The translations under genes were made by a program, and so were the position numbers. A DNA stretch of 64,000 nt from the NCBI GenBank assembly GCA_016748015.1, contig JAAOMT010000664.1, positions 1,487,892 to 1,551,891 on the forward strand, read 5' to 3'. Of this stretch, positions 1-64,000 are shown piece by piece; the first letter of the stretch is position 1, and every line of letters starts with the position of its first letter. The notes under the pieces are model-generated. The model ran no database searches and had not been told where the DNA came from. It saw nothing but the letters and a program-made list of their open reading frames with translations. The stretch comes from Geosiphon pyriformis uo1 (taxonomy: Eukaryota; Fungi; Glomeromycota).

Positions 1-821
1 TCATTGTCTAATAAGCAAATAATACTGATGGTATAAACAAATCCCATTTGTCCTGATTTTCTTGACTGATCTTGGCGATTGCTTCATACAATGTTCTGTT
101 AAACCTCTCAATTAACTCATTTGTTTGTAGATAGTATGGTGATAATAATGGTTTTTTGATTCCAAATCTCTGACTTAATTTTGCTAATGTTCTGTTTACA
201 AAGTAAGTTCCTTGATCTGATAATAGTTCTTTTAGACATTCATGTCGACAAATCAAATCTTGATGAACAAATTCGGCAACAGATTCTGCATCTGCTCTTT
301 GAATGGCTTTTGCTTCTGGCCATTTAGTGAAATAGTCTATGGCTACTATAATATATTTGTTGCCTCTGCTGGTAATTGTTAATGGTTCGACTAAGTCAAT
401 TCCAATGCAATCAAATGGTTGTCTCACTTTGATTGGTCTTAATGGTTCACTTGGTCTTGTTCTACCTTTTTTCTGACAAGCATCACAATTCTAAACATAT
501 TGGATGATGTCTGGATACATTGATGGCCAATAATATCTCTTTCTGATTTTTTCCATGGTCGCTTCTTTATAAAAATGTCCTATTGTTGGGTCTAAGTGCA
601 TGTTGAATAATATTGTTTTTTTCTCTGGTTCTGTAATTACTTTAGTTGGTTGATCTGAATTTTTTCTGTTCTTTTGGTAAAGTATATTTTGATGGTTGAT
701 AAAATATTTTAATTGTTGTTTTATGTTCATTTGTTTTTTTTGAAATAATTTCTCCTTGAACAATTGGGTATTTATATAATATTGAAGTTGTTAGTATTTT
801 TGTATATTCATCTTTTGTTAT
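1..821 (-). pseudogene. Integrase of A1 (HHCC + DDE), 3' truncated by window edge
   Basis: H..GH...YYWP..CDAC; IGIDLV, LSDQGT, LIERFNRTL motifs. Confidence 0.93.
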
Positions 822-841
822 ATTTTTGGGTTGGAATGTTT

Positions 842-2100
842 TTAGATTTGTCTTATTCATGACAGTTTGTCAGCATTTCCATTGTCTTTTCTCTTTTTAT
901 AATGTACTGTATAATTAAATAGTGAAAGTTCTATTTTCCATCTGGCATGGCGATCATCTACAAATTCTTGTTTCTGAATTAAAGTCAATCCTTTGTGATC
1001 AGTGTACACTTCAAACTTTTGACTCAAGTATTCCTTCTATTTGATGACAGCCCAATAAATAGCTAAGTGTTCTAGTGCTGGAGTTCCATAGTTTTTCTCA
1101 GCTGGACTTAAGCTTCTACTGGTGTAAGCTACTGGATGTTTTCTTCTATTGGGTCTTTTCTGTGAGAATACTGCTCCCAATGCTTGGCCTAATGCATTAG
1201 TAGTGATTATAAATGGTTTGCTGTGGTCTGGATATATCAATACTGGAGCTTGAATAAGCTTTCTTCTTAATATATCAAAAGCTTCTTGTTGAGTTTTTGT
1301 TCATTTATACTTCACATTCTTTGTTTAGAGTTGATGTAGTGGTTAAGCTATTTTGGAAAAATTCTTAATGAAGTGGTAGTAGTATTCAGCAAATCTCAAG
1401 AATGCTCTTAATTCCGTAAGATTATTTGGTACTGGAAAGTTCTTAACAATCTCAATCTTGTCTGGATCTGTTTTTATTCCATCTTTGCTTACCACATGTC
1501 TCAAAAACTTGAGTTCAGTTTTTTCAAAGAAACATTTAGTCGCATTTAACTTTAGTCTGGCTCTTTTTAATCTTTTAAACACTTGTTGGAGATAATACAG
1601 ATGATCATTGAATGTTTTTGAGAACACATTGGTGTTATTCAAATATACAATTACTGATTTCCATAGTAATCTAGTATAGACAATTTTTATGAGCTGTTGG
1701 AATATTGCTAAAGTGTTCATTAAGCCAAATGACATGACTTCAAACTCAAAATTTCTCTCTTTTGTGGTAAATGCTGTTTTCTCTTTGTTGGCTGGGTTCA
1801 TGGTTACTTGCTAGTAGCCACTATCTAAATCCAGTGTTGAGAACTATTTATTTTCTCCAAAAGCATTAAATAGTTCTTAGATCTTTGGAGTTAGATAGCT
1901 ATTACCTTTGGTCATTCCATTCAGTTTCTGATAATCTACACAGAAATGGATCTTTCTATTCTTCTTCCGAACTAGTACCACTGGTGATGACCATGGGCTC
2001 ATTGATGGCTAAATTAGCCCATTGTCAAGCATTTAGTTAATTTCTTAACGAATGATCTTATGGCTAGCTGGTGGTATTCTGTATGCTCTTTGTTTAATTG
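842..2100 (-). pseudogene. Reverse transcriptase-RNase H of A1
   Basis: FCVDY, KTAFT, MSFGL, YLNN (=YLDD), TNA...LGAV, EKNY..LEHLAI; ends ADKLS(R)(M)RQI* at 842-844. Confidence 0.93.
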
Positions 2101-2679
2101 GTATTGCATTTCCAGTTTTAATCTGATGCTGGATGATGTTGGTTTGGCCAAATTCATTTTTGCTTGCAAAAATGTTATTGAAATTGTTAAGTAACATCTT
2201 TAGTTGCATTTGTTGGAGTGGGTCTAGATTCTTCATGTTTATCTGTTCTAATTGTTCTGATTGGAGCAGATAATATTTATTTCATCTATAGATGGTTTGT
2301 GATGTGATGTCCACATATCTGCAAAGTTGTGGAAAATTTGGAACATGGTTTGGTGGTTGATTCTCAACTTGAGTGACTAAATATTCAATGATAGTTCTCT
2401 TTGGTATTTTAATAACTTTTCCAGTTGTATTATAAATGAGAATTTTGATGTTTTTAGGGCTTTTGGCTAATATGTAAAGATTAGTGAATCCAATTTCTCC
2501 TGATTTACAAATGGTGGCTTCTGCTTCAAACAATTGAGCTTGATCCTTTACTTCTCTTTTTATGGCTAATATGTACTGATTATATGATGGAATGGAAATT
2601 GATTGATGGGTTAAGATAATTTTTTCTTTGTCAACAATTTTTTTCTTTGCCATATTGACTGATATGTCTATTCTACTTG

Positions 2680-3070
2680 TTGATCCAAATCCCTGTATTC
2701 TTCTTGCTGTTATACCTAATTCTTCCCTCTTTTCCACTAAAACTAACTAAGCTATTTTCACCAGAGATAAGAATATTGCCTGTGCTATTTTTTTATTTGG
2801 CTCTATAATATAGGTTTTTTCTGAGTCATTTTGTAGCATGGCGATGATATTTTCTATGTATTCTGCATCAATTATTCCTCCTCTGATATTGATTTCTTTT
2901 TTTGCTAAACTACTCCTAGATGCTAATTGAACCATGGTTGTTGCTGGAATTTCCAGAGCTATTTTGAAATCAATACATGTGCGTGAATTTGGTTCCAATT
3001 TGATGGCTTCTTTTCTCAGATATCTCAAATCAAACCCTGCATTAGTATCATGCACACATTCTGGCATAAT
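2680..3070 (-). pseudogene. dUTPase domain of A1 polyprotein
   Basis: dUTPase motifs AGFDL, ASRSSLA, GGIIDAEY, KIAQ, R.IQGFGST. Confidence 0.9.
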
Positions 3071-4299
3071 ATCTTTATTATTATTACTATATCATTTGAG
3101 TTCCTGCTTCTTAGAGAGATCAAGAAATGCAATGTATATTTTAGGGTTTGAATTGGAGTCTAAACCATTGATATTTTTGTTGCCATATTGCATAGAGCTA
3201 GAACCAGTGTTTTCATTGTCATCATTGTCAGAGTTTGAATTGGGATTGAAAACTGATTCTGATTCTGATGTGCAGCTGCTAATTGGTTCTTCTTCTGAGA
3301 TCGTATAGATCATGCATAGTAGTGGATTGTAAATAAGGTTACACTCATTACAATATTGAAAGTTACAGGGAATTAAGCAATGTTAACATAACTGAGTATT
3401 CAACTGTTCCAAATGCTGCTCTTGTTCTTTTTTGGTAGATACTAGCTCTTAATAATGTTCATGGAATTGTTCTGGATCTAGAAGATTTATGACTGGTTCT
3501 GGGTTCCAGTCAAGTTTTATAGGTTCAGATGAGTTATTTTTAATCGTTTTTATTTCTTTTGGGGTCGCTTCTTTGATTTTGGCAAGTGCCATTTGCCTGA
3601 TTTTGTCATCATTATGTAGGCACCCATCCAGATATTTGACAACTCATCTCCAGGCAGTGTCTATGAGTGTTCTTTTTCTTACCCAGTTGCTTATGAGAAT
3701 CATGTATTGACACAATTCATCACATATTTTTCCTTATCCAGGAATGTTGTTCCATATTTCTTTGTCTAGAAGAGTTTCTTCACAAGCCAAACAGAGTTTG
3801 TTATCCTATTTTTCTACTCATTTTGGTCTTCCAAAACATTCAAGGACACATGGGCGACAATAGAATTTGGTTGTTGAAGTATACTTCTCATTGTCATCAC
3901 AGCAAGTGCCCATTGACAACAATTTCTTGCTGCAATCAACACACACCAGTTTTGGGTGACAATAAGCAGATTGTTGTGGTGTAGTGTAGGAATTATATGT
4001 GGTGATGCTGGTGGATATTGATCCTTCTTCTCATCTCTTTTCTTTTTCTTTTGTCTTTTTTTCTTATTCTCAAACTGGTTCTTCTAAATTATGGTTAGTT
4101 TCCCAGTTTTGGTCAGTGTTCCAAGTAAGTTCTTCTTTTTGCTTTCCTTTGCTGTTGTCATCCCACAAAGATACTGGTGGCAGCTTGTTGTGTTTTGTAT
4201 TGGCTTAGGAAACTTAATAGGCTTCTCAAATTGGTTTCTTCTCTTCTTCCTCGAATTTGATGAGTAGTGTTGTCGAGTTAGTGGTCTTGAAATGGCCAC

Positions 4300-4720
4300 A
4301 CGTGGCTGGTACATATGTGTGCTGACCATTTTGGCTCAGTTGGAGCTCCTGCGTTATCCAGTTTAGTATGGCATTGGTTTTAGATAACCAGTCATTCTCT
4401 ACTAATGCCTGATATTGAGTTGCTTCCATTACTAGGACTTTAATAAGAGTGATGATGCCATTGACTTCAAAAAAGAAGTCATCAATCTCACCAATAGGAG
4501 TTTTGGTTGCTCCATCAGCGGTTATGATTCTGGTACTGGCAGCGCAATTAATTTGGCAACCTAATTGGTCTATGAGTTGTTTTGTAATAATGCTGTTAGC
4601 TAATCCACTGTTTAGAATCAGTTTGATGGAATGGCCATCAACTTTGACATCAGTATACATGGCAGTAATAGATTTTTTTTCCAAAGTGGCTCCACTAAAT
4701 AATGGCATGATCGATGGTTT
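4300..4720 (-). pseudogene. Aspartic protease of A1
   Basis: V.VDG..IKLILNSG (=LDSG), ALV.NDWL. Confidence 0.85.
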
Positions 4721-5289
4721 TTTGAGTTCAAACAGAAAGATGGCATTCAGGGATTTGTTCTTGGTGATGGTAGCTGGCAAAATGTTGCTGGTAAGTGTTG
4801 AGTATTGGTTGGTTTCCAGGTTATTGGGTTGAGTGTCTTCTGGGATAACCAGTAGACTTAAATAGTTCTGAAAATTCAGATGTTGAGCATATCCAGTGCC
4901 CAAATTCCATTGTCGAGATTTTGCTGGTTGTGTGAAAGAACTGGGGATTAGTTGGTGAACTACCATCAACAATCTCCAGCTTTGTTGGGTCAATCTTGGC
5001 CTTTGGATTCCATTTTAAGATAAGTTCTGTAGTGGTGTTTGAATTTGTTGGGGCTGATATATTACTTGAGGCTGTGGCTGATAAATGAGTTGTGGTTGCA
5101 GCTAATAAATTGCTGGTGTTATCAGTTGATAAATTGGCATTTGATATACTGGTGGTTAATAAGGTGGCTGCTGTGTCATAGGTAAGTAATTCTGATGATA
5201 TGGCTTTAAGTTTGATGGGTTATTTGGAATTAGAAACTAGCAATCAGGGTTTCAATATTGATTTCCTGATCATTGGTTATTTAAGTGAT

Positions 5290-7060
5290 GGCAGCAATCA
5301 ATTTGTAGGTGTTCTTGTTTACCACAATAGTGGCAAACATGTGTTTCTTGTTGCCACTGTTGATTGGTCAACTATAATGGATGTGACTAATTTTGAAAAC
5401 AATTTGCATTTCTGGAATTATTGTTTCGTTGTGATGGTTAATAAATTGCATGATTGTCAGCTAAGTATTCCTTTAATTTCTGATTGATAGAATTACTAAA
5501 TTGTTTCAATTTGGAATCCAATTCAGATAATCTATTCATTACTAGATTAACAGCTTGGGCATGGTTGGCTTATAATTTAGTGGCTTTAAAATCTCTGGCA
5601 TTTGTAATAGCTGCTTGCAGATTGACAGGATGCATTGGACATATGTATTGCAAAATGCTATTGCATAATCCGCGAATAAACTGATTTAGGATCTGGGCCA
5701 CTGTGAAGTAATTGGTATTGATGGCTTGGATCTGGTGCAGATTCCTGTGGAAGCATCCTAAGTAAGTAGTGACTGCTTTATTTTCTCTTTGTTTGATGAT
5801 AGTGAAGGTGTTTGCTAGCCTATTAATGCTGTTATTGTTGCTGAAGTATCTTAAGAACTCAATTTTAAATGCATTAAAATCTTGAGATTTGTTGACTAGG
5901 CTTTAATACCATGAATTGACAGTATTCTGGAGAAAATATGGGATGGCTTGCATGGCTCTGGTGTTATTCCATCCATTAGCTGCTATGGCTTTTTCTATGT
6001 CATTAAGTCATACTTGGGCATTGTCTTTTTTGCCAGTAAATTTCTTAAGTTTTGCTATTAGAGCATAGACTATTGGATCCAAGTTTGGTTGTTAAAATTG
6101 TTGTTGTGGCTGTGGAAGTGGCTGCTGTGGTAGTTGAGATGATTGAAGTGGCTGTTGTTGCTGTTTGTCGATTGGTAGAGCTGGAAATAGATTGATCACG
6201 ATTACTGGAAGTAAGTGTTATTGATTATTAATGTCAGAGTTTCAATCATTCTGATTGTGCTGCATTTGAAAATTCCAAGTTTCAATTTCCGGATTTTCTA
6301 AATTTAGATTTTGCTAAGTCTGAAAGTTCAGAGTTTCAATGTCCAGGTTTTGGTAAATAAATTTTTAATCTTCAGATTCTTCTTCTTTTTCCTGTTCTTC
6401 TTCTGATTCTGTTAATTCCCAGGAACTTGCAGTTTCAAAATCTGGCTGCAGTGGTAGTGATCAGAATCCTGATGGCATTGGCGATTGCAATTTAAATCTT
6501 TTAAAGTAATTACTATATGATCCTAATAACTCTGCTTTTTGTTGTTTACTTTAAAATGGAAAGCATCCAAAAGTTGATGTTGCATTTGATGTGAACACAT
6601 CTGTTGATGAGATGTTGATGGCACTTTAGAGTGTATAATGGTATAATGGATGAATGGGTAATTCAACTTGGGTTTTCTTCCAATTGGGTGGTTGGATTTG
6701 TTTTAGTATTACTGTTGGAATTTGCAATCTTCCTTTGCCTTTATCTGCATAAGTAATAGGAAATTGTTGTTGTATATATCTTTCAATAGTTTGATTGATT
6801 TTTCTAATAATTGGTGCAAAACTGTAGTTTCTTGGTAAGCTGGTATGCTAAAATAATTCTGTATAAAAGTTTTTCTTTGCTGATTCAATATTAACTGTTC
6901 CTCCTAAGCAATCTGTGATTTTATCATTAACATAAAAGTTAAAGGCTGATTCTGCTGGGAAATGATTATTGTTTAATTCTAATTGTTAACTGTACTATTA
7001 AAATAAGGATTTGGTGAATCCTAAATGGTTTGTCCTTATGATTTCTGATTCTGCCACTTT
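5290..7060 (-). pseudogene. gag of A1 (capsid-like region + CCHC zinc knuckle)
   Basis: KFTGKK..AQVWL.D.EKAI.ANGW...IPYFL; CHYCGKQEHLQIDC at ~5300-5340. Confidence 0.8.
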
Positions 7061-7101
7061 TGGATGATTGTTGATGGTGCTGGTTTTCTGTAAGATTATA
7101 T

Positions 7102-7117
7102 CTCACAGGGAGCACCA
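7102..7117 (-). promoter_or_regulatory. Primer binding site of A1 (TGGTGCTCCCTGTGAG)
   Basis: TGG 2 nt after LTR end, complementary to a tRNA 3' end ...CTCACAGGGAGCA-CCA. This resembles elongator Met or Ile(UAU); the isotype is not resolved. Confidence 0.8.
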
Positions 7118-7119
7118 AA

Positions 7120-8036
7120 TGTTATAAGTGATTATTTGGGGTCTCAAATTAAATAACAAACCCATAACTTGGTGCTCAGTATCTACTCTGATGGCTAATA
7201 GTGGTAATATTGGTATGTTGTCTTTATTTGAAGGTTTTGATTGAAAGTCCTTTGTATAATGGACAGAAATTCAATGATGAAGTAGTTAGTTGGTGAGTGG
7301 TGTTCTCAATTTCTGTCTTCAGCTTGGTGGTCAGTTTATTCTGGCAGTTGTGTCTTTCTGGTAAGCTATTCATTAATATATATATAATTTTACCCTTATT
7401 TCTGGATTTTTTATCAGGCTATCTATAATGTCAATTACTCAGCACTTTAATTCTTAATTAGTTAGTATACAACAAATACAATCAAAAAAAAGAAAATAAA
7501 AGAAGAAAATAAAGAAATGAGCCAAGACAATATGCAAGTTAGGATCCGTCAATAGCCATGATCAAGAGCTATTGTTCTAGTGTAGTTAAGTATCAATTAC
7601 TATTAACATGAAATATTGATAATAGAGAGTGAGTTGAAATGGTGAATAATTATTTATTAATATTTGTGAATAGAAAGTTGCTTAGATAAAATCTAAACTG
7701 AGAGGTCTCTAATAAAAAGATTCTGCCTTTTCTACTTCTAACACTACTGCTATATATACATAATTGATGTTCTATAAGATTGCTTATATTTCCAAGCAAT
7801 GTGCTATGATTTCTTGAGCAATGTTCACATTGCTAAGTAATGTGCCCTAATTTTTTAACATTGCTCCACATTGCTGAGCAATATGCTGTGTTTTCTGTCA
7901 TTGCTCCATATTGTTGAGCAATGTGCCATAATTTCTGTTATTGCTCTATATTGCTGAACAATGTGTTCACATGTTACATACTATTCGCTTATTGGTCTAT
8001 TATTTCCCTATATTTGTTTTTTTTTTATGAGTAACA
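7120..8036 (-). repeat. 5' LTR of A1 (LTR type A, 917 bp)
   Basis: TGTTA...TAACA termini; reverse-complement match to 35254-36361. Confidence 0.93.
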
Positions 8037-8160
8037 ATGGGCTGTATTTAATTATAATAATTGGTTTTAAATTTCATTGGATATTTTTAGATTTAATTAA
8101 TAAAATTTGTGTTTTTAGTTAAAATACAAATAACCAAAAACTTTTTGTTTCCTTAATTTT

Positions 8161-10299
8161 ATGACCATGACCAAAGCAAAAAGTAAAAAAGTTGCACCTA
8201 ATATCTGTTCTGAGATATCTAATAAAATTTCAACCAGAGGAGCTTTTTTTGTTGTAGAAACAACTAGGCAGAACATTTTAGAAGCCTTTTTTTTATCCAG
8301 TAATCATGAAAAGCTGTCTTTGATAGTCACTGAAGCAACTTCCTCATCTTTGGCTGGTTTCTCACCAATTAAAGTTCCCTCAAAGAGACACACTTGGGTT
8401 AGTCCCAATGTTGTCTCCACCCTTACTAAAAGCCCAAAAGTGTTTAATAATAGACTAGTTAACAAGCTGGTGTTTCCTTCCATAGCTTCAGCATCTGATG
8501 CTTCTAACACCTCCTCTTCAAAAAAAATGGTCAGAAAGACCAAAAGTTCAGAAAAGTGGGAGCAGTTACTTGTCTCTGCTATTGTTACACCGAATCTCTT
8601 TGTGGTTTCCAATAAGATCTTAGATAAGATTTCAGATAAGATCTCTATAGTATCATTCAGCACATCATCCAAGATGGGCCAAGATCAACTACTGGCTGTA
8701 TTACCAAATGTGGTGTCTTCTGGTAGATCATTGCCGGTTTTAGAAACAAAGCAATCTCTTCCTGTTGAGTCACCTGTTCTTGAAAACTGGGCTGACCAAA
8801 TGGAAACTGAATCATCTCCTTTTCTAGTTTCTGGTGCTACTTCTGGTGGTGCTTAGAAAACTATTATTAGTTGTCAAAGGTTTGCTGGGTGGGTGGCCTC
8901 TACTCTGGTGCTTGATGCTATTTTTAAGATCAAATTGGCTCATGTTAAGACTGTTTTTCAGTCAGTACATGGTTTTTTGGGTGCAAAATTAGTATTAAAA
9001 GACAATGTGAAGCTGTTTTGTGTGGAGTTTGCTTCTCAAGTGTCTTTGGAAGCTGTGTTTTTGGTTGAGCTTACAAGTTCTATACACTTGGCCACTCTTA
9101 AAATTGCCAAGTCTTTGGTAGTTTCTAAGTCTGGTTTCTCTTCTGCTGCTGTTGTATTGCATAATGTGCCTTTGGGTGTGTCTATTGCTGACATTAAGAC
9201 AGTTCTCAGTGTGTTTGGTAGTGTTACCCATATTGTATTAAAACCTGTTGGTATTTGGCAGTACATGGTGGTTTATTTTGAGAAATTAGACTCTGCTATG
9301 TCTGCTTTGAATCATTGGTCAGTCTTGGTAAGCAAGAATAATATTAAAATTCTCCCTCTGGTGAATCAAAATGAGACTATTTTGTCTCATGATAAGTTTA
9401 AGGCCAAGTTGGTCAATCTTCTTTCTGGATGCACAGCTTTTGAGATTAGTGATATGATTTCTCAAGTTGGTGGTCAGACATGTTTTATTCCTCATTTTCC
9501 TGAGTCTGGTCGTTATTCCTGGTTTGCTCTGATTACATTTGGTTTCCAAGCTAATTTGAACTCTGCTATTGTCAAAACTGATACACTAAGAAAATACTGT
9601 ATTTGGTAGGAAACTTCTGGTTGTTGGCATTGTTTCAAGTGTTAAGAGCTGAGCCATCTGACTGCAGACTGTAAGATTTCTCTGCCTCCCTCTCCCAAGT
9701 TTCTCAAGGTGTTTACATCATGCTTTGTTGGTTCTAAGTCTTATGCTAAGGCTTCTGCTTCTTTGGGCTCCTCTGAGTTTTTATCTCTGTTATCTCTTGT
9801 TTTTTCTCCAGTTGTTGTTGGTGATTTTTTGGTGCTGTTCTGTTTGTCTTCTTTGAAATTTGATTTAACTAAGCTTTCTGTTTTGGTTGAGTCTATTGAT
9901 AAGCTTATTGGCTCTTTGGTTACAACTTTTAAACAGTTTATTAATAGTGATTTAATTACAAGTAGTGCTCTTGGTCTTAGGATCAATGAGGTTTTGGTAC
10001 ATATGAGTTTCTTTAGTAGGACTGTTGGTAAGTTGGGGAGGGAAGTGGTTTCTTTGAAAAAAAAATGCTGCATAGAAAACATTGATATGTCTGGTAATTC
10101 AGAGCTTCTGCCTGTTGTGGATGATGAGATGTTTTCTAACTTAATGTCCCTTTGAGAACATAAGTCTGTTGATGTTAAAATGGATCCCTTTAAAACTGCT
10201 GAGTGGCTGGTTGGTTTGGTTTCTTACAGTGCAACTTTGTTTTCTGTTATTTAGAAGATGTTATCTCTGAGTAAGTTTTTTTCTGTAGCATTAACATAG
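8161..10299 (+). mobile_element. ORF1-only LINE derivative, copy 1 (~712 codons, RRM-like + CCHC), followed by a ~120 bp 3' tail to ~10420
   Basis: One reading frame interrupted only by stops. Clear homology to LINE ORF1 at 14208 (AVVLHNVPLG/AIVLKEIPVG, VGIWQ/VGLWQ, WSVL/WSIL, DKFKA/DKFRA). CFKC.ELSHLTADC knuckle. No ORF2 follows. Confidence 0.8.
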
Positions 10300-10559
10300 T
10301 GTGTTCTTGACTGGTCTAAGTGGCTGGTTATGTGTAAAAAACACATGATTAGTGCCTAGTTTAGATTGATTCTTCAATGTATTGTTCTAGGTAGCTTTTG
10401 GACCTTGTTCATTAAACTTTATTTTCAAAAACTTTGTATATGTAAAATAATTCATTTTATTTTAGGTTAAATTTTTTATTTTACTATTTTTTAGCTTTAG
10501 TGTAATATAATAATATTTTGTTTTTAATCTTAAATATAATTAGTTGGTTTAGTAGGTAA

Positions 10560-11100
10560 TTATTGTGTTTTTTTGTTATTTCTAAGAATTGCTAATATTG
10601 TTAATTGCTGTTCTATAATTGTTTTTTAGCATTTCTATAGCTGATTTGTTTTTTGGTATAAGATAACTTTTTTGATAATTGTTTTTGTTAAAAAAAAAAT
10701 ATTTCTAGTTTAATAAATAGTATAATATTTTTTTATAAATTAGTTTGAAAAAAGTGATTTAAGTAATATTTTGCTTCAATTTGGTATATAAATAATACTA
10801 AAGATATAAATAAGTCTTATTTTTGCATATTTTTATAACTTATTTTTGTTAAGATTTTATATAATGTTTAATTAAATTATTTTATCAATTTGTTGGTTTA
10901 AAAATAATATAAGAATAACAAAAGTCATTTTATTTTAAATTATTGGCTTAGTTTTATCAGAGTACTATTAACAAAATAAATTTTTTGATTAGATAATAAT
11001 TTTTTTGAACATTTATGTTAACAAATCAAATTTTGGTATATAAATTTAGTTATTGTTTTAGTATATACAGCTTAAATAGCTTGAATTTTTAGTTATTTAA
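10560..11100 (-). pseudogene. Very decayed Gypsy gag remnant
   Basis: Translation QIEAKYYLNHFFSN*FIKKL resembles the Q.ET.YY...ILDQFI.GL motif of the other gags. Confidence 0.4.
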
Positions 11101-11849
11101 TAAAATAGTCTATAACTACTACAATATATTAATTTTTTTAGAAGTAATTAATAAAGATTCAACCAAATTAATTTCAATTCTATTAAATAGATTTCAATTG
11201 AAATAAATTAAAGTGGTTTTGTTATTTTGGTTCTTTTTTTTTTGTTAACAAAAGTCACAATTGTAAATATATTTGAAAATATCTTTATATATTGTTAACT
11301 AATAATATAAATTAATTGTTTTTTCTAAAATAATATCTTTGTTGAAATGTTTTATTATTAAATTGAAGTATATATCAAACAAGATGTTTTTTTTTCAATA
11401 TTTTTTATAACTTATTGTAATATAGTATGATTTTAATATTCTTGTTAGTATAATTGTTTATTGTAAATAAAGTAGTTTTAAGTTTGTTTTTATATAACAC
11501 TTTGTTCTTATTAAAATAGTTTTTTTTTAAACTAAAATATTAACAAATATTAATATAATTATTAATAAATAATAGTATTTATTTAATAAAACTAAACTTA
11601 AGTCATTCTTAATAAACTGTTAATATTAATGTTTTTAGTTTTTTTTTATAATTTACTTTATAGAAAAATTGTTATAAATAAATACTTTATTTTGTATATA
11701 TTTTTTAAGTTGTAATTTGTTAATTAAATAAGTTTTTCATAATTAGTATATAGATTAAATAATTAATAAAGATAATATTTTCAGTTTTATATAGGCTAGT
11801 AAATAGTAAAACACTCTAAATATATAATATTGTATATTTTTTTAGTTGT

Positions 11850-13860
11850 ATTGATGCTTTTACTGACATAGATAATAGAATATTTCTTATTATTAAATTT
11901 AATTTAAGATAAAATTGTTTTAAGAACATTTTTTAATATATTAGTAACTATAATAAACTGTTTTTTAAAATTCAAATAGATTAATATTAGAGCTTTAATA
12001 AATTAATACTTAAAGTAATTAAAAATTTTTTGTTGTTTAGTTTTCTATATATATAATACATATTTTAAGAACAAATAATAAAAGAGTTTAGTAATATCAA
12101 AGAATTTTTTAATAAACCAATAGTAATATCTTATAAATTTCTATTAATTTATTCTTTAAATCATTTTTTATTATTATTGGTTATAAAAACAAAGCAAATT
12201 TTTTCTGTTGGATTATTTGTTTTTGGAAATTGAACTAACTAAATAGAAACCAAATCAATTTTTTTACTAGTTTCTGGTATTGTTATTAATAGTGCTTAGA
12301 AAATTATTACTAATCATTAAAGATTTGTTAAGTAAGTAATCTTTATTTTGATGTTTAATACAACTTTTAAGATTAAATTAGTTTATGTTAAAACTGTTTT
12401 TTAGTTTGTGTATAATTTTTTAGATATAAAATTGATATTAAAAAACAATATAAAGCTTTTTTATATAAAGTTTATTTCTTAAAGATTTTTAAAAACTGTT
12501 TTTTTGGTTGAATTTATAAGTTTTGTTTACTTAATTATTCTTAAAATTGCTAAATTTTTGGTGGTTTCTAAGACTAGTTCTTGTTTGTTACTATTGTACT
12601 ATATAATATGCTTTTGAATATGTTTGCTATTAACATTAAAATAGCACTTAGTAAGTTTGATAAGATTATCCATATTATGTTGAAGCTTACTAGTATTTAA
12701 TAATATATTGTTGTTTATTTCAAAAAGCTAGATACTCTTGTGTTTGTTTTGAATTATTGGTTAGTATTGATAAGTAAGAATAGTATTAAGATTCTCTCTT
12801 TAATAAATCAAAATAAGACTATTTTGTTTTGTAATAAATTTAAACCCAAGTTAGTTAATCTTTTTTCTGGCTATACTATCTTTAAGATTAGTAATATAAT
12901 CTTTTAAGTTAATAATCAAACATGTTTTATTCTTTACTTTCCTAATTTTAATTATTATTTCCAGTTTATTTTGATTATATTTGGATTTTAAACTAATTTG
13001 AATGCTATAATAATTAAGAGTAGTACATTAAAAAAGTATTATATTTAATAAAAAACTTCTAATTGTCAGTGCTGTTTTAAATATTAAAAAATAAATTATC
13101 TAACTGTAAACTATAAGATATTTTTATCTTTTTTTTCAAGATTTCTAAGGTGTTTACACTACATTTTATGAGTGCTAAATCTTATATTAAGACTTTTGTT
13201 TTTTTAAGCTTTCTTAAATTTTTACTTTTAATAATTTTTGTTTTTTCTTCTGTAATTGTTGATAATTTTTTGGTTTTCTTGTAGTTGACTTTTTTGGAAG
13301 CTAATTTGGCTAAATTGATTATATTGATTGAATTTATTATTAAGTCTATTGGTTTTTTAGTTATTGTGTTTAAACAATTTATTAAAAAAGATCTTGTTTT
13401 AAACAGTGTTTTTAGTTTTAAGATTAACAAAATTCTGGTGTATATAAATGCTTTTAGTAAAGCTGTTAATAAGTTAAAATAAGAGATAGTTACATTAAAA
13501 GCTAAATATAACTTTAAAAATATTGATATAATTGGTTCTTATATAAGTTTGTTTGCTATTAATAATAATATATTTTTTAATTTATTGTTACTTTGAAAAT
13601 ACAAATTCACCAATATTAAGATTAATGCCTTAAAAACTGCTAAATAACTAATTAAATTGGTTAGTAATAGTGTTATATTATTTGAAATTATTTAAAAAAT
13701 GTTTTTTTTGGGTAAATTTTCTTTTAAAATATTAATATAATATAACTTAAACTGGCTTAAGTAACTAATTATATATAAAAAATACATAAATCATATTTAG
13801 CATTAAAATACTTAGTTTGTTTTTAATTTCTAAATAGTAATTAGGTTATATTCATTAAAT
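11850..13860 (+). mobile_element. ORF1-only LINE derivative, copy 2 (heavily AT-mutated)
   Basis: Colinear with 8230-10420, including the post-stop tail (ctggcttaagtaact...ttcattaaa vs ctggtctaagtggct...ttcattaaa). Confidence 0.8.
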
Positions 13861-14131
13861 ATATAATAAAATAATAATATTATTATTATTTATTTTATAA
13901 TTATTATTTAATCAAATTAAATTTATATAAAAAGTTATTTTTAATTGGTTTATACTTTTATTTTTTAGAAATATATTTAATAATTTAAAAACTAATCAAT
14001 AATAATTTTAATTAAAAATTTTTTTTCAAAAAAACTTATATTAATATAATTAAGTTTTTAGTTAAAAATATTATTACTATTGTTTTTATTGTTTAATTAC
14101 TAAAAATAATATAAAATTTCTTTCTTTCCTT

Positions 14132-16781
14132 CATTCAAAATTCCCAAAAAAGAGTCAAAAAGTTTTTTTGAAAGAAGTTTTTTACCATTCAGTACAATAA
14201 ATCAAAATTGTTCTTTAATTACAAGGCCACTGTTGGTCTTGTTATTGCTGTTATAAAGAAAACTATTAAAGTTTCTGGTTCTGAGAGTGGTTTCAAGATG
14301 GTTGCATTGAGGAAGAAGAGGAAGGGAGGTGTATTGGCAGAAGATATTGATAATAGAGGAGTTGCTACTAAAGCTCTTGGTGCTTGTTCATGGGGTTCTG
14401 AAACAGGTAACACTACTGAGTTTGAGAGTATTGACATGGAGGAGGAGTGCTTGGTTGAAGAAACCAGTATTGACTATAGTGAGAGTGGTGCTTTTGTGGA
14501 AGGGGATCCTAATCAAATGCCAAAGAGTTTGCATGTAAAGACCAAAAAGATGTTAGAGAAGCCTCTGGGTGTGATTGATTATGGTATTGTCAATCCAAAT
14601 GATGATGTATTAGATGATTCCTTTCTTTTTCCGCCCCCTCTATCTATTAAACTGTCTGTTCAAGTGTCTGTTCACAAATCTTTTGCTTTAGATATTAATC
14701 TTGTAACCATTGCTGAGAAGTCTTCTCAGAAAAAATTGAGTTTTATCAGAAAAATTTTTTCAAATGTGAATGGTTTTGGGGGGGCTTCTACTTTCTCAAA
14801 ATTTGGTGAAATTATTTGTGTGACTTTCACTTTGGAAAAGACAATGATGGCTGCTGGGAAGTTGGCAAATGATCATGGTGTTGTGGTAAACACCAATCTC
14901 AAGTGCCCTGTAAACAACCATACAAATTGGGCAATTGTGTTAAAAGAAATTCCTGTAGGAACTTCTATTGAAGCTGTGTATACAGCTGTGTCTATATTTG
15001 AACAAATTAAGATGATTAAAATGCAATTGGTGGGTTTATGGCAAAAGATGATTGTCAAATTGGAAGATTAAAGTCAGGCTGATCTGTTGGCTGCTGAATG
15101 GTCGATCCTCATTGGTAAAGATGCAGTTCATGTGGCCAGGGCTGACATTGATAAACAGATATGAGATATTAATGATAAATTTAGGGCATTGCTCTACACT
15201 CTTCTTATGAAAACAATGGCTCATGATTTGTGGGATTTCATTGGTTCTGTGGGTGAGAAAACATGCTTGATTGAACACAACTCTGTCAATTATACTCACA
15301 CATAATGTGCTACTGTGTGTTTTGGTTCTGAAGATAACATGACTCAGACTGTGGCCAATACACCAGTTATAAAAGGCATTGGTCTTCACTGGTCACATTT
15401 GGTTACTCTTTTATGTTCTGTTTGCAATTCCCTAGGTCACTCGAGTTTGGTTTGTAAATTAGCTGGTGTGTCCTCTATTCCTAAGAGCAAAAGGACTTCT
15501 TTCTCAGCCCAGGATAAGTTTAGATTGGCCAAAATTTCTGAGAAAAAATCTGTGTCTGTTTCTAGGCCTCTAGCTTTTGATAGAAAAACTTGGACAGATA
15601 TGGTTGGCAAACCTCCTTTCTGTGTGCTTTTTGGTAATTCATTTTTACTTGGTTCCATCAATAGTGATAAACCTATCCTTCTTGTTGGTAGCATTTTAGA
15701 GATTCATCTAGTCAGTATTAAAAGCAGTCTTGTCAACCTTGCGGATCAGATTAGTGAGTTGACTAAGAGATTGGATTCACTCATACCAATGGTTTCCCAG
15801 CCTAATCCTAGATGTCAGCTGCTGGTGACCCCCTCTTCCCCCCATCTCAGATTCAAAAGGAGGATACAGTGATGGAAGTGGGTTTGAGTGAAGCCACTAA
15901 TGATGAAACTGCTACAATTGTGATTCTTTTGGCATCCCTTTATGTTGTTAAGTTGAAAAAAATGTTGAAAGAACTCTCCAAATCTGTTTTGAGCTTATTT
16001 GCTTACTTCGATGGTTTGGTTTTAGCAAGTAGTGTGTCTTCACAAACCCTTTCTCAATGAGTGAGCTGATCTGGAAAATTGCCACATGCAATGTTCGTGG
16101 AATGAACAATCCTGTAAAACAAGATGATGTCATTCATTGGCACAAGGACATGAACAATTTTATTTCTATTGTTATGGAGTCAAAGCTTAAAAGAAAGATA
16201 CAACTCTGGATAACCAACAGATTTGTTGGTGTCTGAGTGTTTACTTCTGGTTTGAATTCTGGTTATCTGGGTGCTGATATTGTAATTATTATGAACTTTT
16301 TTTTAGCTAGGCATGTATGTAAAGTCTCTAAAGTGCCGGGTTGGCTCTTATCCATTAAATTGCTTTTCAAAAACAAACTTTTGGTGTCAATTTTGGGACT
16401 CTATGCTGGTGCATTTGCGGCAGTTCGGTTTTCTTAGGCTGATGTGATCAACTCTCTTATTGCAAGGACTGTTAATGAGTCTTTTTTTATTGTTCTTGGC
16501 GGTGATTTTAATGAAGATGGGACTCATAGATGTGCTAGTTTCAAAAAATGCCTTGATTTGGGGCTGGTCAATTTTTTGTTTGGAAGCCATACCTTGAAGA
16601 TGCCTACTTGGGCAAATTCTAGAGGTGTTTGAAAAACAATTGATTTCATGTTCATGTCTCCTAATCTGGTTAATACGCTAGTGCATCATAATGTTTTGGA
16701 TGTCAGTGAGCATTTTGACACAAATCATCAGGCTGTTTCTGTGTCTTTGGGTTTGGGTAGACTTTTGGACACACAGTTGAA
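14132..16781 (+). mobile_element. L1-like LINE copy 1 (ORF1 + APE endonuclease), 3' part deleted
   Basis: ORF1 ~14208-16060 with CSVC...GH....C knuckle; ORF2 starts at 16057. Confidence 0.9.
16057..16781 (+). pseudogene. LINE ORF2 apurinic endonuclease domain
   Basis: IATCNVRG, ESKL, LGGDFN, TW.N....KTIDF, T(N/D)H motifs. Confidence 0.92.
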
Positions 16782-17506
16782 GATTTTTTCTTGATGTTGT
16801 GATATAAGTCTTCTTTTTAATTCTAATTGTCTTTGTATGTTGTGTACTTCTTTTCAGAGGCTAATTTGAAATTTATTCATTGTCTGGGGTCTTCTCTAAG
16901 GCTATTCTTGCAATTATCTGATGTGTTTCTCTAATCTAGAAACATAGAATGTTAATGATCTTTTTGCGATTTCCCTAAGTATATAATAAAGCTTTTTCAA
17001 TTTAATTAATAACCACGTGAATAATCTTGATTAGAGATTATTCTTCCAAAGAGTTCAGAGATGGAATGATAGTTTCATTCACTAAAGAGAGTATGTGAAT
17101 TTTATTGTTAATCTCGTAATTGTGATGTTCATTCAATTTATTATTTTTTTATTAATTCTTTTTGAATAAAATTTTATTTAGATATTTATTGTTTTTAGTT
17201 GAAACTGTTCTATTCTTCATTATTAAAAACTATTATATATATATATAATTATTGTTTTACAAAATAATGTCTTGTAATACTCTATTTCTATTATTTCTAA
17301 ATAATACTTGTTGCTATTATGAAATAGTGTTTGCTGCTTTTGCACAATAGTGCTTACTGCTATTGCATGATAGTGTTTACTGCTATTGTAAAATAGTGCT
17401 TGCTGTTATTTGTAAATCATTTCTTTTTATAAATTGTTGCTGTGCTATTTCATGATTGGCTAATTTATATTATTTATAATTCCTATTAAATTTTTGAACT
17501 GTAACA
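16777..17506 (-). repeat. 3' LTR of B (type B), missing ~111 bp of U5
   Basis: Aligns to 33612-34366; adjacent PPT. Confidence 0.92.
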
Positions 17507-17509
17507 TTA

Positions 17510-17521
17510 TCCCCTCCTTTC
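17510..17521 (-). promoter_or_regulatory. Polypurine tract of B
   Basis: GAAAGGAGGGGA 3 nt upstream of the LTR TG. Confidence 0.85.
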
Positions 17522-17833
17522 AAGATTAAGCTCTGTCGAAATCAAAGTTAATTTTTTCATTGAATTCTAAGTTGCTATAGTAGTCTAATACTGTATTATT
17601 AACTTGTTGTTATAATTCTTGAAATTGTGAGTTGGTAAGTTGTCCAATACTGTTGGTTGTTATTATGTTTATGGTTGGATTCAATAATACTTTGTGACAA
17701 TTTTTCAAATGCTTTGAAAATTCCATAAACTGTTTTTTGAATTGAATGTACTGTTGGTTTTTCCAATAAAACTTTCTAATTGTTGGATTGTTGCTTTGTC
17801 AAATATTCTAATTAATAGATAGATTTATGATTT

Positions 17834-19100
17834 TTATGTGTGTCTCATTCTTAACAAACAATTAGCATTGGCATTTTTGGTACCTTCTTTGTATTTGATA
17901 ATATAATCATATAGTGCTAATATTTGTAACCATCTGGTATATTTTTTTTTTAGTACTTTTTTGTTATTTAATCAGATCAAACCTCTATGATCTGTGGTAA
18001 TATTAAAAGATTTGTACCAAAAATATGTGTCAAAGTAAATGCAACTCCAGACTACTGCTAAGCATTTCAGTCTGTGTGCTGCATAGTTTTGCTCTGCCAT
18101 ACTGAGACTTTTACTGATATAAACAATTACACATTCTCTTCCATTATCATCTTTTTGTGAAAGAATGGCTCCAAGTCCAGTTTCAGAGACATCTGTGGCC
18201 AAAATGAATTTTTTGTTGAAATCTGAATAGATCATTATTGGTGATTCAATGAGCTTTTGCCTAAGATACTTAAAAGCTTTTTGCTGTGTTTTAGTCCATT
18301 CAAATTTCACATTTTTGGATAGTAAATAATTAAAAAGTTTGGTAATGTTTGAAAAGTTTTCTACAAAGCAACAGTAGTAAGATACGAGTCCTAAAAAGCT
18401 TCTAACTTCTAAAACATTTTGAAGTACTGGAAAATTTTTCACTTTGTCTATTTTTGATAGATCTGGTTTTATTCCATCTTTTCCAACTATGTGTCCTAGA
18501 AATGCTAGCTCATTTTTTCCAAAGAAACATTTTTCTAAATTTAATTTAAGTCCAGCATGTCTTAATTTCTTAAAAACTTGTTGTAAATGTTGGAGATAAT
18601 TCGTGAATTTTGGCAAGAAAACATTTGTATCATCCAAGTAGACAACAACAGATTGCCACAGAATTCTGGAGTAAATTATGTTTATTAGTTTTTGGAATGT
18701 CGCAGGAGTATTTGTTAATCCAAATGGCATTACATTGAACTCATAATTGCCATTTTGTGTTGTGAATGCTGTTTTATGTCTGTCTTTTGGGTCCATTTCT
18801 ACTTGCCAATATTCACTGGTCAAGTCAAGTGTAGAAAACCATTTTGCTCCTCCAAAAATGTTGAAGATTTTGTCAATTAATGGTATTGGGTATGAATCTT
18901 TGGTTGTTTTGCTGTTTAGTTTGCGATAGTTGATGCAAAATCTAATTTTTCTGTTCTTTTTTCTTAATAAAACAACTGGTGAGAATCATAGGCTCATTGA
19001 TAGTTGAATTATTCTTTTTTCCAACATGCTTTGGACTTCTTCTCTGATAAAATTATGCTTCATTGGTGAGACATGGTAAGTGCATTGTTTTTCAGGTCTG
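17834..19100 (-). pseudogene. RT-RNase H of B
   Basis: KTAFTT, MPFGL, YLDD, ATD.S..GLGAIL, TDH; ends RMRHT*. Confidence 0.95.
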
Positions 19101-19669
19101 GCATCCCCAGTGGAAATTTGGTGTTGAACCAAGTTGGTTCTTCCAAATTCGCCATTTTATGAAAATATATTAGAGTATTTTAAAATTAATGCTTTTAATT
19201 GTCATTGTTGGTCCAGATTCATTGTTCCAATGTTTAATTTGGCCAATTCTTCTGGTGTAAATTGATAGCATTTCAACAGTTGTTGCCAATTTATTGAAGT
19301 GAGTTCACAGTAAAGAGCAATTTCTGGGAAATTTAGAATTTCTTGTGGTGTTGACACATTTTCTAGCTCCGTTCCAAGATATCCCATGATGGTGTTTACT
19401 GAAATGTATATGAGCTCTTCTGTAGTATTCATGATAGAAATTTTTATTCATTGTGTTTTGTCAGCTGAAATAAAAAGGTTAGTAAGTCCTATGGAAAACT
19501 GTTGGCAAGTTTCTGAGTGGGACTTAAATATTAGATTTATATCTTTTATTGTCTTTTTTATTTTAATTTCTGATTTTTTGTATGACATGAGCATGATTGA
19601 CTGCTCATTTCTAATTAATTCATTTTTTTCCTGGCATTTCAATAAAATTTGCTTTAATTCCTTTTCCTG

Positions 19670-20090
19670 TTGATCTAAAACCATAAATTCCTTTTATTGT
19701 TTGTGTCAATTTCTTTCGATTTTCCACTGGTACAAATTTTCCAACTTTTACTAATAATAGGAAAATTGCTTGTGCAATCTTCTCCTTAAATTCAATGATA
19801 TAAGATTTTTCTGAATTGTTCTGTAGCAAAACCATCAAATTTTCAGTGTAGCCAGAGTCAATTATTCCTCCTTGAATACTTATTCCTTTTTTTGTGAGAC
19901 TTGATCACGACACTATTTGAACCATTATTTCTGGCGGAATTTTAACCACTATTTTCAAATCGATTTTGGTAATACTTCTGAGTGGTAATGTTGTGGATTG
20001 GTCTTTCAGATAATGTAGATCGAATTTAGCATCAGTTGGATGGGCTCTTTTAAGTATTATCCCTAAGTGCCTGTTGTCAAAGTATTGGAT
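19670..20090 (-). pseudogene. dUTPase domain of B
   Basis: RAHPTDAKFDL, S(R)SSL, GGIIDSGY, KIAQ, GFRST. Confidence 0.88.
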
Positions 20091-21049
20091 GTTAATCTCT
20101 TGTTCTAGATTAGTATAGACTACAAATTTTTCTGACTCAGAACTGTCAAACGAGTCTTATTGATTTATTAATTGATTTTGGTACTGCTGATTCTCAATTT
20201 TTATTTTTCTTGCCAAGTCTCTTTCATATTAACACTCTTCACAGCACTAACTTTGGCATGGGATAAGACAGTCTTCGCAAAGATAAGTGTTGATCTGAGT
20301 GAGATACTGTTCTTGCTCTTGGCGAGTGGAACATAGCTGTTGGTAGTTTTCCTGGAATTTGTCTACTGGATTGAACATATTATAGTTGGCGACTTTATTA
20401 GCTATTTTGGCTGATATTTTTCAACATTGTATTTTTTTGGTGGTTTCTCCTCTTATTTTGGCCTGTGTGGTGTTGTATAACTTGTTCTCATCATATGAGT
20501 AATACTGCAGTCTTCTTAATGCTTTGTTGAACACTGCTTCAAATGGCATTCCTTTTTTTACTTAGTCACAGATGAGAATTGTGTATTAGTAAGTTGTGTT
20601 ACATGTTTTTCCTCTGCCTAGCATGTTAATCCAGTCACACCTTTTTGGCAATGATTTTCCACAAGTGAGACATGGTTCTTCATCCCATTTTCTATGTCTT
20701 TCTGGGTAACCATATTTTTTTTGTTATAATGGTTACAATAGTAGTGGGTGGGGTTTCTTGGGTCTTTATCCAGTGTGCTGCATGCAGTCATTGACAAGAG
20801 TTTCTTATTGCAAACTGAACATTCTAGTTTTGGTCTGCATTGCTGACAGTTTTTTTGTGGACTTGCCTGGTTCCATTTGGACTTTCTTTTGTTTCTCTAA
20901 GTTGGTATAACCAGTAGTCCTGTTCTTTGGTCATCAGCCCATGAAAACTGATAAGTTTTGATGGCTGGTAGGACTAGATTTTCTTTGAATTTGAAGGTAG
21001 GTCTTTGGTTGGTACTGGGTTTTTGGAAGTGGCTACATGTGACTGGAAT

Positions 21050-21460
21050 TCTGGCATGGTGACTATTATAGCTGATAAGAAGCTCTTAAGTAGTCCAATC
21101 TAATATGACATTGGCTTTTGTTAACCAGTTATTCCCTACTAATGCTTAATATTGTGTAGCATCTATTACTAATACTTTTGTAGATATTATTATGCCATTA
21201 ATTTCAAAAGGGAATAAGTTGATTTTGCCATGAGGCAGCTTGGTATTTTCATTGACTGTTATAATTTGGGATGTCACAGCGCAATCAACTTTAAAACCCA
21301 GTTGGTTTATTAGTTGAAGCATTACAATGCTTCTGGTGGATTCACTGTTTAAGATGAGTTTAATTGGTGTGTTGTTTATTTTTGTTTCTGTGTACATAGC
21401 AGTGATTGGGCATTTCTCATCCAATGCTGCTCCACTAAACATAGCCTCTTTTTTTTCTAA
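21050..21460 (-). pseudogene. Aspartic protease of B
   Basis: IKLILNSES, ALVGNNWL. Confidence 0.85.
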
Positions 21461-21942
21461 TTCAAAAGGAAAAATAGCTGTAAGGCTGCTATTTTCTATG
21501 ACAATGGCTGGTAATATTGTTTGGATCAAGTTTTGGCTATTGGTGATATTTTCAGTTCGAATTACATTACCATTAATATTTCCAAGATTTAAGTTTTCTA
21601 ATATATTAAGGTAAGTTGGCTGAAAATTTGGGTAGTTTGGGTAGTTTGCATTTGTTTGTTAATTAGGTCCTATGTGATTAGAATTTCTAGTAATAATTAT
21701 GTTTTGACTTAATACTGGCTGGCTTCGAAACTCTGGATGCCAGTTTGAGTTTGAAATTACTGGTCATTGCTAGTAAGTTCCTTGATTTTGGTATATAGTA
21801 GGGTATTGATGTGGTATTGGCATGTATTGATTTCTAAGCATTTGGGGTGGTGTGTAATAATTATTCTTGTGTGTCTCATGCATCATTTGCATTTGACATT
21901 AACTAATTAAATGTCTTATGCATTTGCAAAAATGGCAGGCAC

Positions 21943-22925
21943 TGTTACTGGAGGTTTTTGGTCTCTTTTCTTGAATGTTGTTGATGTTGATTTGCTGTGA
22001 ATTCACATTTCTAGGAAGTAGTTGAACCTCCAGTAACTGAATTTATCTTCAAATTATTTCTTATAATTTGAACTGCTGGGCTTATAAGTGGAATGGCCAA
22101 TTCCGTACCAGTTGCTTTGTGTAGTTACATTGTAGTAAACATCAACTCTTTTCCAGGAATTGCTCATCTGGAAGCTCACTAAAAATGTGTAGTTACTTTG
22201 CTGTGAAAGTCAACTCTTCTATAGAAATCTTGTCTATAGGCTATCCTAATGATTATAATAAGAAAATAAAAGAAAGAAAATAAAAAAAATGTAAAAGAAA
22301 TGGAATTCTGTTAAGAGAAACGTTTTCTATTTAGGCCTGGAGTTACTAACAGTTTATTGAAATTGGTAGCTAATCAATTTCAAAACTGTTTAGTGGGAAT
22401 TGGTTAATTTTAAAAGGAAAATAATTAAGAATTTGATTTTTTGAATTATTTGATATTTATTTCGTTTTTGTGTATAAAAGATGATTTTAATTGTTAAATC
22501 TAAAGTAAGATACATTTTCTCAAAGAGAGAAGCTCTTTTTTTATACAACTTGTTGTAACACTATTCTATGAACTTGAACTTTGCTCTTTTCTACAATTTC
22601 ACTGAACTAAAGATACATTTTGGCGAACTACAAGTTATTTCTGTGAACTATTAGATATTTTGGTAAACTATCAATTATTTTGGTAAATTTCTACAAATTT
22701 TGGCAAACTTTTGAATGTTACATATTTTGGGGTATTGCATGATTAATCATTGCAATTAGGTTACATCTGTGTTATGTACAAATTGGATTATTAATTAAAT
22801 GATAATTTCGGACATTTTGCTAATATAATAAGTAATAATTTGAAACAATAATATATGCTAATTAATGATAGGAATTATAAAGATAATTTCATGCTAAATA
22901 ATATCTCTAATTTCGTCTTGTAACA
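21943..22925 (-). repeat. 3' LTR of C
   Basis: TG...CA; PPT GAGGAGAAAG at 22929-22938. Confidence 0.95.
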
Positions 22926-23613
22926 TAACTTTCTCCTCAAAACTGAGCTCCATCGAAGTCCAAGTACTGTCTGTAATTTCCAGATAATAATCCAAAATTA
23001 TTGAAGAAATTTGGTCTGAAAATTGTTGAAATTTCAGTTCTGTGAGCTTTCCAATGTATTAAATCTTCAAAGGCTGTAAAATTGGGTTTTGTAGGACGTT
23101 TTCACAGGTGTAGAATAGGTCATAAAGTCTAAGAGCAGCTCTTAGTTTATAATGACTATTTGTAGGCCTAGCTGTTGTCTTGAATTCATTGTGGAGTTGT
23201 TTTCAAATAGCTTTTTTTGTGAGGTTTGCTGCTATAAGCTCCTGTTGTTGTTCGTGAAGTGTTTTTCCAATGTAAAAATATCTATATATTGGAGTATAGT
23301 TGTAGTTTTCTTCATTAAGACACAGTTGAAGTTTTTGTTGAATAGTAGTATTTAGTGGAATACTAATAAGAGTGAGCATTAAGTTTTCTCTTAAAGCAAG
23401 CTTTAAAAGTTCTGGCAGGTGAATTCCAGAATAACTTCTTGTGTTCTTCTTATACGGGTGATATTTTTGTGCATTTGGGGCTAAATTTGTAACTAATTCT
23501 GTTTGGGTATAATTAATGTGGTTTCTAGTAACAGTAATGGATAATTCGGGTATTGTTTTTAAAGCTAACATTAGTTTTTGGGATAATTGTTGAATGTTTT
23601 GAGGAATAGTCAT
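22894..23613 (-). pseudogene. ORF3 of C: ~239 aa protein of unknown function downstream of integrase
   Basis: Single frame with 2 premature stops; homologs at 58803-59510, 63114-63812, 34604-35239 and 17520-17820. Confidence 0.8.
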
Positions 23614-23756
23614 TATAAAAAATTTGAAAATAAAGGAAAATTATTTTTGGTGTATGGGTTTTTATGTTATTTTTGTTTTGTTTTTGTGAGATTATTTCTA
23701 AATTATAAGGAGATAACTATAATAATAAATTTAAATTAAGTGTTTAAGTTGGGAGA

Positions 23757-25121
23757 TTATTCAATGACAAATATTGGTTCTAAATTTTGGGAAATATCTT
23801 TGGGATTGATTAAAGGGGAATGTGTACCAATTTGTGGAATTAATGGTTCAGAATTGTTTTTGGAATTATAGTGTTTCAAACAATCTCCATATGCAACTTT
23901 TGCTAGGATTTTGTTATCAAGTCTTAGCTTGTATGATCTATTGCCTAGGACTTCATGGATAAAGAATGGTCCATCTCATTTATTTTCAAATTTTTCACTC
24001 TATTGTTTTTCAGCTTTAATTCTGTATAAGAGAACTTTGTTTCCAATTTTAAATCCATTGGTAACTGGAGGCAATTTGTTGTCATGCCATTCTTTTTGTT
24101 GAGCTTGGGAGTATTTAATATGGGTGGCTGCTATTCGTTGTTTTCCTTCCAATGTGCTAAGCAGAGTGTAGGCTCTTTGTTATAGTGTTTCCTGAAAGTT
24201 GTTTTTATTAATTGGTTGTACTGGGTATGTTTTCATTATGAAACTAATTGGTAACATTGCTGTTCTTCCATAAGTTAAATCAAATGGTGTGTGTTTTGTG
24301 ATATTTTGTTTTAGTGTTCTATATGCTAGTAACACTAATAGAATAAAGAGATCCCATTCTTGCTCAAAATTGGTTGAGACTTTGGCTAATGATTTACACA
24401 ATGTTTTGTTGAAATGTTCTACAAATCCATTTGTTTGTGGATGGTAAGGCAAAGATAATGGTCTTTTAATATTAAATCGTCCACAAATTTCCTGGATTAA
24501 ATTGTTCATGAAATGTGTTCCTTGATTAGATAAAAGTTCTATTGGGCATTTATGTCTACAAATAATGTCTTCATAAATGAAGTTTGCTACTGATTTCGCA
24601 TTTGCTTGTTGAATGGCTCTGGCTTCAGGCCATTTGGTAAGATAGTCTACAGCTACTGCAATATAATGGTTTCCTTGGTTTGTGATAGGGAGTGGTCTGA
24701 CTAAATCGATACCAACTCGGTCAAAAGGCTGTCCAACTTTGATTGGGTTTAAAAGTTCTGTAGGGTGAGTTTCTCCTCTTCTTTGACAACTATCACAAAA
24801 CTTAACATATTTATGAATGTCTTTTCTCATTTAAGGCCAAAAATAATATTCTAGTGTTCTTTGAGTGGTGCTGTTTTTTCTTAGGTGTGCTGATGAACGG
24901 TCTGAGTGCATGTTATATAAAATGGTTTTTTTTTCATGTTCTTGTATTAATCTGAGTGGATTGTCTAGGTTTCTGAAATTTTGATAATAAATCATGTTAT
25001 TGTGTAAGAAGTATTGTTTGGCTTGTTGTTGTAACCAATGTTTTTTATCTGAGGACCAATCTGTTGGGATTGTTAATGTCTCCAAATATTGTTTAAGATT
25101 GTTGTAGTTTTCGGGGTTCAT
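23757..25121 (-). pseudogene. Integrase of C, stand-alone ORF (~454 aa), GPF motif, no chromodomain
   Basis: Own ATG; H..SAH, CDSC, GIDLV, SNQG, VEHFN, DGPFFI. Confidence 0.93.
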
Positions 25122-25169
25122 TGTTTGTTGTTTTGTTGTTAATTCAAATAGGTGTTTTTTTTTTATGTT

Positions 25170-26420
25170 TTAATCTTGCCTCATTTTTAAGAGACAATTA
25201 ACATTGGTGTGGAGTTTTCCTGGTTTGTAATGTATAATGTATTAGTAGTTGGCTAAAAATTCTGTCCATCAGATTTGTTTGGCATTCAGCTGAGTGTTTT
25301 TGTTTTGAAGCCATTTGAGTCTAATATTATCAGTGATAATATCGAATTCTTTGGGTCTGAGGTAAAGGTTGAAGTGATGTAGAGCCCAGATTACTGCTGC
25401 AGTTTCTAATTCTATTGCAGGGTAGTTCTTTTTAGCTAGTTTCAATGTTCTGCTAGCATAAGCAATTACTCGCTCATTTTCATTGTCATCTAACTATGAT
25501 AGGATGGCACCAAAGGCAGTATAAGAGGCATCTGTTGCTAACTGAAATCAGTTGCTAAAATCTGGGTAGGCAAGAATTGGAGCTGTGGTTAGTTTTTCTT
25601 TGAGAATTTCAAATGCATTTTGGTGTTCAGTAGTCTATTTGTATTTGACGTTTTTGGTGATAAGCTGGTTGAGAGGTTTTGCAATTTCTGAGAATCCTTT
25701 AATAAACTTCTAATAGTAGGAGGCTAACCCTATGAATTTTCTTAGTTCTGTAGTGTTTTGAGGAGTTTTGAAGTTTTTGACAGTACTGATTTTTCTAGGG
25801 TCCAGTTTGATTCCATCTTTACTAACAATGTGATTAAAAAAGACCAAACTCGTTTTTCCAAAGTAGCATTTTTCGATGTTTAGTTTCAATTCTGCTTTCC
25901 GTAATTGTTGAAAGACTTCTCACAGGTGTTTTAAGTGTAATTCAAAAGATGGTGAATAAACATTAGTATTATCGAGATAAACAACTACTGATTTCCAAAG
26001 GAGGTCTTTGTAAACAACATCCATGAGTCTTTGGAATGTTGTTGGTGCATTGCATAATCTGAAAGACATTACATTGAACTCGTAATTTTTTTTTTGAGTA
26101 GTGAATACTGTTTTGGGGCAATCTTTGGGATCCATGGCAACTTGCTAGTATTCACTTTCTAAATCTAATGTCAAAAAGTATTTGGACTTTCCAAGAGCAT
26201 CTAGCATGTCATCAATTTGGGAAAGAGGGTAGGCATCTCCAATGGTGATGCTATTGAGTTGTTGATAATCAACACAAAATTGTATCTTTCCATTTTTTTT
26301 TTAACTAAGACCACAGGTGAAGCCCATGGACTCATTGATAGTTGAATAAGCCCATTGTTGAGCATCCGTTGTATTTCTTTGTGGATAAATTGGTGACTTT
26401 CTGGAGCAACTCGGTAGGCT
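25170..26420 (-). pseudogene. RT-RNase H of C
   Basis: FCVDY, YLDN, ATDAS, ELET.AVIWAL; ends MRQD*. Confidence 0.93.
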
Positions 26421-26964
26421 TGCTGTCATCTTGGTTTGGCATCTCCTGTGTAGATTTGATGTTGAACCAAATCAGTTCTTTCTAAGTTATTGTTGTTTTT
26501 GGCAAAGATATTGGCAAATTCTGTAATTAGCTCTTTAAGCTGGTTTTGTTGTTGTGGTTCAAGTTGTCCCATGTTGATTCGAAATAGTTTTTCCATGACA
26601 ACATGGTAGTTTTCAGAGCTGAGGTTTGGGTTGATTTTTGGTAGTGAATATCTAATAATTCCAGAGAAATTGGAGACTGTTTGGGGTAATTCTTGTTGAA
26701 AAATATTACTGTGAATGATTCCAATTTCTAAGTTATTTAATAAAACTATGGGATAATTGTTAGGATTGTAAAAAGTAACTTGGACTTTCTTTGTTCCTTC
26801 TGAAATATAAATGTTTAGAATCGAGATATTATGTTCCAAGCAGATTCATTTATTGAACTCAAAAATTTGTTGGGTGGTTATTGGCTTTAAGCAGGTATAG
26901 ATTTCGGGGTGTTCTCCAAAAGGTAAAATAGTGATTAATTGGAGAAGGTGTAAAATCTGGTGAG

Positions 26965-27410
26965 ACTCATTCTGTTTATTGAGAGCTATGTTTACTGGAA
27001 CTGTGAATTGTCCAGTTGAACCAAAACCTTGGGTTCTTTTTTCACTTTTTCCCAATTGTTCTCTTTGATTGACTAATTGTAAACCCAAAATGTTGATTAA
27101 GGGTAAATAAATGGCTTGGACAATTTTCTCGGCATGTTTAATCTTAAATGGCTTGTTAGTTTTATTTTGGAGTATTACTGTTATATTACCAGTATATCTA
27201 GCATCAATTATTTCTCCTCTGATATTGATTCCTTTGCTTGCTAGAGAGGACTGGGAGGCAATTTGAACCATTGCTCCTGGTGGGATTTTGAGGGCAATTT
27301 TGAGGTTGATTTTTGTGAGAGATTTGGATTTAAGAACAAGAATATCCTTGTTTGAATATCTTAGGTCATATCCAGCATTAATTTCATGTGCTTTTTCAGG
27401 TTTTATTCTT
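26965..27410 (-). pseudogene. dUTPase domain of C
   Basis: AGYDL, ASQSSLA, IIDARY, KIVQ, RTQGFGSTG. Confidence 0.92.
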
Positions 27411-28399
27411 TGTCTGTTGTTGTTGAAGTATTTGAGTTGTAAGACAGGGTGATTTTCAATAAGATAGATGGGTATTGTTTCAATTTCTTCTGTTGCTTCA
27501 GGTTCTCCAAATTCAATTTTGTTTTTATTGTTTTCATTGGGCAGGGGAATGCTAAGAGCATAGTATTCAGGACACCATTGCTCATCGCAAAACATTATGT
27601 ATTTTTCACACAATTTAATGTTCATTTGCTTTAGCCATTGAGCTTGAGCTTCTTTAGTTGGGTAGGTGTAACTTGTGATTTGATGGTACACTTCTACTTT
27701 ATCTTCATAATTGTATCCAGCTAATTCCAAAATATATTCAATATATTCAGCTTCTTTCATTTAATGAACATCTTTTTTGGTAGCTCCATTAACCAATGCC
27801 ATTGCTAGGTTGAAAATAATTTCAGCATCATGGGGGTAGTGATAGAGTTTGTTGAGAGCACTGTTGTATGCTGCATTAAAGGATGTTCCTCTTTTGACTT
27901 TTTTTGAAATTGATAAAGCATATTGGCAGGTTTAATTGCAGACTCCTCCTCTCATTGCTACATCAATCCAATTGCATTCTTCTGGTAGCGTATCTCCACA
28001 AGTCAAACAAGGGGTGTTGTCCTATTTTCCACTTTTTTTTATTAGATAGCCCTATTGTTCTCTGTGACAAGCTTTGCAGTAATAACAAATATGATTTTCA
28101 TATTCTTCTTTAGGTAAAATGCAGGCTCCCATTGAGAAGAGTTTCTTGTGGCAGTCCTTGCATTTGAGTGGAATGTAAGGGTGTTGTTTTTTTGGTTGTG
28201 GTTTAGAATATGGGATGTTCTATTCAGGGATTTCTGGTTCCTCTGGATATAATTTTGTTGCAAAATACGTTTGCTCAGTTTCTTCAGCCCAGTTAGATGT
28301 TGATTCAAGAACCATAAATGTTTCGATTACAGGCTTTTCTTCTTCCTCTTCAAATTCGAAGACAGGAGCTTTCTCTGATTGTTTGTTGAATGTACCACA

Positions 28400-28800
28400 A
28401 GTAGCAGGTACTTGGGCATGTTGTCCTTGATAGAAGAGTTGTAATTCTTGGGTTTCCCAGTCTAATTTTGCATTGGCTTTTTGGAGCCAATCATTTTCAA
28501 CAAGAGTTTAATACTGGGGCGCGTTCATTATAAGAACTTTGACTGGAATGGTGATTCCATCAAGAGTGAATGGAAAATTGTCAATTTCTTCTATGGGAGT
28601 CTTTTTTATGCCATCAGCAGTAACAATTACTGTCTGAGCTGGTCAGTCAACATTTTTTTTAACTGTTGCATCAACTGGTAGGTGATAATGCTTCCGGTGG
28701 ATCCACTGTCTAGAATCAAGCAAATTGCCTTTCCTTCAACTTCTGCTTCAGTGTACATAGCAGTGATTGCTTTTTGTTTGTTGGCGGCTGCATTGCTGAG
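28400..28800 (-). pseudogene. Aspartic protease of C
   Basis: LILDSGSTGS catalytic motif. Confidence 0.9.
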
Positions 28801-29299
28801 CAGGAATAGTGACTCATTTGCTTCGAACTCAAAAAAGAATATATCTGAAAGGTTGGCGTTTTCAGCAATTCTGGCTGGTGGAATTGTGATAGGAGTATAG
28901 GAAAGATTTTGTTGTCATGCTGTAGCTCTACCTTCCAAAAGTGCAGTATGGTAAAAATCCTGTTCTTCTGGCATTGTTAAATAACTGGGTTGAGTGTAAT
29001 AGTGATTGGGTCTTGGTTGAGCGGAATTTCAGGGAACCAATTGGTTGTTCAAACTGATTCTATTGTTGTTTACTTGGTATCAGTTTTGTGGTGTGAATTG
29101 ATTTTGTGTAATCAATCTTTGAGCAGGTACTTGATAATGTTGTGTGGGTGGTTGTTGGTATTGCTGTTGGATTGGCTGTGGGTGGGCTGATAATAGTTAT
29201 TTTGGTATTGGGGTCTTAGTAGATAATAAGCTGGTGGTGGTGGTTGATAATAAGATTGCTGTAGTGGAAGATAACGTTAATTACTCCTATTTTGTTGGT

Positions 29300-30771
29300 C
29301 TCATTGTAGCTTTCTGCAATTTCTTTTCCAGTGGCCAGGAATTCTACAGTAATGGCAATTCTGAGACTGGTTATTAGAGGGTGATGTGAAGTTATTTTGA
29401 TTTTGTCTTTGGAGTAGTTGATATCTTTGGGGTTGCTGTTGTTGTTGGTTGGTGAAATAGTTTTCAACTTTCTTTGTGAGTTGGTCGATTTTCTCCTCAG
29501 CTGCTAAGCTGGTTTCTCCAATGGCCAAGTTTACAAGTTTTGTGCAATTGGTCTTTTCTATGGCCATTTCGTATCTCTTTGCATGCTGTATGGCAGAGTT
29601 TAAATCTTTTGGGACATGTGGGTGAACCTTTTTAATCAGTTTATCCTTTAGACCAGCAATAAATTGATCCAAGATTTGAACATCAGAATAATAATCATTA
29701 GTTTCAAGTTGGCAAATTTGTCTGAGAAGTTTGTTAAATTTCCCAATATAAGTCATAACAGATTCGGAGAGTTCTTGTTTAATATTGTGAAAATGATTTC
29801 GAAGAGTAATGGAGGTGTTGTTATTAGTGAATTGTTCTAAAAAGGCAGTTTTGAAAGCTGTCTAGTCATTAAAAGGGGTGGTCAAGTTTTCAAATTATTC
29901 ACCTGCTGTTTCTTTGAGAAAGTAGGGAATTATTCTTAACATTCTGGCAGCATTCTATTCATTTGCATCTCCAGCTTTAGTAACTTGGTCGAGCCATTCT
30001 TGGGAACTGGTCTCAATATCTTCTCCATTAAATTTGAAAATTTTTGCAATATAAGCTGTTATTTTGTTTTCTTCCTCATTATTTATTAATTACCTTTCTT
30101 CTTTGGATTCTACTTCTTCTTTAATGGTTTCAGAAACGTTTTTTTTGTTGGCTAATGTTTCAGAGTATTTGCTTGTGTTTTCTGCTAAATAGTCAAGAAG
30201 ATTGGTACTAGTCTGAAGGGTTTTTTGTTGTCTGGTGGGATTTCTGGGTAATGTATAATCTTCTAGTCTTGAAAATCGATTTAAAGATAAATTAGGAGTT
30301 TCTGCTTGTGCAAGTGAAGCTGGAAAAGGTGTAATAGTGAGTGGGAGTTTTGAACTGGTTCCTTGTTTAGGTGTTTGTAAGTGTTTGGCGGTTGTTTTTG
30401 GTAGTATTGGAGTATTTAGGGTGGTTTTTGAGTATTGCTTCAATTTTTGTTTGCCTTTGTTGCTTGTTTTTGTCTCTGATTCAAAGTCAAAAGAGTATTT
30501 AAACTGTACTGGGTAAGTAGGTAGCAAGTGTTTTACTGTTCAGGTCTTCTGTTTCCAATTGTGAATAGTGCACTAAATTATTTTAGAGGTTGCTTCTAAC
30601 TTCTGAAATGTTGTAGTTTCCAAAAAGATAATTGTTAATGCAGTTTTCAATATATTGGTATACTGATTTCTTGACAACTTCAATTCCGTCTGAAATGTTG
30701 AATTTTTGCTTGCAGTGTGTGTAAATTGACTGGTAATACTCTAGAGTTGCTGTGTTTGGTGTGGTTGCCAC
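29300..30771 (-). pseudogene. gag of C
   Basis: KFNGED...EWLD, ILDQFIAGL, CHYCRIPGHWKRNC knuckle. Confidence 0.88.
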
Positions 30772-30798
30772 TTTGAATTTGTTGTTACTGTGTTATTT

Positions 30799-30814
30799 CC
30801 ATAAGAGAGCACCA
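30799..30814 (-). promoter_or_regulatory. PBS of C (TGGTGCTCTCTTATGG)
   Basis: TGG 2 nt downstream of the 5' LTR; tRNA isotype not assigned. Confidence 0.8.
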
Positions 30815-30816
30815 AA

Positions 30817-31799
30817 TGTTACCAGAGGTTTTTGGTCTCTTTTCTTAAATGTTGTTGATGTTGATTTGCTGTGAATTCACGTTTCCAGGAAGTAGTTGAA
30901 CCTCCAGTAACTGAATTTATCTTCAAATTATTTCTTATAATTTGAACTGCTGGGCTTATAAGTGGAATGGCCAATTCCATGCCAGTTGCTTTGTGTAGTT
31001 ACGTTGTAGTAAACGTTAACTCTTTTCCAGGAATTACTCATCTGGAAGCTTACTAAAAATATGTAGTTACTTTGTTGTGAAAATCAACTTTTCTACAGGA
31101 ATCTTGTCTGTAGGCTACCCTAATGATTATAATAAGAAAATAAAAGAAAGAAAATAAAAGAAATGTAAAAGAAATAGAATTCTGTTAAGAAAAACATTTT
31201 CTATTTAGGCCTGGAGTCATTAACAGTTTATTGAAATTGGTAGCTAATCAATTTCAAAACTGTTTAGTAGGAATTGGTTAATTTCAAAAGGGAAATAATT
31301 AAGGATTTAATTTTTCAAATTATTTGATATTTATTTTGTTTTTGTATGTAAAGAATGATTCTAATTGTTAAATCTGAAGTAAGATACATTTTCTCAAAGA
31401 GAGAAGCTCTTCTTTTATACAATTTGTCGTAACACTATTCTATAAACTTGAACTTTGCTCTTTTCTACAATTTTGCTGAACTAAAGATATATTTCAGCGA
31501 ACTACAAGTTATTTCTGCAAACTATTAGATATTTCAGTGGACTATCAATTATTTTGGTGAATTTCTACAAATTTTGGCAAACTTTTGAATGTTACATATT
31601 TTGGGGTATTGCATGATTAATCATTGCAATTAGGTTATATCTGTGTTATGTACAAATTGGGTTATTAATTAAATGATAATTTCGGACATTTTGCTAATAT
31701 AATAAGTAATAATTTGTAATAATAATATATGCTAATTAATAATAGAAATTATAAAAATAATTTCATGTTAAATAATATCTCTAATTTTGTCTGGTAACA
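30817..31799 (-). repeat. 5' LTR of C
   Basis: Same length as the 3' LTR and colinear with it. Confidence 0.95.
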
Positions 31800-33420
31800 G
31801 CGTGCATTTTTGTTTTGAAGTCCTGGCACAATGAGCGATTATTTTGGCTGCCATTGAATTCCTGGTTGCATCTTTGTGGTGTTTGGTATGTATTATTTCT
31901 TCCTGGGTCCAAGATGAGGTAACTTTCTATTTTTTTAGAAAGTTTTTTCTCTAATTGTGTTACTCTCTTTTCTAACATTTCTGTCTTGTTTTCCTCTATT
32001 ACCATATTAAGTATTTAACTATAATTAGCTTCTTTTTCAGCCAATTCAAGGGCTCTGGCAAGCATAACAGCTTCTGGTAATGAATCAGGGTGAGCAGGAC
32101 ATACTTTTCCTAAAATGCTGCTTTTTAATCTTCTAATAAATTGATTTAAAACCTGAAAATCAGTATAGTATCCTTGCTTAATCACTTCAATCTGACAGCA
32201 AATTCAATTGAATCGAGCAAAATATTGGGTAACAGTTTTATCTGTACTTTGCTTGATTGTATTGAATTTATTCTGCAATTGGATTATGGCATTTGGGTCA
32301 CTAAAATACTCCAGGAGTGCATTTTTAAATTTGGCAAAGCTCATGGGTTTTGTTTCTAGACTTTGATACTATGAGTTGGCTGTGCCTTTTAGAAAGAAAG
32401 ATAATGTTTGAATTGCTCTTTGGTCACTCCAGTTATTTGCCTGGATGTCTTTTTGCACTTCTCTGAGCCACATGTGCACATCCATTTTTTCTTTTTCTTC
32501 TGAGAAATCTGTTAGTCTTGTGATGTATAGTGTGGCCATTTTGTCGCCATTTTCTGCTGGTGGGCTTATTGGTCTAAGAGAAAGTGAGATGATATTTCCT
32601 TGAGCGTTCCTAAAGGTGGCTTCTCTTATATCTGGTTTTTTCTCTTGATCACAAGTTTCTTGGTTTCTGGACTGGCTGCTTGTTCCAGTGACTGGTCTTG
32701 TGATTGTTTTTTTGCTGGTCTCTTTTTTGGATTCCAATTCAGACTCCTCTTCACAGTTTTCAAATCCTGTTCCGAATTTTGATTGAAAAAGAGAGTTTTA
32801 GAATAGCAATGAATATTCTTCTGTAATTGGTATGTCTCCTCAGTTATATTGTTTAATTTTATCAGTATAACTAAGAGCTCTTGGCATTTGTGGAGTTGAT
32901 GTTAATGATGATGCAGCTCCTAATAGAATTTGTATCTTATTTTCTGGTGAAAAATAGTATGATTTATTTTCTAGTGAATAAATACGTTGTTTCTTTATTG
33001 ATTGAGTGACAGTTTTCTTTGGTGTTTGAGCAGGTGTTCCTAGTTTTTGCTGGTTACTTTTTTGATTAGTTTCTAAATTTTTTTTGGTTTTGTTGGCACA
33101 TTCTCTAGTGTTTCTTGTGGATATTAAAAAATTTTCATTGGTGTATTGCTTAATTTCTCAATAGATTTTGACAATAGTTGCAGCTATTATTGCTACTTTC
33201 TTTGTAGTGTATTGTGATAATTCTCTATACAATCCAAGTTTTGTGTCGTGTAGTTCTTCTTCCTTTCCTATATAATAATTTATTCTGACATTGATATAAT
33301 AAATAAGGGCAGATTCTACTAGACAACACCTTTCTGTTAATCTAAGATCACTTTGATTTTGTGTGTAAATAGCATGGCAGAATTCAAGGACAGTAAGATT
33401 AGGGGTTTTTGTTACCACTT
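31800..33420 (-). pseudogene. gag of B, N-terminal part (continues at 21942 after element C)
   Basis: HMWLREVQKDIQANNW; rejoined junction reads MHACHFCKCIRHLIS*C (CCHC). Confidence 0.85.
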
Positions 33421-33481
33421 TTGTTTCTTCTTTTTTAGCAATGAATTATTGCTAATTATTATTTTCTTTTTGATTTTCTTT

Positions 33482-33498
33482 CCTCATAGGGTTCACCA
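33482..33498 (-). promoter_or_regulatory. PBS of B (TGGTGAACCCTATGAGG)
   Basis: TGG 2 nt downstream of the 5' LTR. Confidence 0.8.
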
Positions 33499-33500
33499 AA

Positions 33501-34366
33501 TGTTATGGGATGGTTTTCTTGATATATTTTAATTGTTAATCTCTTATTTTAATTGCAATCAGTCTCTCGTGAGTTTTTTTATTCTATGTGTTGGATATTA
33601 ATGATAATGTATTGAAGGTTTTTTCTTGATGTTGTGATGTAAGTCTTCTCTTTAATTCTAATTGTCTTTGTATGTTGTATATTTTTTCCCAGAGACTAAT
33701 CTGAAATCTACTCACTGTTTGGGGTCTTCTTTGAGGCTATTCTTGCAATTGCCTAATGTGTTTCTCTAATCTAGAAACACAGAATGTTAATGGCCTTTTT
33801 GCAATTTTCCTAAGTATATAATAAAGCTTTTTTAATTTAATTAGTAACCACGTGAATAATTTTGATCAGGAATTATTCTTCCAAAGGGTTCAGAGATGGA
33901 ATGATAGTTTCATTCGCTAGAAAAGATATGTGAATTCTATTGTTAATCTCATAATTGTAATATTTATTCAATTTATTATTTTTTTATTAATTCTTTTTGA
34001 AAAAAATTTTATTTAGATATTTGTTGTTTCTAGTTAAAGCTGTTCTATTTTTCATTATTAAAAATTATTGTATATATATATATAATTATTGTTTTACAAA
34101 ATAATGTCTTGTAATACTCTATTTTTATTATTTCTAAATAATGCTTGCTGTTATTGTAAAATAGTGCTTGCTGCTTTTGCACGATAATGCTTGCTATTAT
34201 TGTAAAATAGTGCTTGCTGCTATTGCATAATAGTGTTTACTGCTATTGTAAAATAGTGCTTGCTGTTATTTGTAAATCATTTCTTTTTATTAATTGTTGC
34301 TGTGCTATTTCATAATTGGTTAATTTATATTATTTATAATTCCTATTAAATTCTTAAACTGTAACA
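33501..34366 (-). repeat. 5' LTR of B (866 bp)
   Basis: TG...CA; matches 16777-17506 and 54802-55640. Confidence 0.95.
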
Positions 34367-34603
34367 ATGGGACAACAAAATCTTAGCCAAAGCAATACAT
34401 GATGATCAACTAAAACCATATCACCAAATAGCATCATCATCTACCAATAACATTCCACAATTAGGAGTACAACAAATACTAGTCCAACCAGATGAGATTC
34501 CACGAGATCTGGAACCAATCATAATCATTGGACCAAACATGTAAAATCAAACAATAAAAGAGTATATAAAAACACAATATATGCGACAAAAGCAACCAAG
34601 AAA

Positions 34604-35239
34604 ATGGAAATACCAGATCATATTTACACCATAGCTCAGCAATTATTCTAGGCATTAAATTAACAACCATTAGACATGGAAATTATCATTAACAACCAAA
34701 CAATTTGCTATTCAAACACCAAAAAAAAGACAAAGAATACACCATATCAGTAAATACCAAAGAGTGATAAAAACTGGTCAAATAACATAATAGAAAAAGT
34801 AAGGAACACTTTTGGGAAAATACTTATTAGGGCATTAACAGAAAAACTCACAAAAGAGAATTGAAAGCAATAGACAGAACAACTTCCAATATAATACTGT
34901 TACTACTAGTTAGGTCGAAAGTTGAATATTCAGGAGTTTTATATTGACAAATCCAAAAAAGTATTTAACCAAAACATAATACAGCAAATTGAAGAATTTA
35001 TTGGAAAAAAAACAAACTTAATACTATATGTGAGAACAATTTATCGACTGCACAACATATTTCAGAACTATCCAGAAATACTGTTACACTCTAACATAGA
35101 AACTATAACTATTAATCAATAGGGAAGAATAAATAATGTACAAATAGAAGACATGAAAAATAAAGTCAAACAAACAATATTAGAAAAAGAAGTATTAGAG
35201 CTAATTCAAAATGAAGATTTCGATAGAGCTCAATATTAA
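34604..35239 (+). pseudogene. ORF3 of A2, divergent homolog of ORF3 of C
   Basis: MEIPDHIYTIAQQLF*AL aligns to MTIPQNIQQLSQKLMLAL; YY*LGRKL to YFYIGKTL; RLHNIF to RLYDLF. Confidence 0.65.
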
Positions 35240-35253
35240 AAAGGAGGAGATAA

Positions 35254-36361
35254 TGTTACTCATAAAAAGAAAACAGATATAGAGAAATAGTAGACCAATA
35301 AGCAAATAGTATATAGCACATGAGCACATTGCTCAGCAATGTAGAGCAATAACAGAAATTATGACACATTGCTTAGCAATGTGGAGCGATATTAGAAAAT
35401 TAGGGCACATTACTTAGCAATATGAGTATTGCTCAAGAAATCATAGCACATTGCTTGGGAATATGAGCAATCTCGTAGAACATCAATTATATATATATAG
35501 CAGTAGTGTTAGAAGTAGAAAAAGCAGAATTCTTCTATTAGAGACCTCTTAGTTTAAATTTCATCTAAGCAACTTTCTATTCACAAATATTAATAAATAA
35601 TTATTCACTATTTCAACCCACTCTCTACTATCAACACTTCATGTTAATAGTAATTAATACTTAACCATACTAGATCAATAGCTCTTAATTACAGTTATTG
35701 ATGGATTCTAACTTGTGTATTGTCTTGACTTATTTCTTTATTTTCTTCTTTTATTTTCTTTTTTTTGATTGTATTTGTTGTATACTAACTGATTAAAGAT
35801 TAAAGCACTGAGTAATTAATGTTACAGATAGCCTGGTAAAAGACCCAGAAATAAGGATAAAATTATATATATATTAACAGATAGCTTATCAAAAAGACAC
35901 GACTGCTAAAATAAACTGGCCACCAAGCTGAAGACAGAAATTGGGAACACCACTCACCAACCAACTACTTCATCATTGAATCTCTGTCTATTATACAAAG
36001 GACACCAAGGAAATTAAGAAAAAAACAAGGGACAATGAATTATATTGAATACACTGCTTTTATTTTCTTTATACCATTACATCATGCTAAAATTAGAACA
36101 AAGAGAATATTCATATTCTCTGCTAAATTAAACTTAAAAATCCTTCTAACCTTAACTCCCCTTCTAAACAATAATATTAGCACAGAATTACCGAGGATAT
36201 AAAACTTGCGAATTAAGTTTTTTATTCTCCGCCCTCTTAATCAAAACCTTCAGATAAAGACAACATACCAATATTACCACCATCAGCCATCAGAGTAGAT
36301 ACTGAGCACCAAGTTACAGATATGTTATTTGATTTGAGACCCCAAATAATCACTTGTAACA
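35254..36361 (+). repeat. 3' LTR of A2 (type A, 1108 bp)
   Basis: TGTTA...TAACA; matches 7120-8036 apart from a ~230 bp indel. Confidence 0.93.
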
Positions 36362-37159
36362 TCATATACAAAAATTTGAATTATGTAAATTAAATATATA
36401 AATACCAAAAAAACAAGAAAAAAAAGCTTAAAACACTTTTAATATAGATTTTTTAAACAAAATTCTGAAACTTTTACAACAATTATTCGAAATAATTTAA
36501 CAATTCACAATATTAATAAAAATTACAATTGATAAAACAAAGATATAATATAAAAATACAAACAAAAAAAAGGCAAATAAGAATTTAACTAAAACTGAAT
36601 ATTCTTAATTTTATGAAAGATCAAAGAAAAAAAAATATATGTGTATTCAAATATTTGAAAAAATTAAAAAAGCTTTAAACAGCTTAGCTATAGAACTTAA
36701 TACTAAAAAAAAGATCCTTAAAGTCTTTAAAATATAAAAAAAACTTTTATTAACAAATTGTTTTTTTAAAATTAGTAAAAAACTAAACTTATAAACATTA
36801 TATATTGATAATAACAAATAAATATTCAATAAAAAAGCTCTTAAACAATTAGAAAAATTTGATAAAAAAAACAATTTAATGTTATATTACAAAACAATAT
36901 ACCAATTATATTTAGCATTTAAATATTGTTTAATTATACTATTAAACAATTTATTAAAGACTATTATAGTTAATAACATAAAACAAGTAATAAATTTTTA
37001 ATTTAAAAAACTACAAAAAATAATATTTAACACAATAATTAAACACTATATCAAAAAAATAATTTTTAAAAATACATATGATTTTACAAAAGCTTAATTT
37101 TAAAAAAAAATTATTATTCAAGTAAAAAAAACCAACCTAAAATTATTAAAAAATGTAAT

Positions 37160-37345
37160 TATTACATAATAACATAAAAAAACATAATAATACAAAATAA
37201 CACAAAATAATGCAAAATAATATAAAATAATTCAGGATAATATAAGATAATACACAATAATATAAAATAATACAAAATAACTAATAATAACATAAAATAA
37301 CAAGTTATAACATAAAAAAATAAAACAATAGCTAAAATAGCAAGC
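37160..37345. repeat. Degenerate 10-bp tandem repeat (TAAYAYAAAA)n
   Basis: Periodic taacataaaa/taatacaaaa/taatataaaa units. Confidence 0.7.
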
Positions 37346-39934
37346 AATAATTAATAATAATAATTAAAAACAATTTTATAAAACTAAAAATATATATAAA
37401 AGCAAATAATTTTAACAAATAAAAAAATGTAAGATTAAACAAAAATTACTTTTTTTTTAAATATCTTTTTTGTAATTTAATAATTTTTTATTTTATTGTT
37501 ATATATTTTGTATTAATCAAAAAAAATATTATTATTTAATTCAAATATACATAATATTAATATTTTGATTGTTAGAATCTAATTGTTGGTTTTTTATCTT
37601 AGTTTTAAACCAAATACTATAGCATAAATGCTTATAAAACTTTAATAACTAAATTAATTATTTTTGATTATGATAATTAATAAAATACTAATTTTTTTTT
37701 ATTTTTTTATTTATTTTTCTTTTATTTTTATTTTTTTTATTTTATTTTTATTTTTTATGAAATGATAACATTGAAAATTAATTGTTTGAGAATAGACTTT
37801 GTAATAGTTTGGTAAAAAAAAAAAGTTTTCTTTAGATTTAAATATTAATTTTATTTTATTAACTTACTAAAAAAATAAAAAAAACAATATTAAATCTTAA
37901 TAATTGTATTTACTAGTTTAGAAAAAAACATAACAATAGCCATGTAATTAAAGAAACAATATTATTATGTTTTGTAACAAAAAAACCCATTAAATAAAAC
38001 TTTAAACAAAAAAAATCTTTAGAAACTAATAATTTACAACATGATTAAAGCCAATTTATTCAATTTTTATATTGTTTTTATTATTAAATTATGAACACTA
38101 AATATTATAACTATATTTTACCAAATTAATTTATAATAATAGATAAAACTTTAAACAGAAAAATTTTTAAAGACTAATAACTTATTTTACTATCAAACTC
38201 AATTTATTTAAAAGATTATTTTATTTCTGGTAATAAATCATAAATATTAAACATTATGATTATATTTTATCAAGTTTATTTATAATAGTATATATTTTTT
38301 TAAATATAACTTTATCTATATATTTGTTATTATTAGAGTTATTAGAATTAATAAAGCTGGTTTTTTTTATTATTGGGTTTTTTAATTTTTTAATATTAGA
38401 TATATTATTAATATTATTATTTTTATTTTTAACTTTATTGTTCTAAAAATAATATTTAATCATATTATTATTTTTTAATACTTTTATAGCCAAAAATTCT
38501 GCTAACAAATTCATAATTCTAAATCTAATAGTAAGTTTTTTAGACTAATTGTTAAAATTTTTTAATATATAAACATATATGTTATAATTTTTTTTATTAA
38601 AATAGATTTTTACTCTATTTTTGTTAATATTTATAGTTTTAGCCAAATTAACAATTAGTTTTATAATAATATATAGATTTATATTAAAAAAAATAGTTAA
38701 GTATATAAACAAATAAAAAAAAATATAATTTTTTTTAATCTTAATAGTCTTATTGTAAATAAGAAATTAATAAAACAAAGAATGTTTTTTATATATAAAT
38801 ATTTTAATAAAATTATAAAAGATATAAAACTTTAAAAAATATAACTTTAAAGATACAAATAAAACTTTAAATATTATATAATTAAATATTTAAAAAAATT
38901 TAATTATTATTAAAAAAACCAAAATTTTCATATAAAAATTTGGTTTTTTAAATTTATATTTTTTATTAAGATTATATATATTAATTATTTAATATTATAT
39001 AATTAATTTATTTATTTATTTTTAAATAGAGTTATTAATTTAATTAATAATTTAATTATTAGTATATAAATAATAAATTTTCTAACTATAAAAAATTAAT
39101 TAAAACAAAATTAAACTAATAAAAAAATAATTATTTATTAGATTTTATTGTTTATTTTTTTATTTTTATTTTTATATATATTTATTTTTTTTATTTTTTT
39201 AATTTATATTATTAAAATTAGTTTAAAAAACTATTTGTTTTTATAATTTATTAAATAAAAAAAATAATTAAAAAATAAAATAATATTTGTTATTAATTTT
39301 AAGAATTATTAAAATAAACATAAAATAATAGCAATAATATTATCTTATTAACAATTATAAACTAGTCTTTTAACTTTAAAATTTTCAAAAAAGAATTTTT
39401 ATTAATTGAATTTTTTTTGATTGTTTTTATTATCTTTTAATAGCTTTTTCTCTTGTTATTTATTAGTTTGTTACTTAAATTCTTAACAATAGTTAATTAC
39501 ACTTAGTTAACACAAATAAATTAAGCAAATAATTTTTAAATAAGACCAAACAATTAATTAAAAAATAAATACCCAAAAAAAAATGTTTCAAATTTCAATG
39601 TAAACAAAGTAATTAAAACTCATTATTAAAAAAACAATAGAAAAAACAATTTAATGACATTACAAAAAATACATTTAATAGGATTAAAGAAATGCAAAAT
39701 ACTTTCAATAAACATTGAAAAAAGTATCAAAACCTTTAAACATAAGAATAATCTTTCTTGAATCTAAAAAACATTGCTAAGCAACTGATTAATATTTTCA
39801 TCAGTAGCCGACGAATCTTTAACCAATTACGATTTATTTTTCGAACTCTTTGGTTGTTATTTTCTATCCAAGTGCCTTGATAAACTCAAATTATTGCGAT
39901 TCAATAATAGGCTTGTTCAAGGATATCAATTAAT

Positions 39935-41763
39935 TCAATAACTCTTAGTATGAACTACCGAAGGTCCTTTTTCGTTATAATCAACTTTGCTGATGTAACT
40001 CTTGCTATTCGTTTCTCCAAAGACAAGCTGAGGAAATGAAACAATCATTAGCAATTAGTCAGGGTAATTTAGGGAAGTTTAGTCATGAGGCTAATTACTA
40101 AATAGGGGTTGATCCAGTTTTCCAAATTGTCAACAAACCTTAGCAACAATTGAAGCACCAAGAAATGGGGCCAAATCTGGCCGATCTTTAAAATTCGTAA
40201 AATAGTCAGGTATTTTGAGGAACCTCGGTTCCTTTACTGTTTGATGGTCTCCTGCGTTGTCGGAGAGATTTAAATAAACTTCTAACTCTTTTTGAAGACG
40301 TTCCTTGAACCCTATTATTCATAATTTCAAAGAATTTAGTTCTTATTTTTAGACTTACATACATTTGCCATGATAAACATCAAACCTTTTAATAACGAAG
40401 AACCACCAGTAAAAACTATGTTTTCCCATAAAATACCCCTTTTATCTATTTCGCAACTAGATATGGCAAAATAAATAGCATCAGGAAGAGTTGCAAGCCC
40501 CCCTTTTCCAACAAGACAAGGAGCAAAAAAAGGTTCAGCGGCTTGAAATCTTTCAGACCCAATTGTAAACTGAAATTAAAATAAATAATCTTTTCAATGG
40601 ACATTAAAGTGAATATAAAGAATCAAAAAAATAAGCATTTATGATTTTACTTGTGTTCCCATATATTCTACTTCCTTTCTTTCTTCACCCGTTTCTTCAC
40701 CGTCAAAGCTCATAAAACCACAAACAGTTTCCTTCATAGCTCTAGCAAAATCAAGGTTGATGGAGTTGCCATATTCTTGCAAGAGCTTAATATCTGATTG
40801 TAGCAGGCTGAGCAAATATTTATCAATGTCTTGTCCTCCTATTGGCAATGTTTGAATTGCATGGTATTGAACGCTTGTATCTAATATAGGGGTAATATCT
40901 ATAAAAATGAATGTGATTATTATTGGGAAGACTTTTTTGTAATTTGAAAGAATATATATAGCATACTGTTTTGGGTTAAGTTACCTGTTGTTCCATAACC
41001 AACATCTACTACTATTCCGTTGACGCTCCCGCAACCAAACAACGCCATCAATGCTTGATCTGCGATATAAAGTGCGGGGGTATTAAAGTGTTCAAAAAAG
41101 ATTTGAGCAATCCGTTCATACTCCGTCTTTGTCCATCGATTTGGTGTTGTGAGAAGAACCGGACATTCGTTACGAGATCGCTTAATATTGAATTCCTTTA
41201 AAAGAATATTTCTCCTTTTTTTTATTGAATTTATCATAAATAGTATCAAAAGAGAGTGAAATATGGTTGAGTGACTGTTAGTGAGCATAATAATTACCAA
41301 ATCCCTTCCAAGTCAGCCCATCTTTTAATTTCACCACGCTCAATCGGAATTAAAGATAAACTCCCCTTAGTGGGAGGAATGGTTTCTTTATAATATTTTG
41401 AGTTTTCAGTGCTATTTAAACCACCGGGAGAAATATCTAGTGCATTTGAGGTTTCTTTTTCCGTTCCAAGACCATATTTATGTTCAACTTCAGTTGTAAG
41501 GAACTATAAAATCAGTCGGCCAAATATAAAAGTAAGAGGGACCACTTATATCTCTTTTAAGAGGTTTTGTCTGGGTTGATAGAATTGTTTTTATTGCTTG
41601 TTGGGAATCATTACTCAATCGTTTAAGAAATGTTTAAGAACTAAATACTTCGACTCACCAAGGAAGGAACATCAAATATTTCTTTAGGAACCCCTTTGCG
41701 CGCTTTAATACGCCAAGAACCATTATCAATGACGACAAAATTTTCTTCTTTAAAAGAAAGCAT
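39935..41763 (-). CDS. ARP9: Actin-related protein, Arp9-like (SWI/SNF and RSC subunit), multi-exon
   Basis: MLSFKEENFVVIDNGS start; FEHFNTPALY, VDVGYG, IGG.DI, KIPDYF..FK, FLGASIVAK, DYNEKGP; GT-AG introns. Confidence 0.8.
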
Positions 41764-42034
41764 TTGCGCAAAAATTAGTAATATTTAACAGGTGAAAGTT
41801 GTATAATTTTTTTGAAGGTGGCTTGGCTGTCAGTATTTTTTGATCTATCAGCTATATCAACTTCCAACGTCTTAAGTTATCAATTATATCTCATGGTAGG
41901 AAACAGCATTAATAAAACGAACATATCGTAAAGAAAGAGCTGACTTAATTTACTCCCTTCTTGCGGGTGTTACTCCTCAAAAATTGCCGTCATCCGCCAT
42001 CGTGCGGAGGTTTGCCCTTCTGGGTTTGCCAAAA

Positions 42035-43926
42035 ATGGTTTTCATTAACGGAGTTAAATATGCTTGGTACGAGCTCTCCTTATATAGAATTGTGTCCATA
42101 GAGATTCTTTTTTGCGGTTTGCTGGATTCACTTTAGCCTTGACAGTTGGAAGCAATTACCTTAGAATTCCTTCACCCTATTTCATTTTGCGAGACGGCTA
42201 ATTTCCGAAGCAAAAAAATCATATTTTTACTGTAACAGTGCAACGTGTATTAAAGGGCATCGTTCGACTGCCTGCCATCACTCCGAGAGACCTTTGTTTG
42301 TCATTAAACGAAAAGGTCGCCCAATCACTCAATGTGCACACTGTCGTGAACTTCGCAAAACACAAAAAGTTCATGTCAAATGCACTTGCAACGAGAAGAA
42401 AAAAGATGGAGGTATTCCCATAAGATCCGAATGAAATTTAACTTTTTATTGATCGCACATTGAACATTATATATAACTAAGACACATCTTATTTGCTGTC
42501 AGATTTTCATTTAACAATGAACTTACCAACTCGTGGAATAATTTCACCAAATTGCACATCAAATGGAGGTCTTGATCCACAATTTAAAATGGAGGGGAAT
42601 TTTATGGAGTTGAATCGACAAAATGATCTCGAAGATAAACACTCTGGTGAGAGAAAGATTTAGAATTTCCATAGTTGAGGAATGAATTGCCAGGCAGAAT
42701 TCGAAAATAATCATTATTTTCCATATAATAAATTGAGTCGAAGCTCTTCTTAATCCTTGCCAATGCTCGACGGGAGCCAAATGTATTTGCTGTCGGCCAG
42801 TCGAACAAAACTCGAATGTTTCAGCTATAGCATCAAATTTTCAGTTTACATCAAATCAATCACAAATTTATGATGATATTAATAGAATGTATGCTGCCAC
42901 AACAACAATAGCTGGAACAACTGGGCCTAATCCTAACCAAAATAATCTTATATCGCTTTTACGAATTACCTCACCAAATTCTTCATCTTCATCAATATCA
43001 CCATCCAATACCCCTTTTTCGTCTATTGCGAGTCAAATTTTTGGACAAGTTCCGATGTCTGTCATACCACAAACAACTTTTTCATCGCCTCAAAATTCAA
43101 TTAATTCTTCTGATTATGATCCCAATAAAATCAATCCTATAAATGTTTCTCAGGGTGCTATTACCGCCTCTGCTTGGAATGGCTATTCAAGTGATGACGG
43201 AATATCGACATCTTTACCTGGATCAACAAATACTTATCATGAAATTCGTCAACCACGTACTAATACGAATGGCCATAGAAGAATCGCATCTTATCCGAGC
43301 ATTCTTTATCCATCGCCAAAATTAGAATCCCCGAGTTCTTTTCAATTACAAAGTTATACATCGTATCAGGAAGAAGACGAAAAATCTATGACTGATGAAA
43401 ACTCTGTTCTAGGGGAACAATTATGTCACACCAGTGCTGACGATTTGGTGAATATTATATATAGCTCTTTTCAAAATTGTCCCCCCTCAATGCCCAGTGA
43501 AAGTTGTTGTGCTCCTGCCAATTCAACTTCCGTATCTACATGTCATTGTGGTATTGGCTGCGGATGTCAGGGTTGTAATACTCATGAGCAGAGAGTTAGC
43601 GGTGCTCGTGGATACGAATCTGTTAATCCTTATCAAATTCAAACAGATTTACGAAATGCTAATATATTAAATAGAAGAGAAAACTGTTGCTCCAGTTCAC
43701 AAGCTATTGTTCAACAAGAACATAGTATAATTATTGATGAGGATGGGGTTATGGTCTGTGGCTGTGGTTGTCGAAAACCGAATACTGAGTGTTCGGATTG
43801 TATCAAGAATTTATGCGAGGGTGTGTATTTCAGTTTCCATTAAAATACCATTTATTTGATTTTTATTAATTTCACAATTTCCCAATTTTGCTCACAGAAT
43901 ACTTGTTGAAGCAACCGCCAATATGA
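42035..43926 (+). CDS. Copper-fist transcription factor (Mac1/Cuf1/GRISEA-like), 5 exons
   Basis: Spliced N-terminus MVFINGVKYAC|ATCIKGHRSTACHHSERPL..IKRKGRP..QC.HCR; C-terminal CxCxxxCxCxxCxxH cluster. Confidence 0.9.
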
Positions 43927-44244
43927 AACTTAATATTTCGAAACTTTGCTTCTCGACCGTTGGACTCCCCTGATATAACCATCAAGATATCCCTATCATT
44001 ACACCGCATTCTTTCTATAGAATATACAAAATTATAAATCTGTCCCACATTAATTATCGTGGAACGCAAGTATATATATGTATATATTATTCAAAGAAAT
44101 ATTTTGCTTGTATAAAGTTAATCTGAAGAAATTTCCGCGAGTGATTCTTATCAAGTGAAGATAATAACTTCATTACATCATTTTAGAATTATTAAACACA
44201 AGGAATATTTTATCTCGCATTTTCATATTATCGAATTTTGTAAA

Positions 44245-45796
44245 TCAATCGTCTTCCCTCACGATTAAATCAAACGCATAGAAGCTTAACGAGAAATAAA
44301 CATTGAACCATTGCCAAATATCATTGCTACCTGTTAGGTATCCATAATGACAAAGGAGTATATGAGTATAAACTGCTATTACAAGTGGCGGGAATAGTGA
44401 CGTAATTATGGCGAGATATCTTTGGGGCTACAGAATTAAATTAGGGTTAAAAAAATTCTCTAAATTGTTTTGTCTAGAAATTTCAAACCTTTTCCTTTTC
44501 CCTCGACCTCACATGACTAGAGTATCCCTTTTCTCGAAGTCGTATCACAAGATCGGTAGCTAAGGAAATGATAATCAGGCGATATGTGAACGATATGAAC
44601 ACTTCAAGTGAAAGAGCTCTTTTTATGGCTGCTATAAATCCAAAAGAATGGAAAATCTTTTGAATGTATTCGATGATCACCCCAGGAGAGATACTGTTTG
44701 ATTTTTCCGGAGTAGAGGAGTGAGATTACAAAATTCGACGTACAGATCATTAATCAATTATGAGCTCCGACAGTTTGGAAATCCCAAAAACATGTAATAC
44801 GACGAAAATTTTACTTTAAAGACAATAGTAATGGGAGAGGATAATTCTGAGCGAATAGTTTTTCCTTGGAATAATCGGGAGATGTTGGCTGATCGCCCCA
44901 TTCAGATGATATTAGGTGGACACAATAGACCACATAGGCAAACTAGAAAAAGGAAAATATTAAATAGGCTGAATAGGAAAACGACTCAAGAATTGAAATT
45001 AAGAATATTTTACCATGGCTACTGCTTCAGTGATTAGCCCTTTTCCGGTTGAAAATTGAATCACCTGGAGGAAAATGGCCAATGTGATTGATGATCCAAT
45101 GAGTGTTGCCGAAAATTTATCTATTCCAGGCCTATTGTAAACTTGAACAAGAAAATAGCTTGCGCAAAGCAAGCCAAGTATCGACACAATCAAAAAATAA
45201 ATCTGTGCTTAAAAATAGTAGATCAACGAAAAATAGTTAGAAATACCCTCCTATAAGAAATTGATCAAACATGCGTCTACATTAAACGCGCCTGCAAGTT
45301 GCTTTTGGCTTGTATAATTTTTCGAGTTCCTGAGATGAAAAGTACAGTAGCAAATCCTTCTGCTAGAATGAATAGGGGAGCGCACCAGCCTAAGAATGTT
45401 TGATATGCATTTAAGAAAGCGGGTAATTTCTCGAGATTTTCAGGAGATTGTTGGTTGTTGAAGACATTGTAGGTTAAAGACAAGGAATGATAGACAAAGA
45501 AGGGAATAAGAAAAGTTTGAGATAATGTAAGAAGTTGGGGCTTAGATTATAAGATTAATAAGAATAAAGAAAATCGTAAGGAGACAAACAGAACTTGAAC
45601 TTACTATAATCCAACCGATACCTTCTTCCTCCCTCCACCAAATAGCTTTAGTGGCGCCTAAGATGCTAAAGTAAACCATTAAGGCAAATGAGAGAGCTAA
45701 GCCCGCAGGTCTTCCACCTAAGTCGAAGGCCAAAGGGAGCAATATTAAAAGAAAAATAATTCGAATACTACTCAAGGTGGTCATAAATGTCAGCAT
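44245..45796 (-). CDS. ICE2: ICE2-family ER membrane protein, multi-exon
   Basis: LPLAFDLGG..AGLALS, LAEGFAT, IAVYTHILL, WQWFNV..SL.FYA.DL motifs; multiple TM segments. Confidence 0.85.
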
Positions 45797-45922
45797 GTTT
45801 TATCCTCAAAATTAAACTCAAATTTCTTGAATTCAAACTTATAAAAATTTGATAGTGATCCTCATTACACATAATTTCATTGGGAATTTCCTAATCTACA
45901 TTTCTTTTTTGGTCGTCGTGGA

Positions 45923-47121
45923 ATGCGAATATTCCTTCCTATGAAAAGGGCCGTTTGGCCCTCATCCCCAAAATCTGCCTCTACAGTTCAAACTTTCATA
46001 AATGGGGAGCAATCTGAAAAGCTGCTAAACCTATTTGAAGGCAGGGTTCTAGTAGTGACTGGTGCAGGTGCGCTTTGGGTAGATAAAACTATGTAATGTC
46101 TCAGAAAGCTTTCGATCAGGATAAAAAATATTATAAATACCTAAAAAATAAAGGCGTGAGTACCGACTCTGGGATACCCGATTATCGAGGACCAAACGTG
46201 AGTATTTACTTGACTTATCCACCAATTAAGAGCATATCATTATTCATTTCTAGAATTAATCAATTATAATGAAATCTAGGGGACTTACATTATTAATAAA
46301 ACTTACAAGCCAATATTCTACCATGAGGTATATTATCTGATCTGATATCTTAGAATTAAATATGAAATACTTACTTGATTAATTTGATCGAAGAAAAGTT
46401 TGCAGCTCACCATCGTTTTCGACAGAGATATTGGGCTCGTTCATACATTGGCTGGCCGCAGATTCAAAAAGCACGCCCGAATATTACTCATTATGCTTTG
46501 GCACAACTCCAATCTAAAGGCTATATTGATGAGATTATCACACAGAACGTTGATTCCTTGCATCAGGAAGCTCAATCACAGAATATCTTAGAGTTGCATG
46601 GGACTCTCAATAAAGTTCATTGTTTACAATGTGGTAATTTAGAATCCAGGACCAAGTATCAACAGATGCTAAGCGATCTGAACCCGATTTGGGCAGAGTT
46701 CTCGCGACATATTGAAGCATCAGATATTCAACAGAGAATGAATCCAGATGGTGATGCTGATTTACCTTCGACTTCCTATGAAACCTTCAAGTACCCCTCC
46801 TGCGTAAAATGTCGAGACGGAGTTTATAAGCCATCAGTAGTTTTTTTCGGCGAGAACATTATTCAAAACGTTAAGCAACGGGCTGCCGAAATTGTCCAAC
46901 AAAGTGATTCAATGTTAATTATCGGTTCTTCTTTGACAACATATTCCGCTTATAGACTGGTAAAATTGGGCCATGATTTGGGTAAAAAGATTGGAATTAT
47001 AAACCTTGGCCCCACAAGAGGGGACCATCTTGCGATAGTGAAGGTTGAAGAAGCTTGTGGTACTGTACTTCCCTCTATAGTGAATGCATTTTCCAAGAAT
47101 GAAGAAAGAGTAAAAAATTGA
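45923..47121 (+). CDS. NAD-dependent sirtuin, class II (SIRT4-like), 4 exons
   Basis: TGAG|VSTDSGIPDYRG, RYWARS, TQNVD, LHG, CxxC pairs, PDGD, KP.VVFFGE, GSSL. Confidence 0.92.
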
Positions 47122-47297
47122 TGTAAATTTCTACAGAAAAGGGTTAAATAGGCGATTTCTATTTATTTTTCCTATGTTTATACAAAACCTCAAAAATGCA
47201 ATCGAGGAAGTATTGAATAAATATTTCTAAAACAATGAATTTTTTCGTTTTAAACTTTTTACTTGATCGATCAAGAAAGTATATAATTAAAATGACT

Positions 47298-50200
47298 TCA
47301 AAACTTTGAAATATCCCTTCCGAAAATGGCACACTATAAAAGAAAAATGTCAAACTAATTACATATTTCGTGAAATTATCAGTTATGTTAAATAAACCTA
47401 CCTTTGTCCAATCCAATGCTAGCAAAGACCGATTACGAAAAGAAACTTGCTCACTAAAATAAACACTTCTCCATAAATAAACCGCAGACCAGCCTCCCAT
47501 CCAGGTCCAACCCATACCAAAATCCGCAACAGCTGCGTTGCCAATGTAAGCCATAGACCCCAGATGAGCATAATTGAAAGGATACAACTGGTCGTCGAGA
47601 TCAGGGGTGGGCTTTTCAGTCTCCAAATCAAATTTCTTTGATGGAACTATTTTAGTTTTCTCTCCCAGAGCAAGTGTGTTGAGTTTCTTCCCGAGGTACT
47701 TACCTTAAAAGGGTTTAAATTGAACATGATTATGTTATTGAGAAAACAACGCAAATATTTAGTAGCCCACCTTGTTGATGTGCCACTTGAGCGGTCTTTC
47801 GAAAAAATGAATCAGGTTAATTTTGAATATTTGATTATATCAGAACATTTTATACTTACTGCCGGCAATGAAGTCAATTTTTTGTCAATGTCACGAAACA
47901 TTACTCTCAACTCTTCCAATTCAAGAGTGTCTAATAGTAAGTAAAAAAGTCAGCCACTTCTCATATTAATAGACTTGATTCAATTTCTCTGTACCGCTTT
48001 TATCTTTGTCGTAATCCTTAAAAAGGGAACTAGCTTTCTTTAAATGACTTGCTGTTATTGGGTAGTGTTCGGAAATCTTTTTAGCCAGTGCGGTAAACTC
48101 TTGATGATCCAAGTACCCGCTTTTGTCTTTGTCAGCGTCAACAAAAAACTGCACCAATCGTTCCACTAATTGTGGATTTTCAATAGTGGCACAATCTCCA
48201 AGAGCATAGACTGTTGAATCCGGAGCCCCTTTCAGGCGAAGTCGGTTATCAACGATAAGAGCACGTTTGTTTTTCTGTGCCTCCAGTTTTTCCGATATCG
48301 TTTTGGTCAGTGGATTCATGTCTGTATTAAAATCTCAATTAAAAAATCTTGATGCGTTTTAAAAATATCAACTTTTGAAAGATGGTCGAACCTATTCCCG
48401 TTGACCATAGAACTAACCCATATGGGAGTTCTTTTTCCTCTCCGCTTTTTTTGTCTTTGTATACAATATTTTCTTTACCAATTTTCTGAACCCGAGCACC
48501 GGTTATGAGATTTATGTTGTCGCGCTGAAACTTTTTCTGTATCGGGAATAAGTAAACTTCAAAAAACTGTAGTATAATAAGCAAAATTATTCACAAAATC
48601 TTGCAACATTACCTCAGCAAACGTACTTATCTTGGCATCATATGTGTTTAGTATATGATCTTGGCTCTGAATTATTGAGACTTGAACTTCTTTCCTAAGA
48701 ACTTTTGGGAACTGCTATAAAGTCAATATTTCGTTGCGATAAAATGAGTGAAACTTCAGACGTAAATTAAACTCACATATTTCACCAAATCCTCAGTCAA
48801 AAAGTCATACAATTCGGCGGCAAATTCAACACCTATAAGTGAATGCGTCAAAAAATATTTCCAAAAAGGAAATGGAAAAGAAAAGTATAATTAATCAGAC
48901 CAGTAGGACCTTGTTAAAAAATAAGTAAAGATTATTGAGTCAGTGGTCATTTAGCAAAAATCGGAAAGAAGACTTCACAGATTAAATATACCTCCACCAC
49001 AAACGACAAAGCTTAAGAGCCTTTTGCGATCATTAGGTGGAACGTTGGGCAGAGAAGCTTTTTCAAAGTTATCCAATATATTCTTTCGAAGTTTACGGGC
49101 ATCATTGATGGTTTTCAAGAAATGGCAGTGTTCTACTCCCTCGATACCATGAGTTATTGGTCGTGAACCAACGGCAATAACAAGCTATAATTAACGCAGT
49201 ATTGAATTACAATTTAATAAATGAGTAGAAACGTAATATAATGGTAATAAAAGTTATTTTAAAAATAGTCATCCAAACCTTATCATATGGAACATAAAAA
49301 GAATTATTTGGATCACCAACGGGATTAACCAAAACAAGTTTCTCTTCAAAATCTACATCAGAGGCATTAGCCTCCAAGTAATGCCCTTTAATTCGTTTTA
49401 ATATACTCCGAATAGGTTCCAGTAAAGACCTTTTTGGGCCAAAATGCGAGGAATATGATATCAAAGAAACACTTATAACTGCAAAATGAAATCAAAGAAT
49501 TTTCTTTGTCGATTTGTTATGTCTCTCTTTGCGCATAAGGCAATGTTTCCCGATGGCTATATATTGACCTGTGGTTGTAATCAGTCGTTATCCAAAAACT
49601 TTTTTAATCGTTTACCTAGACTCGAGAGTTCCTACGCAAGATGACGGTAAGAGAGGGGTAAACCTAAAAAGGAAAATCACAGGTGTTTTAATATTGTGAC
49701 ATTTAAACATGCGTTAGATCAATTACGACGTAATTTAGCATATACCAATAACGCAAAAGGATAGAGAACGAATTTGAATTGAAACTTACAAGAAATAATT
49801 CCTACATTATTTACAAGACATTAAGTTATGAGTACAATAAAAAGAATTATTTTGATAATTCTTGGCTCACTTACTGTGGAGATATCACAGTTACTTGATA
49901 TTGATCTTTGTCTAGCTCTTTCAATATTGATACCGCCTCAATGGTGAGAAAGCATTTATATCATAAATTATGTTTAAGAATTCATTAAATTAGGTCTTGT
50001 AAGAAATATTAAATCACTTACCCCCCAACCTGACCCCAAGATTACTAGTCTTGGTTTATTAATTTCGTCATCCTTTTCGTCTGTTAAGTGGAAGGCAATT
50101 GGTAGATTCTTGGGGCCACCTATTGGGCCACAAGTAATTATTTCCTTTGGCTCATGTTCTTGTGATTCTTCTTCGGTACGCTTAGAGTCCATGATTAAAA

Positions 50201-50531
50201 GCCCAATACCCCCGACCACAGTAACTACCATTATCGTTAGAATTACCTGCCATCGTTGGCGAATTTTGACACTTGAATTGCTAACATTGGTAGCTTCTTT
50301 TAAGCTTGAGTTGCTCGCAACATCACTTGAAACATTTCTCCTCGGGCTAATTTGCCCAAGAGTAAAACAACGAATAGGAGGGAATTTGTGGGTCCGCAAA
50401 GGAAATTGCCCGTTTTGAGCGTAAAGAGTGTTTGTTGAGTTCTTTAAATATAAACTGTTTCGCTTAATAAATGAAGTAACATCACTCTTGCTCTTGAAAT
50501 ACTGGCGCTTGAAGATGGGAAATCTTAACAT
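47298..50531 (-). CDS. Type II (alternative) external mitochondrial NAD(P)H dehydrogenase with EF-hand insert, many exons
   Basis: GPIGGPKNLP, LGSGWG, FTPLLPS, GGGPTGVEFAAE, ALGDC, DKDKSG EF-hands, PATAQVA.QQG.YL, FGRDIS. Confidence 0.93.
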
Positions 50532-52162
50532 GTCCAACTGGTGGTGGGAACGATAAATCAGTGATAAATTGATTAAATTTTCACACTTATAAAATTGAGT
50601 CACTGAGAAAATAAGATTTCGAGTTTTTTAGCTTAAAATGGATTAAGTACTTTAAAATCAAAGGTTTGTATTAAGTGTAAAAACTTTTAATTTTTTAATT
50701 TATATAAAAATATTTTAAGCTGGTTTATGTGCTTTTTACATATAACTAGTCATTCGAACCAATTAAAACTATATTACACTAAATCAAAAACTGAATTTAC
50801 AAACAAATTATTTGCATCTATTTTATAAATCTCAAAATTCACATTTTTATTATTATACACAAAATTGCTTAATTAACTATATAAATCTTAAAAAATTAAT
50901 AATCTATTGTGTTATTACCTAAAAAAGAAGGTTTATTTTTATTTATTTTATTATTATTAAAAAACATGTATTATATTTTTTTAACTTTGGTAAAATCTTT
51001 TTTTAAGCCAAAAATTAAATTATTTAATTTATTAATCATTTTTAATATTTTAAAAAACTTTGTATTAATAATTACATTAGAAATATTTTAATATTTAATA
51101 AAAAACAATAATAACTACTATAAAATTAATATATTTAATAAAAATTAACAAAAAATATCTTTTTTTTATTAATTTTTTGATTACAAAGAAAGCTAAAAAA
51201 AAATCAAAAAATATTTTATCATCTTTTTTTTATATTCAGTTTTTTTCTAAGTTATTTTTCAACATATTTTTGTTTTTAATATTAAACATAATAAGCATTC
51301 TTATTGTTGGTTTAATAAAGATAGAAACAGAATAAAAACTTGTTTAAATATTTAAAAAAATACTTTTGTATATATATTAAATAAATTAAATTAAAACTAA
51401 AAAACTTGTTATTAAAATATTATCAATGAATTTTTCTGCTAGTTTTTTAAACATAAAAATAGATAAATTTGATAAAAGTTTTAAATTTATGTTTTAAAAA
51501 AGTAAATTAAATAGTTATTATAATAATATTAGTAAAAAATCAATTATTAAAACCATAAAAAAAGTTTATATAAAAAAAGAGTTTTATTAATAACAAAAAA
51601 AATTTTTTGAGAAAATAAATAAATTTATTAAACAATTTAATTTTAATATTTTAAACAATAATAAAATTTTTAATTTTTTTTGTGTTTAAAAATTAAAGTT
51701 TTTTGTTTTAATTTATATTAAAAAAAGTGTTTAATTCTATTAAATTTTAATTAATCTTTTTAAGTTAACTATAAAATTAGTTTTTATTAAGTTTAATAAG
51801 ATAATATTAATTAAAATATAATTTATTAATTATAATAAAAAGCTATAATAAAATTTATTAATAACAAAATTATTAAGTTAATAACTTTTAATTAATTAGT
51901 TATAATTAATAAAAATTTAATATATATAATTAAAACTAATATTAATAAACATTTATGAATTTCTAAAAATTATTATTAAGTGTTTTTTATATATTATTAA
52001 TAAATATAATAGTTTATTTGTTTAATTTTTAATATTTTATAATAAAAAATTTTGTATAATAAATAAAAACTTGGTTTTTTATATTTATATTAAATATATA
52101 ATAATTTAGTTTAAAATTAAAAAAATTAAAAAAACTGTTTTATATATAGTTTTTTTTTTCTA

Positions 52163-55100
52163 TATTCTAAATTCTCCAAAGAGCATAATTTCAATAAAAA
52201 AGTTTTTTTATTTTTTTTGTTATTTATTGTCAATATTTTTCAATCCAATAACTTTTTTATTGTAAACTTGAAAGCTGCTTTAAACAATAATATGTCTAAA
52301 AAAAATGTTTAAAAAAACTTTTTATAATCCAGCTAATAGCTTTTTTTTCAAAAAAAAAAATTGTTCTTGGTAATATTAAACATATTATTGGTCAAGTTAA
52401 ATTCTAATAATATGTATTTAGATTTAAACAATATATTTAATAGTGATAAAAATAATTTTATTATAGAAGATATTGATAATAAGTTTCTTTTAAGCTTAAC
52501 AGCAACTACTTCCAAAACTAATAAAATTAGTACTGACATAATTTATAGTGTCTTTCTTGGTTTTTTCAATTTTAACATAGAAAAAAAAGTAGAACTCCTT
52601 CTATTTTTCCTTAATATATTTCTAAACAAAAAATAAATTGATTCTAAAATTGTTAAAACTCAGATAAAAATAATCATTAAAAAAATTTTTGTCTTAAATA
52701 TTAATTTATTAGCAATAAAAAACAAATTAACAATAACCAAAACTCAAATAATTAGAATTTTTTTTTCAATAATCAATGATTTTAAAAGGATTATTACTTT
52801 TTCAAAATTTAAAAAAATAATCAAATCTATGTTCATATTAAAGAAAAACATGAATAAAACTATATTATTGGTTTAAAAAAAAGGGATTATTATAAACAAT
52901 AATATCAAGAAACAAAAAATCAAATTAGATTAGACTGTAGTCATTAAAAAAATTCTTATAGATATGCTAAAAAAAATAATTATTGTCATAGTATCTAAGT
53001 ATAATCAAATTGTGTTTATTAAATTACAACTGATTAGACTATAACAAAAAACTATAGTAGAATTTGCCAAATTAAATCAAACTGATCAATTGGCATTTAA
53101 GTAGTTATTTCTAATTAATATAAATTTAGTATATATAATAAAAGCTATAAAAGATTGAGATGTTTAAATGTTTAAAAATTATTTTAGGACATTCTTGTTT
53201 ACTTTGTCTGTAAGTACAATTGTGTATAATTTTGGCATTCTTTTGGCATTTTTTTGGAAAAAGCTGGTGAAAAAATTTGTATTATTAATTAGTTATTTAA
53301 AACTGACAATAGGGTTTGCTGTATTGTGGTTAACTTTAAGTCAAAAAAAAATTGGAATTAGTTTTTTGTATAAAACTTATTTTTGGTAATATAAAACTTT
53401 TTTAAACAAGAATGAGTTTAGTTTATTGTAAAAAATATAAGCATTTTGGATATTTTGTTTTGGAATATAATACACCAAATGCTTTTATCTCTTAGTTTTT
53501 AAGAGTTTATAAATAGTCTGTTTTGAATAATGTTTGCTTACAGTTGGCAAGATTATATGCTAAAAAAAGTGTTTTTATATTCTGTTTTACTGTTTTTGGT
53601 AACAAAACATAAGCTCAAATAATTTTGTTTATTGTATTTTCTAATAATACTTATCTTAATTCTGTTTCTGTTTTATCTTTTTTTGGTGTTTTATATATTA
53701 ATAAAGCTTTTTTTGTTGTTCTAAATAATTTGTTTATTAATGCTTACCTGGTCTTTTTAAAACATTCTTTGAAATTTTTGGTCAATTAAATATCTAGTAT
53801 TATGTAAAAATTAAACAATATAAATTTGGTGCTTTTGATATCTATTTCTTAATTTTTTTCCTTAGCTGTTCTAATGTTTTTAAACTTAAGATTAAATTTG
53901 AATATAGTTTTAAATAAATCTTTAATATCATTTCTTTCCTTATTTTTAGTTGTAAAAAACAAATTTTCAGATTTATGTTTAAGTAATTCAAAGATTCTAA
54001 TTATTAAAATTGGTGGCTTGGAATTAAAAATAATTGCTCTTAAAATTTCTATTAGTTTGGTTTTAAAGAAGTTAGATTAATTGTGTGCTGGCTCAAGTTT
54101 TTTAATATATTTTTAATTTTAATAAGTAAATTTATTTGGAAAATAGCTATATATAATATTACAGATATGAACAATTTGGCCAAGCAAAAAAACATTTTTT
54201 AATAATATGTAAATTCTGAAAACATAATATCTATTATAACAGAAACAAAACTTAAGTTTAACATTAAATTATAGATAATAAGCAGATTTAATAAGGTCTG
54301 AATGTTTATATCTGATTTGGAAAATGGCTTTCTTAGTGCTAATGTAACCATTATTATAAATAATTTTTTGGTTTATTATGTTATAAAAGTAGAAGAAATT
54401 CCTGGTTAAATAATTTTAGTTTGTTTTCTGTTTAAGAGCAAATTGTTAGTTGTGGTTTTGAATTTGTATGCTAAAACATTAATTAAAATTAAATTTATAC
54501 AAGCTTCTAATGTTAACTTTTTTATTTTTAAGACAACTAATTTTAGTTTATTTATAATCTTAGATGGTAATTTTAATATAAATAATTCCAAAAAGTGTGT
54601 AAGTCTTAACAAGTGCTCAAATATGAATTTGATGAATTCTTTTAGTAAATGCTTTTTGGTTAAAAATCTTACTTGGTGCAATTTTAGAGAAGTCAAAAAA
54701 GTTATTAATTATATTTTTTTGAGTAAAAATTTTATTATTAACTGTCATAAATTGTAATATTGGTTCTGTTTCTAACTTTTTTAATACTAATTACAAAACA
54801 GTATTATAGGAGTGTTTTCTTGGTATATTTTAATTGTTGATTTTCTGTTTTAATTGCAATCAGTCTCTTATGAGTTCCTTTATTTTATGTGTTGGATATT
54901 AATGATAATGTACTGAAGATTTTCTCTTGATGTTGTGATATAAGTTTTCTCTTTAATTCTAGTTGTTTTTGTATGTTGTGTACTCCTTTTCAGAGACTAA
55001 TCTGAAATCTACTCACTGTCTAAGGTCTTCTTTGAGACTATCTTTACAATTGTCTAATATGTTTTTCTAATTTAAAAACATGGAATATTAATGGCTTTTT

Positions 55101-57860
55101 CGCAATTTTCCTAAGTATATAATAAAGCTTTTTCAATTTAATTAGTAACCACATAAATAATTTTGATCAGGGATTATTCTTCCAAAGGATTCAAAGATGG
55201 AATGATAGTTTCATTTGCTAAAAAGAATATGTGAATTCTATTGTTAATCTTGTAATTGTGATATTCATTCAATTTATTATTTTTATTAATTCTTTTTGAA
55301 TAAGATTTTATTTAGATATTTGTAGCTTCTAGTTAAAGCTGTTTTTCTTCATCATTAAAAACTATTGTATATATATATATAATTATTGTTTTACAAAATA
55401 ACGTTTTATAATACTCTATTTCCATTATTTCTAAATAGTGCTTGCTGCTATTGTGAAATAGTGCTTGCTGCTTTTGCACAATAGTGCTTGTTGCTATTGT
55501 ACAATAGTGCTTGCTGCTATTGTAAAATAGTGTTTGCTGTTATTTGTAAATCATTTCTTTTTATAAATTGTTGCTGTGCTATTTCATAATTGGCTAATTT
55601 ATATTATTTATAATTCCTATTAAATTTTTGAACTGTAACAACAGTTTTAATTTGGATTGGTTTAGAAGATTTATTAAATATCTATTTAAACAATGCTTAT
55701 AAACAGACTAATAAAGATTGCTAAAAATTCAAAACAAAGAATACAAATAATGCCAAATAGACAAGTTTTAAAAATTGTTTTTTTTTCTAAACTATTAATA
55801 ATACAGTGTAAGTTTTCAAAAACCAAAGATTTCTAGAATTTGAATATAATATAAGAGGTTTTAAGTAAAGTAATAATAGATACAGCTAATAAAATGTTCT
55901 CTAAACATTAATATAGTAAATTTGATTGCTCAAGAAACAAACAGTCTTTAAAATTCCACAAATTAGAATTATCAGTTCTTAAGTTGTTTAAAATACTAAG
56001 TTCAAACAATAGACTGAAATTTAATCATTTTATTAAGATATAATTGTTTGTTAATAAAATGAAATTTTTTGAGATTAATAGCTTAATTTGTAATAGTACA
56101 AATTCTGTGGACATAATTAGACATTTGTCAATAATTAAAAAAAGTTATTATAAGTTTAAGTACTATAAATCTAAGACAGTCAAAAATGCAATTAAGAAAT
56201 ACATGGAGAATTTCAGTTCTAATAAGAGTAGTATAATTAAGAGTGTCTTAGAACAGCCATTTTGGAAGGTGGTTCTGAATTATTTGATAATTGAAGAAGA
56301 GTTAGTTTTAAAGCCAAATAAAATAAAGCTTAAAGTCAATAAGATTATAGAAGATTGGATAAGAAAATATAAGATTTTTTTGGCTTTATTTGATTTATGA
56401 ACTTGTTAATATGTATTTTTAGCATATATAAGTAAAGATGTTTTTTCTGGTGTAATAAGTGTTATTAACATAAAGAATTTAATTTTGGTAATTAATAGTC
56501 TGTCTAATAGTAAAGCTGCTAGTCTATTTAACATAACTAATAACTTTTAAAAACATTATAATAATACAATAATAAAATGTCTCTTGGATATATTAAATAC
56601 TTGTCTGATTCTTGATAATATTCTAGTTTTCTAAAAAAGAGCATGAGTTTTAATGATTCTTAAGTCATATAATTGGAATAGCATTTTAATAAACATATAA
56701 TTCATAATATTAATTGAAATAACTAGGAAGATTTTGTTTAAAATTTTGTTGGATTATATCTCATCTGTTTATAACAAGTTCAATGTTTTCTATAATAAAA
56801 TTTTTTTTGTGTTAAAGAGTATTTTGATTTAATTTTTAGTGTTTGGTATTGGTTTAATCATAAAAAATGCTTTAGAAAAAGACCAAGAACTTTGATTAAT
56901 TTTACAAAACATGTATAAAGCTTATAATTTAGTTGGTTGGTATTATTTAGAAACTAGTTTAAAGCACATTAAGATATATAACAAATTTATTACTTTTTTT
57001 GGTAATATATACAAAAACAGAGTTAATAGAGTAATAACAGATTTTAGTCTTTTAAATAATTACAAAGTGCACAATAAATTGAATTAAGATAAAGTTTTTT
57101 TGCTATTTTTTTGGAGAATTTTTTATAATTTCTTATTGTATAAGATTAAAAAACAAAAACACTTATGTGAATACTAGATTAATATTAATTTTGTGATCAA
57201 AACAAACAGAATAAAGATTAGTAAAGGAAAGACTTTTTTTTTATAATGAATGCTTTTGTAGATAATACTATTTAGATAAAAAATAGTTAGGTTTTAATAC
57301 AGTATATTCTGGATTTGGCTGATCAGTTTTTTAAAATTAATGATATTTGTATTAACAATAACAAAATAGTTGTAATTTTCATAAACCAAAGAATTATAGT
57401 TGCTTTATTATATATTAATAGCCAACTTATTTCTATTGCCAAACATAAAAAATCTTACAAATATCTAAGAATTTTTTTCTCAACAGAAAATATGTTTAAG
57501 CCAAGTTTTATCAAAACTTATTTAAATGTCAAGTTTTTTTCAAACATAGTATTCAGAAAAATATTATTAAATAAACAATTTTCCTACTTAGTTTTAATAG
57601 TTTTATAGTCTATAATTAATTATCAGATACAATTCAGTTTTGTGTCTAAAAGTGTGTGTCAAAAGTCAGATGTTATGATTAAAAAAGAGCTTAAATCTAA
57701 AACTAATCTGCTAAGAAACTTTCTTAATAAGACTTTATATCATCTATTTTTATATGAGCTAAAATTATTTAAGCAGATACAGATAAAAGACAAGATAACT
57801 TTATTGATTTGGTTTTCTAATGTAATAAAAATTTTTGGTTATCTATTTCAGTTAAGGAGA
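52163..57860 (+). mobile_element. L1-like LINE copy 2 (ORF1 ~52292-54124; ORF2 APE-RT from 54122), extremely AT-mutated
   Basis: ILDGNFN (APE); LIEITRKIL, LQNMYKAYNLV, FWRIFYNFLL, AFVDNT (=FVDD) at ~57252. Confidence 0.88.
54802..55640 (-). mobile_element. Solo LTR, type B, with 4-bp TSD ACAG
   Basis: Matches 33501-34366; ACAG at 54798-54801 and 55641-55644; removing it restores LINE frame NYKTVLIW. Confidence 0.93.
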
Positions 57861-58566
57861 TTTTAAATTTTATAGATCAATTCTGGAATAATCTACAAAA
57901 AATTCTTGTAATCTAATTGGTGTTCAGTGTTACTGGAGGTTTTTGGTCTTTTTTCTTGAATGTTGTAACTGTCTGTTGGTTGCAAATTCGCATTTTCTAG
58001 AAGTAGTTGAACCTCCAATAACTGAATTTATCTTCAAATTATCTCCTATAATTTGAACTGCTGGGCTTATAAGTGGAATGGCCAATTCCGTGCCAGTTGC
58101 TTTGTGTAGTTATGTTGTAGTAAACGTCAAATTTTTCCCAGGAATTGCTCATCTGAAAGCTCACTAAAAATGTGTAGTTACTTTGCTGTGAAAGTCAACT
58201 TTTCTACAGGAATCTCGTCTGTAGGCTACCTTAATGATTGTAATAAGAAAAGAAAAGAAAATAAAAGAAATGTAAAAGAAATAAAATTCTGTCAAGAGAA
58301 ACGTTTTCTATCCAGGCCTGGAGTCACTAACAGTTTACTGAAATTGGTAGCTAATCAATTTCGAAATGTTAGTTGAGTTTTGGGAATTTTCCAAGTACAA
58401 TAATTAAAGAATTTGGTTTTTTGAATTATTTGATATTTATTTCTTTTTGTGTGTATAGGAACGGTTTTAAGAGATAAATCTAAAGTAAGATACATTTTCT
58501 TGAAGAGAAAAGCTCTTCTTTTATACAACTTGTTGTAGTAATAGTCTATGAACTTGCACTTTTTTT

Positions 58567-58586
58567 NNNNNNNNNNNNNNNNNNNN
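58567..58586. other. Assembly gap (20 N) inside the U3 repeat array of LTR D
   Basis: Run of n. Confidence 1.
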
Positions 58587-58802
58587 TTCGGCGAATTTCT
58601 GTAAATTTCGGCGAATTTTTGAATGTTACAAAGTTTAGGGTATTGTGTAATTTGATCATTCTACTTTCTGTTATACTAATTGGATTATTTAATTGAATCG
58701 TGATATGTGATAATTGATTAAATAATAAATGATAATTTGAAATGATATTAATATACTAATTAATTATAGGAATTATAAGGGTAATTTTATGCTAATTAAT
58801 AG

Positions 58803-59510
58803 CTAAAATTCTACTGGTAACATAATCTCCTCCTCAAGACTGAGCTCCATTGAAGTCCAAGCACTATCTGTGATATTGAGATAGTGATCCAAAATAATTG
58901 AAGTAATCTGGTCTGAAAATTGTTGAAATTTCAGTTCTGTGAGTTTGCCAATGTATTGGACTTTCATTGGTTGCAATATTAAATTTTGTAGAACATTTTC
59001 ACAAGTATTAAACAAATCATAGAGTCTAAAAGCTGCTCTAAGTTTGTAGCGAGTGTTTGTTGGTCCAGCTGCTGTTTTGAATTCATTATGAATTTGTTTT
59101 TGTATAGCTTCAGGAATAAGATTTGTTGTTTCAAGTTCCAGTTTTCGTTCATAAAGTGTCTTTCCAATGTGAAAGTATTTATAGATAGGAGTGTGTTCAT
59201 TGTTCTGTTCATTGAGAAGTAGTAGAAATTTTTGTTACATTGTAGCATTTGGTGGAATGTCAATAGGGACAATTAAAAGATTTTTTTCCAGTGCTTGTTT
59301 CAAAAGTCTTGGTAATCTATTTTCAGAGTGACTTCTTGTTTTTCTTCTATAGGAGTAATAGTTTTGTGGATGATTTACTACTGGGGCTGTGGTTTTTTTC
59401 TGAATGTAATTAATTTGACTTCCATTAATTGTTATGGATAAGTCAGGAAGTGTTTTCAAGGCTAACATTAACTTTTAAGATATTTATTGAATATTTCGGG
59501 AAATAATCAT
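58803..59510 (-). pseudogene. ORF3 of D
   Basis: Single frame with premature stops; strongly similar to ORF3 of C. Confidence 0.8.
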
Positions 59511-62172
59511 GATAAAATTGACTAATTATAAAAAAGAAGAATAAAAAAAATTATTTTTGGATATAAGGTTTTTATTTGTTTTTGGGTTTGGGTGTTTTTT
59601 TGTAATTATTTACTATTTTTTTTTGTCTTTGTGTTTTTATTAAAGAATTATTGTAAAATTTAAGTGTTTAAGTTTGGTTGTTGTTCTATTATAATTATTG
59701 GTTCTAAATTTTAGAGAATATCTTCAGGATTAATTAAAGGGGAATGTGTACCAATTTGTAGAATTAGTGTTTCAAGATTGTTTCTGGAATGATAGTGTTT
59801 CAATCTGTTTCCATGTGCAACTTTTGCTAGTCTTTTGTCATCAAGTCTTAACTTGTATGATCCATTGCCTAGAATTTCGTGAATATAAAATAGTCCATCC
59901 CATTTGTTTTCAAATTTTCCACTCCATTGTTTTTCAGCCTTAGTTCTGTGTAAAAAAATTTTATTTCCAACTTTAAATTCATTAGTAATAGGTGGTAATT
60001 TATTGTCATGTCTTTCTTTTTGTTGAGCTTGGGAATGTTCAATATAAGTTGCTGCTATTCTTTTTTTTTCTTCCAGTGTATTAAAAAGAGTGTAGACCCT
60101 TCTTTGGAGTGTTTCTTGAAAGTTTTTTTCATTGATTGGTTGTACTGAGTATGTTTTCACTGTGAAATTAATTGGTAATGTTGCTGTCTTTCCATAAGTA
60201 AAATCAAATGGTGTGTGTTTTGTAGTATCTTGTTTTAGCATTCTGTATGCTAATAACACTGATGGAATAAAGATATCCTATTCCTGCTCAAAATCTGTTG
60301 AGATTTTGGCCAACAATTCACACAATGTTCTGTTGAAACGTTCTATAAGTCCATTTGTTTAAAGGTGATAAGGCAATGATAGAGGTCTTTTGACATTGAA
60401 TTATTCACAAATTTCTTGTATCAAGTTGTTCACAAAATGTGTTCTTTGATCAGATAAAAGTTCAATTGGACATCCATGTCTACAAATAATGTCTTTATAG
60501 ATGAAATTTGCTACTGATTTTGCATCTGCTTTTTGGATGGCTCTAGCTTCAGGCCATTTGGTGAGATAATCTACTGCAACTGCAATATAACAATTTCTTT
60601 GAGTTGTAATAGGTAATGATCTGACTAAATCAATTCCAACTCTGTCAAAAAGTTGTCCAACTTTGATTGGATTTAGAGGTTTTGTGGAGCGAGTTCCTCC
60701 TCTTTTTTGACAACTATTACAAGATTCTACATATTGTCAAATGTTTTTTTGCATTTGAGACCAAAAGTAATGTTCAAGAGTTCTTTGAATTGTTCTATCT
60801 CTTCCCAAGTGTGCTGAAGACAAATCTGTGTGCATATTATATAAAATTGTTTCTTTTTTATTCTCTTATACTAATCTGAGTGGTTGGTTTAGGTTTCTGT
60901 AATTTTTATAATAGATTTTGTTCTGGTGTATAAAATATTGTTTTGATTGGTGTTGTAAACAATGTTTTTCATTTGGAGACCAGTTTTCTAGTATGGTAAG
61001 GGTCTCCAAATAATTTTTAAGATTGCTGTAATTTCTGAGATCTATTCTTGTTTGGGTTATTTTGTTGGTAGGTTGGTAAGTTATGGTGGAATTGTTATTG
61101 GTATTAATCTTGTCTCATTCTTGAGAGGCTGTCAACATTGGTATGTAGTTTTCCTGGTTTGTGGTGTACAATATATTTGTAGTTTGCTAAGAAGTCATTT
61201 CATCAAGACTGTTTGGCACTTTGTTCAGTTTTTTTTTATTGAGCCATTTAAGACCAATGTTGTCCATTATTATGTCAAATTTTTTTTCATTCTTTAGATA
61301 TTGTTGAAAATGTTTCAAAGCCCAGATGACTGCAGCAGCTTCTAATTTAGTTGATCCGTATTTTAGTTCTGTTGGTTTAAGTGTTCTACTAGTATAGGCA
61401 ATGACTTGTTCTTGTCCATTTTCATCTAATTGTGATAAGATGGCACCAAATGCTATATGTAAAGCATCAGTGGCTAGTTGAAATCATTTGTTGAAGTCTG
61501 GGTAAGCAAGAACTAGGGCTGTTGTCAATCTTGTTTTGAGGGTTTCAAAAGCTTTTTGTTGTTCTTCTGTCCATTTGTATGGCACATTTTTGTTGGTGAG
61601 GTAATTGAGTAGTTTGGCAATTTCTGAGAATTCCTTTATGAATTTCCAATAGTAGGAGGCTAATTCTACAAATCCTCATAGTTCTGTGGTGTTTCTGGAA
61701 GTTTGAAAGTTTTTGACAGCATTGATTGTTCTTGGATTTGGTTTGACTCCTTCTTTACTAACTATGTGTCCAAGAAAAATCAAGCTTGTTTTTCCAAAAT
61801 GACATTTCTTAATGTTCAACTTTAATCCTGCTTTTCATAATTGTTGAAAAACTTCTCACAGGTGGATAAGGTGGGCTTTAAAGCTTGGTGAGTATACATC
61901 AGTATCATCAAGATAGACAACTACTAATTGCCACAAGAGCCCTTCATATACAACATCTATGAGTTGCTGAAATGTTGCTGGTGTATTGCAGAGTCTAAAA
62001 AGCATAATATTGAACTCATAGTTTCCTTTCTGGGTGGTAAATGCTGTTTTGGGTCGGTTTTTTGGGTCTATTTTGACTTGCCAATATCCACTTTCTAAGT
62101 CTAAAGTTGAGAAAAACTTGGCTTTTCCTAGAGCATCTAGCATGTCATCAATTCTTGGAAGAAGATAGGCAT

Positions 62173-64000
62173 TGTTACTGGAGGTTTTTGGTCTCTTCTT
62201 AGCTCTTGTATGTTTGTTGTAATGCTGTTAATTTACGATTATGGGAAGTGTTTGAACCTCTAATAACTGAATTTATCCTCAAATTATCTCCTATAATTTG
62301 AGCTACTGGGCTTATAAGTGGAATGGCCAATTCCTTGCCAGTTGCTTTTATGTAGTTATGTTGTAGTAAACATCAACTCTTTCCCAGGAATTGCTTGTCT
62401 GGAAGCTCACTAAAAATGTGTAGTTACTTTGCTGTGAAAGTTAACTCTTTTACAGGAATTTTGTCTGTAGACTACCCTAATGATTGTAATAAAAAAATAA
62501 AAGAAATATAAAAGAAATGTAAAAGAAATAGAATTTTGTCAAGGGAAACGTTTTCTATCTAGGCCTGGAGTCACTAACAGTTTACTGAAATTGGTAGCTA
62601 ATCAATTTCAAACTGTTTAGTAGGAATTAGTTAATTTCAAAAGTGAAATAATTCAGAATTTGATTTTTCGAATTATTTAATATTTATTTTGTTTTTGTGT
62701 GTAAAGGATAATTCTAATTGTTAAATCGAAAATAAGATACATTTTCTTGAAGAGAGAAGCTCTTCTTTTATACAACTTGTCATAACACTATTCTATGAAC
62801 TTGAACTTTGCTATTTTCTACAATTTTGCTGAATTAAAGATATATTTCAGTGAACTACAAGTTATTTCTACAAACTATTAGATATTTTGGTGAACTATCA
62901 ATTATTTTGGTGAATTTCTATAAATTTTGGCAAACTTTTGAATGTTACATAGTTCGGGGTATTGCATGATTGATCATCACAATTAGGTTACATTTGTGTT
63001 GTGTACAATTTGGGTTATTAATTAAATGATAATTTCGGACATTTTTGCTAATGTAATAAGTAATAATTTGAAACAATGTTAATTAATGATAGGAATTATA
63101 AGATAATTTTATGCTAAATAATATCTCTAATTTTGTCTGGTAACATAACCTCCTCCTCAAGACTGAGCTCCATCAAAGTCCAAGTACTGTTTGTCATTTC
63201 CAGATAATAATCCAAAATTATTGAAGAAATTTGGTCTGAAAATTGTTGAAATTTCAGTTCTGTGAGCTTTCCAATGTATTGAATCTTCAAAGATTGAAAA
63301 ATTGGGTTTTGTAGTATGTTTTTACAGGTGTGGAATAGGTCATAAAGTCTAAGAGCAGCTCTGAGCCTGTAGCAACTGTTTGTTGATCCAGCTGTTGTCT
63401 TGAATTTATTGTGGAGTTGTTTCTGAATAGCTTCTTTTGCGAGGTTTGCTGTTGTAAGTTTCAGTTTCCATTTGTAGAGTGTTTTTCCAATGTGAAAATA
63501 TCTATAGATTGGAGAATATTCAGTGTTTTCCTCCTTGAGACACAGTTAAAGTCTTTGTTGAATTGTAGCATTTAGTGGAATACTAATTGGAATGAGCATT
63601 AGATTTTTTCTTAAAGCAAGTTTTAAAAGTTCTGGCAGGTGAATTCCAGTATAACTTCTTGTGTTCTTTTTATATGGGGCTAAATTTGTAACTACTTCTG
63701 TTTGGGTATAATTAATGTGGTTTCCAGTAACAGTAATGGATAATTTGGGTATTGTTTTTAAAGCTAACATTAGTTTTTGGGATAATTGTTGAATGTTTTG
63801 AGGAATAGTTATTATAAGTGATTTGAAATAAAAGAAAATTATTTTTGGTGCATGGGTTTTTATGTTATTTTTGTTTTGTTTTTGTGAGATTGTTTCTAAA
63901 TTATAAGAAGATAACTATAATAATAAATTTAAATTAAGTGTTCAAGTTGTGAAGCTGTTTAATGACAACTATTGGTTCTAAATTTTGGAAAATGTCTTCG
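62173..64000 (-). mobile_element. Gypsy copy E (C-type): 3' LTR 62173-63145, PPT, ORF3 63114-63812, integrase tail; nested in the RT of D and continuing beyond the window
   Basis: LTR and internal sequence colinear with 21943-23800; PPT GAGGAGGAGG. Confidence 0.93.

Follow-up and report, generated by a model that had tools for sequence, protein, structure and literature searches.

A Ty3/Gypsy-type lineage in Geosiphon pyriformis with its integrase outside the Pol polyprotein

Elements at the locus

The window analysed here, a stretch of 64,000 nucleotides from Geosiphon pyriformis uo1 (contig JAAOMT010000664.1, forward-strand positions 1,487,892 to 1,551,891), carries several related LTR retroelements, designated A to E (Table 1). 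Element C, inserted in the gag of element B, has the order LTR-gag-protease (PR)-Cys domain-dUTPase-reverse transcriptase (RT)-RNase H (RH)-stop, followed by an integrase (IN) with its own ATG, then ORF3 and the second LTR. Pfam matches along C follow the order gag, dUTPase, RT, RH, IN. The gag region holds a capsid (29646-29864; Pfam Retrotrans_gag, E 4.5e-8) and, by motif, a CCHC knuckle from 29357; the protease is identified by its LDSGS motif in C and by Pfam protease matches at the same region in A and B. The integrase has the HHCC residues, the catalytic core and a GPF motif (23958-23972), with Pfam matches to H2C2 and rve, and its profile finds Ty3 Gag-Pol as the best PDB match (E 1.5e-49).

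Table 1. Features of the window and their coordinates
Feature	Position	Strand	Remarks
Element C	21943-31799	-	
5' LTR of C	30817..31799	-	983 nt, TG..CA
Primer-binding site (PBS) of C	30797..30814	-	begins TGG, 2 nt past LTR
gag region of C	29200..30700	-	decayed; limits approximate
Aspartic protease of C	28400..28760	-	LDSGS 28696-28713; broken by frame change near 28640
Cys-rich domain of C	27555..28162	-	14 Cys; between PR and dUTPase
Trimeric-type dUTPase of C	27011..27400	-	Pfam PF00692, E 1.1e-18
RT and RNase H of C	25170..26580	-	Pfam RVT_1, RT_RNaseH; terminal stop TAA 25170-25172
Spacer of C, RH stop to IN start	25122..25169	-	48 nt, A-rich, non-coding
Stand-alone integrase ORF of C	23756..25121	-	454 codons; own ATG at 25121
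ORF3 of C	22894..23613	-	239 codons; crosses PPT, ends ~30 nt into 3' LTR
Polypurine tract (PPT) of C	22929..22938	-	within ORF3, 3 nt before 3' LTR
3' LTR of C	21943..22925	-	983 nt, TG..CA
Right target-site copy of C	21939..21942	-	GTGC; left copy ACGC 31800-31803
Element A	1..8036	-	5' LTR, gag-PR-Cys-dUTPase-RT-RH in single frame with many stops
Element B, interrupted by C	16668..34366	-	gag-PR-Cys-dUTPase-RT-RH-stop, ORF3 remnant, LTRs
ORF3 homologue, PPT, A-type 3' LTR	34604..36362	+	
Element D	57925..62169	-	partial RT-RH, 58-nt spacer, IN, ORF3, 3' LTR
Element E	62170..64000	-	ORF3 and 3' LTR of C's family; adjoins RT of D

Element C is a dead copy. It contains 35 in-frame stops across four frame segments, IN and ORF3, as well as three frame changes (one in RT, near 26340), and its RT catalytic motif reads YLDN (25968-25979). 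The two LTRs are 93.3% identical, with transitions accounting for 64 of the 66 differences, and the flanking target site would be a decayed 4-bp GCGC duplication.

The other elements preserve parts of the same plan. In A, the RH stop ends at 842 and the IN ATG lies at 811, and the window edge cuts the element inside IN; since an ORF3 homologue stands beside an A-type 3' LTR elsewhere in the window, the A family is linked to an ORF3 as well. Element B lacks IN, its RH stop joining the ORF3 remnant. In D, from which gag to dUTPase are absent, the RH stop ends at 61104 and the expected IN start reads ATA. Three LTR types occur, together with three PBS sequences that all begin TTTGGTG. RT-RH identity among A, B and C/D is 50-54%, but C shares 88% DNA identity with E and 69% RT-RH identity with D, which makes C, D and E one group. 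The first-pass annotation, which described A, B, C and D/E as clearly diverged copies sharing one layout that is complete in C, was right on the LTR types, on the divergence of A, B and the C group and on the layout of C; the RH stop recurs in A to D, but all modules occur together only in C, and that copy is dead.

The lineage is a variant of Ty3/Gypsy (Metaviridae) with a separate integrase. It has TG..CA LTRs, a PBS and PPT, the order PR-RT-RH-IN, an RVT_1-type RT, a Ty3-like capsid and an IN with a GPY/F motif. The 4-6 bp target-site duplication of the group is seen as an exact CTGT at a B-type solo LTR (near 54804-55640) and as the ACGC/GTGC pair of C. The single-Pol layout, which is typical of Ty3/Gypsy and is not treated here as defining, is absent, IN lying outside the Pol polyprotein.

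A separate integrase in the window and in relatives

A stop follows RNase H in A, B, C and D, each time within a similar (R/I/M)R(Q/H)x-stop motif. Among the 120 listed of 917 IN homologues, which include Rhizophagus irregularis and R. clarus proteins, the start lies 67-72 residues before the first His in 103 and exactly 71 residues before it, as in C, in 76; additionally, IN clusters contain many members of a single length, e.g. 418 or 424 aa. This protein search was confined to 141-797 residues, so that fused forms could not show up in it. Metagenome loci with both RH and IN, 47 in all, do bear on fusion: IN is fused in none of the 16 close loci (identity to P0171 of 45% or more in the IN core) and in 17 of the 31 loci more distant from P0171. 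In a tree computed under LG+G4 with no mixture model, with 22 of the 47 loci left out and no named reference elements included, 11 split loci and four window rows fall on one side of a branch (97/99) and 14 fused loci on the other. Two loci, L015 and L024, are intact, split and complete between terminal repeats; scans of viral contigs found no close relative. A control on copy variation was mixed: the upstream stop at 25244 varies among contigs (53% of depth), the upstream stop at 25269-25271 has no listed variant, depth is low at the RH stop, and the genomic contigs show a depth trough with loose ends from 25170. The split of IN from RT-RH is very probably genuine, with a stop behind RNase H that did not arise by decay.

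At the junction itself, the spacer in A is 30 nt, and none of the window spacers in A, C and D overlaps the stop; the lengths in A and C are divisible by three, and the spacer of D is out of phase. Across 17 junctions in relatives, spacer length varies between -11 and +727 nt and every phase is represented (phase 0 in four); four junctions overlap or abut (TAATG in L015), nine have spacers of 30-110 nt and four have spacers of 163-727 nt. The stop codons vary between TAA, TAG and TGA. Relatives that are otherwise stop-free are split, and their spacers cannot be aligned. A purine stands at -3 in 21 of 25 IN starts; in nine of the 25, the 60 nt leading up to the ATG contain no YAG acceptor. In IN, ORF3, the Cys domain and the dUTPase, differences are most frequent at third codon positions.

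In eight loci, whose integrases are 52-69% identical, the IN ATG lies just downstream of a 40-nt hairpin. In the hairpin alignment 96% of cells pair and 16 cells carry a compensatory change, a level reached by 0 of 500 shuffles, with the structure derived from the same, related sequences on which covariation was scored. At this position the model also matches L033 (E 9e-11) and L008 (E 0.0025). The hairpin is absent from the window and confined to one sub-branch, where L086 lacks it, and no Rfam family matches it. Matches to the hairpin pattern in viral contigs were taken as likely chance.

Cys domain, dUTPase and ORF3

The Cys domain, in which several CxxC pairs flank a helical-looking middle, is common to C, A and Geosiphon proteins among P0001-P0016 and is likely to bind zinc. 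It has no Pfam family above cutoff and no PDB match; a cytochrome c7 assignment scored below the Pfam cutoff, and matches to antibody entries in PDB were weak (E 0.01 or worse). The dUTPase shares its reading frame with the Cys domain and the N-terminus of RT, and among its 71 PDB matches none is clearly closest, retroviral, eukaryotic and viral entries being tied. A reading of the dUTPase-RT linker as a degenerate second dUTPase was rejected (hhalign E 0.12, within shuffles).

ORF3 has 197 protein matches, and it lies downstream of IN in 10 of 13 close relatives. Five ORF3 proteins show no hydrophobic segment (best 19-residue hydropathy 1.0-1.3) and have 1-2 Cys, and ORF3 is predicted to be a soluble helical protein, not an env. 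It has neither a Pfam family nor a fusogen match. For its model (mean pLDDT 66), the best structural match has Z 5.0 and rmsd 2.7 over 63 aligned residues; Foldseek gave no match at E 0.001 or better in the PDB and viral libraries, and ESM Atlas, searched beside these, gave only sub-0.9 leads.

The proposal of an old, diversified lineage is supported: a separate IN and a conserved ORF3 are found together, and L015 and L024 supply intact copies elsewhere. Its five-module combination does not hold as a feature of the lineage; the Cys domain and dUTPase are found in none of eight relatives spanning PR to RT and in none of the 113 loci searched, only in Geosiphon. Nor is the combination new in every part: our literature search, outside which the Repbase and GyDB entries lie, found no description of a separate-IN layout, but dUTPases between PR and RT (in fungal, rotifer and planarian elements) and non-env ORF3s in other gypsy elements are already published in the reports we drew on.

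How could the integrase be made?

If integrase is a cistron of its own, how is it translated? We give about an even chance to the full reading that C is a dead Ty3/Gypsy-type copy whose separate IN was made by termination-reinitiation on the same RNA; given a genuine split, reinitiation by itself seems slightly better than even. Both judgements come from DNA sequence. The full-length RNA would yield Gag-PR-Cys-dUTPase-RT-RH as one chain, as the single frame in A suggests, and PR would cut this chain; ribosomes would terminate at the RH stop and restart across the short spacer, giving IN in small amounts. Because Pol would not carry it in, IN would need to bind Gag, RT or the RNA to reach the particle. 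The dUTPase would prevent uracil from entering the cDNA, ORF3 may help in trans as a soluble protein, and the Cys domain may have been acquired in the Geosiphon branch as a zinc-binding module. Stop-start reinitiation has precedents, as far as the sections consulted describe them, in RNA viruses and the non-LTR element SART1 (PMC10275272) and in the fungal virus CHV1 (PMC2699510). Reinitiation past a very long ORF normally requires helper signals, according to the same account (PMC10275272); the window lacks the hairpin of the sub-branch and its spacers do not overlap the stop, all of which counts against reinitiation.

The main rival, which we hold to be rather unlikely, accepts the split and derives IN (and ORF3) from a subgenomic RNA, by splicing or an internal promoter. 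Such a separate transcript fits the four longest spacers better, the IN start context is good, and ORF3s of LTR elements typically come from spliced messages (PMC5408684, in the part consulted); the four junctions at which stop and start overlap or abut argue against it, as do the nine starts with no nearby YAG, although an acceptor could lie further upstream. Internal ribosome entry, in which a structured spacer RNA would recruit ribosomes whether or not the upstream ORF is translated, would make sense of the covarying hairpin and its two additional matches. We consider it very unlikely, as the hairpin belongs to one sub-branch, is missing even there in L086, owes its structure to the related sequences that were scored, and could equally aid reinitiation, packaging or transcription. 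It is highly improbable that the RH stop is mutational decay of an active ancestor with an ordinary fused Pol: C does carry many stops, and the A and C spacers are multiples of three, but the stop sits at one position in A to D despite their divergence, the D spacer breaks the phase, relatives free of other stops are split by spacers that do not align, many members of IN clusters are equal in length, and the intact, split L015 and L024 largely refute it. A shade more improbable still is an only apparent split, in which readthrough or frameshifting joins IN to RT-RH; the in-phase spacers of A, C and the four phase-0 relatives would allow it, and the three phases, the wide range of spacer lengths, the varied stop codons and the conserved position of the IN Met speak against it.

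Beyond reinitiation in C, we offer a broader proposal that we ourselves think unlikely: a polycistronic LTR clade centred on arbuscular-mycorrhizal-type fungi, with IN outside the Pol polyprotein, might restart IN from its own AUG with the aid of RNA structure and ORF3 in trans (like caulimovirus TAV), or might use ORF3 to bring IN into the particle, and the free IN cistron could be an intermediate toward Ginger1-like DNA transposases.

Implications

On the accepted view, the integrase of LTR retroelements reaches the particle by being made as part of Pol. A widespread clade in which IN is its own gene needs other means of IN translation and packaging, so IN probably relies on a production and packaging route that the literature searched does not describe for such elements. 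We are encouraged that L015 and L024, being intact, make the question of IN expression testable. There is also a consequence for annotation. Such elements are abundant: LTR sequences make up 41.2% of the G. pyriformis genome (PMC11952901, in the part consulted), all 120 listed ORF3 matches are annotated as hypothetical host genes, and in Rhizophagus pieces of such elements are annotated as stand-alone integrases or transposases; these fungi may therefore be credited with too many genes and DNA transposons.

Comparison with known systems

The elements share with yeast Ty3 and canonical Metaviridae the TG..CA LTRs, PBS, PPT, capsid, CCHC knuckle, PR-RT-RH-IN order and GPF motif. In canonical Ty3/Gypsy, however, IN is encoded within Pol (PMC12440569, as excerpted), whereas here it has an ORF to itself, and the non-env ORF3 downstream of it extends across the PPT into the LTR. 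Troyka, characterized in the same excerpt by CG..CG termini, a 3-bp target-site duplication and no GPY/F (PMC12440569), is ruled out by the TG..CA ends and GPF. Lokiretroviruses proved to be a mistaken precedent for a separate IN, their pol encoding IN (PMC7947760, in the portion consulted).

A dUTPase between PR and RT is described, in the published accounts used here, for PosPlaTy3-5 (Postia), for Phanerochaete and Tuber elements, for bdelloid Juno, Vesta and TelKA and for planarian Burro; Juno has an extra zinc knuckle there too, and rotifer elements have varied ORF3s. Those accounts mention no separate IN, and the 14-Cys domain has no match. The fungal dUTPase elements are termed chromoviruses there, whereas the elements here have no visible chromodomain, Pfam finding none in C or D or among the domains of the 120 listed IN homologues.

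With errantiviruses and complex retroviruses, the lineage shares a third ORF after IN and, with some retroviruses, a dUTPase. However, ORF3 has no hydrophobic segment and no fusogen match and is thus not the membrane-anchored fusion glycoprotein of an env-bearing element; the likeness to complex retroviruses drawn at first was overstated and finds no support. SART1, CHV1 and calicivirus, as the excerpts describe them, likewise start a second ORF from an AUG of its own that coincides with, or lies close to, the stop of the ORF before it, to which the TAATG of L015 corresponds, but they are unrelated, and here the product is an LTR integrase and the spacers are mostly tens of bases. Ginger1 DNA transposons also have a free-standing integrase, a Gypsy-like ORF of ~400 aa with an N-terminal extension, H2C2, DDE and GPY/F (PMC2836005). 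Compared by the features described in the excerpt, Ginger1 is bounded by terminal inverted repeats, carries C-terminal protease domains and lacks an RT, whereas C has direct LTRs and an RT.

A separately encoded integrase

The DNA context of relatives is the strongest test of whether the integrase (IN) split seen in the Ty3/Gypsy-type elements of the window is genuine, i.e. whether reverse transcriptase (RT) and RNase H (RH) end in a stop and IN has its own start, or whether RT-RH-IN form one fused frame. RH and IN are both present in 47 of 84 loci examined; no fusion occurs in the 16 whose IN core shares 45% identity or more with P0171, and the remaining 31 comprise 17 fused, one cleanly split and 13 broken or decayed loci. 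Loci added afterwards fit this pattern, with a split in L086 and L090 and a fusion in the distant L088. In an unrooted RT-RH-IN tree (built from 11 split and 14 fused loci plus 4 window rows, with 22 short or stop-containing loci excluded), all split rows lie on one side of a branch with support 97/99, with element B entered as split although it has no IN, and the window copies cluster together (100/99). The first-pass annotation had proposed looking elsewhere for intact copies, and these exist: L015 and L024 are whole split elements between terminal repeats.

Within the window, the RNase H stop falls at one common motif in elements A, B, C and D, with spacers to IN of 30 nt in A, 48 nt in C and 58 nt in D. 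In genomic contigs aligned over the C junction, no variant is listed for the stop, where depth is low; 13 loose ends begin from 25170, depth has a trough in the spacer, and a control with upstream stops is mixed, one stop varying and another having no listed variant. Of 917 IN homologues 120 are listed, those with named organisms being from Rhizophagus; in 103 of the 120, IN starts 67–72 residues ahead of the first His, and in 76 at exactly C's distance. Only this start position is informative, because the search had length limits and gene callers begin at Met.

Architecture of the window copies

Most of the window is AT-rich and CpG-depleted. The LTRs of element C are 93.3% identical, with transitions making up 64 of 66 differences, and the copy is dead, carrying 35 stops and three frame changes; the latter are likely decay, because A keeps gag through RNase H in a single frame. 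One shared layout, complete in C, had been claimed at first pass: all modules are indeed present in C, but no other window copy has all of them. B is without IN, D without anything upstream of RT, and E consists of ORF3 (the third reading frame, 3' of IN) and an LTR, 88% identical to C. A is cut off by the window edge; elsewhere in the window an ORF3 homologue precedes an A-type LTR.

Features of element C and of related loci
Feature	Position	Strand	Remarks
Element C	21943-31799	minus	bounded by two 983-nt LTRs; sits inside gag of element B
Module order of C, 5' to 3'	21943-31799	minus	primer-binding site, gag, protease (PR), 14-Cys region, dUTPase, RT, RNase H
C, stop after RNase H	25170-25172	minus	TAA
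C, spacer from RNase H stop to IN start		minus	48 nt, A-rich
C, IN	ATG at 25121	minus	454 codons
C, gap from IN to ORF3		minus	142 nt
C, ORF3		minus	239 codons; crosses the polypurine tract (PPT), terminates within 3' LTR
Cys-rich module regions	L016:1-1400; L009:3500-4441; L024:4950-6705; L015:4150-4250		
Hairpin loci	L009:4463-4502; L011; L012; L021; L027; L028; L032; L085		
Two more hairpins	L033:16-62; L008:21-68		found via the model

Several smaller features accompany these copies. In B (17506-17834), hardly any sequence separates the RNase H stop from mid-ORF3, a junction for which a deletion and a spliced copy are both possible. A further ORF3 homologue lies just past an A-type LTR, where the DNA is very AT-rich and decayed (36444-37127, plus strand). 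By eye, a signature of about 30 nt precedes the 3' LTR at 22926-22950 (a GAGCTCA-like motif, a T-run plus PPT, 2–4 nt, then TG) and recurs at the equivalent positions of A-type, B, L005, L009, L011, L012, L015 and L019.

The Cys domain and dUTPase

Both modules are found in A, B, C and Geosiphon proteins, and in both the third codon position is the one that differs most between A and C, the pattern expected of once-functional coding sequence. As far as tested, they are a feature of the Geosiphon branch, since their joint profile found no match in the 84 loci plus 29 further ones, including eight split relatives spanning PR to RT; the protein search covered 926–2947 residues. That absence speaks against the initial view of the full module combination as a lineage feature. 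Split-clade elements have other Cys-rich modules, placed before gag, after RNase H, or between PR and RT.

ORF3

What is ORF3? Pfam has no family for it, no membrane segment was found, and the predicted model has a helical core (residues ~80–210, pLDDT 70–90) for which fold comparison gave no convincing match. Its profile drew 36 matches from 1.84 billion representatives, and the remote ones looked up are Geosiphon or unnamed metagenome proteins. An ORF3-related domain lies 3' of IN in 10 of the 13 close loci that have 600 nt or more of downstream sequence, versus none of 30 more distant ones. Four positives were seeds picked by eye, and the seed profile added seven; correspondence with the split is imperfect, because the 30 include L031, L034 and L039, whose IN has its own Met. 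The held-out L086 matches the seed profile at E 1e-26.

Sequence comparison gives moderate support to homology of Geosiphon and metagenome ORF3s: hhalign returns E 7.5e-5 and probability 62%, a metagenome-only profile scores 8.8–15.8 bits on eight Geosiphon proteins (best of 200 shuffles, 6.0), and on the window it ranks the four minus-strand ORF3 sites top, with weak scores. The complete element L015 has an additional 284-codon coiled-coil-like ORF between IN and ORF3 (L015:7404-8258).

How integrase could be translated

We infer the expression route of IN from its junctions, where starts were picked by aligning sequences with the N-terminus of IN. Across 17 junctions the spacers range from -11 to +727 nt (overlapping or abutting the stop in four cases, 30–110 nt long in nine and longer in four), and phases 0/1/2 occur 4/5/8 times; such variable spacers and the use of all three phases are evidence against readthrough or one programmed frameshift. 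We favor stop-restart translation, by which IN would be translated downstream of the RNase H stop; the main rival is that IN is made from a subgenomic RNA. A purine occupies position -3 in 21 of 25 IN starts (p 0.003 if the background is taken as 56%). According to PMC10275272, stop-restart translation is known in RNA viruses and SART1, usually with a helper RNA structure, and in caulimovirus a viral protein permits it. Just 5' of the IN ATG, eight loci of one sub-branch have a 40-nt hairpin with compensatory changes, which matches no Rfam family and is absent from the window.

Carriers and neighboring DNA

All 16 matches to the Cys region of A are from Geosiphon pyriformis, as are all 120 listed of 197 matches to ORF3 of C, with identity up to 88% over nearly full length; the host is thus probably this fungus or one closely related to it. 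The fungal link of the metagenome relatives consists of Geosiphon/Rhizophagus names and one match to an assembly of Ca. Glomeribacter gigasporarum, an endobacterium of Gigaspora. Close relatives of these integrases (L085, L086, L087, L090) fall in prokaryotic genome bins, likely as eukaryotic contamination.

Other coding sequences adjoin related loci: two deoxynucleoside kinase ORFs (PF01712; L044:9155-10066 and 10150-10971) directly 3' of a fused-Pol gypsy element, and an Mrr-like restriction endonuclease ORF (L020:509-1234) immediately 5' of a stand-alone IN. In the window, a CpG-rich island amid CpG-depleted repeats (40000-50600) presumably contains, judged by eye, a copper-fist-like transcription factor and a sirtuin-like gene, and another repeat family, LINE-like by eye, occupies 8134-10346, 12179-13787 and 14170-16700 (plus strand), one copy being heavily AT-decayed.

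Relation to published elements

In our literature search we met no LTR retrotransposon that encodes IN separately; such elements may be present in Repbase, in GyDB or in the papers on the Geosiphon genome. This lineage is a real new variant within Ty3/Gypsy. A dUTPase between PR and RT appears in published work, as do non-env ORF3s; the novelty at the clade level is the stand-alone integrase together with a conserved non-env ORF3, to which the Geosiphon branch adds the Cys domain and dUTPase.

Follow-up and report, generated by a model that had tools for sequence, protein, structure and literature searches.

The window, by which we mean the whole stretch of DNA analyzed here (64,000 nt of Geosiphon pyriformis), holds Ty3/Gypsy LTR retrotransposons nested into one another. 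Element B is split by the insertion of element C and element D by that of element E, and A2 is the 3' end of a different family on the plus strand. LTR sequence makes up 41.2% of the Geosiphon genome, a load described as among the largest of arbuscular-mycorrhiza-type fungi (PMC11952901). Element C carries the open reading frame under study, ORF3, and is laid out as follows (L001 is a related element from a metagenome).

21943-31799, minus strand: element C, inserted within element B
21943..22925, minus strand: 3' LTR of element C (TG...CA, 983 nt), sharing 93.3% identity with the 5' LTR
22894..23613, minus strand: ORF3 copy C, 239 codons plus stop, decayed; last 32 nt within the 3' LTR
22926..22954, minus strand: conserved DNA motif (pre-PPT motif) and polypurine tract (PPT), overlapped by the ORF3 end; seen in C, D, E, A2, B and L001
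22990..23355, minus strand: predicted conserved all-helical domain, residues ~87-208 of copy C; boundaries transferred by alignment, approximate
23428..23475, minus strand: loop with a basic Pro-Tyr motif, residues ~47-62, PY-NLS-like; a low-confidence region in the model of a homolog
23614..23735, minus strand: AT-rich spacer of ~122 nt from the pol stop to the ORF3 ATG (lengths counted from the sequence)
23736..25169, minus strand: integrase (IN), zinc-binding and core domains, then the C-terminal part; stop-interrupted
25326..26300, minus strand: reverse transcriptase (RT)/RNase H, stop-interrupted
26849..27760, minus strand: Pol stretch with dUTPase, between protease and RT (PF00692, E 5e-20)
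29010-28511, minus strand: protease
30817..31799, minus strand: 5' LTR, followed by TGGTG, a putative primer-binding-site-like stretch (named without a tRNA comparison)

The Pol order of element C (protease, dUTPase, RT, RNase H, integrase) is of the Gypsy type and, together with the paired TG...CA LTRs, the PPT and the primer-binding-site-like TGGTG, identifies it as a Ty3/Gypsy element. Among fungal Gypsy elements, a dUTPase between protease and RT has been described for one family (PMC2864245). In both C and L001, pol stops ~35 residues past the C-terminal part of the integrase (tail read by eye). No chromodomain is present at the integrase C terminus, and the host element is thus not a chromovirus.

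Element C is not bordered by a perfect target-site duplication. Its flanks, GCAC and GCGT, may both derive from GCGC through CpG decay. The window also contains plus-strand open reading frames of another repeat (14172-16060, 8134-10155 and 42737-43843). Those starting at 14172 and 15306 on the plus strand returned no meaningful Pfam match, and several chimaeric gene models of Geosiphon incorporate sequence related to these two.

Position and copies of ORF3

ORF3 lies in sense orientation, after the integrase and before the 3' LTR, in a Ty3/Gypsy element that carries a dUTPase. The earlier note had placed it at 22894-23613, which is correct: the minus-strand frame has 239 codons, with two internal stops at codons 137 (TGA) and 185 (TAA) and a terminal TAG at 22896-22894. 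Copy C is 88% identical to the intact Geosiphon gene model P0002, and the remaining five frames of 22960-23613 contain 14-21 stops each. Searching the window by tblastn with intact database ORF3 proteins, we recovered all five copies named before (C, D, E, A2 and the fragment in B) and located a sixth that the earlier note did not contain.

58803..59510, minus strand: ORF3 copy D, 235-aa subfamily, three stops (tblastn match 59510-58806)
63114..63812, minus strand: ORF3 copy E, of the 239-aa subfamily, with a mutated start codon, one stop and a deletion of 7 codons (tblastn match 63812-63117)
34604..35239, plus strand: ORF3 copy A2, of the 211-aa subfamily, with eight stops; PPT and LTR come after it (tblastn match 34604-35236)
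17529..17812, minus strand: C-terminal ORF3 fragment of element B, 72-77% identical to P0151
36612..37094, plus strand: sixth ORF3 copy, heavily decayed, closest to P0157 (45%, E 1e-21)

Every ORF3 copy in the window is broken; gene models from elsewhere in the genome include many that are intact and full-length. The motifs previously proposed for the family (YF.IG..L, RLY..F and IGKLT) are visible in our alignments, and the 239-aa and 211-aa types align from end to end at 23% identity (E 1e-7). Within element B, at 17529-17972, one deletion removed the integrase and the first half of ORF3, so that RNase H now abuts the middle of ORF3.

At each of five ORF3 stops that we checked, a sister copy reads CAA, which fits heavy C-to-T decay. 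Very AT-rich tracts (GC 0.14-0.23) are found at 10001-14000, 36001-40000 and 50001-58000, and traces of IN, RT and ORF3 remain there.

The reading frame of ORF3 differs from that of pol in element C. Across the elements, the spacers between pol and ORF3 measure ~59, 122, 149 and 316 nt and pol has its own stop, which argues against a fusion of ORF3 to Pol. TATA-like words occur in the spacers of A2 and L001 and are not clear in those of C, D and E; they were read without statistics in DNA that is AT-rich. Integrase sequence is joined to ORF3 sequence in 17 gene models from several subfamilies (at most 197 X-free proteins were searched), and these chimaeric models indicate that the adjacency of the two genes is general.

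At its 3' end ORF3 runs into the pre-PPT motif, whose counterpart in L001 lies at 3085-3117. In C, D, E and L001 the motif is read as ..ELSLEEE.., and the A2-type families translate it in another frame, as ..GAQY*. The C terminus of ORF3 follows a DNA or RNA signal rather than a need of the protein.

Selection on ORF3 and range of its homologs

The earlier note had proposed that a dN/dS near 1 between families would speak against a conserved gene. We instead find values of 0.15 (0.07-0.24) for C versus D and 0.19 (0.11-0.31) for D versus E, in both cases with the PPT-overlapping end excluded and in spite of post-insertion decay, which inflates ORF3 dN/dS. The core genes of C and D give 0.14 for RT and 0.26 for IN. 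The comparison of C with E, which belong to one family, yields 0.46, a value inflated by decay after insertion; pairs with A2 or L001 are saturated in dS and were left out of the argument. ORF3 differences fall mainly on third codon positions (62/35/94 for positions one to three), and 11-21 stops interrupt the other frames. ORF3 is under purifying selection between families at a level like that of RT, and it is a real conserved gene, the third gene of a dUTPase-bearing Ty3/Gypsy lineage. Its properties are those of a conserved sense additional ORF (aORF-3S), including conservation comparable to the core genes. Over deep divergences, ORF3 changes far more quickly than RT or IN (25-35% versus 49-64% identity), a behavior that does not choose among mechanisms.

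The divergence of C (21943-25169) and D (57925-61054) is uneven: their LTRs are 86% identical and dS is 0.57 for IN, 1.3 for RT and 1.5 for ORF3. This difference between LTR/IN and RT/ORF3 suggests inter-family recombination or a strong constraint on the LTR.

We next turn to the range of the family. A protein search returned 202 ORF3 homologs, and the 120 that are listed are all hypothetical proteins of Geosiphon pyriformis, with up to 89% identity. With HMMER we obtained 71 matches among 1.84 billion representatives; of the 10 looked up, seven are from Geosiphon, three are metagenome proteins and none comes from another named fungus. One lies on the metagenome element L001, which has the order RT-RH-IN followed by an intact ORF3 of 230 aa and shows the same PPT/LTR junction. 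Compared with the C family it is 31% identical in ORF3, 63% in RT and 64% in IN. Its pol contains two stops (772-774 and 1564-1566) although its ORF3 is intact.

A profile built from three metagenome ORF3 members located five further members. The metagenome proteins P0196, P0198, P0189, P0195 and P0197 form a distant ORF3 group without the PY loop and without the PPT-dictated tail, and this group could bridge to carriers of the domain outside LTR elements. We found no relative of P0152 or P0196 in viral contigs, none of P0159 in GTDB contigs and no meaningful ORF3 match in phage records, and none of 301 bacterial genomes matched profile A8 in a search run without a positive control. A literature search, covering mostly open-access articles without their supplements, located no paper describing ORF3 in Geosiphon or other Glomeromycotina.

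The predicted protein and its basic Pro-Tyr loop

We could not detect a transmembrane segment in any of 10 ORF3 proteins, in which the best 19-residue Kyte-Doolittle mean ranges from 0.44 to 1.33; the view that ORF3 is not env-like is borne out by these profiles. Hydropathy over 11-residue stretches at the N terminus does not exceed 1.4, and the same region is modeled as part of a helix-hairpin module. The protein had been called basic, which holds locally for the loop and fails overall: whole-protein pI values are 5.2-9.3 and the C-terminal end is acidic.

The AlphaFold model of the homolog P0159, computed from 35 sequences, has a mean pLDDT of 79.7 and supports the helical character suggested before. 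It comprises a helix (residues 7-21), a hairpin (25-38), a low-confidence loop (41-51), a second helix (54-66) and then a helical domain, in which seven helices are predicted (P0159 residues 78-203). Modeled alone, the helical domain reaches a pLDDT of 92.5 and a pTM of 0.86. Arginine residues and an asparagine are conserved on and before the helix at 146-160. ORF3 is thus predicted to encode a soluble helical protein with a compact seven-helix domain.

Sequence and fold comparisons tied ORF3 confidently to no pol or env subdomain, and thus did not produce the match that the earlier note had named as refuting. Pfam holds no meaningful family for ORF3, a profile search against PDB sequences yielded no match at E ≤10, and fold searches (including PDB and BFVD) found nothing at E 0.001 or Z 8, an absence that does not show a new fold. 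The best structural Z overall is 5.4. Among matches spanning the whole domain, Spo0J/ParB (1vz0) comes top with Z 5.0 (89 aligned residues, r.m.s.d. 3.6), tied with unrelated entries; a second ParB entry scores Z 3.9, and a phytochrome-derived protein and CIP2A align over the whole domain at higher r.m.s.d. We judge the Spo0J/ParB score of the modeled domain to be within the noise for helical domains.

Kinship with ParB, DUF3102 (PF11300) or YhcG-N, an idea that arose from a motif likeness and weak fold matches, is unsupported. Profile-profile comparison with alignments built from bacterial loci, which are shallow, assigned ORF3 probabilities of 0.05-3.1%, whereas the three families match one another at 79-95%. 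The ORF3 register YW.IG...R.FY was aligned once, at a probability of 2.8%.

A likeness to a helical domain of Glomeromycotina proteins had also been suggested, and here an Atlas search provides a lead only. With the helical domain as query, the two top clusters are from Mucoromycota (score 0.94; 174 and 166 shared features) and 26 of the 30 matches are without a common Pfam family; the best score for whole P0002 is 0.79. The Atlas value is a feature score without an alignment and is uncalibrated for protein parts, and sharing of the ORF3 domain with Mucoromycota clusters remains at the level of a lead.

The low-confidence loop contains a basic Pro-Tyr motif. PY nuclear localization signals (PY-NLSs) sit in flexible segments. 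The pattern R/K/H-x2-5-PY, the C-terminal consensus of PY-NLSs (PMC2408616), is found in this loop in seven of nine sequence groups, most of them 25-35% identical, which share ancestry and are not independent. By group it occurs in 16/26, 8/26, 3/4, 4/4, 2/2, 2/2 and 1/1 sequences, and in 0/5 and 0/2 of the remaining two; one of the motif-positive groups is a single doubtful gene model. In the 235-aa group the full motif is present in 8/26 and PY in 15/26, some copies being without the upstream basic residue. Shuffled sequences contain the motif in 5-13% of trials. The surrounding pattern is matched by 102 of 120 close copies, of which 67 keep the proline and the other 35 have leucine, serine or phenylalanine, the only replacements seen and those that C-to-T decay of a proline codon gives. 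We regard the loop as a moderate lead to a predicted nuclear localization signal, which lends modest support to a putative nuclear role of ORF3. The PY motif could instead be a nucleic-acid contact.

Candidate functions and known systems

We tentatively propose that ORF3 encodes a separately translated nuclear accessory regulator that may act in LTR activation or anti-silencing, a possible reading of sequence and model that could well prove wrong. The protein would be expressed from its own short message, arising from an internal promoter or by splicing, and would enter the nucleus via the basic Pro-Tyr loop. It is predicted to begin with a helix-hairpin-helix module, followed by a flexible loop and the compact seven-helix domain, which may bind nucleic acid, namely the element's own DNA. 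The effect would be to keep the LTR transcribed against host silencing. Fold searches matched the ORF3 domain to no known DNA-binding fold, the pI of the whole protein (5.2-9.3) is not uniformly basic and PY is absent in two of the nine groups, all of which count against a nuclear regulator.

Additional ORFs located after pol and before the 3' LTR have been described before: those in sense orientation usually resemble env and have membrane segments, and some of those in antisense orientation encode nuclear proteins (PMC7264820). ORF3 resembles the aORF-3S of Athila and Bagy2 (env-like ORFs; PMC7264820) in position, orientation, presence across copies and families and core-like conservation. 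It differs from these, as far as they are described there, in having no transmembrane domain, in its fungal host, in overlapping the PPT and in running into the LTR. Gene23 of maize Grande is likewise an extra gene after pol without a database match (PMC7264820). It is antisense, with a nuclear product and its own promoter, whereas ORF3 is sense and its nuclear location and promoter are proposed; Grande is thus a precedent for a nuclear regulator (PMC7264820). In fungal Gypsy elements, a figure legend names an "additional ORF with unknown function" (PMC2864245). The elements of that study are from other fungi and bear a chromodomain, which the integrase of the ORF3 host lacks. CERV of the Caenorhabditis elegans element Cer1 (PMC10309623) is a novel LTR-retrotransposon accessory protein acting in the nucleus, as we propose for ORF3; CERV is made from a spliced mRNA and its function is demonstrated, while ORF3 is likened to it by description and its function is proposed (PMC10309623).

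ORF3 might instead be a cofactor of the pre-integration complex, carrying it into the nucleus or tethering the integrase to chromatin and so taking over the job of a chromodomain. The end of the integrase leaves no room for such a domain, ORF3 adjoins the integrase in every context seen and carries the PY motif, and the elements of the window are nested into one another as targeted insertion would give. Fused targeting domains, however, are unlike ORF3 with its own frame and variable spacer, and nesting is expected anyway where 41% of the genome is LTR sequence (PMC11952901). We consider this role unlikely.

Less likely still is a protein of the Rev or CERV type, which would help to export unspliced genomic RNA by binding it in the nucleus. 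The basic loop is nuclear-signal-like, Cer1 CERV is a precedent in being needed for gRNA export (PMC10309623), and if a 3' ORF is translated separately its message may be spliced, which creates a need to export unspliced RNA. On the other hand, no AG directly precedes the ORF3 ATG in C, E or L001, and ORF3 contains no conserved arginine-rich RNA-binding stretch.

Host-antagonist proteins are often soluble, helical and fast-evolving. ORF3, which is predicted to be soluble and helical and evolves fast, could by this likeness be a cytoplasmic particle-associated or movement factor or an RNA-silencing suppressor, a role of use in a multinucleate fungus. Its conserved PY loop, however, speaks for the nucleus, and a BFVD search returned no viral movement protein or suppressor at E ≤0.001; we rank this role lower again in probability.

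A degenerate env-like gene, suggested by position and sense orientation, is close to refuted by the missing membrane-spanning hydrophobic segment in 10/10 proteins, a length of only 211-245 aa and a small helical domain whose fusion-protein matches are generic long-helix entries only. A chance reading frame over conserved non-coding signals (PPT, LTR), or a host fragment carried along, would account for the last ~15 codons, which are set by DNA, but is refuted for the body of ORF3 by its dN/dS without that end and runs counter to the third-position excess, the intact L001 frame and the confident predicted fold, leaving it extremely improbable.

Taken together, ORF3 represents a family of accessory genes, so far without a name, in a fungal Gypsy lineage; its helical domain is confidently predicted and unmatched. 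A wider joint reading, which we hold to be rather unlikely, is that ORF3 founds an unrecognized family with a new helical fold, that the protein would be a nuclear regulator, a fungal counterpart of Tat/Rev or of plant anti-silencing factors, that it helped the lineage to fill ~40% of the Geosiphon genome, and that its domain would be found in many unannotated Mucoromycota proteins.

For Geosiphon, our findings mean that at least 120 listed "hypothetical proteins" are copies or chimaeras of a retrotransposon ORF3 and not host genes. An accessory gene under RT-level selection is a concrete candidate for how the elements escape host control, and its helical domain, confidently predicted and without a match, lends itself to structural work and may name a wider Mucoromycota domain.

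Follow-up and report, generated by a model that had tools for sequence, protein, structure and literature searches.

Must the integrase of an LTR retroelement be made as part of Pol? The usual explanation of how an integrase enters the particle, and at what dosage, is that it is fused to Gag through Pol. Four elements (A, B, C and D) in a 64,000-nt stretch of the Geosiphon pyriformis uo1 genome (contig JAAOMT010000664.1; hereafter the window, meaning the whole stretch that was analysed) raise the question anew, as each has a stop codon directly after RNase H. A first-pass annotation of the window, made from its letters, proposed that the integrase of these elements is cut loose from pol and expressed from a start of its own. 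Here we examined this proposal in the window, in related proteins and metagenome loci, and in phylogenetic trees.

Results

Layout of the four elements

The minus strand of the window carries all four elements, and all of the following feature coordinates refer to it. Element C is complete and nested within B, and D is broken by another C-like element. The 5' LTR of C (30817..31799), which has TGTTAC...GTAACA ends and is followed by a PBS-like TTTGGTG, is 93% identical over 983 nt to the 3' LTR (21943..22925), just before which lies a polypurine tract. The LTR ends examined began with TGTTAC and finished with TAACA or a one-base variant of it. A candidate 4-bp target duplication (CTGT/CTGT) flanks a solo LTR of the B family, and the candidate duplication at C (ACGC/GTGC) matches only if two CpG-type changes are allowed.

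The Gag-(PR)-dUTPase-RT-RNase H frame of C (25173..29864) is decayed and matched the Pfam domains Retrotrans_gag, dUTPase, RVT_1 and RT_RNaseH; its coordinates begin at the capsid match, the true gag start not being fixed, and its protease (PR), itself unmatched in C, was placed by position and by the Pfam matches in A and B. This frame ends with TAA at 25170..25172 and is followed by an A-rich spacer of 48 nt (25122..25169) and by a stand-alone integrase ORF (23736..25121) that opens with the ATG at 25121 and contains a YPYY-type N-terminus, H2C2, a DDE core and GPY/F, together with decay stops. A third ORF (ORF3; 22894..23613, ~239 aa) has its own ATG and overlaps the 3' LTR by ~30 nt. In element A, gag, PR, dUTPase, RT and RNase H form a single frame with point stops (845..6265), followed by TAA (842..844), a spacer (812..841) and an integrase ORF that runs from the ATG at 811 to the edge of the window (1..811). 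In element D, the Pol stop (61104..61106) is followed by a spacer (61046..61103), an integrase frame (59663..61045) and an ORF3 homologue (58809..59510; 62% to C ORF3). When frames were read through their stops as X, Pfam placed gag, protease (A and B), dUTPase, RT and RNase H upstream of the stop, and the H2C2 and core domains of integrase downstream of it in A, C and D.

Element B carries the same stop (17834..17836), and its 3' LTR begins 327 nt later. The intervening stretch (17507..17833) contains no integrase, only a frameshifted tail of ORF3 (39% over 41 aa to C ORF3, E 1e-8; 9/17 to A-family ORF3) and then a polypurine tract. An integrase-free design of B was ruled out because this broken tail is still there, and internal deletion is the likely cause of the missing integrase.

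Over the 136 aa searched, the ORF3 of C was 79% identical to P0373, an open protein of 239 aa; it had no Pfam match and gave no alignment with the ORF3 of L001, an intact relative described below. Its Atlas matches were HTH-like (0.90–0.91, with 125–154 shared features) and serve as a lead only.

The stop codon after RNase H

TAA ends all four RT-RNase H frames exactly where the first-pass annotation had placed it, in each case 4 codons after the motif that closes RNase H (IRQI* in A, MRHT* in B, MRQD* in C and D); the MR that had been described before the stop is present in B, C and D and reads IR in A. An ATG within this 'MR' was rejected as a conserved uORF, as relatives have L or I at that position. 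Premature stops numbered 25 in 1555 RT-RH codons (1.6%), 6 of which were TAA, in a window that is CpG-depleted (0.35) and rich in decay stops. The chance that decay would hit one codon four times is ~3e-5, in line with the earlier argument that it should not do so; that argument nevertheless counted four events where there is one inherited stop, because the four copies form a single clade (support 99–100). The window alone could be compatible with an old CAA-to-TAA change in a common ancestor, because two of its three gaps are in frame and its copies share one clade.

In its solved structure, the Ty3 RT chain (4OL8) extends only 3 residues beyond the RNase H-closing motif, from which we infer that the stop falls about where mature Ty3 RT ends, i.e. 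where a protease cut would be. Because of this location, the stop appears to have taken the place of the RT/IN protease site. Contigs of run X1 from this genome that cover positions 24900–25500 showed no indel at 5% or above; of their 83 substitution sites 40 were listed, and neither the stop nor the ATG contained any of these; 13 of the contigs match up to 25170 and then continue into a different spacer.

Spacers and integrase starts in the window

The spacer lengths first given for C (48 nt) and D (58 nt) were correct, and the spacer of A proved to be 30 nt rather than 20 nt, with one more in-frame TAA inside it. The integrase starts with ATG in C and with ATA in D, at the aligned Met position, as had been described; in A there is, in place of the ATA first given, a real ATG (811–809) that falls on position 1 of the integrase profile. 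The ATA of D is likely a decayed ATG. The spacers of A and C are both in frame and that of D is in +1, such that the window contains two frames instead of the three originally counted, and C is not alone in having an in-frame spacer.

The spacer of C indeed lacks AG; it also has no ATG and is unpaired in its minimum-energy fold. Gaps in the window are T-poor (15%), unlike a splice acceptor tract. Only 3 of 136 spacer nucleotides in the window are G, compared with 13–14% in coding DNA, and the near absence of G had been put forward as a distinctive property. Non-coding DNA here is equally poor in G (2 of 142 nt between the integrase and ORF3 of C) and the spacers of relatives contain 12–22% G, so that the near absence of G was rejected as a special signal; among all 48-nt windows of C, 3% contain one G or none. 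The gaps of A, C, D and two relatives (L002 and L003) are 50–67% A and largely unpaired where folded. Minimum-energy folds of 10 junctions, calculated without a shuffle control, had no structure in common. A shared splice donor was rejected, as no GT position was common to the ten RNase H ends.

Stand-alone integrases and junctions in relatives

A length-limited search with the C integrase returned 768 matches of 259–826 aa. The best 120 of these 768 were 392–453 aa long; 102 of the 120 had Met in one alignment column, and 95 began with M-[DEN]-x3-Y. Gene callers default to Met starts, and thus only the fixed position of the Met is informative, not the Met itself. The relatives with names came from Rhizophagus (integrases) and Cetraspora, and a host range beyond these two genera is presumed; the lineage is likely one of mycorrhizal-type fungi. 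Among longer RT-RH relatives (single-domain matches, 47–53% identity), most were integrase-less Gag-Pols of up to 1849 aa; integrase-less Pols mostly ended 1–11 residues past NADxLSR or carried tails of 76–405 residues.

Metagenome sequences yielded 78 loci, 37 of which had an RNase H end and an integrase start within 700 nt. All 37 stop 1–34 codons after the RNase H motif; 34 of them are decayed copies of a single family, and the other three belong to two further families, L001 and L002/L003. The intact L001 consists of a 1229-codon Gag-PR-RT-RH frame, TAA, 97 nt (+1), a 420-aa integrase, 93 nt and a third ORF. L002/L003 have TAG and then a 48-nt in-frame gap. In the 34-copy family, the integrase start could be located in 29 copies (25 with ATG and 4 with ATA, the same substitution as in D); the gap is 136 nt in 18 copies, is in frame in 2 of the 29 resolved copies, and contains an ATG in all 29. 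Upstream ATGs also occur within the gaps of L002/L003 and of L082, in which a long-tailed Pol is followed by 308 nt. At L036 the Pol stop is followed by 41 nt and an inserted 263-aa ORF, with sub-threshold nucleotide-kinase matches only, which leads into the integrase through an ATGA stop/start overlap; the same overlap precedes the integrase of L059. Overall, the gaps of relatives range from 36 to 308 nt, occupy all three frames and are unrelated in sequence. An A is found at position -3 of the start in A, C, L001, L002, L003, L082 and L006, and not in L035, L036 or L059.

The first-pass annotation had stated that its proposal would fall if the consensus had CAA at the stop codon and spacer lengths were multiples of 3 in every family. 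What we found was TAA and 97 nt in L001, and a 136-nt gap in those 18 copies of the large family. Mutational decay of an ordinary fused pol was rejected as the origin of the stop, as open relatives stop at the same place.

Phylogeny of RT-RNase H and integrase

A FastTree analysis of 234 RT-RH rows (those covering at least 280 profile positions plus the four window copies) gave one clade of 69 rows (SH 97). Besides the four window copies and L001, L039 and L071, it includes every one of the 27 integrase-less Pols with a short tail, 26 of the 31 with a long tail, 8 fused rows and a truncated one. The 165 rows outside the clade comprised 142 fused Pols, 11 with the integrase upstream, 5 long-tailed Pols and 7 loci. 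The clade is nested among fused gypsy-type Pols and was recovered at 94 in a 37-row IQ-TREE run. Scans of viral contigs revealed no member of this clade, and the close matches in a scan of prokaryote genomes were L082 and L083 only.

NCBI gene models account for five of the 8 fused rows (P0156, P0157, P0160, P0241 and P0242), and their joins look like predicted introns. The junctions of P0156, P0160, P0241 and P0242 use three different join sites and all delete the NADxLSR end of RNase H, which is kept by Ty3 RT and which we take to carry the last catalytic Asp; P0157 hardly differs from P0156 in the RT tree. These models were rejected as evidence of fusion on account of the differing joins and the lost RNase H end. 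The other three rows (P0186, P0203 and P0254) retain the RNase H end and are apparently genuine fusions; with these inside the RT clade, the split is not universal there. The RT of P0186 nests among split RTs, yet its integrase lies at the base of the integrase clade.

The integrase tree contained 167 rows, in which stand-alone integrases were represented by 40 of the 120 best matches (every third) and 4 loci. All 44 stand-alone rows and 3 window copies fell into one 53-row clade (SH 96). Because integrase subgroups mirror RT subgroups (e.g. P0241 with P0154 and P0004, and L001 with the long-tail group), the integrase is likely native to these elements. Taken together, the stop, the fixed Met, the tree and the junctions of relatives bear out the central claim that the integrase is a separate frame with its own start, as a trait of the lineage, and we regard it as nearly certain that a Gag-Pol stop after RNase H followed by a separate ATG-led integrase gene is the architecture of this lineage. 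Being a separate frame with its own start, the integrase is not a product of Gag-Pol cleavage.

Routes to a separate integrase

The route that we favour, at roughly even confidence and from sequence features, is termination-reinitiation on the full-length RNA. Ribosomes would finish Gag-Pol, stop after RNase H and restart at the integrase ATG, either by crossing a short, unstructured, A-rich gap after termination, as proposed for LINE-1 ORF2, or by using an ATGA in which stop and start overlap. Because restart would be inefficient, integrase would remain scarce next to the single-frame Gag-Pol. The enzyme would be brought to the particle or the cDNA by contacts with RNA or protein, in place of a covalent link. 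The ATGA overlaps of L036 and L059, the short unpaired gaps, the A at -3 in many of the starts and the missing splice signals (no AG in the C spacer, no GT common to the RNase H ends) argue for restart, for which LINE-1 (with its 63-nt spacer), SART1, and fungal victoriviruses and hypoviruses are precedents (available text of PMC5972666). Gaps of 136 nt (18 of the 34 copies) and 308 nt (L082) fit it poorly, however, as do the ATGs that precede the integrase start in all 29 resolved copies, L002/L003 and L082; known viral cases need upstream signals and close stop-start spacing, of up to 29 nt in pneumoviruses according to the same text (PMC5972666), the ten junctions have no common fold, and the third ORF downstream would need yet another route. 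Such long gaps and upstream ATGs would be explained by a subgenomic RNA, arising from an internal promoter in RNase H or the gap, or by splicing from the 5' leader, with the A-rich gap serving as its 5' leader. This source is possible, and we give it distinctly less credence than restart. It would account for the free length and frame of the gaps (36–308 nt), for ORFs inserted between Pol and integrase as in L036, and for ORF3; all 12 long-gap rows listed for the 136-nt family have a YAG that precedes the ATG by ~24 nt, and foamy virus Pol, made from a spliced RNA and packaged apart from Gag, offers a precedent (available text of PMC3705302). On the other hand, AG is absent from the gap of C and from that of L025, one of two 36-nt variants, and the ATGA overlaps would have no obvious purpose.

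If readthrough, a frameshift or the splicing out of the stop within an intron kept the integrase fused to Gag-Pol, packaging would be solved, and this reading finds some support in the in-frame gaps of A, C, L002/L003 and 2 of 29 large-family copies and in the five NCBI models that join RT-RH to integrase. We consider it improbable: L001 (+1) and 27 of the 29 resolved large-family copies are out of frame, the four printed NCBI junctions differ and delete the NADxLSR end, there is no shared donor, and a conserved N-terminal Met is needless in a fusion. General readthrough or frameshifting is excluded by the three frames and the unrelated gaps. Internal ribosome entry at the gap, independent of upstream translation, is if anything a shade less probable. 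A-rich internal entry occurs in yeast, and the A-rich, largely unpaired gaps of A, C, D, L002 and L003 would suit it, but gaps of 30–58 nt are short, their composition is not conserved in relatives, and the overlap forms have no gap at all. Very improbable, finally, is that the stop reflects CAA-to-TAA decay of a fused pol or that the integrase is a captured Ginger/GIN transposase. The CpG depletion and many decay stops of the window speak for the former, and the YPYY-type, H2C2, DDE and GPY/F layout shared with Ginger1 for the latter; against them stand the open relatives that share the stop site, the integrase subgroups that mirror the RT subgroups, and the lack of the Ginger hallmarks detailed below.

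Whether restart or a subgenomic RNA is the source, the integrase is not covalently tied to Gag, and it would need its own way into the particle. Sub-lineages may differ in mechanism. With termination-reinitiation as the preferred route, we tentatively, and at a little less than even confidence, envisage an old and diverse Glomeromycota LTR lineage that would be truly polycistronic, in which the RT/IN cut would have become a stop and a start, reinitiation would be coupled, integrase would be delivered unlinked, and the junction would take up extra genes such as the kinase-like ORF.

Discussion

A whole lineage without a Gag-linked integrase means that this coupling is dispensable. Such elements offer a natural test system for how ribosomes gain access to an ORF behind one of 1200–1900 codons, and for how a free integrase finds the particle or the cDNA. 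There are practical consequences as well: TE pipelines will score intact elements of this kind as broken, and the RNase H-integrase junction seems to be bridged by spurious introns in gene predictions. A search of openly accessible main texts found no LTR element whose integrase has an ORF to itself, and none is described in the available text of PMC13468544, PMC3248453, bioRxiv 2021.03.30.436303, PMC2864245, PMC5911963, PMC4427930 or PMC6431247; the supplementary family tables of PMC2864245 or PMC3248453 could bear on prior description. If true, polycistronic reinitiation with unlinked delivery would be an expression and packaging strategy that we found described for no LTR retroelement.

The first-pass annotation had likened the integrase to those of Ginger/GIN elements. 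Ginger1 likewise has an enzyme of ~400 aa with the YPYY/H2C2/DDE/GPY-F layout as its own ORF, TGTNR ends and a 4-bp duplication, and differs in having inverted repeats of 40–270 bp, CCGG/CCGT targets and OTU/Ulp1 tails, and no RT (Bao et al., PMC2836005, available text). According to the same text, the YPYY-type N-terminus, TGT(NR) ends and short duplications also occur in Athila/Tat-related Gypsy elements (PMC2836005). Because the layout is common to Athila/Tat-related Gypsy integrases, it is not diagnostic of Ginger1. The elements studied here do not fit the Ginger1 pattern: direct LTRs are present in place of terminal inverted repeats, of which none longer than 26 nt was found in C or D, no OTU or Ulp1 domain was found in the 3 intact integrases scanned or among the precomputed domains of the 120 best matches, and the target duplications, at two insertions only, were not CCGG/CCGT. 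The proposed link thus failed on its Ginger-specific features, and the integrase tree tracks the RT tree (both trees having been built without a Ginger1 or GIN1 sequence).

LINE-1 and silkworm SART1 resemble these elements in that a long ORF precedes that of an enzyme, with 63 nt between the two in LINE-1 and a stop/start overlap in SART1 (available text of PMC5972666), and here the spacing extends from the ATGA overlap (L036 and L059) through 30–58 nt in the window to 97–308 nt in others. They differ in being non-LTR elements without capsid or integrase, and restart is only inferred for the elements described here. Foamy virus Pol is also made apart from Gag and needs its own packaging route; in that virus, however, the whole PR-RT-IN precursor is separate, derives from a spliced RNA and enters particles solely in its precursor form, whereas here the integrase alone is separate (available text of PMC3705302).

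The closest comparison is with Ty3/gypsy elements, with which the elements share direct LTRs with TG...CA ends, a PBS, a polypurine tract and the domain order capsid, aspartic protease, RT, RNase H and integrase (Pfam in A, C, D and L001, with PR matched in A, B and L001). The best PDB matches of the RT-RH region were Ty3 RT (E 5e-92) and Ty3-G Gag-Pol. A dUTPase between PR and RT is shared with the fungal element PosPlaTy3-5 (available text of PMC2864245), and no chromodomain match was obtained in these integrases. In Ty3/gypsy elements the integrase lies within Pol, and it is described as a pol domain in the available text of PMC3248453; here it is separate, and this departure from the canonical Ty3/gypsy layout is real and lineage-wide. 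Judged by their sequence, these elements are a variant of Ty3/gypsy (Metaviridae) rather than a canonical member.

Element remnants and other contents of the window

Besides the four decayed Ty3/gypsy copies A to D, several element remnants were found in the window. One A-family element is represented by its 3' end, comprising the integrase tail, ORF3 and the LTR, which lies on the plus strand at 34371-36362 and adjoins the 5' LTR of B, and a strongly decayed integrase fragment is located on the minus strand at ~11 kb (10781-11406). A B-family solo LTR with a CTGT duplication occupies 54798-55640 (minus strand). Repeated ORFs on the plus strand (8134-10346 and 12179-16776), one of which had a weak RRM match and one of which adjoins the cut end of the B 3' LTR, are possibly LINE ORF1-like. 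A host gene island at 40900-50600 contains exons of actin-related, Sir2 and EF-hand/NDH2 NADH dehydrogenase genes.

Gag-Pol and the interval before integrase

In A, B and C, protease and dUTPase are separated by a Cys-rich insertion several hundred codons long (27000-29400 and 3000-4200, minus strand), and a weak Spuma_A9PTase match was obtained upstream of RT. Within the same RT clade, 26 integrase-less Gag-Pols (within proteins P0159-P0231) extend 76-405 residues past RNase H, with tails that are acidic or Cys-rich in many; no Pfam match to the tail was found in the three of these proteins scanned. In two related loci, an additional ORF with sub-threshold thymidylate-kinase/AAA matches is present between Pol and integrase (L036:181-969 and L059:2-595) and is joined to the integrase start by an ATGA overlap.

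ORF3 and its flanking sequences

ORF3 (22894-23613, 58809-59510 and 63102-63812, minus strand) is located 3' of integrase, has its own ATG and encodes ~239 aa, ending in the window copies at the 3' LTR or slightly within it. A total of 20 ORF3 matches were present in the representative library, most with 50-91% identity. No Pfam match was found for ORF3, and the Atlas leads were weak and HTH-like only. The motif GA(C/T)TT(C/T)GA..GAGCT occurs directly upstream of the polypurine tract (17507-17560, 22926-22970, 35201-35254 and 63146-63190) and may be a cis signal; it is common to copies B, C and E and to the A-family copy, although their LTRs are unrelated.

Clade members were also observed on contigs of bacterial MAGs (L082 and L083), where their presence likely reflects fungal contamination. 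The gap 5' of ORF3 (L082:2482-2612; window 23614-23735, minus strand) ends in a T-rich tract; in L082 it is 61% T and lacks AG. The Pol-integrase gaps differ in being A-rich.
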